A model generated the notes under the pieces. That model made no database searches. It was given only the letters and a program-made list of their open reading frames with translations, and was not told the DNA's origin. From Macrostomum hystrix (Eukaryota > Animalia > Platyhelminthes): a stretch of DNA of 64,000 nt. The position numbers and the translations under genes were made by a program. The stretch is from contig CATNEN010000033.1 in assembly GCA_950097015.1 (NCBI GenBank), forward strand, positions 4,526,001 to 4,590,000, written 5' to 3'. Of this stretch, positions 1 to 64,000 are shown one piece after another. Positions within the stretch are counted from its first letter, which is position 1; the number at the start of each line of letters is the position of its first letter.

Positions 1-553
1 TGAGTAGTGCAGTAGGCTTATCGTTGTCCGAATATTTTCCTAACTAAAAGTACACTGTCTGCGCACACGCAGCGAACAGACTCGAAGTTCGCACTTTCCG
101 CTGCGAACGGCAGCCTCAGTTACCAGTGTTTATAGCAGCTTGGATTTGGGAGATTTGAAAAATACTGCCAGCCAGCCACAAACGCAGCCTCCTCCCGTCC
201 CGCAGAGCCAAGCCGGTTCGACGCCCGCTTCCCTCGGAGTGTCTACCTGCACCAGAACCGCCGGCTGTCCACAGGCCTGGTCAGAGCCACCCCCTGCCCA
301 CTGAAACCCAACCAGAGCGCCTGTTTGGCCAAGATTAGATAAAGCCTTTAGTGTTTGCAGTTGCCTTGGCAACCGGGTGGCAACCTTCGGTAGCTTTTTA
401 GATAGCTAATCCCAAATCCCCAACCCCTACAGGTGTGTGAGTGTCCAGAGCTCGAATTTTAATTTCAGATTGGAAAATTCCTTCGGACCGGAACAGAGGG
501 ACCTCATCACGGACTTGGCAGCTCAGTTGGTGAGTTTGTGAAGGATGGAGTAG

Positions 554-1074
554 AGCCCTGTGTGTCTGTGACTGAGTGGATTGCTAGCCTAGCCCTGTGT
601 GTCTGTGACTGAGTGGATTGCTAGCCTAGCCCTGTGTGTCTGTGACTGAGTGGATTGCTAGCCTAGCCCCGTGTGCCTGTGACTGAGTGGATTGCTAACC
701 TAGCCCTGTGTGCCTGTGACTGAGTGGATTGCTAACCTAGCCCTGTGTGCCTGTGACTGAGTAGATTGCTAACCTAGCCCTGTGTGTCTGTGACTGAGTG
801 GATTGCTAGCCTAGCCCTGTGTGTCTGTGACTGAGTGGATTGCTAGCCTAGCCCTGTGTGTCTGTGACTGAGTGGATTGCTAGCCTAGCCCTGTGTGTCT
901 GTGACTGAGTGGATTGCTAGCCTAGCCCTGTGTGTCTGTGACTGAGTGGATTGCTAGCCTAGCCCTGTGTGTCTGTGACTGAGTGGATTGCTAGCCTAGC
1001 CCTGTGTGTCTGTGACTGAGTGGATTGCTAGCCTAGCCCTGTGTGTCTGTGACTGAGTGGATTGCTAGCCTAGC
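554..1074. repeat. 37-bp minisatellite, ~14 copies (AGCCCTGTGTGTCTGTGACTGAGTGGATTGCTAGCCT), probably intronic
   Basis: Unit starts at 554, 591 and onward (period 37). It lies between a GTGAGT donor at 530 and the CAG acceptor at 1091-1093. Confidence 0.97.
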
Positions 1075-1093
1075 ATCACCCACCTCTCCTCAG

Positions 1094-4000
1094 ACGCACT
1101 GGACCTCGCAGTGAAAAGTGCCGCAAACTCAGCCAAGCCAGCCCACACCCAGCAACCTGCAGTGCCAGAACAGGCCACCCCCAGGCCTCAGTTTGATCAT
1201 AGTCTTCCAGCCAGGGCCGTCAGCTCCAGGCTCAGCCTCCTGCACAGACCTCAGCTGCAGCATCGCAAGATGGCGGACTCACTTGATACTGCCGGAGGAG
1301 ATTCCCCTACGCATCTCCATGGCAACCACTATTCTCGAAGGTATCGATATAGGAAAAAAATAGGATAAATAGAGATCTTGTTAAAATCTTTTGGCTCAGC
1401 TGCTATCGTCAGAGATACTCGTTTTCTGGTCATGAATGCTCGTTTCTGGTCATAAATGCTCGTTTCTGGTCATAAATGCTCGTTTCTGGTCATAAATGCT
1501 CGTTTCTGGTCATGAATAGTCGGTGCATATTGACTTTCAAATATGCATACCAGCTCCAGTACTCAAAGCAATTTCTCTCTCATTTTCAATCGGCTTCCAG
1601 AATTCGAAAAGTGTCTTTCGGCGCCCCACTGAACCAGGCGGCGGTAAGGATTGCGAATTGTTTAGCAAAATCAGCAGATTTTTTGACGCAGTCACTGGCT
1701 AAAAACTGCCGACACTCCCCAACAGCCGCCGGAGCAGCAGCACCGGGACCTGTACCTTCAGGACCTGGTCAGCAGGCCAGTTCAGATGGAGGACGCAAAA
1801 CTCACCGACCAGGAGCGCCAGCAGAACTCACTGCTGCTGCGGCAGGCGGCACAGGCGAGCAGCCGGCTGAGGGAGGACGGCAGCGCGTCATCGCCGGACG
1901 GCTCGCCGAGGCACGGCAACAAGAGGCCGAGCCGAACCTCTTCTTCGTTCTTGTCATCGCTAAGGGTTTGTGCTTGCTTTTTACAGTCCATGGACTGAAC
2001 AGCTAGCTGTACACAGCCACTGGCTGCACATTCAGTCCAACTGGGCTAGCTTCAATTGATAACTGTCTATAAGATAGCGCGACTGTCATCGATTAACCCC
2101 AGTTCTCACATTACTGTAGAAAGACCCGCTATTTTTTCCCCTGGGCAAAATGCCCAGTTCACCACAGCTCCCAATTCGAATGACCGATTTTCGTGAAACT
2201 TCAACAAAACAATGCATCGTCGGGATATTCAGCGATTCTTCTCGAAGACCCTGGTGACAAGTACAACTGACACTGTTCTGATTAACCTCTTCGGCGAATG
2301 CAAAGACCATAACAACTGTACAGATAGAACACTACAGTGTACAGATCGTACAGTTGCATAATCAGCTGCATCTGGCCTTCCACACCTGCAGCAGGAGTCG
2401 GACTACAGTCTGTGGAGCCACTCGGAGGCGCCCGGAGCTTCGCTGTCCCTCGACGGCTACTCCCGCTCGCAGTCGCAGGCGGATCCGGCGGACTCTTCAG
2501 AGGTGTCGTCGGCGGAGGCGACAGCCGCCGGTGGACCCGCAACTGTTCCTAGAAGCCAGCAGGCATCACAACCGACGGTGGGCGATTCGCCGAAGGCGGA
2601 CCTCCTCGTGCCGTTTCCCTCGCTGCCGAACGCCAGGCTTCAGTCGCTGTCGCTTCTGCCAGCCAGCCTAACCGACCTAGAAAGTCGAAACGGCTCCGTG
2701 TCCCTGATCGACTCAGGCCGGCGCTTCCGCCTCGAGGACATCCCCGACTCGGAGCTGGAGGACCGGGTTCGCTCCCTGGCCATCTCGTTCTCAAACGACG
2801 CGACGACTCTGGTTGGCCGGGTGAAGCGGCTGTTTCTGTCTCGCACCAACCTGGAGCAGAATGTGACCACGGAGCTCGCGGCGCTCGAGGCCGAGCTGGC
2901 GGCGTTCAGAAACGGCGGACCGGCGCCAGCGCAGGCTCCGACAGCCGGTCTCGGGGTGCTCAGGGAGCTGCTGGACAAGCTGAACAGGACTGCCGAGATT
3001 CTGGGAGCTGTTCAGCAGGTGGGGATTTGCTTCTGGCAAAACGTTTTATAAGCGTTAACTTAGCGTTCAACAATCCCCTTAACTTGAACCTCAAGGAGAG
3101 CCGCCTGAACTATACATTCCACCTGATGCTCAAGTACATGGAACTGCTCAAAGAGGAGAAGGAAAAGATGACTACTGAATTAGACCAGATGCGGTGAGCG
3201 CACAGCTACTGCACTGCTCAGGCTGAACTTCTCTTATCTTTGTTTTCTTGGTCTCAAATTTCAGACAAGCCATGGACGAAGGCAAGTTCTACATGCCTGA
3301 TGACGACCTGATGAGCAAGCGCTCAAAATCCGTTATAGGGGCCGCCAGCCAGAAGGTGAGCTTGCACAGCTTGCTATCTCTATCTCCCTCCTCTCCTCTC
3401 AACTCTCATATCCTCCGTCACACTTAATAGGAGAACCAGCGCAACAAGTTCCAGGACTTCAGTCGCACCGTTGCCAGGACTTCGTCCATTACCACACTGC
3501 GCAGGCGGATGTCGCAAAATCGGAAAAGCACCGACGATCTGGACGGTGACAAGTGAGCTTCAGGCTTTAAACTTGACCCACAGCTAAACTTGACAACGGA
3601 GTGGGGTGGGTGTAGGACGTAAAGATAAGAGAAATGGAGTGAGGTGGGTGTAGGGCGTAAAGATAAGAGAAAGGGAGTGAGGTGGGTGTAGGACTTGAAG
3701 ATAAGAGAAATGGAGTGAGGTGAGTGTAGGACGTAAAGATAAGAGAAAGGGAGTGAGGTGGGTGTAGGACGTAAAGATAAGAGAAATGGAGTGAGGTGAG
3801 TGTAGGACTTGAAGATAAGAGAAAGGGAGTGAGGTGGGTGTAGGACGTAAAGATAAGAGAAATGGAGTGAGGTGAGTGTAGGACGTAAAGATAAGAGAAA
3901 TGGAGTGAGGTGAGTGTAGGACGTAAAGATAAGAGAAATGGAGTGAGGTGAGTGTAGGACGTAAAGATAAGAGAAATGGAGTGAGGTGGATGTAGGACGT

Positions 4001-4535
4001 AAAGATAAGAGAAAGGGAGTGAGGTGGGTGTAGGACGTAAAGATAAGAGAAATGGAGTGAGGTGAGTGTAGGACGTAAAGATAAGAGAGAGGGAGTGAGG
4101 AGGGTATAGGACGTAAAGGTGAAAGAAAGTGAGTGAGGTGAGAGAAGGCAGTCGCAGGTCTGTGCCGGATTTCACAGTTCGAACTGAAATTCCGATTTTG
4201 CGGCTTACAGGCGGGACAGCGGCAAGGACTGCAAGAAGTGGAAGATCGAGGAGGAAATCTACCAGTCTGGCTTCGAGCGCGGAGTCCGCATGGCAACCAG
4301 CCAGCAGCTATCGCAGCTCAAAACAGAGCAGGCGGCCTTCTCCGATCAGCTGGAGCGGATGACGGATCGGCAGCACCTGACGGAGGCTGAAGAGGCTGAC
4401 CTTGAACGTCTGTCCTCTGATTTGCTGGCTGACAAGCGGCTCAGACTGTTCCTGGCGCCATTCACCCTATTGGTGACAGCTGTTCTGCTGCTTTGGGTCA
4501 TTTTCTACCCCATTGTCAAGCAGGTTCTGACCTGA
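1094..4535 (+). CDS. IRAG1/IRAG2-like: IRAG/LRMP (MRVI1/Jaw1)-family coiled-coil tail-anchored membrane protein, 5'-incomplete. Exons 1094-1340, 1692-1965, 2392-3018, 3096-3193, 3265-3355, 3431-3552, 4211-4535; possible further exon 469-529
   Basis: All junctions are GT-AG and phase-consistent. SLAISFSNDATTLVGRVKRLFLSRTNLEQNVTTEL...AEILGAVQQ|ESRLNYTFHLMLKYMELLKEEKEKMTTELDQMR resembles, from recall, the LRMP/MRVI1 coiled coil (LSLGFKCDWFTLEKRVKLEERSRDLAEENL...AEMLGAINQESRVSKAVEVMIQHVENLK). EEIYQSGFERGV resembles MRVI1 EEAYSKGFQEGL. There is a single C-terminal TM helix (LFLAPFTLLVTAVLLLWVIFYPIV). Confidence 0.82.
1417..1516. repeat. 20-bp tandem repeat x~5 (ATGCTCGTTTCTGGTCATAA), intronic
   Basis: Directly visible, inside intron 1341-1691. 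Confidence 0.9.
3612..4140. repeat. 38-bp purine-rich minisatellite x~14, intronic
   Basis: GTAGGACGTAAAGATAAGAGAAATGGAGTGAGGTGGGT at 3612, 3650 and onward; fills most of intron 3553-4210. Confidence 0.97.
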
Positions 4536-4789
4536 TCACCATTATAGATGTGATGGAGAAACGTATTGTTGAAATCTAGACATTTTAATTAGATTTATGG
4601 TCTTGTAGCTCGCACTGCACACTGTAAATATTGTGTTAAACGATTGCTGTGAGAAATACAAAAATGTGTTTATTTATATGAGCCGAAACTGTATTGTGTG
4701 TTGCATCACAGTAGGAATTATTTTATGCAGGAAATAATAACTCCAGCGTTACCGAAAACTTTCACGAAGTAACAAATTAGCCTCATTTG

Positions 4790-5215
4790 ATGACTACAAC
4801 TGACTGGATTGCTAGACTAGCCTTGATTGACTGCAACTGAATGGATTGCTAGACTAGCCTTGATTGACTGCAACTGAATGGATTGCTAGACTAGCCTTGA
4901 TTGACTGCAACTGACTGGATTGCTAGACTAGCCTTGATTGACTGCAACTGAATGGATTGCTAGACTAGCCTTGATTGACTGCAACTGAATGGATTGCTAG
5001 ACTAGCCTTGATTGACTGCAACTGACTGGATTGCTAGACTAGCCTTGATTGACTGCAACTGAATGGATTGCTAGACTAGCCTTGATTGACTGCAACTGAC
5101 TGGATTGCTAGACTAGCCTTGATTGACTGCAACTGACTGGATTGCTAGACTAGCCTTGATTGACTGCAACTGACTGGATTGCTAGACTAGCCTTGATTGA
5201 CTGCAACTGAATGGT
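4790..5215. repeat. 37-bp minisatellite x~11 (GACTGCAACTGAATGGATTGCTAGACTAGCCTTGATT)
   Basis: GGATTGCTAG recurs at 4806, 4843 and onward (period 37). Confidence 0.97.
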
Positions 5216-5904
5216 TTATAGAAGCTTTATAGTACGGGCCGGTTGTGCCTAAGCTCCAGTATTTGTACAGGCAATCGGCAACGTCAGCCTGGTGTCCCGC
5301 CACCGAGACATGTGCTGTGTGCTGTGCCCAGTAAATGACCCAGTACGAGTAAATGAATCATGAATAGTCGATAGATCTAATTGTGTTTATTTCCGTTTTT
5401 ACATGCATTTTAACTGGCCAATCGATGATATAGCTTGTCATCCAGCCACAGACAGCTTAGGTCGTACTTTTGTCTTGAGGTAAAATGATTGCTGAATAAT
5501 TAAAATATAAAGCCGCGAGATTGAGCCGGAACCAGAGTGCAAGGCATAAGTATATAGCAACGCGCCTTACCAAGTAGACAAGCAGACAAGAGTAGCGGTG
5601 TTGTATGCAGCTCCATTATTAAGAGACCCGTTACCGATGCATGAGTTGGTGGACCAGTTCGCTGTTGACTAGTTTCTAACCCGCGCAGCACTTGCCTGCC
5701 GAGAGAGACAGGGGGCAGGGAGTACAGAGAGAGACAGAGGGAGAGACAGACTGAGCAAGCTGCTGCTGGGGTGAAGCTGCTGAGGGAGAGACAGTTTTGG
5801 TCCTTTGCAAAAGTTCAGAGCTTATAAGTGAAGCCTGTAGCCCCTTTAGCTGGCGGTTCTAATCTGGAAATTTCGCCAGCCTGTCAGGTAGTTGCTAAGG
5901 AGGC

Positions 5905-7242
<1,338 letters not shown>

Positions 7243-7619
7243 CTGCGGGATAAATGGGAGGCCGTGGTCAATGCGCCGAACACAGAACATAGTTTTCATA
7301 TTTCCTTTCTTTCACATTTACAGTTTTTCCTGTGAAGTCTTTTTTTGTATAGATAAACTATTTTCTCAGCTTTTTTTCAAAACAAATGCAAGTTCCTCAA
7401 ATCGACAACAGCTGGCACAGTTTTCTCGGTGCATCCATTGTGTGCTTCTGAATTTGTACAATCGAGTTATATATTTTTCTGCAGCGAGCAAGCATTAGGT
7501 ATTTGAGGAGTTCATGCTAATAAGAAAAAATAACTTGATTAGAAAGCATAAATTTTAACACGAAATCGGCAATAAACGTCATTTATGATACGGTGAAAGC
7601 ACACCAGTTCGTCAGCATT

Positions 7620-10600
7620 TCACTTTCTAAATGGTCGCTGATCCAACCGTGGAGCACCTCGAAGACTTTCGCTGCTGGCCGCATCGTCCGATGAAAAGCC
7701 GAAGCTGCTGCACTCGCTGCCGCTGTCCAGAAGCTGAGACGATCTGGACGATCCCGACGAGGAAGAGGCGGAGGAAAAAGTCGAAACGGACATGCTGGAA
7801 GATTGCGGCAGTCGAAGCCGCAGACGGCGGATTTCCTTATCTAAGCAGCCTGCGAGGCTTTGCTGTTGCCGCTGCTGCTGCTGTTGCCGCTGCTGCTGCT
7901 GCTCCTGCTGCTGCTGCTGCTGTAGCTGCTGCCATTGCTGCTGCTGTTTTGGCTGCTGCTGCTGCTGCTGCAATTGCTGTTGCTTTTGCTGCTGCCATTG
8001 CTGTTGCTTTTGCTGCTGCCATTGCTGTTGCTGATTCTGCTGTTGTTGCTGACGCAATGTGGCACTTGGACTTCCCTCGTCTGCCTCCGATCCCGAGTCA
8101 GACGAGTCTGTGTCAGACGAGTCTGTGTCAGGCGAGTCTGTGTCAGACGACGCGGCCTCGGCTGCTGCCTCTTCCAGCGGCATCTCAGGAAGGCTCTCAA
8201 GCGACGGCCTCTGGATGACAAGCTGGCGCATGCCCTTGTGATTCGCCTGAATGCCGCGCCGCTCCACATCCGAGTAAGTATAGAGCTCCATGAGTTCGCG
8301 CAGCTGCCAGGGACAGCTGGGTTCGTCTGAGAGCTCGCTGGCGCTGCTCCAGGTGCATTCATCCTCGAGCGCCTGCTGTTTCACTTCGACATCTTCGGCA
8401 TGATCGGCCGTGCTGCCGCTGCACCGAGTCATCGAAGAGTCCCGCGTTGATGGCGACCTCGACGGTGATAAGCGGCAGCCGATGCAGCGGGCCAGTGCGT
8501 CCAACTCCGCTAGCAGAGTAGCCTCCAATCCGGCCGGTGTTGGCAGCTTGCGCAGGCGGGCCAGAAGTTCAGTGGCCGCCTCGGCCGCCTGAGACGACAT
8601 CTCCGACGATGCCGGTGCCGCCTGATGAAGCGAAGCGGGTAGTGGCGAAGGCGGCGGTGACGCGGAAGGCGGTGAAGAATGCGAATCGTAGTTTTCCTGA
8701 ATCGGCCCCTCGTTGGGTTTTTTCTCGCTAGTGCTGCTGCCTTCGGGAGATGACGCAGCTCTCATGTTCCACGAGAAGCTTAACTTGATTGGTCTCACGC
8801 GCTGCTGTGACACGCTGTCAGTCAACATTTCGCTGTCACTAGGCCTTCTTTGATTGTTGTGATGAATTTGCCTCATCCGGCTTGCTCTGTTGACGGAGCT
8901 TTCTCTGAAGCTGGGCTTTGAGCAGCTGCTACAGCTGCTGGCAGATGAGGCTTCGCCCATGTCCCAATGGTCATTGTCTGTGTCTAGGCCTGCCATGAGG
9001 GTCACTTTTGGCGACTGTTTTGAAGGCGACAAGAAATTTGGGGACTCAGGTGAAGGCTGCGGCAGCTTCAATGGAACTGAAAGCATTGCTGGTAGAGAAG
9101 CTGGGGGCGGAGGTGGTGTTGGCGGAGGTGCATGGGACGCAGGCGCTGCTAGAGGAGAATTTCCCACGAAAATCGGAAATGACACGAGAGAGTTACTGCC
9201 ATCCATGTCATCAGATTGAAGGTCGATGACACTACCGCCGCTGCTGCCGGCTTGCAAAAGGCTCTCAAATGACTTCTGAGTTACCTTGGTGGAGCCCTGA
9301 GTCTCTTTAATCAGCAGTGTTGGCGATCCCGACAGCCCAGCTGACAACGCTTCATCCGGGCAGTCAACGGACAGATTGAGCACCGCCTCCTCGAGAAGTC
9401 GAAGCATTGCGCCCTGTTTTATTCGCTTCGCCTCCGCTTTAGATACCAGTCGACGATGAGGCGGCGGTGGCGGCGGTGGGAGATGCAGAGGCTTTTTGGC
9501 TGATACGGGTTCTGGGGTCGGCGCAACCCAACGACGCCGTGAAACTGCCGAAGTGGTCGATGATGGCCGTCTCCGTTGAGGAGCAGCCCGTGATTCGCAT
9601 CCGGACTTCGTCTGTGGCTGAGCCTGCGGCCTGGGAGGCGTGAACTGATGCTGAAAACGCTGCGGTCGGACGGCGAACAACGCGGGTCGCTTTTTCTTGG
9701 GGTAAGGCGCTGCAGGCGGTGGCTGCGATTGAAGCGAAGCCGTTGGATTTTGCAGGCTTCGATGATGCGACGAGCTAGGGCGTATCGAAGAATGCAGCAG
9801 CTGGTGAAGAGGCGGCTCTGGCAGCGGCGGCTGCTTTGGCGGTGGTTGCTTCAACGGTGAGGGTAGCTGGGTGACCGGAGATGCGACGAAAGTTGACGAC
9901 GCCGCAGAGGCTGCATCTGGAGATTCCAACAAGCTGGCCAGAAAGGTAAGCCGATTAGGTTCTGCTTGGTGATTGGACTGCAGGACCCAACCATTAAATG
10001 TGGACAGGACAACTTCGGACTGTCGATCATCTGGTTGGCGCCAATTCTGGTGAGCTGCAGAAAACTTCCGTTCTTCATCCGAAGAGCACTCCATTGAGTC
10101 AGAGTCTTCTTCTGACGTAGTCCTTGTCGCTGTCGTTCTCGATGCACTGGAAGTCGCGGGCGTTGGCAGCGGCGGTGTCGGCTGCGGTGTCGGAGTCGGC
10201 GTTCGCGACTCAATTGTGTTGCACCTGCGCCTCGGGGCCGGTTGCAGACTGTGGCCCCGGCTTCGGTTGTCATTCTCGGTGCTAACGGGTGCTCCTCTGG
10301 ACCGCGAACGCCGACTTCCGACGCGCTTGAGGAAGCTGCGGATCAGCCCGAACCGTCGGCTGCCAGTGCCGGAGCTCTCGCCGCTTTCCTTGGTGGTGAC
10401 AGTGAGCGAGTCGGCAGCCTTAGATCCATTCTTGCTTGAGCAGACGCGAATCTCAGGTGGCGAAGACATCCTCGCAACCGGGTGCCGCGGCCATCGACGG
10501 AGCATAGCGCGCGACCTACCTGGCTGCCGACGGATCTCCCTGAACGCATCGGCAGCAAACGACATCGGGGTCTCCAGCAGCACGATGCGGGCCGTTGCCA

Positions 10601-10946
10601 CGGGACCCTGCCACTGTGGCGGATTCGGCTGAACTGCCTTCAGTCGATCTTTGAATGGGCAGCCGTCGCCGCTTCTGTCTTCGCCACTTGGCGCAGCTTG
10701 GCGGGGTCGCCGTCGAACCCTTGACTTCACCGACCCAGAGGGTCCTGCAAGATGCCGCTGCTTCAGCGCATGCGCGTCGCGGGCCGCCTTGGCCAGGTTC
10801 AACCGGCCGAAGATGATGCCTGGAGCCGGCACGGGGCTGCTTGGTCGCCGACGGCTCGCACCCGCGCCCACCGAGGACAGCCTGCTGGTCGCCATAGAAA
10901 CGCTGTCCGTTGCATCTGTGCTGTCGCCAGTGGCCCTAGACCACAT
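7620..10946 (-). CDS. 1108-aa low-complexity (Ser/Pro/Gln/Arg-rich), probably disordered protein with no recognised domain
   Basis: 3.3-kb stop-free, mostly non-repetitive, GC-rich ORF flanked by AT-rich DNA, with poly-P, poly-S and poly-Q tracts. Confidence 0.72.
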   Translation of the reverse strand: MWSRATGDSTDATDSVSMATSRLSSVGAGASRRRPSSPVPAPGIIFGRLNLAKAARDAHALKQRHLAGPSGSVKSRVRRRPRQAAPSGEDRSGDGCPFKDRLKAVQPNPPQWQGPVATARIVLLETPMSFAADAFREIRRQPGRSRAMLRRWPRHPVARMSSPPEIRVCSSKNGSKAADSLTVTTKESGESSGTGSRRFGLIRSFLKRVGSRRSRSRGAPVSTENDNRSRGHSLQPAPRRRCNTIESRTPTPTPQPTPPLPTPATSSASRTTATRTTSEEDSDSMECSSDEERKFSAAHQNWRQPDDRQSEVVLSTFNGWVLQSNHQAEPNRLTFLASLLESPDAASAASSTFVASPVTQLPSPLKQPPPKQPPLPEPPLHQLLHSSIRPSSSHHRSLQNPTASLQSQPPPAAPYPKKKRPALFAVRPQRFQHQFTPPRPQAQPQTKSGCESRAAPQRRRPSSTTSAVSRRRWVAPTPEPVSAKKPLHLPPPPPPPHRRLVSKAEAKRIKQGAMLRLLEEAVLNLSVDCPDEALSAGLSGSPTLLIKETQGSTKVTQKSFESLLQAGSSGGSVIDLQSDDMDGSNSLVSFPIFVGNSPLAAPASHAPPPTPPPPPASLPAMLSVPLKLPQPSPESPNFLSPSKQSPKVTLMAGLDTDNDHWDMGEASSASSCSSCSKPSFRESSVNRASRMRQIHHNNQRRPSDSEMLTDSVSQQRVRPIKLSFSWNMRAASSPEGSSTSEKKPNEGPIQENYDSHSSPPSASPPPSPLPASLHQAAPASSEMSSQAAEAATELLARLRKLPTPAGLEATLLAELDALARCIGCRLSPSRSPSTRDSSMTRCSGSTADHAEDVEVKQQALEDECTWSSASELSDEPSCPWQLRELMELYTYSDVERRGIQANHKGMRQLVIQRPSLESLPEMPLEEAAAEAASSDTDSPDTDSSDTDSSDSGSEADEGSPSATLRQQQQQNQQQQWQQQKQQQWQQQKQQQLQQQQQQPKQQQQWQQLQQQQQQEQQQQRQQQQQRQQQSLAGCLDKEIRRLRLRLPQSSSMSVSTFSSASSSSGSSRSSQLLDSGSECSSFGFSSDDAASSESLRGAPRLDQRPFRK

Positions 10947-11911
10947 TGAGAGTCTGTTTTTAGATTTTTGTTCCGTCGTTTGCTTCGATCAGATTTCATA
11001 GAGTTCGAGATAGTCGTCTTATCGAAAGTATGGGTCAATTATTCTAATAACTAATTGCCAGAAGTAGTTCTCAGTGTTGACTAAAAGCTTGAGTGTTGAC
11101 GCTGCTTTTAGTTGCCGCTTCGACGGTTTTCTATGGTTTGGTTTGCTTTATCCAGACAAACCCAAACAATAAATTTTATCAATTGAGCAGTCTCGTTTCA
11201 CAGAAGTGATTATGTCTATGGCCAAAGTACCATTGAATTCTGCAAGATTGGCAGCTTATTTTTAGCAGAGGTGCTAGTTGTTCTAGTAACTATGTAAAAC
11301 AACTAAGAATGGGAATCTCGAGAGCCGAAGGCTGGTAGTGCTATAAGCTATTTTGCCGCTTTTTTTCATACAAAGAGGGAGAATTTTCCCCTCCCCGGGC
11401 AAATATTTTTGCTGCACCAGAACGGAGCGACGCAAGCACACGAAACTCAAGAACACGGGCCAAATTTTTGTTGCGCATCTTCTGAAACAAGAATCAAGTT
11501 GCCGGCCCTGCAGACCGTTAACATATTCATCGGTTCTGGTCGAAGATAATATTTTTTCCTGAAGAGCCATATGTGTATTTTATACCCCTATATACGCATT
11601 TACACTGCGCCTCAGTGCGGCCTTGCCAGGCCTTCAAACTTTATCAGAGCGTCACCTTTATCAGGGCTGAGCCTCATCTCCTATAACTTGGGGTTGCGAT
11701 ATGCGCGTTGCCCCCCCCGCAGGTGGTGAGCTAGTTTTTTGAATGTAGCGTGTTATTTCTTATATCAATTACCAGGCCTAAAACTAAAACAGGCCAAATA
11801 TTTAACCTACAGTAGAATTAGATACCAACAATTTATATATATGCATGTACAAACTGAGTACATATGCAACTCTGTCTTGTATTTGTAAATGTAATCACAC
11901 TGACTGGCTGG

Positions 11912-12751
11912 TTACGGGTTAATCTCCATAGCCAGCTGCTGGTCCCTATCGCACAGTATCGCCAGCTCCTGATTGGCTATGAAGGTTAGTATAAAGTTAA
12001 ACAGTAGAGCCTCGATGTACAGCTGGTTTTCGAAGTTGCGCAACAACTGCGGCGTGTACGGAAAGCTCAGCCCGACATCGTGCAGCTCCTTGCCGTTCTT
12101 AGTCTTTGGCGGGAACACTCGAATCAGCCGCTCATCTGGGCCATTGTAGGCCATGCAGATGGCAGCCGGCAACTGGTCAGGAACCGGCATCTCCCAGCGA
12201 GGCGGCCGGACAATCACCAATGCCAGTTTGTAGGGCGGCTGCAGGTTGTATCTGTGGAGTGAGGTGGGGCGAGTTGGAGTGAGGTGGAGTGAGGTGGGGC
12301 GAGTTGGAGTGAGGTGGGGCGAGTTGGAGTGAGGTGGGGCGAGTTGGAGTGAGGTGGGGCGAGTTGGAGTGAGGTGGGGCGAGTTGGAGTGAGGTGCGGC
12401 GAGATGGAGTGAGGTGAGGGCGAGTTGTTGCTGTGGAGTGAGTTGTTGCATTTTGTGTGTGTTCTGGAGTAATTTTGTGCAAGTGACGGGTGTGCAGGTC
12501 AGAACAACTCGGCGGAAGCAGGTCGCATGTTAATTAGAGGATACTATAGCTTACCGAACATTGTGGCAGATTCGGTGCCATATTGGCACCAGGACTCGCT
12601 TGATGTAGTTCATGCTGCACTCATTATAGAAGCCGTTCAGCACCGCGCAATAATAATCCTCGAAGGTGTGCTGGGTGGGGATGTTAACGAAAAACACGCT
12701 TCGCTTGCGAAACTCGTCAAACAGAGACCAGTTGTCTAGGTAGTGAACCAT
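11912..12751 (-). CDS. Orphan two-exon protein, ~178 aa (exons 12751-12555 and 12251-11912)
   Basis: GTT CG|GTAAGC donor and CCACAG|A TAC acceptor join two ORF-track frames in phase: MVHYLDNWSLFDEF...ICHNVR-YNLQPPYKLALV...MEINP*. The sequence is globular-looking and aromatic-rich. Confidence 0.6.
12255..12430. repeat. 20-bp G-rich tandem repeat x~8 (GAGTTGGAGTGAGGTGGGGC), intronic
   Basis: Abuts the acceptor at 12252 of the orphan gene. Confidence 0.93.
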
Positions 12752-13545
12752 TTTAAAAAGGCATTGTTTCGTTTTCAGACGATCACATAGCACTTTGCAT
12801 TTTGTTTAACATGCGTACGCTCATCTATCAGTCACTGCATTATCGTTTTCGATTTCAGTTATTTTACCATAGACAATGTAACGCGAAGCCGCGTAGCTGC
12901 GTCAACGCAATTGCTGCCTAAAAAATCGGTCCAGCTCGTTATTGTACCCTTTTGTCTATGGTTATGGAACTGACTACACAATTATATAAAATATAAAATA
13001 ATAAGTTGCCGGTTTTCGAATTTTCTATCGTGTATGACATTTTTTAATGGTCCGACCGAGCGTAGCTTGGTTGGAGGTTAAACCGGGGGTTGGGGGGCTT
13101 GCGCATTGGTGCGGGGGTGCATTACGTTGCCTGGTCGCGGGGCCGCCTCCCCCCTTGGGGTCGGCCTTGCCCAGCCCTATTTAGTGTGGCGCGCTGTGCA
13201 CCGGCGACGTCTCTCCGAGAGGCTTATTGATTTTTTGCGTCAAGGTTTCTGCTTTTAATTCGCAATGAATAGTGTTTCTCTTTTAAATTGCCTTCGTCTC
13301 GCTCATTAAATAAAATTTGAGTTAGCACATTGATAATGCTCGATTCTTAAGGGCCAGGTTCGAACTTGCGCCCGCCGTGCCAACCGCCTGGCTTCGACTC
13401 ACTGGTTTAACAAGCAGTATAGATAATCTGGCAGTTATCTGAATTACCAAGTTGACAGTAAAGGACAGAAAGCATAACTTTTATCAGTTCTTTTTTCAGT
13501 TGAGCTTCAGCTCTCAGAATTATCAATAGAAAAAGGAGCTACACA

Positions 13546-14300
13546 ATGATTCACTACGAAAACATTCCTGGCGAAGAAATATGTGGACTTTCTACTGACG
13601 AGTTGGCTTTTGTCACTCGAGAATCGAGCATGCGCTGTGTTCTAGAAGTTGACAACTTGTACGCGTCGTCCAGTACCGAAGCGCTGCCGGAACTAGTGCA
13701 AATCTGTCAATGCTTGACCGGCTTGAGACTGAAGCTGTGCCGAAATCGACCGAGGTGCAACGTAGGCTTCACGTGGCAATGTTTCGCCAGTTCCTCAGCG
13801 AGAGAGGGCTCTGCCAGGAGTTTGAGCGTGCAGCGGATCGATTCCTCAACGATTATCTAAGGTTGCTCTATTCATCGCTTTGAAAGCTAAATGGATCACT
13901 AGGCACCAAAGTCACTCATCTGTTTTTCGTGCTGCCTATGGGTCAAAAGTCGCTATTTTCGACGCTGATGTGAAATCCACCATCGAAAGTGTGACCAAGT
14001 ATGCCAAGTAAGTGAAGCCGGCCAGGTGGACTTACCAAGGAGTCTGTGGTGGACATGTCGTTTAACTTTATCGGAAAGTAGTGCAAGACTGCTTATTGAT
14101 TCATTGTTACTATGAACAGATTTGTGACGGTGAAACATATTAATTACTCGTAATTGTTAATTCGTTCCAAATAAAGATGTTAAAAATCCGGCAACAATCT
14201 ACAACAATCTCGTATTTGATGCCTCTTTTCACAGCTTCGAAAACCATGGACAAAAGGGTACAATAGACTTGTCCTTACATGGACAACTTTGCGTACAGTT
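13546..14300 (+). mobile_element. Degenerate Crypton-like tyrosine-recombinase (DUF3504/KCTD1-N-like) relic
   Basis: A frame not in the ORF track (13683-13885) reads LDRLETEAVPKSTEVQRRLHVAMFRQFLSERGLCQEFERAADRFLNDYLRLLYSSL*KLNG. Further pieces read APKSLICF and NPATIYNNLVFDASFHSF..GQKG. These resemble KCTD1/ZMYM Crypton motifs from recall (AVKIFREYLSEK...LRSFYAEARSKSG.YSKSSL; TPFGLLNKVWF...RGRE). Stops and frameshifts are present. Confidence 0.5.
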
Positions 14301-14434
14301 ACTTGAAGGTGACAGTTGACCCACAGCCATCTGTGCAGCAAGCAGGCAATTCTGCTCACACAGCTGAATCATGAGCATACACGTGACTTTCGTGATTTCT
14401 GTCGTGACTTACTCATCATTAGGCAGTGTGCCTT

Positions 14435-14490
14435 CAGGGACCCTGGCGCGAGAGGCAGACGCGTTAGACCGCTCTGCTGCTCACCCCCTG
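14435..14490 (-). mobile_element. tRNA-derived SINE head fragment
   Basis: Minus strand GCAGAGCGGTCTAACGCGTCTGCCTCTCGCGCCAGGGTCCCTG matches the heads at ~6420 and ~16520. Confidence 0.55.
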
Positions 14491-15137
14491 GAAACTAATC
14501 TGACAATGCAAAGAAATCTTTGAAGGCAGAGAGGCAAACGAATGGAAACTGCTTTTGGGGAAAAAGAAAACACTTTTTCCTTTAATTAAAAGTGGATTTT
14601 TAATGCCAACGAGTCACAGATGAACTTGAATCCTTTGTTGACACCAAATTGTTAAACAAAGAAATTAAATTCAAAATCAGATTGAATTCAATAGGCTTAG
14701 TTGAAGCTACTCATTCGATAATCAAAGGCTGGTCAAAGGCAGATAATCCCATGGACGATCCGCAAGCAAGTCAATAAATAGTTTAAAAAACTGTGCCATT
14801 AGGGCAACTATTTTCGAGAGGACAAAGGATGATGATTGCTGAGCTTGTTTGCCGATCGCGCATTCGATCAGTGTCCTTCTGCCTCCAGCTTTGCAGCATT
14901 CTTGGCTGCAGTTGTACAGGTAGGACCTCCAGCTCAGAAGTTGAATTCAATTATTCTGAAAATCAAACTGCTTGGACTTTTACATGCACAGCAGACTCTC
15001 CAATTCACTACTATGACGCAATCGCGGCCTCGCAGCGGCTACTGGTAGGCCGATGGAGTAATTGCAGTCAGCCCACGACGGTCACAGCAGCCCGCAGCTG
15101 CTTGGAGTGCGCCGCTACTGCAGCCATTAGCGGAGTC

Positions 15138-15505
15138 CAATACAATACAATACAATAAATACAATGGCCACCGGCCACAAGTGGTCAGGAAAGGGGGGGA
15201 CATTGTCAAAAAGCACGCTTAGCTGCGCAGTCTCTGATGAAGGTAGCGCCATTGATCTGATCAGGCGCCCTGGCGTCTTCTGTCAGACAGTCGACGAACC
15301 TCCGGGTCCGCGCCTGCCCCCGCCGGAACGGGCCCTGCTGCGTGTACAGCAAGACCTCCTGCAGCGGCTCCGGGCAGTAGGACTCGGCGCGAATGACGTG
15401 GCCCGCCAGCTTCAGGCGGCGCTGTCGCAGGGTCACGCTGGGAGGGCTCAGCTTGGCCCGCTGGTAGAGAGCCTGGTTGGTGACGTGTTCGGCGTGACGG
15501 TGCAC
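15138..15505 (-). mobile_element. 5'-truncated LINE (RT C-terminus) with (TATTG)n tail
   Basis: LRQRRLKLAGHVIR...GPFRRGQARTRRFVDCLTED is a typical non-LTR ORF2 end. A (CAATA)n tract at 15138-15165 forms the 3' tail on the minus strand. Confidence 0.8.
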
Positions 15506-15830
15506 GCTGAAGGCACATATTGCCTATTGCATATGAACTAGCGGAGTCCGCAACAAGTACATTCGCTGTGGCAGTGGCTCCTCGATGACTGCCTGTTCTG
15601 TGAGCGACGTGCTGGACTGCGCACTCTGGTCGGAGCAGATTTATCGTAGGCGTTTAGATGACGGTGAGCATAGTGCTTGATGTGAAGGCTGAATGAGTTC
15701 TGACCGAGTTGTGACACATTGAGCGACTACAAGAAGGGCAAAGCAGTAGATTTGCACGCATACTATTTGTCCATGTACACTCGACCACCTAGAATGCCTC
15801 GATCTCCACCAACCTTAGGTCGCCATTAGA

Positions 15831-17147
15831 ATGGCTAATCTTCAGCCAAAGCGAACCTATGAAATCCTTCTTCATTTTGATAGTTGCTTCTGCGAAAACA
15901 AAAGCTTCACAAGACCTCATTTTCGTTGCGTCCTGATAAATTTTAGTCTTATTGACAATATTCCAGACACAGAGCACATTGGCGACACTGCAGGAACCAC
16001 CACGATGACCTACGGCTACGAGACTACAAACGAAGGCCGCCGCTTTTTCGTGTTCCAGCAACGCGGAAGCGGACTGCTCAGCTTTGCCAGAAACTGGACC
16101 GAGTACGAGACAGGCTTCGGCAATGGTGAAGAGTTTTGGAGCGGTGAGAGCGGGCGGATGTGCAGTTGCTAACTGATAATAATAACAATTACAGGAGGGC
16201 TGCGGGCAATGACACATCTTTCGGTGAAACTAGACCCGAAGCCAGCGAGGCAATTCTTCCCATTTCGCTGACTCCTGAGCACACACGCACACGAATACTG
16301 TACGCAGGCACACGCTCACACAAGGGTGTACATCTGCTCTGACTTTCTCATCGTCAGGCGCAGTGTACACTCTCACTGTGCCATGGAGGTTGGCCCTCAA
16401 GGGCGTTGATTGCACGACAAGCCCCGAAGCCTTCTCTCCGCGGCTGCGCCCCAAATGAATGTAGCCTAGTCGCGGAATCGAGCCTAGGGACCTTGGCGCG
16501 AGAGTTAAACGCGTAAGACTAAGTTCAGGTGCTCATGCAGTTTTGAACCAGGCTTTAGAAAATTTTCTTTTCAATGCGCAAGTCTGAAGGCCATCGCCAG
16601 CCGCACGCAGCCTGCTGGTGTTCGCAACCTGCGCATGGAGATGACCACCTTTGACGAGACCTTCCTGACTGCAGAATGGTCCGGTTTTGTCGTGGAAGAC
16701 TCGAGCGCGAACTACCGAATGACCTACTTAACTTACCTGCCGATGAGGTCCAACATTAGCGGCGATACACTGGTGAGCCACAAGGGCATGCAGTTCTCCA
16801 CAATGGACCAGGATCACGACATCACTTCTGGCAGCTGTTCAAATATGTGGGGCAACGGCGACTTCTGGTTCCAGCAGTGCCTCAGCTGCAACCCCAACGG
16901 GCGGTACGCGTTCAGCATGCAGTCTGGCAGCGCAGCGTTCATGTCCTGTCTATACGTGAAAAACTGGATGACTCTGCGAGCCATTCGGATGATGCCGATT
17001 GACCAAGTACCGACAGTTCCAAAAAACTCACAAACTGCAAGGAACATAGCCAGACAATGGGCAATGCACACAAAATATGGCAGTGCAATGTCTATAATTA
17101 ACACCTCTGAAACCCCCGCCATTCTGCTGGCTGCTGCACACCTCTGA
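15831..17147 (+). CDS. Fibrinogen-related domain (FReD) protein, possibly pseudogenising. Exons ~15967-16143 and 16552/16582-17147
   Basis: Motifs VFQQRGSG..FARNWTEYETGFGNGEEFWSG|, HKGMQFSTMDQDHD, C...GNGDFWFQQCLSCNPNG. Donor GTGAG at 16144. The expected acceptor reads GCAA instead of GCAG at 16578-16581. Confidence 0.75.
16192..16520 (-). mobile_element. tRNA-derived SINE copy in FReD intron
   Basis: Homologous to 6123-6425; B-box-like GGCTCGATTCC; (TTA)-type tail at ~16175-16190. Confidence 0.75.
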
Positions 17148-17675
17148 AACCCCTGCCATTCTGCTGGCTGCTGCACACCTCTGAAACCCCCGCCATTCTG
17201 CTGGCTGCTGCACACCTCTGAAACCCCTGCCATTCTGCTGGCTGCTGCACACCTCTGAAACCCCCGCCATTCTGCTGGCTGCTGCACACCTCTGAAACCC
17301 CCGCCATTCTGCTGGCTGCTGCACACCTCTGAAACCCCTGCTATTCTGCTGGCTGCTGCACACCTCTGAAACCCCTGCCATTCTGCTGGCTGCTGCACTC
17401 CTCTGAAACCCCCGCCATTCTGCTGGCTGCTGCACTCCTCTGAAACCCCTGCCATTCTGCCATTCTGCTGGCTGCTGCACACCTCTGAAACCCCTGCCAT
17501 TCTGCTGGCTGCTGCACTCCTCTGAAACCCCTGCTATTCTGCTGGCTGCTGCACACCTCTGAAACCCCTGCCATTCTGCTGGCTGCTGCACTCCTCTGAA
17601 ACCCCCGCCATTCTGCTGGCTGCTGCACTCCTCTGAAACCCCCGCCATTCTGCTGGCTGCCGCACACCTCTGAAA
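17100..17675. repeat. 37-bp minisatellite x~15 (ACACCTCTGAAACCCCCGCCATTCTGCTGGCTGCTGC)
   Basis: Unit starts at 17101 and 17138 (period 37). Confidence 0.97.
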
Positions 17676-17954
17676 CCGATCATATAGCATATAGCAATTT
17701 TATTGTTACTTCGATAAACCAAGCTAGAGGTTGAATCGCTAAAGTCATAATGGCGCGTCCTATTTCTATACACAAATTATTTACTAATTATTTACACCTG
17801 TCCCAATCGGGCCAGACGGCAGCCGACAGCACTGCCGCAGCTATTGCGCGGCGCATCTGAAGGCTGCGTACGGCTTGTTTAGTCCATGGACTGGGAGACG
17901 CCCCACCCGCCGAATTACCCTAATTAATGGCAATGCAGAGTCAATGTCAACTGA

Positions 17955-18069
17955 AGCAATGCAGAGTTAAGTGTATTGCTAAAGGACACAGATTGTAATA
18001 GTAGAGTGAGGAATTGAACCTCAGACCTTCACGGCGCGAGTCTGACGCTGCAACCACTAGACAGCAAGC
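17955..18069 (-). mobile_element. tRNA-like SINE head (Ala-CGC-like) with downstream core-like segment; not a functional tRNA
   Basis: Perfect T-arm TGAGG-TTCAATT-CCTCA, loop CTCGCGC and A-box-like TGTCTAGTGG. The anticodon stem is only 3/5 paired and there is no acceptor stem. It is followed by TGTGTCCTTTAGCAATACACTTAAC. Confidence 0.6.
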
Positions 18070-18599
18070 AACTCTCTTGTATTCAGAGGTCTCTTTAAAC
18101 ACCAAATAAAGCTATTTTTGTCAAATCAGTCACCACAACTTGGCTGAATAATTGATTTACTAATAAATTAAGAAACTTGTAATTTTGCTTTTTTCTAACA
18201 ATTCGTAATTCACTCAAACATTTTTATTGAAAGAAAAGTTGAATGTCAAACGCGGAAGCATGCTTGTAGATATTCTGAGCAAAATAAAAAATAACTACTT
18301 TTTTGGGTAGGCATCGAGCAGAACGAAAGAAAAATATGTGATACACTCGGATCGAAAATACATCTTGATAATACAAGCCTGATAAATACAGAAGCAGACA
18401 GTCCCGCAATGGTACTCTCACATCATTTTCGGTGATTTTCTGCTGATGTTTAGCGATTTAATATACAAACATCAACGGGGATTGACAATACCAAACAGGA
18501 CGCAATGCGTTTGTTTGCGGCAATTGTGCTGCAATAGCTGTTATTTTTATCAGTAGTAACGAAGAGAAGTGGTCCGCCCTACTTAGCTGATTGGCTGAA

Positions 18600-19085
18600 C
18601 GGGGAGGGGTGAGTTTAGGCGGCGGAGGAATGAGGTGGGTTTAGGCGGCGGATGAATGAGGTCGGTGTAGGCGGCGGAGGAATGAGGTCGGTGTAGGCGG
18701 CGGAGGAATGAGGTGGGTGTAGGTGACGGAGAAATGAGGTGGGTGTAGGCGAAGGAAGAATGAGGTGGGTGTAGGCGGCGGAGGAATGAGGTGGGTGTAG
18801 GCGGCAGAGGAATGAGGTGGGTGTAGGTGACGGAGAAATGAGGTGGGTGTAGGCGAAGGAAGAATGAGGTGGGTGTAGGCGGCGGAGGAATGAGGTGGGT
18901 GTAGGTGACGGAGAAATGAGGTGGGTGTAGGCGAATGAAGAATGAGGTGGGTGTAGGCGGCGGTCGTATAGGGTTAGAGCAGGTGGCGGATTTATGAGGT
19001 GGGTGTAGGCGAAGGAGGAATGAGGTGGGTGTAGGCGGCGGTCGTATAGGGTTAGAGTAGGTTGCGGATTTATGAGGTGTGAGTA
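18600..19085. repeat. ~26-bp G-rich minisatellite (GTAGGCGGCGGAGGAATGAGGTGGGT) with variants
   Basis: Directly visible. Confidence 0.95.
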
Positions 19086-19234
19086 GGTGCACAATGAGAC
19101 TCACTAAAACAGTGACATAACACATACGCTCTTACAATTTAAACCACCGGAATCAGAAAAAACAAAAAACGTAAAGTAGAGCAAACAAAGAAACAAACAC
19201 AAAGTCAGCATTTTTCCTTCCAGTCAAACAGGCA

Positions 19235-22200
19235 TCATTGGCAAGCATTCGCCATCGAAGCCTCATTCAGCACCATCAGGGTCTTGTCGATGATTCGCTT
19301 GCAGCCGGCACTAGAGAAGAAACGCTCTTCGATGGGGACGAACGGCAGCTCCTTAAGCACCCGATCGACGAGTCTCAGATGGCCCACGCAGCTCGTGTGG
19401 CTGGCCCGCAGGTAGTCTTCCAGGCAGCCAATCACGTGCTGCCGCTCCAGGGGCAGGAACGGAATGAAGCGCGACACCAGATGGTGCTGCAGCAGGGTGC
19501 TGGAGCGCAGGGCGCCTGTGGTGAATGGGATAAAAAACATGGGGATGAGCTCACAAAATTCACGGGAGATGACAAGGCGCGCAACTCACTACTGTTATCA
19601 GTGTAGACGTGCTCAGACAGGAGGTGGTCGAACTCGGCCACGGTGGAGACATTGGAGCGGTCCTGGCCGGATCGTTTCAGTTCCACCATGCGGCGCATGA
19701 TCAGCTCGCTGCCGCTGTTGCTATGGAAATTGATAAACAATTAAATTTGAATTTGAGCAACCGTTGGATAATACAAAAAATAATGGGGACATGCTTTCAC
19801 ACAGCTACCTGAGGAAAATGAAGATAGACCTGCGATAGTCGATTCCGTTAATGTGCTCATGGTAGTCCACGAAGGGCTTGAGCACGTCCAGGAGAGAGTG
19901 CGGCATCTTGTCGATCTCATCGAATACGAATACGGAGTCGCGACAGAGGGACACGTTGCCGCGAACCCATTCGTGGATCTGGTCCTGCCAATCAGCCAAT
20001 CAGGTTTGAGGATGACAGGTGTGCAGTGAGGCCACATTAATTTGGGGCGCAAACTCGAAGAGAAGGCTTTTGTGGCTTGTCGAAAACTTACGCCCTCCAC
20101 GGCCAACCTCTAAGGCACAGTGAGTGTGTGCCTTCGTACAGTATCCGTGAGCTAGTTGTGGCTTTATGGCCATGATATCCCTAAAATGAAATCACATTGC
20201 CCACAGCCCTAAATTATTATCATCATTTAAACTAAGACCTACGGCGTAAGTGTCAATCAGCCTGGCATGCGGAAAGTGCACGGTGGCGGAGAACAGGTGA
20301 TAGAACCGGCTGTGGGCTCCTCGCTTGAACAGGTGCTCGGCCAGGATACGGACGACATAGTTCTTGCCTGTGCCAGTGGGTCCATGGAGGGACATGACCA
20401 GGGCCTTGGCCGGGTGACGATTGTTCCAGTGGTCATTGATAGCTTCAGACAGGCGGCCAATGAGTGGCTGACCATACACTTTGCTGGCCAGGGTGTCCTT
20501 GAAGCCTGGGTGCGGGTTTTTTGGCCATAGATAGTACCAGTGCAAGCCCAGGGGAATAATTTAATGAAAGCACCAATAGTGCCTCTTAGAAGACTCTTAA
20601 TAGCAAATACATACTCTAGCTTGTAATAACATAAAAATCTGAAAAAAAATTAATTTTTCCTGTATACAGCAGAAATAAGTAGTAGCTGCCATTAAAAAAT
20701 TACAATGTTAATAAAGTAGACAACATATTTTAAATTTTATGCTAGACAGGCTTTAAAAGTTTGCAAAATCATTTATTGACAGCTACTTACATAAGATTCG
20801 ACTTAAAATGGCAATTTTGGATCCTTGCAATCAAACCAATTGCCTTAGTGGTGGAAGCATGGGAGAGGAGACCTACACAGAGAGATATGTGACAAATGCA
20901 CCCAAAGCTAAAAGCAGACTATAATCAAAACCAGCCACTATTTAAACATAACACCAGTGAAGCAATATGGAGAGGCTGACAGGTTTCACATCACAGGGAA
21001 GCTAACCTCCTTCAGGAGGTTCTAAAATTTCTAATTCATTTTGTCATGCCAGACAAAAAGCAATTAATAGCAGCAAGTATGTAAGTTTACTGATTTAATT
21101 GAAAAACTAGAAAGATTATAACTAAAATTAAAATAAGCTAACTTAAGTAAAATATAAGGACCCTATAAAGCTCTAAGTGTTTTATTAATAATACTTTTGG
21201 TTCCATTAAAAAAACAAGAATCACAATGGGATCAAAGTAGACTATGAGTACCATCAGATTACAATAGATAAAAACTAAAAATATAGAGGGTCCCAACTAC
21301 AACTATCCCAATTACATAGCTTTTGTTTTTTAATCTGTACCCTCTAACTAAGCCCAGGGGCCAGGGTGCAATAAACTTTAGGATGTACAATATGTCAAAT
21401 TCATGCATACAAGTTGTATTATATATAAATTATATCTTGAATTGAAATAACTTATACTTTACTAAGGATAAAATTAAGGTACCCACTGTATTTTTTATGT
21501 TTCTGGTCTTCTTGTTTGCTGCAATCTTACCTACTATTAACTTGTCTTCAAAATAAAATTCATACAAACTTGTCTACCATCAGGACAATTAAAACAAAGC
21601 CCTTTGCTCTGGCTTTTATTGCCTCACAAAATATATATTGAATTGATAAAATGCACATGCAATGCACAAGTTCACATTGATCTTGTACCTTCATGTCTGC
21701 ATCAATTTAGTCTGCCACATCTAAACAAAGGTGCATTTAAGTGACTAGATAGAGCATATTAAAATACTTTTAAGTCCAGTCACTCATTTTAAATGCTTGT
21801 TCTCACATCCATCAAATCAAATGCTACGTGCAAATTATATTATGCATTGTAGCTGCTCTTCTAGCTAACTCATGAATTTTTATTTAGCAAGTGGTCTTTC
21901 TCTCTCTCATGCATGGCAAAGGCATCACTGCATGCAGAACAAAAGTATGTACAAATCCATTCAAATTAGTAAAAAAGAAATATAAAATCTACTATGCTGA
22001 TCTTCCATCCACACATTGCATATACATTAGCATGATAATGCCAATTTCTTATCATTTCAGTTAAGACCAAGTTGGTTAACTTGTCTGCTCATGATTCATA
22101 AAATTCACTTGCCTAAAAAATAATTCAACTTGTTTGTTGGCAGACAAGGTGGCAGACAAAGAGACTGGAACCCCTATTAGAATTGTGTACACTTGTCAAT

Positions 22201-22603
22201 AAATGAAAATCCTAATGCAAAGAAATCTTTCTCCTAGTTAAAAAAATATTTTTGTGGCATATCGTAGCATTAAGCATGTTTAATCTTTCATACTAAATAG
22301 GCAAAACAACCAGGCCTAGCACCTAGTTGTTTGCAAAGCCAGCTTAGTTTGGTTTAATAACAAAAAATTAACAAAGTAGTAAAAACGTCTAGTCCTACCT
22401 GTATGGTTGAATGTTACCCATCGTTTGCCACAACACTCTGCAAAATAACAACTTAGTTGATCCTTGTAAACAAAACTGATTGACAAAGCAATAGCAGAAA
22501 AAGCAGCACTGGCAAGTGAAAGAGGATTAGCAGCTGCAGAATAATATTGATGTGATAATAGCAAGAAAAAAAGTGCCAGAGTACGACTTTTAAAACTGAT
22601 CAT
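19235..22603 (-). CDS. TOR1: Torsin-family ER-lumenal AAA+ ATPase. Exons 22603-22399, 20505-20243, 19984-19809, 19720-19590, 19515-19235
   Basis: Signal peptide/hydrophobic N-terminus, CC motif, KVYGQ, torsin-type Walker A GPTGTGKN, Walker B FVFDEIDKMP, sensor-1 IFLSN, RFIPFLPLERQHV and redox sensor-2 FSSAGCKR. All splice phases match. Confidence 0.95.
20027..20120 (+). mobile_element. Partial SINE body in torsin intron 2
   Basis: GAGGCCACATTAATTTGGGGCGC...GAGAAGGCTT...GGCTTGTCG...ACGCCCT...AAGGCACAGTGA matches the reverse complement of 6270-6365. Confidence 0.7.
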
Positions 22604-25439
22604 TTGGACGTTGAGATCTTAGGTCAATAAAAGGGGCAGCAACCTGTACAAATGAACTAGACAGAAAACGGAGCTCAATGACAATGGCTGAGAGTACAAT
22701 TTGATGGTTTTAAATTCTTAGAAACAAGCACGACACATGATTTTGAATTTCGTGCGAGAGTTCAAATTAAAAACGAGACTGGAAAAATTATTGCAATGTA
22801 AGTGTTCAAGGCATTTGCTTATTATCAATAAGCATCATATTATACTCTTATGAGAAACATAATAGAATAAACTTTTTGGAACAAACGCCGGTACAGCTAA
22901 GACGTCATCGTATTCGTACCATCTAATAACAAATTGATCGAAATGAAAGATGGAAATTAAATATGACAGGAGAAAGATTGAATTGCATATGGTAACCGTC
23001 TACTCCTATTGGTCCTTGAATGGCAAGATGCAAAGCATCCCAAAAATGCTTAGTTCTCCTTTACAATAAAATTTTTTTTCTAAGAAAAGACTATTCCGTA
23101 TGAGGATATATTTCTACGATTAAACAATCGGACAGATTAAAGTTTAAGATCAGATCAGAAAATACGAGTAAAACACCAGAACATGGTGTCTTGGGCACAA
23201 CAGAAATATTAAAAGCATCAACAGCAGCGATGTTCAGACCCTCCATAACTGGCTAAATTCCTACAATCGTGGCGGCCAACCATTTCTACCGCTCAAGTTA
23301 AGCCCGCAATATCAAGATGCAGTTAGATGCATATCAATTAGTAAATAATTTACTGGTAATTTTGCTTGTCAATCAATAGTTGCTGTAAATCGTGAATATA
23401 CGACTCTTATTTGCTAATTGTATTGCATAATTAATTTTATTGCATAAAACAGGAAGTACCCTTATGCAGTAAGCCAATGCAGGGACTGTGGGGTATTCTA
23501 AATCTGAGCAGGCTGCAACGGTCGGAACTGTATATATCTCATTAATAATTCAATCTTGCATTGTAGCTAATAGCCATTAGCTACAGGCAAGTTTTGTTCA
23601 AGAATTGGGCCGAACAACTTAACGCGTTTAACATAATGCTCACGCATGAGTTTGCTCATCCCCAGGCTCTGCATTCCGCTGAAACTGTTACCAAACCTCC
23701 AACACACATTGCGATGCAAGCCAGACAGCCAGCTGCTAGAGTGCAGTCGGGGTTAAAGTGTTTGATTGAGAGAGCGAACAGGGTAAGAAAAGTGAAAGTG
23801 TGATGAACCCGGGCCAGCGCATGCAGCGGATTTGAGCCGCAGTTGGGCCACGGTGAAGTGACATGACTTAAGCGGCGGGTCTACGGAGGATGATATCGAT
23901 TGACTTTTTCCTCCTTCTGCAGGCAGCACGCAAAAACTGCCGCTATAAGAGCCAGAGAGAAAAAGTGTATTCTGGAGGAAGCCCCGGCGGTTTAGAGCTC
24001 AGCAAAGAGCTTGCAGCCAGCTGCACTGGCAACAGAGAAGGCGATGAGGCCCTGAGCAGCAGCAGGCCCTGCTCTGAGCTGCTATAGAGATCATTAAATG
24101 AGCTGCCGCGGAGTAGAGAATTGATTCTCAGCAGCTGCTGTTGAGGAGGGAGGAACCGTTTCCAAGTTGGACTGAACCGGCGGCTTAGAGACAGCGGACT
24201 CTGCAGGAGTCGCACCAGTATCTTTGGTGTCTGCGCGTCATCGTTGTATAGTTGTTTGTCATTTGTTTGGGTTGATTTTCTTGAAATTGGTTTGGCACAC
24301 TTTGGCTTAGGCACTAAAAAGCCAAAGAGTAACCTCGTGAGCTTATGTTGCCTGCTTGCATTTTAGCTGGCCTATTTTGTGTCAGAACAGAGTTTAGACT
24401 CAGATTGACGCTCGTGACTAGATGGGCCCGCTCTTGCACCTGCTAATTAACTAAACATCTCCTGCCATTGAATAGAAAAGCTAGAAAGGCGTGGAAGCGA
24501 GATAGAGGGAGAGGAGGAGGAAGATGGGGGAATCGAAGAAGGAGGCGAGCGGGAAGCAAGACAGATGACGCTGGCGTGTTTCGCGTTGTTTCACTCAATT
24601 TGTCTCAGCATCTGTCCCAAACCCCTTACCTGCAGTCACTTTACCCTGCTTTGCCTTTCTCTGCCAATCGATCTACAATGCATGCATTTGCGGAGCGGCC
24701 TGTTTGCATTGCGTGAGTGCGGCAATAGGATGAGTGAGATTGAGTGACTGACTGGCTTCGAGAATGAGTGATGGAGTTAGCAGGTCTGTGTTTCGTGGCG
24801 CTGTTCCTGTCCGATGAGAACGGTAATAATCGTAAATCGCAGTTTTTGTTTCAAAACTAGAAAACCAAAGTCAAACCAGTTATTCGCGACAAATTAAATC
24901 TCATCAATTCAGCCGCCAGTGAAATCCTGACCAGACTAAACTGTGTTAGTGCTGACAAGTCCAGTCAGCTGAATGGCGCCTGCTCCCACAGATTCGAGGG
25001 TCGAACCAACTCGAAGCGCCAATTGACTCCGCGTTGCAAGTAGGCCCGCAATGTCGAATTGAATTCCTCGGACCGACCCGAGCGGTAGCAAGAGCTGGCG
25101 ACCTGTGGACTTGGCAAACTCAATTACACAAAGCGACCAAATGAGAGGCCGATTGAGAGTGTTTGAGTGTTCGCTATTGTTGCTAAGTGGCTCGGGTGGG
25201 TCTTCAGGCCTCAATTGATTATTATACTGCTGACCCTGGCAGTTTGGTCGCTGAGCACAGAACTCCCACTGGGACTCTGGAACCCCAAACTCATGAACCA
25301 ATCTTTTCCATTCCATGCAGCCAATTTTCGATTTAGATTAGAATTTAGAATTTCTTGTAACTGCCAGATTACTTTGCTTACTCTTAATGTTTGTAATGTA
25401 TAGTCTACTCTACTGTTGATAGCACCGCTGTCTTCACCT

Positions 25440-26150
25440 GTGCCTCACAATTGGCACCTCTGACAGTTGACACCTCTGTCTCACAGTTGACACCTCTGTC
25501 TCACAGTCGACACCTCTGTCTCACAGTTGACACCACAATCGACACCTCTGTCTCACAGTTGACACCACAATCGACACCTCTGTCTCACAGTTGACACCAC
25601 AATCGACACCGCTGTCTCACAGTTGACACCTCTGTCTCACAGTTGACACCTCTGTCTCACAGTTGACACCTCTGTCTCACAGTCGACACCTCTGTCCCAC
25701 AGTTGACACCTCTGTCTCACAGTTGACACCACAATCGACACCTCTGTCTCACAGTTGACACCACAATCGACACCTCTGTCTCACAGTTGACACCACAATC
25801 GACACCTCTGTCTCACAGTTGACACCACAATCTACACCTCTGTCTCACAGTTGACACCTCTGTCTCACAGTTGACACCTCTGTCTCACAGTTGACACCTC
25901 TGTCTCACAGTTGACACCACAATCGACACCTCTGTCTCACAGTTGACACCACAATCGACACCTCTGTCTCACAGTTGACACCTCTGTCTCACAGTTGACA
26001 CCTCTGTCTCACAGTTGACACCTCTGTCTCACAGTCGACACCTCTGTCCCACAGTTGACACCTCTGTCTCACAGTTGACACCTCTGTCTCACAGCTGACA
26101 CCTCAGACAGTTGACACCCCTCTGTCTCATAGTTGATACACCTCTCTGTG
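25440..26150. repeat. Compound 20/32-bp minisatellite (ACAGTTGACACCTCTGTCTC with CACAATCGACAC inserts)
   Basis: Directly visible. Confidence 0.96.
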
Positions 26151-27123
26151 TCTGACAACTTGGCTATATTGACTACCTCTGACATCATTCGTGCTCACAA
26201 ATAAAATCACTTGGAATTCATGACGTACGCCCTGGCCAAACTTGTCTCTCCGTTCTGTCCCAAGCCCAGGTGACATTCAGCTTCAGCTGCGTGACCCGCC
26301 CGCCAGCTTGCATCAAAAGAGCGACCGGAGGAGGCAGCAGCTTTCCGGACAAGTGCTCAGCCACCGCAGGACAACCAGGACTGGAATTCAACCAGATCTA
26401 GCTTGACAATAATCATTGTTAGCTCCTGGCCTGCTGAGAGGGGCGCGGCCGGGCCCTCTGACTGACTGCCGTGACCAAATTTCATAAGAATTGAGCTTCC
26501 GGAAGAGGGAAGAGGCAGAACAGACAGGGCTGCTCCTGCTGCTAGTCGGCCGCATTCTCCACATTAATCAGATTGCTTCCACCTGGACGCCTCCCCCACC
26601 TATCCAGGCACCCTCTTGGGCACCTCTGTGCGGTGACGTAACACACTGAGCCAGCCCGCACCCCATTGGTCCCCGAGTCCACCAACTGCTTTCATTCCAA
26701 AACCAAAGAGGCTTCCCAATGAGCTCATTCTACTCACCCTACTGCTCAGGGCCTTCATCGACTCGTGTGAGATCGACAGATTCGCTGTGATTCCCGAGAT
26801 TACTCAGCCGAGACACCCCGAGGGCCGCCCCCAGCCGCTTGAGCACAGGCAGCATGGAGCAGGAAACACCGGCCCAGAATGCTAATCGGGACCCTGGGAT
26901 TCGGTTTGTAAGTTTCTCCCGGGAGCCTTAGGGCCGGCCAGCCAGGGCTTTTAATCAGCCAGGGCTGCCCCATTTGTTAATCTCCTGGCTCACGGCACCG
27001 CGAACTTCCTTCCCCCCATGACTCCTTCTCCCTTTACTCTTTCCTTGCATAGCTTCTTCCAACTCGCGACCGCAACTCCTAACAGGATGAGGAGGCCAAC
27101 TCGATTAGTTAGGGATTTGTTCT

Positions 27124-27180
27124 ACTGCCGCTGCTGCCGCTGCTGCCGCTGCTGCCGCTGCTGCCGCTGCTGCCGCTGCT
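27124..27180. repeat. (CTGCCGCTG)n short tandem repeat
   Basis: Directly visible. Confidence 0.9.
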
Positions 27181-28509
27181 ATTGTGCGCGCGCCTTGCCT
27201 AATACAAAATGCTTGGTTGCATCACAATGAAATTTCCTACGGTGTGCAGTGTGTAAAATCAGTGGAATGCTAGTCAAGAATTAGATACTTCAGTAGCTTG
27301 ATTTGATGAGATCGTGCAGTTAGTTTGTTCAGCCATAGATACTTCAACCTAAAATGTTTTATTATTAATATACCCTCCGATATACTCTCTCATCCTCTCA
27401 TCCTCCCCTTCTCACGCTCCACTCCTCACCCTCCCCTTCTCACCCTCCGCTTCTCATCTCCACTTCTCACCGTCCCCTTCTCCCCTCCATTTCTCACCTT
27501 CCCCTTGTCACGCTCCGCTTCTCACCCTCCCCTTCTCACCCTTCTTCTCAACCCATCTTTCTCAACCTGTCGTTTTCAACTTCTCCTTGATAGTCTGTCA
27601 TTCTCAATATGATCTATTTGTGAGCATTTTCCACAAATTTCCTCCTTAACTTTAGCCGCACTTGGCTGTGCTTTTACGCCCTCCTCTTGTGCCGAATCAC
27701 TTTGGCCCCTTCAATTATGCCAGGCCCTTTAATTAGTGCCAACGGATTTCAGGAAATACAAGAGAAAGCTTTGAACTTCAGCAGCAGAAATAACCAAACA
27801 GTCGAATCTTTCAGTAAGGTGACAGGAGAGATTGCAGGGCCGATAGCCTTATGTCCCCCAGCTCATCCGCAAAGTTTGCTGCTGTCGGACAAGTTCCGTC
27901 CATTACCGCCAGCAGCTAGCAACGGAAGCTGCTTCAGGCAAAGTTTCAGGACAATTTCCAAGCAGCTGGCATTTACGCTGTATGATCCCAGGAAATTCGG
28001 CGCAAAGCTCAGATCCGCACAGAGGTTACTGCAGCTGTGTCTGCTGCTGCTTGCTTCCACGTTAATTCGAATGCGTATCACTCTAATACAATGTCACTTT
28101 CATGGAATGTCAGTTTGATCTATGTTGAGGAGTTTTGTGTGGAGGAATTTAGGATCGCGTAGTCGCCATGGGATAATCTCAGCGGTTCCAAGTTCCCCAT
28201 CATAGCTCTGGCAACACTGACTGTCTGATTGGCAGCTAAGTATCCGGGATCTGTTTCAGCTCAAGTCACGCAGGATGAATTAGTAATGAGTCTCCCTGAG
28301 TCTCGGATTGAGTTTTTATGGCTGTGGCCAGTGCTAGTTTGGGCTTGCTAGACTACAAGTCAATAAAACTGCAAGCTTTATGGACACTCTCTACAGGCAT
28401 TGCTTGAAATGCCGAACACCCGTTTGCTGGTCTGCCTCTTTTGGTATCTTTTTGATTTCAGCCATCGAACTTTTCTTCAACTCAGAATGTGAATCTGCAT
28501 GAGAATGGG

Positions 28510-31500
28510 AACTGACCGAGTGACTGTAGAGTGACAGTGGGAACTGACCGAGTGACTGTAGAGTGACAGTGGGAACTGACCGAGTGACTGTAGAGTGACA
28601 GTGTGGACTGATCGAGTGACTGTAGAGTGACAGTGTGGACTGCACGAGTGACTGTAGAGTGACAGTGTGGACTGAACGAGTGACTGTAGAGTGACAGTGT
28701 GGACTGAACGAGTGACTGTAGAGTGACAGTGTGGACTGAACGAGTGACTGTAGAGTGACAGTGTGGACTGAACGAGTGACTGTAGAGTGACAGTGTGGAC
28801 TGACCGAGTGACTGTAGAGTGACAGTGTGGACTGAACGAGTGACTGTAGAGTGACAGTGTGGACTGAACGAGTGACTGTAGAGTAACAGTGTGAGCTGAC
28901 CGAGTGACAGTAGAGTGACAGTGTGGACTGAACGAGTGACTGTAGAGTGACAGTGTGGACTGATCGAGTGACTGTAGAGTGACAGTGTGGACTGAACGAG
29001 TGACTGTAGAGTGACAGTGTGAGCTGACCGAGTGACTGTAGAGTGACAGTGTGGACTGAACGAGTGACTGTAGAGTGACAGTGTGGACTGATCGAGTGAC
29101 TGTAGAGTGACAGTGTGGACTGATCGAGTGACTGTAGAGTGACAGTGTGGACTGATCGAGTGACCGTAGAGTGACAGTGTGAGCTGACCGAGTGACTGTA
29201 GAGTGACAGTGGGAACTGACCGAGTGACTGTAGAGTGACAGTGTGGACTGAACGAGTGACTGTAGAGTGACAGTGTGGACTGAACGAGTGACTGTAGAGT
29301 GACAGTGTGGACTGAACGAGTGACTGTTGAGTGACAGTGTGAGCTGACCGAGTGACTGTAGAGTGACAGTGTGGACTGAACGAGTGACTGTAGAGTGACA
29401 GTGTGGACTGAACGAGTGACTGTAGAGTGACAGTGTGAGCTGACCGAGTGACTGTAGAGTGACAGTGTGGACTGAACGAGTGACTGTAGAGTGACGGTGT
29501 GGACTGCACGAGTGACTGTAGAGTGACAGTGTGGACTGAACGAGTGACTGTAGAGTGACAGTGTGGACTGAACGAGTGACTGTAGAGTGACAGTGTGGAC
29601 TGAACGAGTGACTGTAGAGTGACAGTGTGGACTGAACGAGTGACTGTAGAGTGACAGTGTGGACTGACCGAGTGACTGTAGAGTGACAGTGTGGACTGAA
29701 CGAGTGACTGTAGAGTGACAGTGTGGACTGAACGAGTGACTGTAGAGTAACAGTGTGAGCTGACCGAGTGACAGTAGAGTGACAGTGTGGACTGAACGAG
29801 TGACTGTAGAGTGACAGTGTGGACTGATCGAGTGACTGTAGAGTGACAGTGTGGACTGATCGAGTGACTGTAGAGTGACAGTGTGGACTGAACGAGTGAC
29901 TGTAGAGTAACAGTGTGAGCTGACCGAGTGACTGTAGAGTGACAGTGTGGACTGAACGAGTGACTGTAGATTGACAGTGTGGACTGATCGAGTGACTGTA
30001 GAGTGACAGTGTGGACTGATCGAGTGACCGTAGAGTGACAGTGTGAGCTGACCGAGTGACTGTAGAGTGACAGTGGGAACTGACCGAGTGACTGTAGAGT
30101 GACAGTGTGGACTGAACGAGTGACTGTTGAGTGACAGTGTGGACTGAACGAGTGACTGTTGAGTGACAGTGTGAGCTGACCGAGTGACTGTAGAGTGACA
30201 GTGTGGACTGAACGAGTGACTGTAGAGTGACAGTGTGGACTGAACGAGTGACTGTAGAGTGACAGTGTGAGCTGACCGAGTGACTGTAGAGTGACAGTGT
30301 GGACTGATCGAGTGCTGTAGAGTGACAGTGTGGACTGAACGAGTGACTGTAGAGTGACAGTGTGGACTGAACGAGTGACTGTAGAGTAACAGTGTGAGCT
30401 GACCGAGTGACTGTAGAGTGACAGTGTGGACTGAACGAGTGACTGTAGATTGACAGTGTGGACTGATCGAGTGACCGTAGAGTGACAGTGTGAGCTGACC
30501 GAGTGACTGTAGAGTGACAGTGGGAACTGACCGAGTGACTGTTGAGTGACAGTGTGAGCTGACCGAGTGACTGTAGAGTGACAGTGTGGACTGAACGAGT
30601 GACTGTAGAGTGACAGTGTGGACTGAACGAGTGACTGTAGAGTGACAGTGTGAGCTGACCGAGTGACTGTAGAGTGACAGTGTGGACTGAACGAGTGACT
30701 GTAGAGTGACAGTGTGAGCTGACCGAGTGACTGTAGAGTGACAGTGTGGACTGATCGAGTGCTGTAGAGTGACAGTGTGGACTGAACGAGTGACTGTAGA
30801 GTGACAGTGTGGACTGAACGAGTGACTGTAGAGTAACAGTGTGAGCTGACCGAGTGACTGTAGAGTGACAGTGTGGACTGAACGAGTGACTGTAGATTGA
30901 CAGTGTGGACTGATCGAGTGACTGTAGAGTGACAGTGTGGACTGATCGAGTGACCGTAGAGTGACAGTGTGAGCTGACCGAGTGACTGTAGAGTGACAGT
31001 GGGAACTGACCGAGTGACTGTAGAGTGACAGTGTGGACTGAACGAGTGACTGTAGAGTGACAGTGTGGACTGAACGAGTGACTGTAGAGTGACAGTGTGG
31101 ACTGAACGAGTGACTGTAGAGTGACAGTGTGGACTGAACGAGTGACTGTAGAGTGACAGTGTGGACTGACCGAGTGACTGTAGAGTGACAGTGTGGACTG
31201 AACGAGTGACTGTAGAGTGACAGTGTGGACTGAACGAGTGACTGTAGAGTGACAGTGTGGACTGAACGAGTGACTGTAGAGTAACAGTGTGGACTGACCG
31301 AGTGACAGTAGAGTGACAGTGTGGACTGAACGAGTGACTGTAGAGTGACAGTGTGGACTGATCGAGTGACTGTAGAGTGACAGTGTGGACTGATCGAGTG
31401 ACTGTAGAGTGACAGTGTGGACTGAACGAGTGACTGTAGAGTGACAGTGTGGACTGAACGAGTGACTGTAGATTGACAGTGTGGACTGATCGAGTGACTG

Positions 31501-31975
31501 TAGAGTGACAGTGTGGACTGATCGAGTGACTGTAGAGTGACAGTGTGAGCTGACCGAGTGACTGTAGAGTGACAGTGTGAGCTGACCGAGTGACTGTAGA
31601 GTGACAGTGTGGACTGAACGAGTGACTGTAGAGTGACAGTGTGAGCTGACCGAGTGACTGTAGAGTGACAGTGTGGACTGAACGAGTGACTGTTGAGTGA
31701 CAGTGTGGACTGAACGAGTGACTGTTGAGTGACAGTGTGAGCTGACCGAGTGACTGTAGAGTGACAGTATGGACTGAACGAGTGACTGCTGAGTGACAGT
31801 GTGGACTGAACGAGTGACTGTAGAGTGACAGTGTGAGCTGACCGAGTGACTGTAGAGTGACAGTGTGGACTGAACGAGTGACTGTAGAGTGACAGTGTGA
31901 GCTGACCGAGTGACTGTAGAGTGACAGTGTGAGCTGACCGAGTGACTGTAGAGTGACAGTGTGAGCTGACCGAGT
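28510..31975. repeat. 32-bp minisatellite, ~108 copies (GAGTGACTGTAGAGTGACAGTGTGGACTGAAC)
   Basis: Period 32; the translated pseudo-ORFs repeat every 32 aa (3 units). Confidence 0.98.
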
Positions 31976-32001
31976 GCCCGATGACGCAACGTTTCCATAA
32001 T

Positions 32002-35000
32002 TCAAGTCCCATCAAAGCTTCGAAGTTCTGCACTCGCTGAGAGAATTCCCCTGAGCGCTGGGGAGCTGACGGAGCTGTCCTGTCGAAATGGCAAAATTGA
32101 GTGTAGGCGAGTCTGCGGAGTCCTTGTTGCCCGCTCCTCAGAAGCGATAAGTGGGGTTAATGAGGATGAGGCAGGGCGGCAAACGCCAGCTTCTCTATCC
32201 ATTTTTCGGTCGATTAGCCGGGTGAGGGTGGCCGCGGGGGCCACCAGCGATCTCTCGGCTGGGTGGGCACAGGGGGGTCACTGGGGTGGGGCAGCCTTCC
32301 CATCGAGAATCAATTTACGATATGCGAGAGGGCAGCTTGCCGGAAAATGCAATCGACCCGGCGACTGGCCAGCCGTGCCCAGCGACTAGACTCGACTAGA
32401 ATATCTCACCCAGCAGGGCTCTTGGAAACTGTTGCTAGGGGAAGGCCGTGATTCGAACGGTAGACAGTAAGGCATTGTCATCAAGGTCATTTCGTTAGCA
32501 GTTGTTAGCAGATAGGCAAGCTGGTGCACACACAGCAGATAGGCAAGCTGACACAAACAGCAGATAGGCAAGCTGGTGCACACAGCAGATAGGCAAGCTG
32601 ACACAAACAGCAGATAGGCAAGCTGGTGCACACAGCAGATAGGCAAGCTGGTGCACACACAGCAGATAGGCAAGCTGGTGCACACACAGCAGATAGGCAA
32701 GCTGGTGCACACACAGCAGATAGGCAAGCTGGTGCACACACAGCAGATAGGCAAGCTGACACAAACAGCAGATAGGCAAGCTGACACAAACAGCAGATAG
32801 GCAAGCTGGTGCACACACAGCAGATAGGCAAGCTGGTGCACACACAGCAGATAGCAAGCTGGTGCACACAGCAGATAGGCAAGCTGATACACACACAGCA
32901 GATAGGCAAGCTGATACACACACAGCAGATAGGCAAGCTGATACACACACAGCAGATAGGCAAGCTGGTGCACACACAGCAGATAGGCAAGCTGATACAC
33001 ACACAGCAGATAGGCAAGCTGATACACACACAGCAGATAGGCAAGCTGGTGCACACACAGCAGATAGGCAAGCTGATACACACAGCAGATAGGCAAGCTG
33101 GTGCACACACAGCAGATAGGCAAGCTGATACACACAGCAGATAGGCAAGCTGGTGCACACACAGCAGATAGGCAAGCTGGTGCACACACAGCAGATAGGC
33201 AAGCTGATACACACACAGCAGATAGGCAAGCTGATACACACACAGCAGATAGGCAAGCTGATACACACACAGCAGATAGGCAAGCTGGTGCACACACAGC
33301 AGATAGGCAAGCTGACACAAACAGCAGATAGGCAAGCTGACACAAACAGCAGATAGGCAAGCTGGTGCACACAGCAGATAGGCAAGCTGACACAAACAGC
33401 AGATAGGCAAGCTGGTGCACACAGCAGATAGGCAAGCTGGTGCACACACAGCAGATAGGCAAGCTGGTGCACACACAGCAGATAGGCAAGCTGATACACA
33501 CACAGCAGATAGGCAAGCTGATACACACACAACAGATAGGCAAGCTGATACACACACAGCAGATAGGCAAGCTGATACACACACAGCAGATAGGCAAGCT
33601 GATACACACACAGCAGATAGGCAAGCTGATACACACACAGCAGATAGGCAAGCTGATACACACACAGCAGATAGGCAAGCTGATACACACACAGCAGATA
33701 GGCAAGCTGGTGCACACACAGCAGATAGGCAAGCTGATACACACACAGCAGATAGGCAAGCTGATACACACACAGCAGATAGGCAAGCTGATACACACAC
33801 AGCAGATAGGCAAGCTGGTGCACACACAGCAGATAGGCAAGCTGATACACACACAGCAGATAGCAAGCTGGTGCACACAGCAGATAGGCAAGCTGATTCT
33901 CACATTTGTAAACCAATAATCTCCGAGTCGATTGCTAAAGCTCAAAACTGGCTGACTGAAGGCGAGTGAATTACGCGTTCCCATTGGTCTAAAAATTAGT
34001 CCAATGGGAGATGCCCTGGCTCGCTCCCGCGGAACCCACTGACCAGGGCTGCATATGAAGCACAGCTCCTTGGCCAGCCGCCGCCCTCATTCCATAGCTC
34101 GCTATGCAAGCCGTCAGCTCCAGGGCCGCAGCCACTGCCCTCTCAGAGCTCTCTAACAGCCATGCAATGCCGCAGCCTCTGTTGCCTTCGGCTGTTGCAG
34201 CCGTCGCAGTCTGCCTGTGCCTGCTGCCGCAGCTGCTCCCAACCGGCTCAGCGGCGGCCGCGCCCGCCGGTTTGACGTTGAAAGCGCTGAGCCCGGAGGA
34301 GCGCGACTTCCTGGCCAGGGACATCCACGTGAAGGCCTACCAGCTGAGCGAGTCGGAGAGCCGACACTCGGTCACTGTGAGCCAGCGAGCCCTGCTCGAG
34401 AACCGACGATCGCTGGCTGCGCTCCGGCAGATGTTCGGCGAACACCGGCGACCCCTGCTGAGGCGATTTCTGCGCAGTCTGCAGCAGCTGCGGTGACGTG
34501 CATTGAGTTTGCATTGACAGCGGGTCAGATCATTCAGTTTGATGCATGCGCTGTAAATACTGAGGCGGACTGTAACTTCCAATGCGACTGCTTTGCAAAG
34601 CAATTAAAGTGCACACACAATGGTCAGCGAATCAGCAATCTCACAGTCAGGTTATCTAGTACGCGTATCAACACCAAACACTGCACAGATTTTTTCAGCT
34701 CGCTGTTACTGCTTTTTCATTTCTGTCCTAATCGACTCGTGGGATTGTGGGAATACTTGCAAATGGATGCAAATAGCTGTTCATCAGCTAGACTAGCCTC
34801 TTATTAACTGGCAGGCAGCGGTGCAGATAAAACTAGAGCTTTGACGAATTGCATTTATGGCCAGTTGTCAGTCAGTTCATGGCAGATGGGAAATTAGTGC
34901 TAAAATTTTATCCCCAGCTAGGCGGCCTTCGTTGACCCGGAAAGTAGTGAAAAAAATTGTAACTCATTGATTGAATTGACCGTCGGACTAGAAATTTGGT

Positions 35001-38000
35001 TTCAAGAATGGATGGTGACAATCAGCCAAACTGTGAGAGTTTGCTGCAAAGCTTCTTCTATTGGTGTCTGCAACCGTCTCATGCATGGGAATCTGGCAGT
35101 GTTTAGCGGACACGGAGGGGGTGGAGCTAGGGCTGGGTAACATGCAATAATAATAAAGTGGCATAAAAAGCATCACTCGCTGCTATTCATAGCGATCGTT
35201 AGTTTTATTCATCAGGCAAAGCATTTTTATCTAGCCAAGTTCTCGCGGGCCAAACGTGAGCTCAGCCTGTTTTGCTGCGGAGCCCCGGCTTTGGCTGGTT
35301 AAAAAATAGATTTGCAAATGCAATTCCTGACTCTCCTTTTTACACTCACTTTTTGTGTTTCCCGTCTCCGCCCGCTGCCCGACTGTCCTCCGTGAAGACC
35401 CGGCAGCTCCGACTGTGGGCGCTTGGCGCAGTGAACCGTGACAAGCTCGGGAAATATGAGAGAAGCTCACTGCCAGCGAGGCAAAACATGTGAGACCACG
35501 GCCTGGAAGCCTCATCATTGTGCAGCTCACGAGAATGGGATTTAGAAGCAGAGCAGGGGGGTTAAATCCCCTTTGTCACCGGCCCGCCCTGGGAATGTGA
35601 AGCGACGGGCTCCCTGAAACTGTTGAAATGCTTCCCCTTAGAAACTGCCGTCACCAAGGGGGGCTGGCAAATGAGCCACGCCCGATATGGAGGGCGCTGT
35701 GTGAGTGTGTGAGTGTGTGAGTGTGTGTGTGAGTGTGTATGTGTGTGTATGTGTATGTGTATGTGTGTATGTGTGTATGTGTGTATGTGTATGTATGTGT
35801 GTATACTTTCACAACACAGCACTGTCCACTCATTGGACCCCATTGAATGTGTAGTATAGTATCGGATAAGTTATTTCTGTATCAATGTTCCACTGACAAT
35901 GCGTCTCATTGTCTCTCATTTGTTTGGACAGGCCATCCATCCAGCAAAGGCAATGACACAGAGGCATTGAGCACATCTTGAGCTGGCTTTGTATTGTGAG
36001 GCTGCAGGGTGGGTGATTATGATTTCCCAGCCTCCGCTTCTGACTCGCTCGATTATCTCAGAGACATGGAGGGGATTTCACACCTGCCTTCCGTGCACCT
36101 TCATTTTCGAAATCAATTTCTTTGTTCAGAAGAATCGGAATTTTCTGTAACATGAAAACATTGACTGAATAGGTTGCCGGGCTGCTGCTGCTGCTGTTGC
36201 TTCTGGAACCCATGCAAAGGAGCCTTGGCCTCACTGCTCCGCCTCTGCCCCTCTACCTCCTTCTCCGAGCCTTCCCTCCTCGCTTTCTGTATCCCTTCAG
36301 TTCCGTTACATTATTCCTATCTTCCTCGAATTATCCTACCTGTCACACCTCTCTCACCATCTGTCACACCTCTGTCCTCATCTGTCACACCTCTGTCCTC
36401 ATCTGTCACACCTCTGTCCTCATCTGTCACACCTCTGTCCTCATCTGTCACACCTCTGTCCTCATCTGTCATACCTCTCTCACAATCAGTCACACCTCTG
36501 TCCTCATCTGTCACACCTCTCTCACCATCAGTCACACCTCTGTCCTCATCTGCCACACCTCTCTCTCATCATCTGTCATACCTCTCTCCTCATCTGTCAC
36601 ACCTCTCTCCTCATCTGTCACACCTCTCTCCTCATCTGTCACACCTCTGTCCTCATCTGTCACACCTCTGTCCTCATCTGTCACACCTCTGTCCTCATCT
36701 GTCACACCTCTGTCCTCATCTGTCACACCTCTGTCCTCATCTGTCACACCTCTCTCCTCATCTGTCACACCTCTGTCCTCATCTGTCATACCTCTCTCAC
36801 AATCAGTCACACCTCTGTCCTCATCTGTCACACCTCTCTCACCATCAGTCACACCTCTGTCCTCATCTGTCACACCTCTCTCTCATCATCTGTCATACCT
36901 CTCTCATCATCTGTCATACCTCTCTCCTCATCTGTCACACCTCTGTCCTCATCTGTCACACCTCTCTCTTCTCATCTGTCACACCTCTCTCTCATCATCT
37001 GTCACACCTCTCTCCTCATCTGTCACACCTCTGTCCTCATCTGTCACACCTCTCTCTCACCATCTGTCACACCCCTCTCACCATCTGTCATACCTCTCTC
37101 TCCTCATCTGTCACACCTCTCTCTCATCATCTGTCATACCTCTCTCTCACTATCTGTCACACCTCTCTCGCCATCTGTCATACCTCTCCCACCATCTGTC
37201 ACACCTCTCTCATCTCATCTGTCACACCTCTCTAATCTCATCTGTCACACCTCTCTCTCATCATCTGTCACACCTCTCTAATCTCATCTGTCACACCTCT
37301 CTCTGATCATCTGTCACACCTCTATAATCTCATCTGTCAAACCTCTCTCTCATCATCTGTCACACCTCTCTAATCTCATCTGTCACACCTCTCTCTCATC
37401 ATCTGTCACACCTCTCTCTCATCATCTGTCACACCTCTCTCTCATCATCTGTCACACCTCTCTCTCATCATCTGTCACACCTCTCTCATCTCATCTGTCA
37501 CACCTCTCTCTCATCATCTGCCACACCTCTCTCTCACACCTCTCTCTCATCATCTGTCACACCTCTCTAATCTCATCTGTCACACCTCTCTCTCATCATC
37601 TGTCACACCTCTCTCATCTCATCTGTCACACCTCTCTAATCTCATCTGTCACACCTCTCTAATCTCATCTGTCACACCTCTCTCTCATCATCTGTCACTC
37701 CTCTCTAATCTCATCTGTCACACCTCTCTAATCTCATCTGTCACACCTCTCTAATCTCATCTGTCACACCTCTCTCTCATCATCTGTCACACCTCTCTAA
37801 TCTCATCTGTCACACCTCTCTCTCATCATCTGCCACACCTCTCTAATCTCATCTGTCACACCTCTCTCTCATCATCTGTCACACCTCTCTAATCTCATCT
37901 GTCACACCTCTCTCTCATCATCTGCCACACCTCTCTAATCTCATCTGTCACACCTCTCTCTCATCATCTGCCACACCTCTCTCTCACACCTTTCTCATCA

Positions 38001-41000
38001 AATGTCACACCTATCTCGTCTCATCAGTCATACCTCTATCTCCTCATCTGTCACACCTCTCTCCTCATCTGTCACACCTCTCTCCTCATCTGTCACACCT
38101 CTGTCCTCATCTGTCACACCTCTGTCCTCATCTGTCACACCTCTGTCCTCATCTGTCACACCTCTCTCCTCATCTGTCACACCTCTGTCCTCATCTGTCA
38201 TACCTCTCTCACAGTCAGTCACACCTCTGTCCTCATCTGTCACACCTCTCTCACCATCAGTCACACCTCTGTCCTCATCTGTCACACCTCTCTCTCATCA
38301 TCTGTCATACCTCTCTCCTCATCTGTCACACCTCTGTCCTCATCTGTCACACCTCTCTCTTCTCATCTGTCACACCTCTCTCTCATCATCTGTCACACCT
38401 CTCTCCTCATCTGTCACACCTCTCTAATCTCATCTGTCACACCTCTCTCTCACCATCTGTCACACCCCTCTCATTATCTGTCATACCTCTCTCTCCTCAT
38501 CTGTCACACCTCTCTCGCCATCTGTCATACCTCTCCCACCATCTGTCACACCTCTCTCATCTCATCTGTCACACCTCTCTAATCTCATCTGTCACACCTC
38601 TCTAATCTCATCTGTCACACCTCTCTCTCATCATCTGTCACTCCTCTCTAATCTCATCTGTCACACCTCTCTCTCATCATCTGCCACACCTCTCTCATCT
38701 CATCTGTCACACCTCTCTCTCATCATCTGCCACACCTCTCTCTCACACCTCTCTCTCATCATCTGTCACTCCTCTCTAATCTCATCTGTCACACCTCTCT
38801 AATCTCATCTGTCACACCTCTCTAATCTCATCTGTCACACCTTTCTCTCATCATCTGTCACACCTCTCTAATCTCATCTGTCACACCTCTCTCTCATCAT
38901 CTGCCACACCTCTCTAATCTCATCTGTCACACCTCTCTCTCATCATCTGTCACACCTCTCTAATCTCATCTGTCACACCTCTCTCTCATCATCTGCCACA
39001 CCTCTCTAATCTCATCTGTCACACCTCTCTCTCATCATCTGCCACACCTCTCTCTCACACCTTTCTCATCAAATGTCACACCTATCTCGTCTCATCAGTC
39101 ATACCTCTATCTCCTCATCTGTCACACCTCTCTCCTCATCTGTCACACCTCTCTCCTCATCTGTCACACCTCTGTCCTCATCTGTCACACCTCTGTCCTC
39201 ATCTGTCACACCTCTGTCCTCACCTGTCACACCTCTCTCCTCATCAGTCACACCTCTGTCCTCATCTGTCACACCTCTCTCACCATCAGTCACACATCTG
39301 TCCTCATCTGTCACACCTCTCTCTCATCATCTGTCATACCTCTCTCCTCATCTGTCACACCTCTGTCCTCATCTGTCACACCTCTCTCTTCTCATCTGTC
39401 ACACCTCTCTCTCATCATCTGTCACACCTCTCTCCTCATCTGTCACACCTCTCTAATCTCATCTGTCACACCTCTCTCTCACCATCTGTCACACCCCTCT
39501 CATTATCTGTCATACCTCTCTCTCCTCATCTGTCACACCTCTCTCGCCATCTGTCATACCTCTCCCACCATCTGTCACACCTCTCTCATCTCATCTGTCA
39601 CACCTCTCTAATCTCATCTGTCACACCTCTCTCTCATCATCTGTCACACCTCTCTAATCTCATCTGTCACACCTCTCTCATCTCATCTGTCACACCTCTC
39701 TAATCTCATCTGTCACACCTCTCTCTCATCATCTGTCACACCTCTCTAATCTCATCTGTCACACCTCTCTCTCATCATCTGCCACACCTCTCTAATCTCA
39801 TCTGTCACACCTCTCTCTCATCATCTGTCACACCTCTCTAATCTCATCTGTCACACCTCTCTCTCATCATCTGTCACACCTCTCTAATCTCATCTGTCAC
39901 ACCTCTCTCTCATCATCTGTCACACCTCTCTAATCTCATCTGTCACACCTCTCTCTCATCATCTGTCACACCTCTCTAATCTCATCTGTCACACCTCTCT
40001 CTCATCATCTGCCACACCTCTCTCATCTCATCTGTCACACCTCTCTCTCATCATCTGCCACACCTCTCTCTCACACCTCTCTCTCATCATCTGTCACACC
40101 TCTCTAATCTCATCTGTCACACCTCTCTCTCATCATCTGTCACACCTCTCTAATCTCATCTGTCACACCTCTCTAATCTCATCTGTCACACCTCTCTCTC
40201 ATCATCTGTCACACCTCTCTAATCTCATATGTCACACCTCTCTCTCATCATCTGCCACACCTCTCTAATCTCATCTGTCACACCTCTCTCTCATCATCTG
40301 TCACACCTCTCTCATCTCATCTGTCATACCTCTCTCTCATCATCTGTCACACCTCTCTAATCTCATCTGTCACACCTCTCTCTCATCATCTGTCACACCT
40401 TTCTAATCTCATCTGTCACACCTCTCTCTCATCATCTGTCACACCTCTCTAATCTCATCTGTCACACCTCTCTCTCATCATCTGCCACACCTCTCTCATC
40501 TCATCTGTCACACCTCTCTCTCATCATCTGCCACACCTCTCTCTCACACCTCTCTCTCATCATCTGTCACACCTCTCTAATCTCATCTGTCACACCTCTC
40601 TCTCATTATCTGTCACACCTCTCTAATCTCATCTGTCACACCTCTCTCTCATCATCTGCCACACCTCTCTAATCTCATCTGTCACACCTCTCTCTCATCA
40701 TCTGCCACACCTCTCTCTCACACCTTTCTCATCAAATGTCACACCTCTCTCGTCTCATCAGTCATACCTCTATCTCCTCATCTGCCACGCCTCTCTCATC
40801 ATGTCACACCTTTCTCATCAAATGTCATACCTTTTCGCTGAAATATTTTTCTCTGCTCCTATCTGTTACACCTTGACTGACAACCGGCAGCCCTAGATTT
40901 AGAAGGCCAACCGAAGCCTTGATAGCATCAGTCCAGGTTTGGATAAGCTTGACCTAAAGAATAATGGCGTGAAGATCCAGTGGAAAACCTACCTGCCTGC

Positions 41001-41054
41001 CGAATCGGCTTGTTGACTTTCTTCCACGAGGCGGCCATATTCACTTTGTTTCAC
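32002..41054 (-). CDS. Candidate multi-exon gene of unknown function, 5'-incomplete. Exons 41054-40993, 35469-35350, 33955-33904, 32434-32410, 32258-32002
   Basis: Four consensus-like donors (GTAGGT, GTGAGT, GTGAGA, GTGAGA) and YAG acceptors join stop-free in phases 2,2,0,1: VKQSEYGRLVEESQQADSAGSELLSYFPSLSRF...KNQPVLSFSNRLGDYWFTNQQFPRALLAERSLVAPAATLTRLIDRKMDREAG... No family recognised. Confidence 0.45.
32510..33895. repeat. 25/27-bp minisatellite (GATACACACACAGCAGATAGGCAAGCT)
   Basis: Directly visible; gives the HTQQIGKLI pseudo-repeat. Confidence 0.97.
34167..34496 (+). CDS. Small secreted protein / possible peptide precursor, 109 aa
   Basis: GC-rich ORF with signal-peptide-like N-terminus MPQPLLPSAVAAVAVCLCLLPQLLPTGSA, an internal RR site and a basic amphipathic C-terminus. 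Confidence 0.55.
   Translation: MPQPLLPSAVAAVAVCLCLLPQLLPTGSAAAAPAGLTLKALSPEERDFLARDIHVKAYQLSESESRHSVTVSQRALLENRRSLAALRQMFGEHRRPLLRRFLRSLQQLR
35700..35805. repeat. (GT)/(GTAT)-type microsatellite
   Basis: Directly visible. Confidence 0.95.
36340..40830. repeat. ~21-bp pyrimidine-rich minisatellite, 4.5 kb, with higher-order blocks (TCTGTCACACCTCTGTCCTCA and variants)
   Basis: The variant ATCAAATGTCA recurs at 37997, 39068, 40731 and 40817. Confidence 0.98.
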
Positions 41055-41394
41055 CTGTTTGTTTGGAAGTTTGGAAAAAAAACTCACGAATCGAACACAC
41101 AAAGAGCATCGCAACCACCTGGAGACAGCAGGTTCGTGCAGCTAATGAGGTCGACTCAATCTCTCTCTTTCTCGGCGGTGTTGCTAACGAGACCCCAGCC
41201 ATTTGAGAGGCGGTGTAGAAAATGACGCAAATCTATCTATGATTTTTCGCCGACAAAGATTCGGTCAAGAAAGTGACTTGGCAGTTTGCCCAACTGTTCA
41301 ATTCAAAGCAATGTCCGCTTTGAACTTGCGCCCCGCTCAGAACCCAGCGAAATGTGAGGGATTCAGTAAGGGATCGAAATAATGTTATGCAAGT

Positions 41395-42875
41395 TCTAAT
41401 GAACTGCAGAATCTAATGAACTGCAGAGGCTATGAACTGCAGAGTCTAATGAACTGCAGAATCTAATGAACTGCAGAGTCTAATGAACTGCAGAATCTAA
41501 TGAACTGCAGAATCTAATGAACTGCAGAATCTAATGAACTGCAGAATCTAATGAACTGCAGAATCTAATGAACTGCAGAGTCTAATGAACTGCAGAGTAT
41601 AATGAACTGCAGAATCTAATGAACTGCAGAGTCTAATGAACTGCAGAATCTAATGAACTGCAGAGTCTAATGAACTGCAGAATCTAATGAACTGCAGAAT
41701 CTAATGAACTGCAGAGTCTAATGAACTGCAGAATCTAATGAACTGCAAAATCTAATGAACTGCAGAATCTAATGAACTGCAGAATCGAATAAACTGCAGA
41801 ATCTAATCAACTGCAGAGTCTAATGAACTGCAGAGTCTAATGAACTGCAGAATCTAATGAACTGCAGAATCTAATGAACTGCAGAATCTAATCAACTGCA
41901 GAGTCTAATGAACTGCAGAATCTAATGAACTGCAGAATCTAATGAACTGCAGAGTCTAATGAACTGCAGAGTATAATGAACTGCAGAATCTAATGAACTG
42001 CAGAGTCTAATGAACTGCAGAATCTAATCAACTGCAGAGTCTAATGAACTGCAGAATCTAATGAACTGCAGAATCTAATGAACTGCAGAGTCTAATGAAC
42101 TGCAGAATCTAATGAACTGCAAAATCTAATGAACTGCAGAATCTAATGAACTGCAGAATCGAATAAACTGCAGAATCTAATCAACTGCAGAGTCTAATGA
42201 ACTGCAGAGTCTAATGAACTGCAGAGTCTTATGAACTGCAGAATCTAATGAACTGCAGAATCTAATGAACTGCAGAATCTAATCAACTGCAGAGTCTAAT
42301 GAACTGCAGAATCTAATGAACTGCAGAGTCTAATGAACTGCAGAGTCTAATGAACTGCAGAGTCTAATGAACTGCAGAATCTAATGAACTGCAGAGTCTA
42401 ATGAACTGCAGAGTCTAATGAACTGCAGAGTCTAATGAACTGCAGAATCTAATGAACTGCAGAATCTAATGAACTGCAGAGTCTAATGAACTGCAGAGTC
42501 TAATGAACTGCAGAGTCTAATGAACTGCAGAATCTAATGAACTGCAGAGTCTAATGAACTGCAGAGTCTAATGAACTGCAGAGTATAATGAACTGCAGAG
42601 TCTAATGAACTGCAGAATCTAATGAACTGCAGAATCTAATGAACTGCAGAATCGAATGAACTGCAGAATCTAATCAACTGCAGAGTCTAATGAACTGCAG
42701 AGTCTTATGAACTGCAGAGTCTAATGAACTGCAGAATCTAATGAACTGCAGAATCTAATGAACTGCAGAGTCTAATGAACTGCAGAGTCTAATGAACTGC
42801 AGAGTCTAATGAACTGCAGAATCTAATGAACTGCAGAGTCTAATGAACTGCAGAGTCTAATGAACTGCAGAGTCT
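41395..42875. repeat. 17-bp minisatellite x~87 (ATCTAATGAACTGCAGA)
   Basis: GAACTGCAGA at 41401 and 41418 (period 17). Confidence 0.98.
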
Positions 42876-43504
42876 ACAGTGAATGACAGGACAGTGTCAA
42901 TAGAAATGATATATTCCGAAGTAGTCCTAAAAACTAATGAACAGTGGAGCCTGAAGTGCAGGCAATTCCTCCAACAAAAGTCCGTATTAGGCTGCTTGGG
43001 GACTCTCGCTCGAGTTGCTGATTTATTCCCGAGCTGCTCCGGGCAGCAGATAAGGCGGCCAGGTCTTCAAGCCAGTGATTTACCGCCTGGTCACCTTGCT
43101 CCTACCTTTGGCTCGCGAGCGCTTCTTCTAGATGGGGGGAGAGACGAGTCCGGAATTTAATTTCCCCCTATACCAATGGCATTAGGCAAAATCCCCGAAG
43201 CTTCCTTCATCGACCTGAAATTCTGAAAGCTCTTTGCCCTCTCTCTTTGTCTGTCACTGCAGCCTCTCGTTGAGTCCGGTTGTTGCTGTTCAGCGTGAGC
43301 AAACAGGCCGACAAAGAATGAAAGGCATTTTATAAACTAATCAAGAATTATGAATGCCTCTTCAAGAGCGGCCCGTGGGCCAAAATACAGACTCCAAATT
43401 TCAAGGGCCAAATCTTCCATCTTGAAGTGGGGAATGAAAAATTTCCTGCGTTTATTTACTTTTTTTCTGGGGACTAGATGTACACTTAAAACTAAGAACT
43501 CTTA

Positions 43505-45050
43505 CTGCAATTCTGAGTACATCTGTTGTTGCGATTCTGAGTACATCTGTTGCTGCGATTCTGAGTACATCTGTTGTTGCGATTCTGAGTACATCTGTTG
43601 CTGCGATTCTGAGTACATCTGTTGCTGCGATTCTGAGTACATCTGTTGTTGCGATTCTGAGTACATCTGTTGCTGCGATTCTGAGTACATCTGTTGCTGC
43701 GATTCTGAGTACATCTGTTGCTGCGATTCTGAGTACATCTGTTGCTGCGATTCTGAGTACATCTGTTGCTGCGATTCTGAGTACATCTGTTGCTGCGATT
43801 CTGAGTACATCTGTTGCTGCGATTCTGAGTACATCAGTTGTTGCGATTCTGAGTACATCTGTTGCTGCGATTCTGAGTACATCTGTTGCTGCGATTCTGA
43901 GTACATCAGTTGTTGCGATTCTGAGTACATCTGTTGCTGCGATTCTGAGTACATCTGTTGCTGCGATTCTGAGTACATCTGTTGCTGCGATTCTGAATAC
44001 ATCTGTTGCTGCGATTCTGAGTACATCTGTTGCTGCGATTCTGAGTACATATGTTGCTGCGATTCTGAGTACATCTGTTGCTGCGATTCTGAGTACATCT
44101 GTTGCTGCGATTCTGAGTACATCTGTTGCTGCGATTCTGAGTACATCTGTTGCTGCGATTCTGAGTACATCTGTTGCTGCGATTCTGAGTACATATGTTG
44201 CTGCGATTCTGAGTACATCTGTTGTTGCGATTCTGAGTACATCTGTTGCTGCGATTCTGAGTACATCTGTTGCTGCGATTCTGAGTACATCTGTTGCTGC
44301 GATTCTGAGTACATCTGTTGCTGCGATTCTGAGTACATCTGTTGCTGCGATTCTGAGTACATCTGTTGCTGCGATTCTGAGTACATCTGTTGCTGCGATT
44401 CTGAGTACATCTGTTGCTGCGATTCTGAGTACATCTGTTGCTGCGATTCTGAGTACATCTGTTGCTGCGATTCTGAGTACATCTGTTGCTGCGATTCTGA
44501 GTACATCTGTTGCTGCGATTCTGAGTACATCAGTTGTTGCGATTCTGAGTACATCTGTTGCTGCGATTCTGAGTACATCTGTTGCTGCGATTCTGAGTAC
44601 ATCAGTTGTTGCGATTCTGAGTACATCTGTTGCTGCGATTCTGAGTACATCTGTTGCTGCGATTCTGAGTACATCTGTTGCTGCGATTCTGAATACATCT
44701 GTTGCTGCGATTCTGAGTACATCTGTTGCTGCGATTCTGAGTACATCAGTTGTTGCGATTCTGAGTACATCTGTTGCTGCGATTCTGAGTACATCTGTTG
44801 CTGCGATTCTGAGTACATCTGTTGCTGCGATTCTGAGTACATCTGTTGCTGCGATTCTGAGTACATCTGTTGTTGCAATTCTGAGTACATCAGTTGTTGC
44901 AATTCTGAGTACATCTGTTGCTGCGATTCTGAGTACATCTGTTGTTGCAATTCTGAGTACATCTGTTGCTGCGATTCTGAGTACATCTGTTGTTGCGATT
45001 CTGAGTACATCTGTTGCTGCGATTCTGAGTACATCTGTTGCTGCGATTCT
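43505..45050. repeat. 24-bp minisatellite x~64 (TGCGATTCTGAGTACATCTGTTGC)
   Basis: Period 24; yields CCCDSEYI (+) and MYSESQQQ (-) pseudo-ORFs. Confidence 0.98.
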
Positions 45051-45393
45051 AGGCGCACCTCTTGCTGGGATTCTAGATACATTTCTCTAGGGCAAAAGTT
45101 GCTTCCCCTTGGGCTAGAAATCGAACTCCCGACCTCCTCTTCACAACTGGGAAGCTCAAACCCTTATATTTTAGTAAGATATATTTTGCTAGAACGAAAT
45201 GACGCAAGCCATAATTGTCAGGTGAACTAGTAAAAAATGAAACAAAATAATTGACTGCTTTTTGGCTGATTCAGTGAAAGTCGTCCCACTTCCAGTGCAA
45301 CTGATCTATTCAAGGAGAATTAGACCAGTGAGTCGTGTGCAAAGCTGAGCTCTGCTGAACTAGAAGCACCTGGGAAGGCAAAGAGAAGCTCTT

Positions 45394-48342
45394 CTAGTTC
45401 AGAGCAGGCAGGGAGGTCACGGAATTCTTGGCGCCGTGGTCCGGCGCCTCCTCGGACAGTCGCGGCCAGCGCCAGTCGATGCGATACGGCGGCGTTAGAG
45501 CTCGGCTCCGGATGCGACCCTGCCGAGCCTCCCAGCTGTCGCAGCCGGCGAACAGGGGGCTGTCAGCGAAGCAGCGGTGGCTCAGCACCTCGCGACCCCC
45601 GCTGCGGTAGCCAAGCCGCTCCGGTATGCTCGGCCTGAGCAGCTGCACAACCAGGTCGACAAACCCCGGCGAAAGCTGCTGCTGGCGGCTGTCGCAGGCG
45701 TTGGCCAACACGCGGACCAGCTGCTCTCGGTCAGCCAGCAAGCCCGCCGGCGGGTAGCGGCCAGTCCTCAGAGCGAACAGGCTCGCGCCCAGGCCGAACC
45801 AGTCCACCGTCGAGTTCATGTGGCGCGACATGCCGCCGCCACGGCCGCGGAAGGCCTCAGTCAGCTCTGGCGGCCACCAGCCGGCATCGCGCAATGCGAA
45901 CTGGCCAAAGTCTTCGCGAAACTTTCTCGGCACTCGCAGCCAGGCGGAGCGGCGAGCCGCCGTCGAGCTGCGGCTTACTGACGACGCCTCCAGGGGCAGA
46001 CGCTTGGACAAGCCGAAGTCGTGGAGCAGCAGGTTGCCCTGCGCGTCCAGCAGCACATTCTCTGGGTGCAGGTCGCAATGCAGGACGCCGCAGTCGTGGA
46101 GGGCCGTCAGGGCCTCTGTCAGCTGTGCGGCCCAGAACAGCAGGAAACTCTCCGGGATGAAGCGAAGTCGGCGATCGCCGCTGGCGCGAATGTGGCGAGC
46201 CGCGGCGGCCAGGTCGCTAGGACAGAGCCGGTAGACTTCCAGGCTGTGCTGGCTGGACCAGGCAATCATTAGGCTGATGCCGGGGGAGCCGGAGTCCTGG
46301 ACATTCGGGAACGGATCGTTAAAGAGTATAGAATTGCTACAATAGCTGTTGTACTCGTAGTATGCTATTACGCTCTTGGCTGCTAATCCATTTCGGGCCT
46401 ATCTGGCGGGAACGCTCCCTTTTTTGCTCCCCGGGCCCGAAGCTGATTGGCTGGCTCTCCTGATCCCCCTTTCCCTTTTCTCTCAGCTCTGCGTGGCTTT
46501 GCTCCACCCCATTTGTTACGCCAATCAACTATTAGCAGCTTTGCCCTCCTCCCCCCTCCCCGACCCAGCCGCGCGCGGATTGGCTGATGAGTTTTTTATC
46601 TCTCCAACTCTCCCTCTCGCCCCTAGCCGTGGCCAATTTCGCGCTTTCTCTCGAATTAATCGCATCTACTACACAAGCTGAATTTGTTTGTTCTTCTAGG
46701 CGACATTACAGCCCGTAGCTGAATTATTTCAATAAAAGCAAGCTTTCTAGCATTGCTTTTAGGTTTTTTCGAAGCTACATACGCGATGTGTGTGGCCGCA
46801 ATTATTTGGTGCTGAGAAATCAGTGACTCATTCCTTACTGGCCTACTGATGGTGAGTAGACAGTATTGCAAATTATTTCTTGCATTCTTGATCCACAGCC
46901 AAGTGTATCTATGCCAGCAGTAACATTAAAGTGCAGGTTCTGCCACTCATGGCCACCCACCTGTCAGTGACACTGAGCCTGTCAAATTTAATTGCTAAGC
47001 TGAATTTCATCATGGGATGTAAAGCCTGGGTGAGCAGCATTCCCCTATGCTCACCCAGAAAGCTAAAAACCAACAGATCTTCTGACATGCATCTAGTCAG
47101 CTCTGTTATTTACTCAAACGCCTTACAATTCTCACAGTCTGTATCCAACCGTTGCCAAGAAAGCACTAAGATTGCACTTTCAAAGAAGAATGAACGAGGC
47201 CCAAGGCTCTGTTGAGGCTGCATCGGGTTGGAGAGTGGTGGAATTTGAGATGCGAATTTCAGACCCCACAAACTCAAGTATTGATCTGACCGGGTAGCGC
47301 TTTCACCTGCTGGCACGTGGCCTGCTTATTGACATTATTGACATGAGCTTGGGTGACTCTTTGAGAAATACTCTCGGTCCGCTGCGCCGCTGCCTAGCTT
47401 CATCGTAACAAAAGGACTTCCCAAGGGCTAATCGATGGGCATTACGACTCAGACTTATCGCTGTTATTTCTAAGAAAATAACAAACTTTCACCTTCAGCA
47501 CTTCCAGCGCCCGCCTGGCCTTCCTGAAAGCTTTCTGCGCGGCTTCGTGGTTCATTGATGCTCTCGGCAGTTTCACCGCCACCAGCTCCGCTCCGTTGTC
47601 CAGCCCGGCCTGGCTCTCGCCGGTCTTGCCTAAGCCGGACATCAGCTCACGGAGCTCCGCCAGCACAGCCGTCCGGTCTCTCGACGGCGCGACCTCCTCC
47701 AGCCGATTGTCCTCGTCCTCGTTGTCGCCAAGACTCGTTGTTCGCGGTCGCCGCACCGCCAGGAGGATGTCGGCGTAGCCTCCTGACTGCAGCAGCATGG
47801 AGCATTGGCAAACGCAGTCGCTGGTTGTAGCACGCAGCTCGCGCTCAAGCCACCGAGGCGGCCGGTCACCATTTCTTGGAAGCCGCAGCTGCACCGGAAT
47901 ACTCTGGACTGCATCGATCGCCGTGACAACGGTTTCCATGGAGACTGAGTAAGTCAAGCAGCGTCTGGTCGATGGGATGGCGGTGAGGGAGCGTGGCCCC
48001 TGCACAGGGTGCGGCATCGTCGAGGAAGCCTTCGATGCCATCAATGTCGGACCAAATTCAGTCTGTGAAGCAGAAGTCAGGAAACTCGGGCAAATTTTTT
48101 GACTCGTAGCGCTCAACACTGGAATAAATCTAGATTCACCTGACTACCTTGAGGGGCTGAGTCACTGGTGTCGCCACCGCAATCAGCGCCTCCGCTGCCG
48201 CATCTTTCGCTGCAGCCTCTGGCCTGCTGGAAGACAATGACGATGGAGACCGGCGGAGATGTCGTCGGCGTCCGCGAGATCGCGCCGTCCGACAGCGGCC
48301 TCTCGACTTTGCCGGCGTGTCTTGGGTTGTTGAAGTTGCCAT
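45394..48342 (-). CDS. Atypical AGC-group Ser/Thr kinase or pseudokinase, ~589 aa. Exons 48342-48148, 48062-47493, 46398-45394
   Basis: QSGGYA (I), LVAVK (II), HCDLHPEN (VIb), DFG, WPPE (VIII), DWFGLG (IX), RLGY..GGREVLSHRCF (XI) and an AGC-tail-like LTPPY. All three exons are phase 0. Confidence 0.85.
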
Positions 48343-50065
48343 TTATGCAGAATCGTCGAATGCTACCTCAGTCCAGGCGGCATTCTTTGTTCTTCGTTTA
48401 AGTCGCAACGTTGTCGGATTGACGGCGCGTTGAAGTAGGCAGTATTGCCAGACTTTGATTAGCGAATGCCCGCTGAGTTAGCAAATTGGCGGTCCGCTAT
48501 GGAGTTGAGCTGAGCAGCTCAGGGTATTGTGCTTGCTGGGCCCAGTCCATAGCCTGCTGAAGATTTGGGCCAGCCCAGCCTTCTGTGTACACGGAGAAGG
48601 AATCAACAGCTTTGCAGCCCCCCGCCCTGCCACAAGCCTCTAATATTTTTCGTAGGGTTTTGGAAGAGTGTGAGCCGGGCAACCAGAGCTCTTCCTAAAA
48701 CTGCTCCTGTCTCCCAGCTGCCGCTCCCCTCACACTTCCCAGTGGCTGTCCCTCCCTACCCCCCTCCCGGGCTGCACAGGTTGGAGATCCCTTTTTTGTT
48801 CTGGCACTCGGATCCCCGCTTCTGCCCTGAAAGGCTGAAAGAGACACAGAAGATGGGCACAAGACGGAGAGGCAGTGGTGGAAGATTAGGCCTAAAAAAC
48901 TCCCTAAAAAGCCGCCAACGCCTCCCACTGGCCTCCTAATGTATTCTCTCTGTCTCCTCACGGCCTCTTTTTCAGCGGGGAATCGTCAGGCGGCCTCATC
49001 CTGCCCCATCCTGCTCGCTTTTGAGTCCCATCCCACATGAGTCCAATGGCAGCTTAGCCAGTTTCAACAAATCTAAGAAATATTTTTTATTTCCGTTTCC
49101 AGTCTCGATAGAAGCTCATTTTAACTGTTGCTAGGGACTCGAAATTGGCAACAAAAATGAAGCCGGTTTGCTTTCTTTGCTGTTTTTATTCAAACAGATC
49201 TTTCTCAGCAAGGCTGCTGCAGCGAAGCCAATGCTTTGCCTCATTTTACCGATAAACTCACTGGCTGCAGCAGCTGGGTGAAAATGGCAAAGCACGAGTT
49301 CTTTTATTTTCCTGCCTCGACAATGCCAAGGACGAGCAGCGCGAGACGCATCGCCGCCGACGTTCAGCATATTCAAAAGCGACGACAGAGCAGAGCAGAG
49401 CATGAGTAGACGGAAGGAAAAGTACTGAAGCACAGCTGGAGACACTTTTAGGGTTTCTGGTTAAGAAGCATGGATAAGCCAGAGCAGGCAAAGCTTAGCG
49501 AATCCACAGTGAGACAGTCAGGCGGCATTGGGAAGGGGAACCAGACTCACTGCCTCAGATTCTTGGTCTTGCCAGTGTGCTCAACTTCTCAGGTTGGGAG
49601 TAGCATAAGTTAGCCGCGCCGAAGAGTTCAAGCTGCTAAAGAGCTGTACACAAAGATGTGTTATTCAATGGATTGACTGCTTAAAATATATGCTTATTCC
49701 GTACTCTGCTCAACAAAATGTAAAACAGCAATAAAATTAGAAATACGAACTATGAAGACTTTGTGAGCTAAAATTAAAATCGGACGCCGGCACATGTAAA
49801 ATGTAGGCTATATGAGGTGACCCGTGCTCCTGAATCACGAATTTCGCGCGAATGAGCTGATGACAAAAAGCTGAAAATTGTTTGTAGAAAAAGGCAACAG
49901 CTGACCTCAACAGGTGCTAGAGTGAGTGGGTGAATGAATGAGCTTTGATCTTGCAGGCAAAACTGTTACTGCAAGGCATTACTGAGGCAGCTGTTGCACA
50001 TGACGAATGCGCTGCCATCACCAGTAGACCCGCTTAGCAGACAAGTTCGAGAAGGTCGTCTGTTC

Positions 50066-53000
50066 TCAAAGGCCGCAGCTGTTGTAGCAGTCAGCCAGGT
50101 TAGCGAAGTAGTTCTGGTTTCGGCTGCAACCAAAGTTTATCATGAACTTGCACTGGTTCTGGCGCTTGCTGTAAAAGTACCCTCGGCTCAAGAGGCCGCT
50201 CTGGCTGTGACCGCAGTAGCCGCTATCATTCGGCAGCTCGCAGTGTGGTGGCAGCTGAGCGGGGTTGATGTAGGCTGGAAGTTTTGGTTGCTGCTGTTCA
50301 ACTGGCCACCGAGTTTGCACTTTTGTTCCCGACAAAACACTTCAACCGATTCAAACTCACTTGGCGCCGAATCAAACGTCGGCAGATTGACGTCGATGCC
50401 GGTGTAGCGACACATGGCTGCGGGCGGTTGGCAGAACAGCTCGATGTCTTCCTTAGCCCTATCCGCCCGCTCCTCCGGGCTGGATATGAAGCTATACATC
50501 TGCAGAATTCTGTTTTTGCACTCTGTGTCATTCAACAGGAAGCACTTGGACTGGTACAGAGAGTAGGGCTCGTCGCAGCGCACCGCCTTTCGGGACAAGG
50601 AAGATTCAAAGAAAGAGATTAGGCTGCCTAAGAGATTAGGTAGAAGATTATCGATTTCGTGGCAGAGTTTCGGCCTCACCTCGCACGGATTAAAGATGCG
50701 TCTGACGCAATAATTCTCGCAGTCGGCCAGCGAGTTGAACAGGTTGCCGTTGTTCAGCTGGCAGCCATAATGGGCGAACCACTTGCAGCGCATTTCCACC
50801 ATGTCGAATGTCCATTTCGAACGGCTAGATGAGCACTTCGGCTGATTGCGCCAATCTAGCTGGCGTTTGCACTTCTGCGGCAGCAGATCCGCCGAGTCCA
50901 CCGTCAGTGGCTGCCGGGTAGGCGGAGATGGCGCCTGTGTCATCAACGGCTGTGTCGCTGGCAGAGCTGAGGCCTGCCTCTGAAAACAAGTGAACAGTTG
51001 TTGACTCTTCCCTGCTAATCTGGCAACGATGTTTGAAGGCCTCGGAAGTCCTTTGAGACGTCCTTTGAATCGACATCAATAGTTTGCAAGTTTACTTACC
51101 GGGGCCGCTCCGGACTCGATTCTCCGAGCTACTGCTGCGGGACGAACAGAGCGTCTTATGGCCAGTGGAGCGATTCTTGAGTCTGGCGTAGTTGAGCTGG
51201 GCATTGGAGACGTCTGAAATATTTTTTCTCGGTCTTTTGTGCGAATCTGCTCGACCAAGCTTGAACACATGAGCGTTTTTTGTTCACTATTTGTCGGAAA
51301 ACTCGTCACTCTGAAGTTCAGTCACGCTTAAGGCCCTCATTTACTGTTGAAATTGCAGCACGTGGCTGTCACTCACCGGTTCTGGAATCCCAGCCACTTG
51401 CCGCATAAACTTCAAATTGTCCGCGGCCATCTCATCCTGGACTCTCTTGGGCAGCCATGCCGGTAGAATCTCCCAGTAATTTCGGGTCACATGCTCATAC
51501 GCTGGCACCTCTGTGGTCGTGGCCTAAATGCATGTAGGGGGTATGATTTTGCTAACCATTTTGCAGCATGCAAACTACTTTAAGTAGAGCGATGAAATAT
51601 ATCGTACCAAATCTCTATCAACGGACAGCCGGCGCGCCGACAGAACTTGATTTTCCAGCTGGAACTGGCGCCTAACCTCCGGGTGCAACCAGGCGGGCAG
51701 GACCTCCCAGTACATGCGGGTCACGTGTTCCGCTGGCGGCGCAGTCGTGGTCTTCAACTGGAAAGAGAGAATTATGCTCAGCATTTATTGAATTTGAATG
51801 AGCATTAGTTGCATTTTACCTGCCGCTGAATGTTGGCTACCCTGGCCAGGAACTCCTCATTGTCGCGCTGAATCTCGTTCCTGACCCTGCTCTGGAGCCA
51901 GCTCGGGTAGTGCTCCCAGTAGTCGCGGGTGACGTGCACTGCATCTGGCGCCTCGGTCGTGGGCGTCTTCAAAAGTTCGGGTTCGGGTTCGCTCTGTCCT
52001 CACTTTTCAGTAGTATTTTACCAAGCTACACGAGAATCATCTACTTCGTAAACAAAAAGCGCTACTGCAAAATCAGAGGGGACTCAAACTCACCGGCTTA
52101 GGCAGTCCGGCTCTTTGTCTGTTTTCATTGTTATCCAGCTCAAACTGCAGCCGCACCTCCGGGGGCAGCCATGCCGGCAGGTGGCGCGGGGACCAGTACT
52201 GCTTGGTCACGTGAGCCAACTCCGGTTCCGGCGTTGTTTGTGAGGCCTGGTTTGTTAAAATCGCAACAAAATGATTCTAAGATATTTTTGTGCCAGTTCT
52301 AAAATAACTTACGCTATAAGAATCTAGGTTTACACTAAATTACCATCACTGTAAGAAAAGTATAGAGGCAAAAAGTCGAACCATCCCTTACGAGTCTCTG
52401 CAGTTGCTCTTTGACAAGGCGCTTGTGCTCCGGACTGGCCTCTTGCACCTTACCGCGGCTGACAGGGCCCGCTGTAGTTGTTTTGGCTGCCGATGTGGCA
52501 GAAGATTCTGTGAAGGGCTGTATCGTCGTGTCAGGTATTTTAACACTGGATACTATCGTGTCAGCACTTGCATTTTCGGTGTTTGGGAGGTCAGCAGTTG
52601 AGGTCACAGCGACTGGCGTCTCGGCTGTTGTCTGGTCCTCATCGGTTGCCAGGAACCAGGCTTTTGAGCCACTGGCCAGAACGAGCTGGAATTGAGTACT
52701 CTGGGCTTGAGTTGCTCGTTGAGCGAAGTCAAGGACACTCAAAGTTGGTCAGCTGTTTTAGTATTCGAAGCACTGAAATGCTGAAGACTGGCAACCGCAA
52801 TCTACTAAATTCTGTATTGGGATTTCTATCCCGTACTGTACGCTCGTAAATAAGAAAATTTTCCGGAAGCAGCTGCAAAATGGTTTCCTAATTGGTCCTG
52901 GCCGCGCCCAGACAGTCCATCTATTAAAGTACATTCGTCTGGCAAAATTATACGAGCTTATATATTTATTTCTGTTTGATTGTTTTCTAGTTTCCAAGTG

Positions 53001-53075
53001 CGCACGTACTCGAGTTCAAGCACTCACCAGACAAGCCGCTAGCAGAGCCGCTGCCGCGACCCTCGATTGTTTCAT
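50066..53075 (-). CDS. Secreted 644-aa protein: signal peptide, Thr/Ser-rich stalk, 4x unrecognised ~50-aa module, Cys-rich linker, two Kunitz/BPTI domains. Exons 53075-53028, 52685-52392, 52246-52094, 51993-51820, 51757-51608, 51523-51377, 51213-51100, 50979-50361, 50301-50066
   Basis: Nine GT-AG exons total 1935 nt in frame. Signal peptide MKQSRVAAAALLAACL|LVLASGSKA. Kunitz 6-Cys patterns KCKRQ...PKC...RCKWFAHYGC..NGNLFNSLADCENYC and HCELPNDSGYC...QCKFMINFGC..NQNYFANLADCYNSC. Confidence 0.85.
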
Positions 53076-54309
53076 GGCGTGAGAACTCTGGTGTCGATTT
53101 CCGGGCCACCCTGGATGCGCCCTGGATGCGCAGCAGAATTTGGGCGGTTGGCAGAGCTCGAGTCGCACGGTACACAGGCTGTTGCTGCTCCGAGATGGGT
53201 CGATTGTCGAGGAAAGAAGCGGAGGCAAAATGCGGTGTTCGGAAGCCCTCGCAGATGTCGGGTATTATCGAGGTCACACCGCTAGAGTAAATAGGCAATC
53301 ATTGGAAAAGAAACCGCCCATACTGAGGTTCGAGCATCGCGCCATCTTTAAATGTTAGTCAGCCAGGGCAGAGGCAGAGAGAAGCGCAACTGGTTGGGGA
53401 GGGCGACTGTGTGTCTTCGGCTCGCAGCCTCCCCACCGCCGATCCTTTGGACGGTCCAATTAACTCTCAGCGAGGGGGTGGCGCGGCAAGGATGCTGGAA
53501 GTGAAAGCGGCTATAGAAGGCATTGCCTCATCAGTCACCGCCGCTGGGCGGGGCTCCGGCTGGCCTCTCTAACACCGCTAACGCGCGACTTGCTGAAGTG
53601 CCGCTCCGCGCTTAGTCAGGGGCTGACAAATGACCGCTGTCAAAAAAGTAGCTTCAGTCTAGTTAGTAGGCCTTCGAGGTCCAGAGAATAGGGGATGAAC
53701 CGGAGGTCCGCAGGGCTAGCGGGCAAACAGCGTATGTGAGGATCCACTTCCCGAAATTCTGGCTAAGAAAAAGCTATTCGCATTAACCTCGAAAATGCAT
53801 TTGCAGGCGGATCACAACAATCCCGTTGGATAACCTTCTAGCTCCAAAGCACAACAACAGATGATTCTTCCAGTTGCTAACGAATGCAGGCACCCAAAAT
53901 CCAGGGCCTGATCAGCAAGATATTTGCTACTGCAACTAGCCGAAAGTCTAAGAAAAGATGCAAGGAAAATCAAGGGTTCCAGGAGGAGTGTTGCAGCCTC
54001 GTGTATTAGATTTCATACATCTGCATTCTGTGCTGGGAACTAGTTAACATTTAACAACTAGTTCGTACTTTTTGCAATCTGTTTCAGTTTCCTCAATGAT
54101 TTACTCACTCGCTGACGTCACTGACAACGAATTTCAATCAAAAAGCGGTTGCAGAAAAGTTGCAAATCGTAAACCCTTCTCATGCGTAACTGGATAAGAC
54201 AAGGGAGATATGAGACAGGGGAGAGATAAGACAAGGGAGAGATGAGACAGGGGAGAGATGAGACGGGAGAGATGAGACGGGAGAGATGAGATAGCGGAGA
54301 AAAAAGACA

Positions 54310-54910
54310 GACTCTGCCAAATGGAGACCGGATTGCCGGATGCGACGACTTCCGCTACCGTGGCTCCCTCGTGGCTAATGCTAATGCCATTATTTCAGAC
54401 AGAGGAGCACAGGCCTGGCGCGCAGCTCGATTACTAAGTGCCATCTTCTGCCATCTTTGCACAGCAGCTGACCTCATCCTGCTCTACTGACTCGAAACGA
54501 TACCGATGACGAAGACGCGCGAGGACGCTCTTGACGCGCTCTACAGGGCGATGCTCAGGTATGCCCTTGGGATCGGGTACCCGGAGACGATCTCAAACCA
54601 GGTGCTTGAGCGGCAAACAAAAACTCCTCCGCTACCTCCGCACCCTGCAACTACGGCGCCAGCGGCTTCTTGGCCATGTTCTCCGACGACAAGGCCGAGG
54701 GGAAACCAATCCGCTGACGATGACTGTTCGTCATCTGCCGCGCGACCCGCTTAGGCCCATCCATGCACGGAAGAACTGCTACCCTCGTCCAGACCTACCT
54801 GAACGACCTCGAGGCAATGGACATGACCGCCATCGAGGCTGTCGCTTTCCCGTCGCAAGTGTTTCGCGACCGTCCGGGCCTCTTCGTCCTAGCATATACT
54901 ACTACTATAC
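54310..54910 (+). mobile_element. Degenerate 5'-truncated LINE (RT thumb/C-terminus) with (TAC)n tail
   Basis: GDRIAGCDDFRYRGSL...AWRA; LYRAMLRYALGIGYPETISN; LRRQRLLGHVLR; TYLNDL. Stops and frameshifts are present; TACTACTAC at ~54897-54907. Confidence 0.8.
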
Positions 54911-55685
54911 ACAGGAGAGTGATACGCAGGAGAGATGAGACAGGGGAGATATGAGACAACGGATCAGAGTTTTCCGGTCCATGTTTCCAAGGTTCGAGTC
55001 CGTGACGCCACTACATGCTGGAATCAATTGCCAATAATAGGAGTAGCAAAGGCACTGTGGTATTGAAATTTTCCCTCTGGTTACTTACACGAGATTCGAT
55101 AACTCAACCCTGTTTGCACGCGCCTTGCATTTGAACACGCGTTACGTAATTTGACTGGAATCCCATTGTAAAATCTCGCGATTTTATTGATTTCAATAAA
55201 TTTATTAACAGAATATACCAGTAAGAATACTCTGAATAAGTTATTATATATTTCAAAAAGATTGTGTGTCTGACACCGCAACACAGCAGACAGGCTGATC
55301 GTGTAGAGATTCAAACAGATTCGGTGGTCATAAATGTTATGTTACGTCCCTTCGGTATAAAAGGTGATCGCGTTCCAGTGCAGAATGTACAGGTTAGTGG
55401 GGTCCAAGCGTGATCCAAGTATGGCGTAAGCAAAAAGGTGAAATTTTACTGTGAGATGAATATTCGATTTCCTAGCGCTTGAGTGTATATATTTTCTTTA
55501 AAAGTGTGTCAGTAGCTCTTTGATGCATTTCCTGTGGCACAGAAACAAATCAGACGATCTCTCTTCGTTAGTACGAGTACTATTGTACAGATTTAGGGTT
55601 GTGACAGAATCCCTGTAGATAGCAAACATCATTGGTTCGAATCCGCGCAAGGAAGATCCCGCTTGCTCCCCGAGAGCTCAAGTTT

Positions 55686-57107
55686 TCAGGCCTGCACTGT
55701 TGTCGGATTGCAGTGAACCACCGCTGGCGGGCCTTCCGTGTCGATGCCGACGACAACGCTGCCAGATCCTCGACGAACGCGGCTGCCGCCACCTCCGCCG
55801 CCGTTGGCAGCCAGCCGGACGATGACAAACTCGAAGCGGCTGTGCAGCATCCAGATCTCGTAGATGGTGAACATCAGGATGATGCTGCCGCCGACCACGA
55901 TCAGCGTGATGTTGACGGCATTCGGCGCTCGCCGGCCGTCGTAGAAGATCGACCACATGCCGAAAGAGATCAGGAAGGCGGTGATGATCAGAACAGAGAG
56001 CAGGTGCCGCGTGAATGACAGGCAGGCGCGATGGTCGCAGGTGCCCCGGCCGCGGTGTCTGGTGACGCGAAGCCCCGTGCAGCAGGCCGGGCAGGTCAGG
56101 CTGAGCTTCCGGCGGCCGGCGCTGCCCAGGATGCCCGCCTCGAAGAAGGCGGCCTCCAGGCAGCTGACGTGCAGGTACCTGGGGACGGGTTAGCGAATAG
56201 CTCGATTTCAGTTGAGTAGGCTCAAAGCAGTGAGCTAAAATTAACAAAGCAAACAAGGCCTGCAAGAATTACTACCCGTGTCAGCACACGAACTGCACCT
56301 GTCTGGGCAGAGGCAAGGCAGCTTCTGCCAGCGCCGCGAGCCCGGAGGAATATCCAGCTCCACACCCGGTGGCGTCCGGCCGTTCGAGTTCTTCAGGCAG
56401 GAGTCGCAGAGCATGCAGATGTCGTCGCAGAGCATATTCTGCTCCGTGTCGGTGATGATCGGCCGCCCGGAGAACCGAAGGTCGTCAGTTAGGCCGTCTG
56501 GCTTCGCAGACGTACCAGCAGGAGCCGTTGAGGCCCGCGCACGATTGGCTTCGTGATGATGATGGGAGTGAAATGGTCTAAAATTTTGAATGGTAATTTT
56601 TTTAACTGCCTACTGTAAGTAGCTGTAGCAGAGAGTCTCTTAGCAGATTGTTGTGCGCAAGAACCTCTTAAGCAGTCGTTGGTGTACATCTGGCACCGCT
56701 TTTTGCTAACGCCAAAGACAAAAGCTTTTGCTATGACCTGCCCGACTTACTGAGGAAGTTTTTAGTGCAAAACTCCCAGGTAACGGCCTGCTTATCAGAG
56801 GGGTAGGTGAACAGACTAGGGTGTGCTCGGATATGTACTGCTCGGATATGTGTTGTTAGCACCTTAACTTTGAGCAGACCGATTTCCAAGCAATTTTCTT
56901 GGCTAAAACTGAAGATTGGCATTCGATTTTCAGACCCAGAACTCTGTGCATTGAATCTGATGCTTTTGGAAGTTTATACGGAACAAATGAGTCGCAGACT
57001 CACTTGGCAGTCTTGGCCTCTGAGGCAACAACCGCTGCCACGAAAGCGGAATGGCTGCCGCTGCTGCTGGAGGGCGGTGCTGTTGCTGGCTGAGAGTGCA
57101 TTTCCAT
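55686..57107 (-). CDS. MARCH-type RING-CH (C4HC3) membrane E3 ubiquitin ligase, ~291 aa. Exons 57107-57004, 56577-56299, 56178-55686
   Basis: CMLCDSC...LPCLCPDR|YLHVSCL...LTCPAC followed by two TM helices (LLSVLIITAFLISFGMWSIFY; ITLIVVGGSIILMFTIYEIWML). Splice phases are consistent; more upstream exons are possible. Confidence 0.85.
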
Positions 57108-57839
57108 CCGCTGAAAAAATGAAAATTCCGCCTTCAGGATACAAAGGGATTCGATTTTTTCTAGTCTCCAGTTGTGCTTAATTAACAGAAGTGACTGCTG
57201 CAAAGATGGGACCAAAACACAGTGAGAATATCAGGAAAAGCCTGGATATGACAGCCAGATAAATAGAGAAACGAGATCTAGATAAGGCAATGGAAATCAG
57301 GCGCACTCACAAACAGAAATAACACAGCGAGGTCAATCCAGGGCCCAAATTGAGCATTGCGAAAACGCGCGTGAGCCTATTTGAGAAGTTAAGAATGAGG
57401 AAGCTAGAAAGAGCGATAAGACCGTGTGACAAAGCGGACTTACTGGCCGCGAAGTGGCAGCTCTGGAGGGCAGCAGGCGGGCTGTGGCTGAGTCGGAGTC
57501 CAGGACTGAGAACAGGCCGTTCTCTGAGCACCAATGCGCTGTCTGGGCCCAAGCTCTGGGGTCCTTTCCCAGGGTTTTATACGCCTCGGTCGAGCCCGTT
57601 CTCGCCCCGCCCCCTAGAAGAATCCAGAAGATTCTGGACCAATCAGTCGACTCACTGCCACGAGTCGGAACAATTTTGTAAATATATTTGCAAAAAAACC
57701 AGTTTAAACCGCACTGGAGAACAAAAGCAGAAGATCTTATCTGCTGCCATCATGTAGGTAGTTTCCGAAGAATCTCTGTGACCTACCATAATGTAGTACG
57801 CAGTAAAAAACTACTGAAATCATATTTAAAGTAAAGGGC

Positions 57840-58550
57840 TGGGGTTCACCTGCTGGGGTTCACCTGAAGGACTGAGGTTCACCTGAAGGACTGAGGTTCA
57901 CCTGAAGGACTGATGTTCACCTGAAGGACTGAGGTTCACCTGAATGACTGATGTTCACCTGAAGGACTGAGGTTCACCTGAAGGACTGATGTTCACCTGA
58001 AGGACTGAGGTTCCCCTGAAGGACTGAGGTTGGCCTGAAGGAATGAGGTTCACCTGAAGGACTGAGGTTCACCTGAAGGACTGAGGTTCACCTGAAGGAC
58101 TGAGGTTCCCCTGAAGGACTGAGGTTGGCCTGAAGGAATGAGGTTCACCTGAAGGACTGAGGTTCACCTGAAGGACTGAGGTTCACCTGAAGGACTGATG
58201 TTCACCTGAAGGACTGAGGTTCCCCTGAAGGACTGAGGTTGGCCTGAAGGAATGAGGTTCACCTGAAGGACTGAGGTTCACCTGAAGGACTAAGGTTCAC
58301 CTGAAGGACTGAGGTTCAACTGAAGGACTGAGGCTCACCTGAATGACTGATGTTCACCTGAAGGACTGATGTTCACCTGAATGACTGAGGTTCACCTGAA
58401 GTACTGAGGTTCATCTGAAGGACTGAGGTTCAACTGAAGGACTGAGGTTCACCTGAAGGACTGAGGTTCACCTGAAGGACTGAGGTTCACCTAAATGACT
58501 GAGGTTCACCTGAAGGACTGAGGTTCACCTGAAGGACTGAGGTTCACCCG
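57840..58550. repeat. 19-bp minisatellite x~37 (CTGAGGTTCACCTGAAGGA)
   Basis: TTCACC at 57859, 57878 and 57897. Confidence 0.97.
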
Positions 58551-59639
58551 ATGGATTGGGGATTATCTAAATAGCTGGGGTTCATCTGAAGGACTAAAGT
58601 TGATCTGCAGGTATGAGACCTATCTGTCACTCATTTGTTGTTACAGTAACACATTGGAAAGGCCAGACCATTGCGCACCATTTCAAACTGTTAGCAATGA
58701 AGCATGAACCTAGGCAAACAAATAAATTTTATAGAACGCGATGAGATTGACTGAAGCATATTTGCTCTGGCTGCAGGATGGAATGCAACTTGCTTTGCTT
58801 GAGGGCGGGAGAGGCAAACACTTGAGCACGCGGGCACCTAGACTAGAATGGGCTCAACCCTGCTGGGACAAAAAGTCGGTCAGGCTCGCAAAAAAATACA
58901 GGTAAGAAGTTGATATGAAATCATGACTTCAAAGCTCCTTGTATTTCAAATCGTGAATCGCAATGTCAAGATAAACGTTTCCTGTCCACTCAACCTCTCT
59001 CCTCTGCGACTTAACTCAAGTTATCTCGCTAAAGTGCATTTGGAAACGATTTGAAACAGAAAACTAGTTCTCAAACTAGCTTTTAATGTTATCAAAACCG
59101 GCCTCTCATTCTTAGAATGCGCTCTCATTTTCTCACATGTTCTAGTCCTAGAAAATGCATTCAACGCTTTCTGTTTCGTAATTGCTTTCCCACGTATTTC
59201 AGTGGCCATTCTGCATTAGCGCCGGGCGTGGCTGCGAGCTTTGCCACTTTCACTTTCTGGGTCAGTTTCTTAGCGTATTTGTTCAGCGAAACACAAAGAA
59301 AGGCGAGCCATTGTCGGCAGCCTCAGTTGATACCGACGCACATAAAAAAGGGGCTCCAGCTAATTGATAATGCTGCCATTATCTCTAATTGCGTGTCCGG
59401 TTATCTAGGGCGTGTGACAGTACTGGGAAACAATCTTTCCATAGATTGTGTGGATTCTAAGTGTGGATTTTGTAGTATCTACAAGACGCTTTGTCAAACG
59501 CTTGTTCTTCAGATGCGCTTTGCGAGAATCGGCCGCTAATATTCGTAGAAAGGAATTTTTCCAGCAACTGCGGGAGACGGAAGAGGGACAGGGAGAGGGA
59601 CAGGGACGGGGAGAGGGAGAGGGGGAGAGGGAGAATCTT

Positions 59640-60120
59640 CGTGGGAGTATCTCGGAGGGAGTATCTCGAATGGACTATCTCGGAGGGAGAATCTGATCGG
59701 AGAGAGTACTCGGAGGGAGAATCTGATCGGAGGGAGTACTCGGAGGGAGAATCTGATCGGAGGGAGTACTCGGAGGGAGAATCTCGGAGGGAGTATCTCG
59801 GAGGGAGAATCTCGGAGGGAGTATCTCGGAGGGAGAATCTCGGAGGGAGAATCTCGGAGGGAGAATCTCGGAGGGAGTATCTCGGAGGGAGAATCTCGGA
59901 GGGAGTATCTCGGAGGGAGTATCTCGGAGGGAGTATCTCGGAGGGAGTATCTCGGAGGGAGTATCTCGGAGGGAGAATCTCGGAGGGAGTATCTCGGAGG
60001 GAGTACTTGGAGGGAGAATCTGATCGGAGGGAGAATCGGATTGGAGGGAGAATCGGATTGGAGGGAGTACTCTGAGGGAGAATCTGATTGGGGGGAGTAC
60101 TCGGAGGGAGAATCTCGGCC
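59640..60120. repeat. 14-bp purine-rich tandem repeat (GGAGGGAG[A/T]ATCTC) with variants
   Basis: Directly visible. Confidence 0.95.
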
Positions 60121-60356
60121 GGAGAACCTCGGAAACCTCAGGGAGTAGGCTAAACAACTGATAAAAATCTGCGTGAAAAATTACGAAACTCTGAGTAGAA
60201 AGTGGAACATTAAGTTTGCTTGCTCTTGTCTATAATTTGTCTATAATTTGTTTATAATTTCTTTCGTCCAAATCTAGACTGAGATATCAGAAAAGAGTCA
60301 GTTAAAAACACTAACAGCAACAGTAAACTTTCCAGGTCAGTACCGTCTCGCTCAGC

Positions 60357-60938
60357 TCATTCATAGTCGTACCGCGAAACCCTCAGATGCCGCATGTAGT
60401 TGCGGCAGCAGGTGCCAAGAAGAGAAGGAAAAATGGCCGGCCAAGCAAAAGCCAGCAGCATCAGCATCAAAGAGCAGCAGCCGATGAGCCACAGGGTGAA
60501 CCACGGCTCCGTCACCGGGCTCTGCCGAAGCACCACAGGGCTGATCAAGCCAAATATGAACAGGCCGAGCGACAAGGCCGCTCCGTGGCACAGGAGCAGC
60601 ACAGTCAGGTGCGACTGGCGACTCGGAATTGATCGGCGCCCTGCGCGACTGGTCGCTGCTTCGTCCTCGGTCGCATCTACCCGCTGCTTGAATTGCCTTC
60701 CTGAATTTTTCTGCATATGTGGCTGCTTGAGCTTTTCAGTGCTCTTCAAGGCGTCAACAAGACTGCCGTGCTGCCGGCTGATGCCCAACAGGTCATTAAT
60801 GGTCACTTCCTTGCTAGAAATGAATTTCAAAATAAGACTGGTCACGTAGGAATCGACGGAGGAGGTGGTACCTTCCTCGAGGTCAAGGAGCTCTCGCTGC
60901 TGCTGTTGCAGCATTTCGTCCCGGATTTTGTGCATCAT
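60357..60938 (-). CDS. Uncharacterised protein (or terminal exon) with two C-terminal TM helices, 193 aa
   Basis: Non-repetitive ORF with hydrophobic segments LTVLLLCHGAALSLGLFIFGLISPV and WFTLWLIGCCSLMLMLLAFAWPAIF. Confidence 0.5.
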   Translation of the reverse strand: MMHKIRDEMLQQQQRELLDLEEGTTSSVDSYVTSLILKFISSKEVTINDLLGISRQHGSLVDALKSTEKLKQPHMQKNSGRQFKQRVDATEDEAATSRAGRRSIPSRQSHLTVLLLCHGAALSLGLFIFGLISPVVLRQSPVTEPWFTLWLIGCCSLMLMLLAFAWPAIFPSLLGTCCRNYMRHLRVSRYDYE

Positions 60939-61113
60939 GGCTTGGGTTATTGAGTCAAACTTTGGTGTGGGATTTTACATAACCGGGTTAACAGTTAAAA
61001 ATCGAAAGCAGGCATATTGGTTCATTGGAAAGTTCATAGCTTTATTGATTAGCGTCATATCAGAATCGCACTTTAAGAAGCGATATTGACCACAGACTAT
61101 GATCTGATCTATA

Positions 61114-61900
61114 CCTTTTAACAATTTTTGGACACAAGTGAAATTAATTTAGTCTTTGGCCAGCTCAGTGCTAGAAAGCTTAAACAATAACAACACAAAC
61201 CAAAATAGACAAAACTTCGTTACTATACTCTACAATTTAATCAACAATTTCTTCCATGGCAATGCAGCGGGGTACGTACCGAAGGCTCTCACGATGCCAG
61301 GCTTCGCAGTGAGTCTGTGTGACAGCTGCCATACTGGCCTCCAGTTCATGCTCAAGAATGCTCTCATCTCAAGAATGTTCTGGAGTGATGCCAAGTGCGT
61401 TGGCAGCGTTCCTGCCGCCCACCTGACGCTGCAACTCCACTTGATTTAGTGACTGCTTTAGAGATGCTTTCACTGAGGAGATGGCACGCTCCGTCATATT
61501 CAGAAACGGAGAATAATGTGGTAAAGGCTTGATCTCTTGCTCTGACTCCATGGCTGGTGGATTCCCGGTGGGCACGAGCATTGTCAAAAAGAAGACAGAA
61601 TGGCTCACCAACCAATGCATATAGATTTTAGAGAATGTAACTCTACGAATGCATACATATGCCGCTATGATGACTAAATAAAATTCACTTTGGCTAAACT
61701 CAAGTCATGGAAGAGTTTAAATACGCGGCACTCGACAAAATCGATTTCATTTCTTTACTAAAGTCTTCGGTCCCACAGATCCTATATACACGTGTATATC
61801 CTCGTGTATATAGGATCTGTGACTAAATCGAACTCACTTTTCTAGGACTGAGCTGGCCAAAGACTAAATAAACTTAACTTATGTCCAAAAATGTTAAAGG
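61114..61900 (-). mobile_element. Internally deleted Tc1/mariner (IS630-Tc1) element with ~65-bp TIRs and TA target site
   Basis: TA|CCTTTTAAC...TTTGGCCAGCTCAGTGCTAGAAA at left is mirrored by TTTCTAGGACTGAGCTGGCCAAAG...GTTAAAGG|TA at right. Internal frameshifted transposase C-terminus FDNARAH...LPHYSPFLNMTE...YVPRC (61236-61620). Confidence 0.88.
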
Positions 61901-61948
61901 TATTTTACTGTATTAAGTCTCGATCGTGTTGCGTCGAACGCTTGTATA

Positions 61949-62798
61949 CTGTCTAACAAAAGTTCTTGTACAGTTGCTTCTGTTGCTTCTAGTATCCATA
62001 ATTTCCATCCGATTCAAATGAAAATTAGTGCAAATGAAAGCTGGGAATCTCTGCAACATTTTCTGTTTCACCGTAGTTTTTTATTCTGGAGTGGCTCGGA
62101 ACAGCTTGCCGTTTAGCACAGACAGGTCGAATAAAAAAAGTGACAGAAAGCAAGCAGTCTATGGCCAACTTTCTTCACGCGCTGACAAACTCCACAGAGT
62201 GTCTAGGAAGCCTTCTGTCGATCGATCGCTCTGTGTGTGGGGTTTGCAAATTTGGTCGCATAGTGCTGAACAGTAGATTTTGGCACGACGAGATGGTTTG
62301 CAATCCGACCAGCGACTAGCCTGCGTCCTCTCGAAGCGAAACGATTCTCCAACGAATTTCTTGGCTCACAACAGGCATGTCTCTCAGAAAGGGCAAGTTA
62401 AGTCATGGAACTTTGCGAGGAAGCACAGGGTTATACAGTGTGCGACAGTTTAGGCCATAGACATGTCGCCTGGGGTGAAGAAGTAAAGCAAACCCCACAC
62501 ACAGAGCGATCGATCGACAGAAGGCTTCCTAGACACTCTGTGGAGTTTGTCAGCGCGTGAAGAAAGTTGGCCCTGCATAGACTGCTTGCTCTATGTCATT
62601 CTGTCACTTTTTTTATTTGACCTGTCTGTGCTAAACGGCAAGCTGTTCCGAGCCACTCCAGAATAAAAAACTACGGTGAAACAGAAAATGTTGCAGAGAT
62701 TCCCAGCTTTCATTTGCACTAATTTTCATTTGAAACGGATGGAAATTATGGATACTAGAAGCAACAGAAGCAACCGTACAAGAACTTTTGTTACACAG
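61949..62798. mobile_element. MITE/foldback element with ~300-bp terminal inverted repeats and TA flanks
   Basis: 61949-62247 is a near-perfect reverse complement of 62488-62798; ~240-bp non-coding spacer; TA at 61947-61948 and 62799-62800. Confidence 0.92.
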
Positions 62799-63276
62799 TA
62801 TACCTCGTAAATATCCAGAACATTTTATATGATGAAACCAAGTATAATACAAAATTATTTGGGTGTTAATCAAGTCCAATACTCATGTGTATGACAATTA
62901 TGCATTGAAAATGGTTGCAATGATGATGTGAGGCAGCGTAGCTATTATATATTTAATTTCACAGTTCGATTTGTGTCAAACAACAGATCAGAGAAAGTTT
63001 AGATAATAGAAGTCAGACTTACCTAAAAGATGAATGCAAAGCAATACTAAGTAAGCATGCAGTGTTCCTTGATGAACTTATCAGTATCATTTATGCATGA
63101 TAAGATACTACTGAAGGAGAGTTTTAAAAACTCAAGAAAAATTTCACAGATATGCAATTTTTTGACCAAATTCAGCATTTCGTACTGTCAGTAATATGCA
63201 AAATGGCGACTTAAGGCTCATCTAATTTATCAGAAAACGTATTTAAATGATCATCTGTAATTTCTGTGTCAGACGC

Positions 63277-64000
63277 TCACGCCTGCAGCATCATCCGCAT
63301 GGCGCGCAGAGTTTTGTAGCTCCCAATGCAAATCGTAGCCATGTACTTGGAGTTGGTAGCACCAGCAGTAAGGACAGGAGGGTACTGACCATTCGGGTTG
63401 GAGTTCATGCAGCTGCTCCACCAGTATCCGCCACTTCCATATGATGAGCTGCAGCTCGTAGAGGAAGCGTCATTGTCCTTGTCAATAGTTGAGAACGGCC
63501 GTCCTCGAGCCGACGACAAAAAATCACAGTTGATGGTAGAGTTTGCAACTACCAGACTGCCGACGCTCAGAGCGTAGTTTCCAGTGGAAGCACCGACAGA
63601 GAGTCCCGGATACTCGAAGACAAAGAACTCGCCTTCGGCCGTCACAATTTCGATTCTGGAGTTGGCTGAGCTGGTCGCCGTAAAATCGCGTATCCTTTCC
63701 AAGCCTAGGAATGTGATTATTCAATGGAATCGATTGATAGGGTTGTATCAGTTCTTTCAAAGGAATTTTTTTACTTGACTCACCGATCCAGAACTCATTC
63801 GCATTGCCAAACCCACTGACATACTCATTCCAGGTCCTGTTGAAGGCAATCTGACCTGTCTGCCTTTGCTGGAACACCCAAAAAGTCCTGCCTTCAATCT
63901 GCTGCTGGTATCCTGGACCCACAACTGGCATAAGCATCGGGTTGCTTGACGTCGTGATAACTTGGATTGAAGTGCTCCGGCTTGTTGTTGCAGTTGTCGT
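63277..64000 (-). CDS. Fibrinogen-related domain (FReD) protein, 5'-truncated by the window edge. Exons >64000-63784 and 63704-63277
   Basis: Thr-rich stalk, VFQQRQTG..FNRTWNEYVSGFGNANEFWIG|LERI, RPFSTIDKDND, C...GGYWWSSC..SNPNGQY; canonical 79-bp phase-1 intron. Confidence 0.92.

Follow-up and report, generated by a model that had tools for sequence, protein, structure and literature searches.

The gene analysed here lies on the minus strand of a 64,000-nucleotide stretch of the Macrostomum hystrix genome (the window). It is a single-copy, expressed flatworm gene, and its product is a probably secreted protein of about 595 residues (the sum over its exons) with two Kunitz domains. N-terminal of these domains are four copies of a module that is a new, narrowly distributed and lineage-restricted domain without detectable relatives. 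The best explanation, to which we assign a probability of roughly 60%, is that this real, expressed gene carries a constrained four-module array, grown by exon duplication in place, which would hold the Kunitz pair as a putative multivalent binding or anchoring region. The module represents a sequence family that was not found in Pfam or in 1.84 billion database proteins and that selection has kept across two diverged Macrostomum species.

Structure of the gene and its transcript

The spliced RNA contigs of X4, X5 and X6 each span all ten exons of one transcript of about 2.9 kb with 9 introns, and X1, from a second study, gave a partial one. The 9-exon model of the earlier note is therefore replaced by ten exons (Table 1). 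All four module exons are present in this transcript, and their borders coincide exactly with joints in the contigs. Each of them is flanked by an AG acceptor and a GT donor, is in phase 0-0 and has a length divisible by three (147-153 nt), which bears out the earlier description of four consecutive symmetric exons with one copy each. The extent of copy 2 had to be corrected: it begins at 51966 (acceptor ...ttttgaAG/ACG, first residues TPTT), and the K that had been placed before it is intronic.

In the protein, a signal-peptide-like start is followed by an acidic Ser/Thr-rich stretch, the four modules, a basic linker, an atypical Kunitz domain, a Cys-containing linker domain and the second Kunitz domain. 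Exon 1, which is covered by contig pieces and joined to exon 2 at 52685/53028, encodes the beginning of a signal-peptide-like hydrophobic stretch; its M. lignano counterpart likewise ends ...ACL before gt. As read from the sequence, basic residues at the start run into a hydrophobic stretch over exons 1-2, and M. lignano keeps this pattern. Exon 2 completes the putative signal peptide; behind it come the conserved SKAWFLA(T/P)DE start, a middle that is acidic, rich in Thr and Ser and variable in length, and a helix-like end that is again conserved (KVQEASPEHKRLV...). The exon is 36% identical to its M. lignano counterpart, with conservation confined to both ends. Its last base is C in the assembly versus G in all of the RNA contigs, a synonymous Leu change. 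Searches were run on the individual exons, and Pfam scans gave no match for exon 2, exon 7 or exon 9. For exon 7 there was also no significant tblastn match within the M. lignano locus, and exon 9 is single copy in the genome. The 3' UTR of exon 10 extends below 49300, and contig pieces cover 49300-50274. A search of Rfam over the whole window gave no match, and ten further long ORFs in the window, many of which sit on minisatellites, had no Pfam match.

Table 1. Exons of the M. hystrix gene (positions in the window) and their counterparts at the M. lignano locus L007
Feature	Position	Strand	Coding length	Content and RNA joints	M. lignano counterpart
Exon 1	53028..53312	-	first 16 codons	5' UTR and CDS 53075-53028, MKQSRVAAAALLAACL; ends in phase 0	L007:5173-5220
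Exon 2	52392..52685	-	98 codons	RNA joints	L007:5478-5669
Module copy 1	52094..52246	-	51 aa, 153 nt	Type A; 2-residue insertion after YW	L007:6285-6437; 60% identical, equal length, insertion after YW shared
Module copy 2	51820..51966	-	49 aa, 147 nt	Type B; RNA joints 51966/52094 and 51757/51820	L007:7690-7836; equal length
Module copy 3	51608..51757	-	50 aa, 150 nt	Type A; RNA joints	L007:8761-8907
Module copy 4	51377..51523	-	49 aa, 147 nt	Type B; RNA joints	L007:9001-9150; 59% identical
Exon 7	51100..51213	-	38 codons	Basic Pro/Ser/Thr/Arg-rich linker, not conserved; RNA joints	
Exon 8	50680..50979	-	100 codons	Pro/Gln-rich linker, then Kunitz domain 1	
Exon 9	50361..50586	-	75 codons + 1 base	Cys-containing region between Kunitz domains; RNA joints	
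Exon 10, coding part	50066..50274	-		Kunitz domain 2; stop codon 50068-50066; RNA joint 50274/50361	

Sequence and distribution of the module

Every copy of the module opens with a short Thr/Pro linker, T-T-x2-P, after which comes a core of about 35 residues that lacks Cys and has the motif H-V-T-(R/K)-x-(Y/H)-W ... P-x-W-(L/V) ... V-(R/K/Q)-x-(E/Q)-hydrophobic-x2-(D/E)-N. The linkers are probably O-glycosylated. Thirteen residues are invariant in all four copies, their codons differing at silent positions, and 9 residues, including His, Thr, Asn and two Trp, are invariant in all eight copies of this species and M. lignano. Three amino acids inside the modules differ in the RNA contigs from the assembly, namely Y>H (copy 1), R>S (copy 2) and, at the invariant Val of copy 4, V>L; some variation is therefore tolerated.

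When the whole 220-Mb genome was searched in six frames with a four-copy profile, the four copies were recovered at E values of 6e-23 to 7e-27. Because the next best match had an E value of only 3.5, the four-copy signal is far beyond chance, and this search found no further copy elsewhere in the genome. In addition, no degenerate fifth module was detected in the introns, exon 2 or exon 7 of either species with an 8-sequence profile at E up to 50.

A Pfam-A scan of the four copies (E up to 1) yielded only two sub-threshold chance rows, at 12.8 bits versus cut-offs of 23-25, and hmmsearch with the module profile gave 0 matches among PDB sequences at E up to 10. Among 1.84 billion representative proteins, the profile matched just three, weakly, and all of them are unrelated repeat proteins. 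The earlier suggestion that the module lies outside the described families thus held in all three collections. At the level of structure, Foldseek against the PDB returned 0 matches for the module, a wide VIA-align search reached a best Z of 3.1 with no meaningful match, and the matches of an Atlas shape search (TM 0.49-0.59) were limited to short helices. An ESM-Atlas feature search with copy 3 gave low-recognition matches to tiny hypothetical proteins and was uninformative.

The orthologue in M. lignano

Using the 252-aa open frame across exons 8-9 as a query, we found that the orthologue is the M. lignano hypothetical protein BOX15_Mlig032897g2 (P0004), which shows 72% identity across both Kunitz exons and shares the exon order. 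The annotated model, of 223 aa, begins inside the Kunitz-1 exon, so that neither the putative signal peptide nor exon 2 nor any of the four modules is part of it. This truncation explains why searches of protein databases for the module came back blank, and it is the reason that the module was overlooked. Upstream of the model, both M. lignano loci contain exactly 4 modules of 60-69 bits each, with shared order and phases and near-identical exon lengths; they are known from the genome, as conserved open exons with splice sites. The presence of the same four copies in the same order in the sister species shows that the module is real and lineage-restricted. The blank database result partly reflects poor annotation, and unannotated copies like those of M. 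lignano could be hidden in other flatworms too. More generally, this gene shows that a protein-database result of no relatives can stem from truncated gene models. The M. lignano introns between the modules carry minisatellites.

The orthologous module copies are 46-60% identical. Ranked by exon, identity to M. lignano falls from 72% for the Kunitz exons to 53-66% for the modules, 49% for exon 9 and 36% for exon 2, and is undetectable for exon 7; this ranking argues that the modules are not drifting spacers.

Selection and growth of the array

The paralogous copies are 47-55% identical at the DNA level, and their silent sites are saturated, with pS of 0.67-0.77 versus pN of 0.36-0.49. For the orthologous module pairs the pooled dN/dS was 0.22, a rough value because the interspecies dS is near saturation. 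These substitution patterns indicate that selection acts on the protein sequence of the modules, in agreement with the earlier note, and that it has been purifying since the split from M. lignano.

In the tree, copies 1 and 3 were separated from copies 2 and 4 with support of 91/98, and the resulting A-B-A-B grouping suggests that a two-exon unit was probably duplicated. The exon-shuffled origin proposed in the earlier note was not supported: since the module is found in no other gene of the genome, the evidence favours in-place exon duplication rather than shuffling between genes. Most likely, the array grew by exon duplication in place, an A-B unit being copied once to give A-B-A-B, and this duplication would predate the divergence of the M. 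hystrix gene from the M. lignano gene.

Predicted structure of the module

Structure prediction for a single module, as the earlier note had suggested, gave an AF2 model without a fold match. Built from 8 sequences (pTM 0.46), the model has a pLDDT of 72-74, rising to about 84 over residues 21-40, and one continuous helix at residues 26-44. With moderate confidence, the module is thus modelled as an aromatic N-terminal strap and a 19-residue helix. The conserved helix residues fall at 140-300 degrees of the helical wheel, the opposite face being variable, and an invariant Asn lies mid-way along the hydrophobic stripe of the conserved face. The aromatic segment is predicted, again at moderate confidence, to lie against this face of the single amphipathic helix. 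When the four modules were co-folded as separate chains, the score was 0.00, which speaks neither for nor against self-association.

Two atypical Kunitz domains

Both Kunitz domains exceeded the Pfam cut-off of 21 bits for PF00014 (domain 1, 34.3 bits; domain 2, 33.2 bits), and the M. lignano protein scored 57.7 bits over two stretches. Together with the signal-peptide-like start, these matches agree with the earlier reading of a secreted tandem-Kunitz protein. The Kunitz/BPTI cysteine spacing is C-8-C-15-C-7-C-12-C-3-C, and Kunitz domains that inhibit trypsin carry Lys or Arg directly after Cys2, at position P1. Each of the present domains has six Cys; the Cys1-Cys2 spacing of domain 1 is 11 residues instead of 8, the Cys2-Cys3 spacing of domain 2 is 19 (4 extra), and the remaining spacings are canonical. 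The reactive-loop region of domain 1 is invariant between the two species. At P1, domain 1 has Ser in both species and domain 2 has Gly in M. hystrix but Ser in M. lignano; neither domain therefore carries the Lys or Arg of the trypsin-inhibiting subclass. Given the altered loop lengths and the Ser or Gly at P1, classical trypsin inhibition by either domain is doubtful. Literature searches on Kunitz and protease inhibitors in Macrostomum and on the gene id Mlig032897 found nothing about the present gene; the literature matches to 'trypsin inhibitor' in Macrostomum concern TIL domains of adhesion protein 2.

Possible roles of the module array

In the explanation that we favour, each module would be a mini-domain, and the four are predicted to be strung like beads. 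The architecture and conservation of the gene suggest that these beads may together form a multivalent region for extracellular binding or anchoring; through it, the conserved Kunitz pair would be attached to a matrix, a glycan or a partner protein in the secretion to which the gene contributes. A more specific proposal, offered tentatively and as an improbable one, is that the module is a new extracellular mini-domain that lacks Cys and folds independently, its aromatic strap and single helix packing around a buried polar cluster of His, Thr and Asn, that it is confined to Macrostomum or Macrostomorpha, and that it serves as a multivalent glycan or matrix binder targeting the atypical Kunitz pair in a reproductive or adhesive secretion.

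The modules might instead be stiff glycosylated beads of a stalk that projects the Kunitz pair from a surface or gel without specific binding, their conservation maintaining a small fold only. Thr/Pro linkers do separate the cores, Ser/Thr-rich exons flank the array, and the Kunitz domains are the most conserved part of the gene (72% versus 53-66% for the modules). However, the nine residues invariant over eight copies despite silent-site saturation imply constraint above the usual need of a spacer, and the true spacer exons of the gene (exon 7 and the middle of exon 2) have diverged past recognition, which leads us to consider such a stalk unlikely. We regard as quite unlikely a role in assembly, in which self-association of the modules within or between molecules would make the protein polymerise, as a gel, plug, capsule or glue that the Kunitz domains guard against proteases. 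A hydrophobic stripe with an Asn recalls coiled-coil cores, so the conserved stripe of the amphipathic helix, broken by the invariant Asn, would suit this role, and the alternating A-B-A-B subtypes could pair; but the helix has only about 19 residues, and the core is where AF2 is already most confident when a module is modelled alone.

It is very unlikely that the module is a far-diverged version of a known small helical domain (HTH-like, villin-headpiece-like or a polyproline-helix mini-fold) rather than a new family. The best database match, P0003, is a bacterial protein with an array of HTH repeats of about 50 residues (Pfam HTH_28/HTH_23 and others) that shares P-x-W-L-x-P-E-(I/V)-R at the start of a helix, or more loosely P-x-W-L-x2-E-(I/V)-R. 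In hhalign, the profile of the module copies aligned with that of the P0003 repeats over 29 columns at a probability of 83% (pairwise E 9e-6), and a designed PPII-helix miniprotein was found at Z 2.6. However, P0003 is a borderline match, singled out post hoc among 1.84e9 proteins because it scored best, and repetition inflates its E value of 4e-5. The alignment is limited to the first HTH helix (the first 29 of 50 columns of the bacterial unit), and the recognition helix T-V-x2-W-R-x-R-L-G has no counterpart in the module, which AF2 models as one continuous helix rather than a three-helix HTH unit; conversely, the bacterial unit lacks the H-V-T-x2-Y-W half and the invariant Asn. HTH units are intracellular bacterial DNA-binding elements, whereas the module is part of a probably secreted animal protein. 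Moreover, all of the structural matches had Z of 3.1 or below, Foldseek had none, and there was no Pfam HTH or VHP match at E up to 1. Finally, the window is full of minisatellites, the inter-module introns of M. lignano carry them too, and the modules could have been a coding by-product of such DNA or a chance repeat without function. This reading is refuted by the low DNA identity of the copies with their saturated silent sites, their 1:1 correspondence in a second species at a dN/dS of roughly 0.2, and the precise splicing and transcription of the module exons.

M. lignano is open to RNAi, in situ hybridisation and transgenesis by established methods, which makes the function of the module directly testable there. 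An extracellular fold of about 35 residues without disulfides would be of interest to protein scientists, provided that it folds by itself. Lineage-restricted repeats are common in secreted proteins, and the wider impact is thus likely to be modest, barring a striking function.

Comparison with known secreted proteins

Multi-domain secreted Kunitz/BPTI proteins, such as papilin-type or mucin-linked ones, are known. Like them, the present protein has a signal-peptide-like start, two six-Cys Kunitz domains, Ser/Thr/Pro-rich linkers and accessory repeats N-terminal of the inhibitor domains; it differs in that these repeats belong to no described family and that the Kunitz loops are altered, with Ser or Gly instead of Lys or Arg after Cys2. 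Mucin-type PTS repeats can also be encoded by duplicated exons. The module array resembles them in having a Thr/Pro-rich segment per copy and symmetric exons, so that gain or loss of a copy leaves the reading frame intact. In contrast to PTS repeats, however, each module consists mostly of a conserved non-PTS core with aromatic and polar invariant residues, and the copies are old, diverged and not homogenised.

The module repeat and its exons

On the minus strand between 52260 and 51370, all four peptide copies of the ~50-aa module (HVT-x2-YW, P-x-WL, (D/E)N) listed in an earlier note could be read from the sequence. Each copy is preceded by an AG acceptor, is followed by a GT donor and has a length divisible by three. 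The position and content of the copies therefore stand, whereas the boundary of copy 2 had to be moved to a start at 51966, which makes all of the module exons 147-153 nt long. A six-frame search of the 220-Mb assembly with the four-copy profile recovered the four exons (E 6e-23 to 7e-27), and the next best match in the whole assembly was at E 3.5, revealing no further copies. Thus, the repeat is genuine, far outside what chance would give, and restricted to one gene.

In a protein alignment of the four copies, 13 columns are invariant and pairwise identity is 39-46%; DNA identity is ~47-55% over aligned codons. The codons of the invariant residues differ at silent positions, in support of the claim that selection acts at the protein level.

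Transcription and structure of the gene

Of seven sequencing runs from two studies, four were compared with positions 49300-53400. In three runs (X4, X5 and X6), one contig each of ~2.8-2.9 kb skipped nine stretches of this region, whose ends were CT..AC on the plus strand, that is, GT..AG on the minus strand. Three partial contigs of X1, from the other study, showed identical joints. Because the runs are small (42-48 million letters of contigs) and exons alone are covered, they can only be RNA. The joints define ten exons (table), rather than the nine proposed earlier, while transcription of the module exons was borne out. Summed over the exons, the predicted protein has ~595 codons, and every exon up to exon 8 is in phase 0-0.

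At the joint of exon 2 and copy 1, the last base of exon 2 (52392, minus strand) is C in the assembly and G in every RNA contig of both studies. This change is synonymous (Leu) and yields a canonical G|GT donor; the C of the assembly may be the minority allele or base call. Within the modules, the RNA contigs carry three amino acid differences: copy 1 has Y>H and copy 2 R>S, and in copy 4 the invariant Val is replaced by Leu (V>L). The modules clearly tolerate some variation, three differences being too few for a test.

By inspection, the N-terminus, encoded by exon 1 and continued into the first part of exon 2, is basic and then hydrophobic, of signal-peptide type. The acidic, Ser/Thr-rich remainder of exon 2 is followed by the four modules, a basic Pro/Ser/Thr/Arg linker (exon 7) and two Kunitz domains, in exons 8 and 10 (34 and 33 bits; Pfam cut-off 21). 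Exon 9, between them, contains Cys residues, is single-copy in the genome and was assigned to no Pfam family. Both Kunitz domains keep the six Cys and have lengthened loops. Trypsin inhibitors of the BPTI type carry Lys or Arg after Cys2, whereas the residue is Ser in the first domain and Gly in the second.

Features of the Kunitz gene, its M. lignano orthologue and their surroundings (identity to M. lignano from tblastn of the single exons against its locus)
Feature	Position	Strand	Identity to M. lignano	Basis or remark
Exon 1	53028-~53312	minus		RNA contigs
Exon 2	52392-52685	minus	36%, conserved at its two ends only	RNA contigs
Exon 3, module copy 1	52094-52246	minus	modules, 53-66% over cores	RNA contigs
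Exon 4, module copy 2	51820-51966	minus	as copy 1	RNA contigs
Exon 5, module copy 3	51608-51757	minus	as copy 1	RNA contigs
Exon 6, module copy 4	51377-51523	minus	as copy 1	RNA contigs
Exon 7	51100-51213	minus	not detectable	RNA contigs
Exon 8	50680-50979	minus	Kunitz exons, 72%	RNA contigs
Exon 9	50361-50586	minus	49%	RNA contigs
Exon 10	<49300-50274	minus	as exon 8	RNA contigs; stop codon 50066-50068
M. lignano signal-peptide exon	L007:5173-5220	same as model		splice sites intact
M. lignano exon 2	L007:~5478-5669	same as model		splice sites intact
M. lignano modules	L007:6285-9150	same as model		splice sites intact
M. lignano module 1 exon	L007:6285-6437	gene's		AG/GT borders, phase 0-0, 153 nt (window 153)
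M. lignano module 2 exon	L007:7690-7836	gene's		AG/GT borders, phase 0-0, 147 nt (window 147)
M. lignano module 3 exon	L007:8761-8907	gene's		AG/GT borders, phase 0-0, 147 nt (window 150)
M. lignano module 4 exon	L007:9001-9150	gene's		AG/GT borders, phase 0-0, 150 nt (window 147)
BOX15_Mlig032897g2	L007:10001-11796; L008:10001-11655			public model, GCA_002269645.1
Minisatellites, window	554-1074, 3598-4140, 4787-5214, 17101-17677, 25459-26136, 28511-31976, 32507-33895, 36340-40717, 41395-42876, 43505-45050, 57853-58595, 59627-60133
Protein-kinase open frame	45394-46269	minus		Pfam Pkinase E 3e-18

Search for relatives of the module

In Pfam, no copy had a match at E up to 1 except for two chance rows (12.8 bits), and a profile search of PDB sequences gave none at E up to 10. 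When 1.84 billion representative proteins were searched exhaustively with the profile, three were returned (E 1.6e-6 to 3.8e-5) and nothing below E 1e-10. All three are highly repetitive, and two resemble translated repeats. These spurious matches leave the module as unrecognised as had been claimed, and literature searches found no paper on the gene.

The third protein, P0003, is an unusual bacterial all-helix-turn-helix protein of 891 aa, with at least 10 tandem units of ~50 residues, each starting P-x-W-L-T-P-E-I-R. Profile-profile comparison aligned its repeats with 29 module columns around P-x-W-L-x2-E-(I/V)-R (probability 83%, pairwise E 9e-6, P0003 having been picked after the fact). 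It was rejected as a relative on account of this selection and because the alignment includes neither the recognition helix nor any of the H-V-T/Y-W half. On these alignments, the likeness is treated as resemblance at the motif level; the short motif aside, P0003 is unrelated to the module.

The M. lignano orthologue and the origin of the array

The open frame across exons 8-9 had a single protein match, M. lignano BOX15_Mlig032897g2 (223 aa, 50% identity overall), which starts within the Kunitz-1 exon. The 72% identity of the Kunitz exons to M. lignano fits the placement of the window in Macrostomum. Both of its genomic places (L007 and L008) were searched in six frames with 10 kb of flank; in each of them, the module profile detected four modules and no more, all upstream and on the same strand as the gene (60-69 bits). 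With an eight-sequence profile, the M. lignano modules scored 83-88 bits, and no fifth copy was found in either species. The public model is truncated at its 5' end, which explains why the modules are missing from protein databases; against the four-copy profile, the M. lignano modules would have scored far above the three spurious matches.

The M. lignano inter-module introns are packed with short tandem repeats (L007:6480-7450 and L007:8371-8740), the cause of their length (~1.2 kb and ~0.9 kb); the corresponding introns of the window measure 127 nt and 62 nt. One array, of 18-nt type, translates into a peptide repeat on the opposite strand, and another, of 12 nt and directly upstream of module 3, reads (DRQT)n in frame.

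The best M. lignano match of each copy was the copy of the same rank (60, 46, 48 and 59% identity for copies 1-4); the four-copy array is therefore older than the split of the two species. Pooled orthologous copies gave a pS of 0.63, a pN of 0.25 and a dN/dS of ~0.22, a rough value because dS is near saturation; among paralogous copies, pS was saturated (0.67-0.77), pN was 0.36-0.49 and dN/dS was not estimable. In the maximum likelihood tree of the eight copies, copies 1 and 3 were separated from copies 2 and 4 (support 91/98). The best explanation of this A-B-A-B pattern of sequences is that a unit of two exons was duplicated, and since the module was found in only one gene of the 220 Mb, the exon shuffling proposed earlier gives way to duplication in place.

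Predicted structure and possible role

AlphaFold2 was run on a single module, first with 4 aligned sequences and then with 8; mean pLDDT was 72 and 74, respectively, and pTM 0.44-0.46, with the best confidence (~84) at residues 21-40. The model has one helix (residues 26-44), and the H-V-T-R-x-Y-W segment forms two short turns. On a helical wheel, the conserved V28, R29, E/Q31, hydrophobic 32, D/E35, N36 and hydrophobic 39 and 43 all lie within 140-300 degrees, defining a hydrophobic stripe with the invariant Asn at its centre, and the opposite face is variable. The module is thus predicted to be a small strap-plus-helix unit, with Thr/Pro linkers between units. Foldseek found no structural neighbour, VIA-align none that was meaningful (best Z 3.1), and Atlas matches were short helices only.

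The gene is transcribed and conserved in at least two species of Macrostomum, and its product is a secreted-looking double-Kunitz protein whose N-terminal half contains four old, selectively maintained module copies without detectable relatives. These results support the earlier reading, in which a secreted tandem-Kunitz protein carries a new module and selection acts on that module at the protein level: the module is a new lineage-restricted domain inside a familiar kind of protein. We infer that the array may provide the Kunitz pair with a multivalent region for binding or anchoring. The modelled conserved face would fit a binding face, or one that packs against the invariant aromatic/polar N-terminal segment. 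The array might instead be a passive structured stalk; the ranking of exons by conservation marks the modules as constrained units, unlike true linkers. Another reading is that of a self-assembly element, and co-folding of four modules gave no verdict for or against association. The presence of the orthologue in the experimentally tractable M. lignano adds to the interest of the module.

Minisatellites are unusually dense in the window (periods 14-38 nt, up to ~200 copies). GC skew is extreme in several of these arrays, and several generate spurious long ORFs in every frame, among them those of 1,100-1,200 aa at 28391-32033. The protein-kinase open frame lies ~3 kb downstream of the Kunitz gene.
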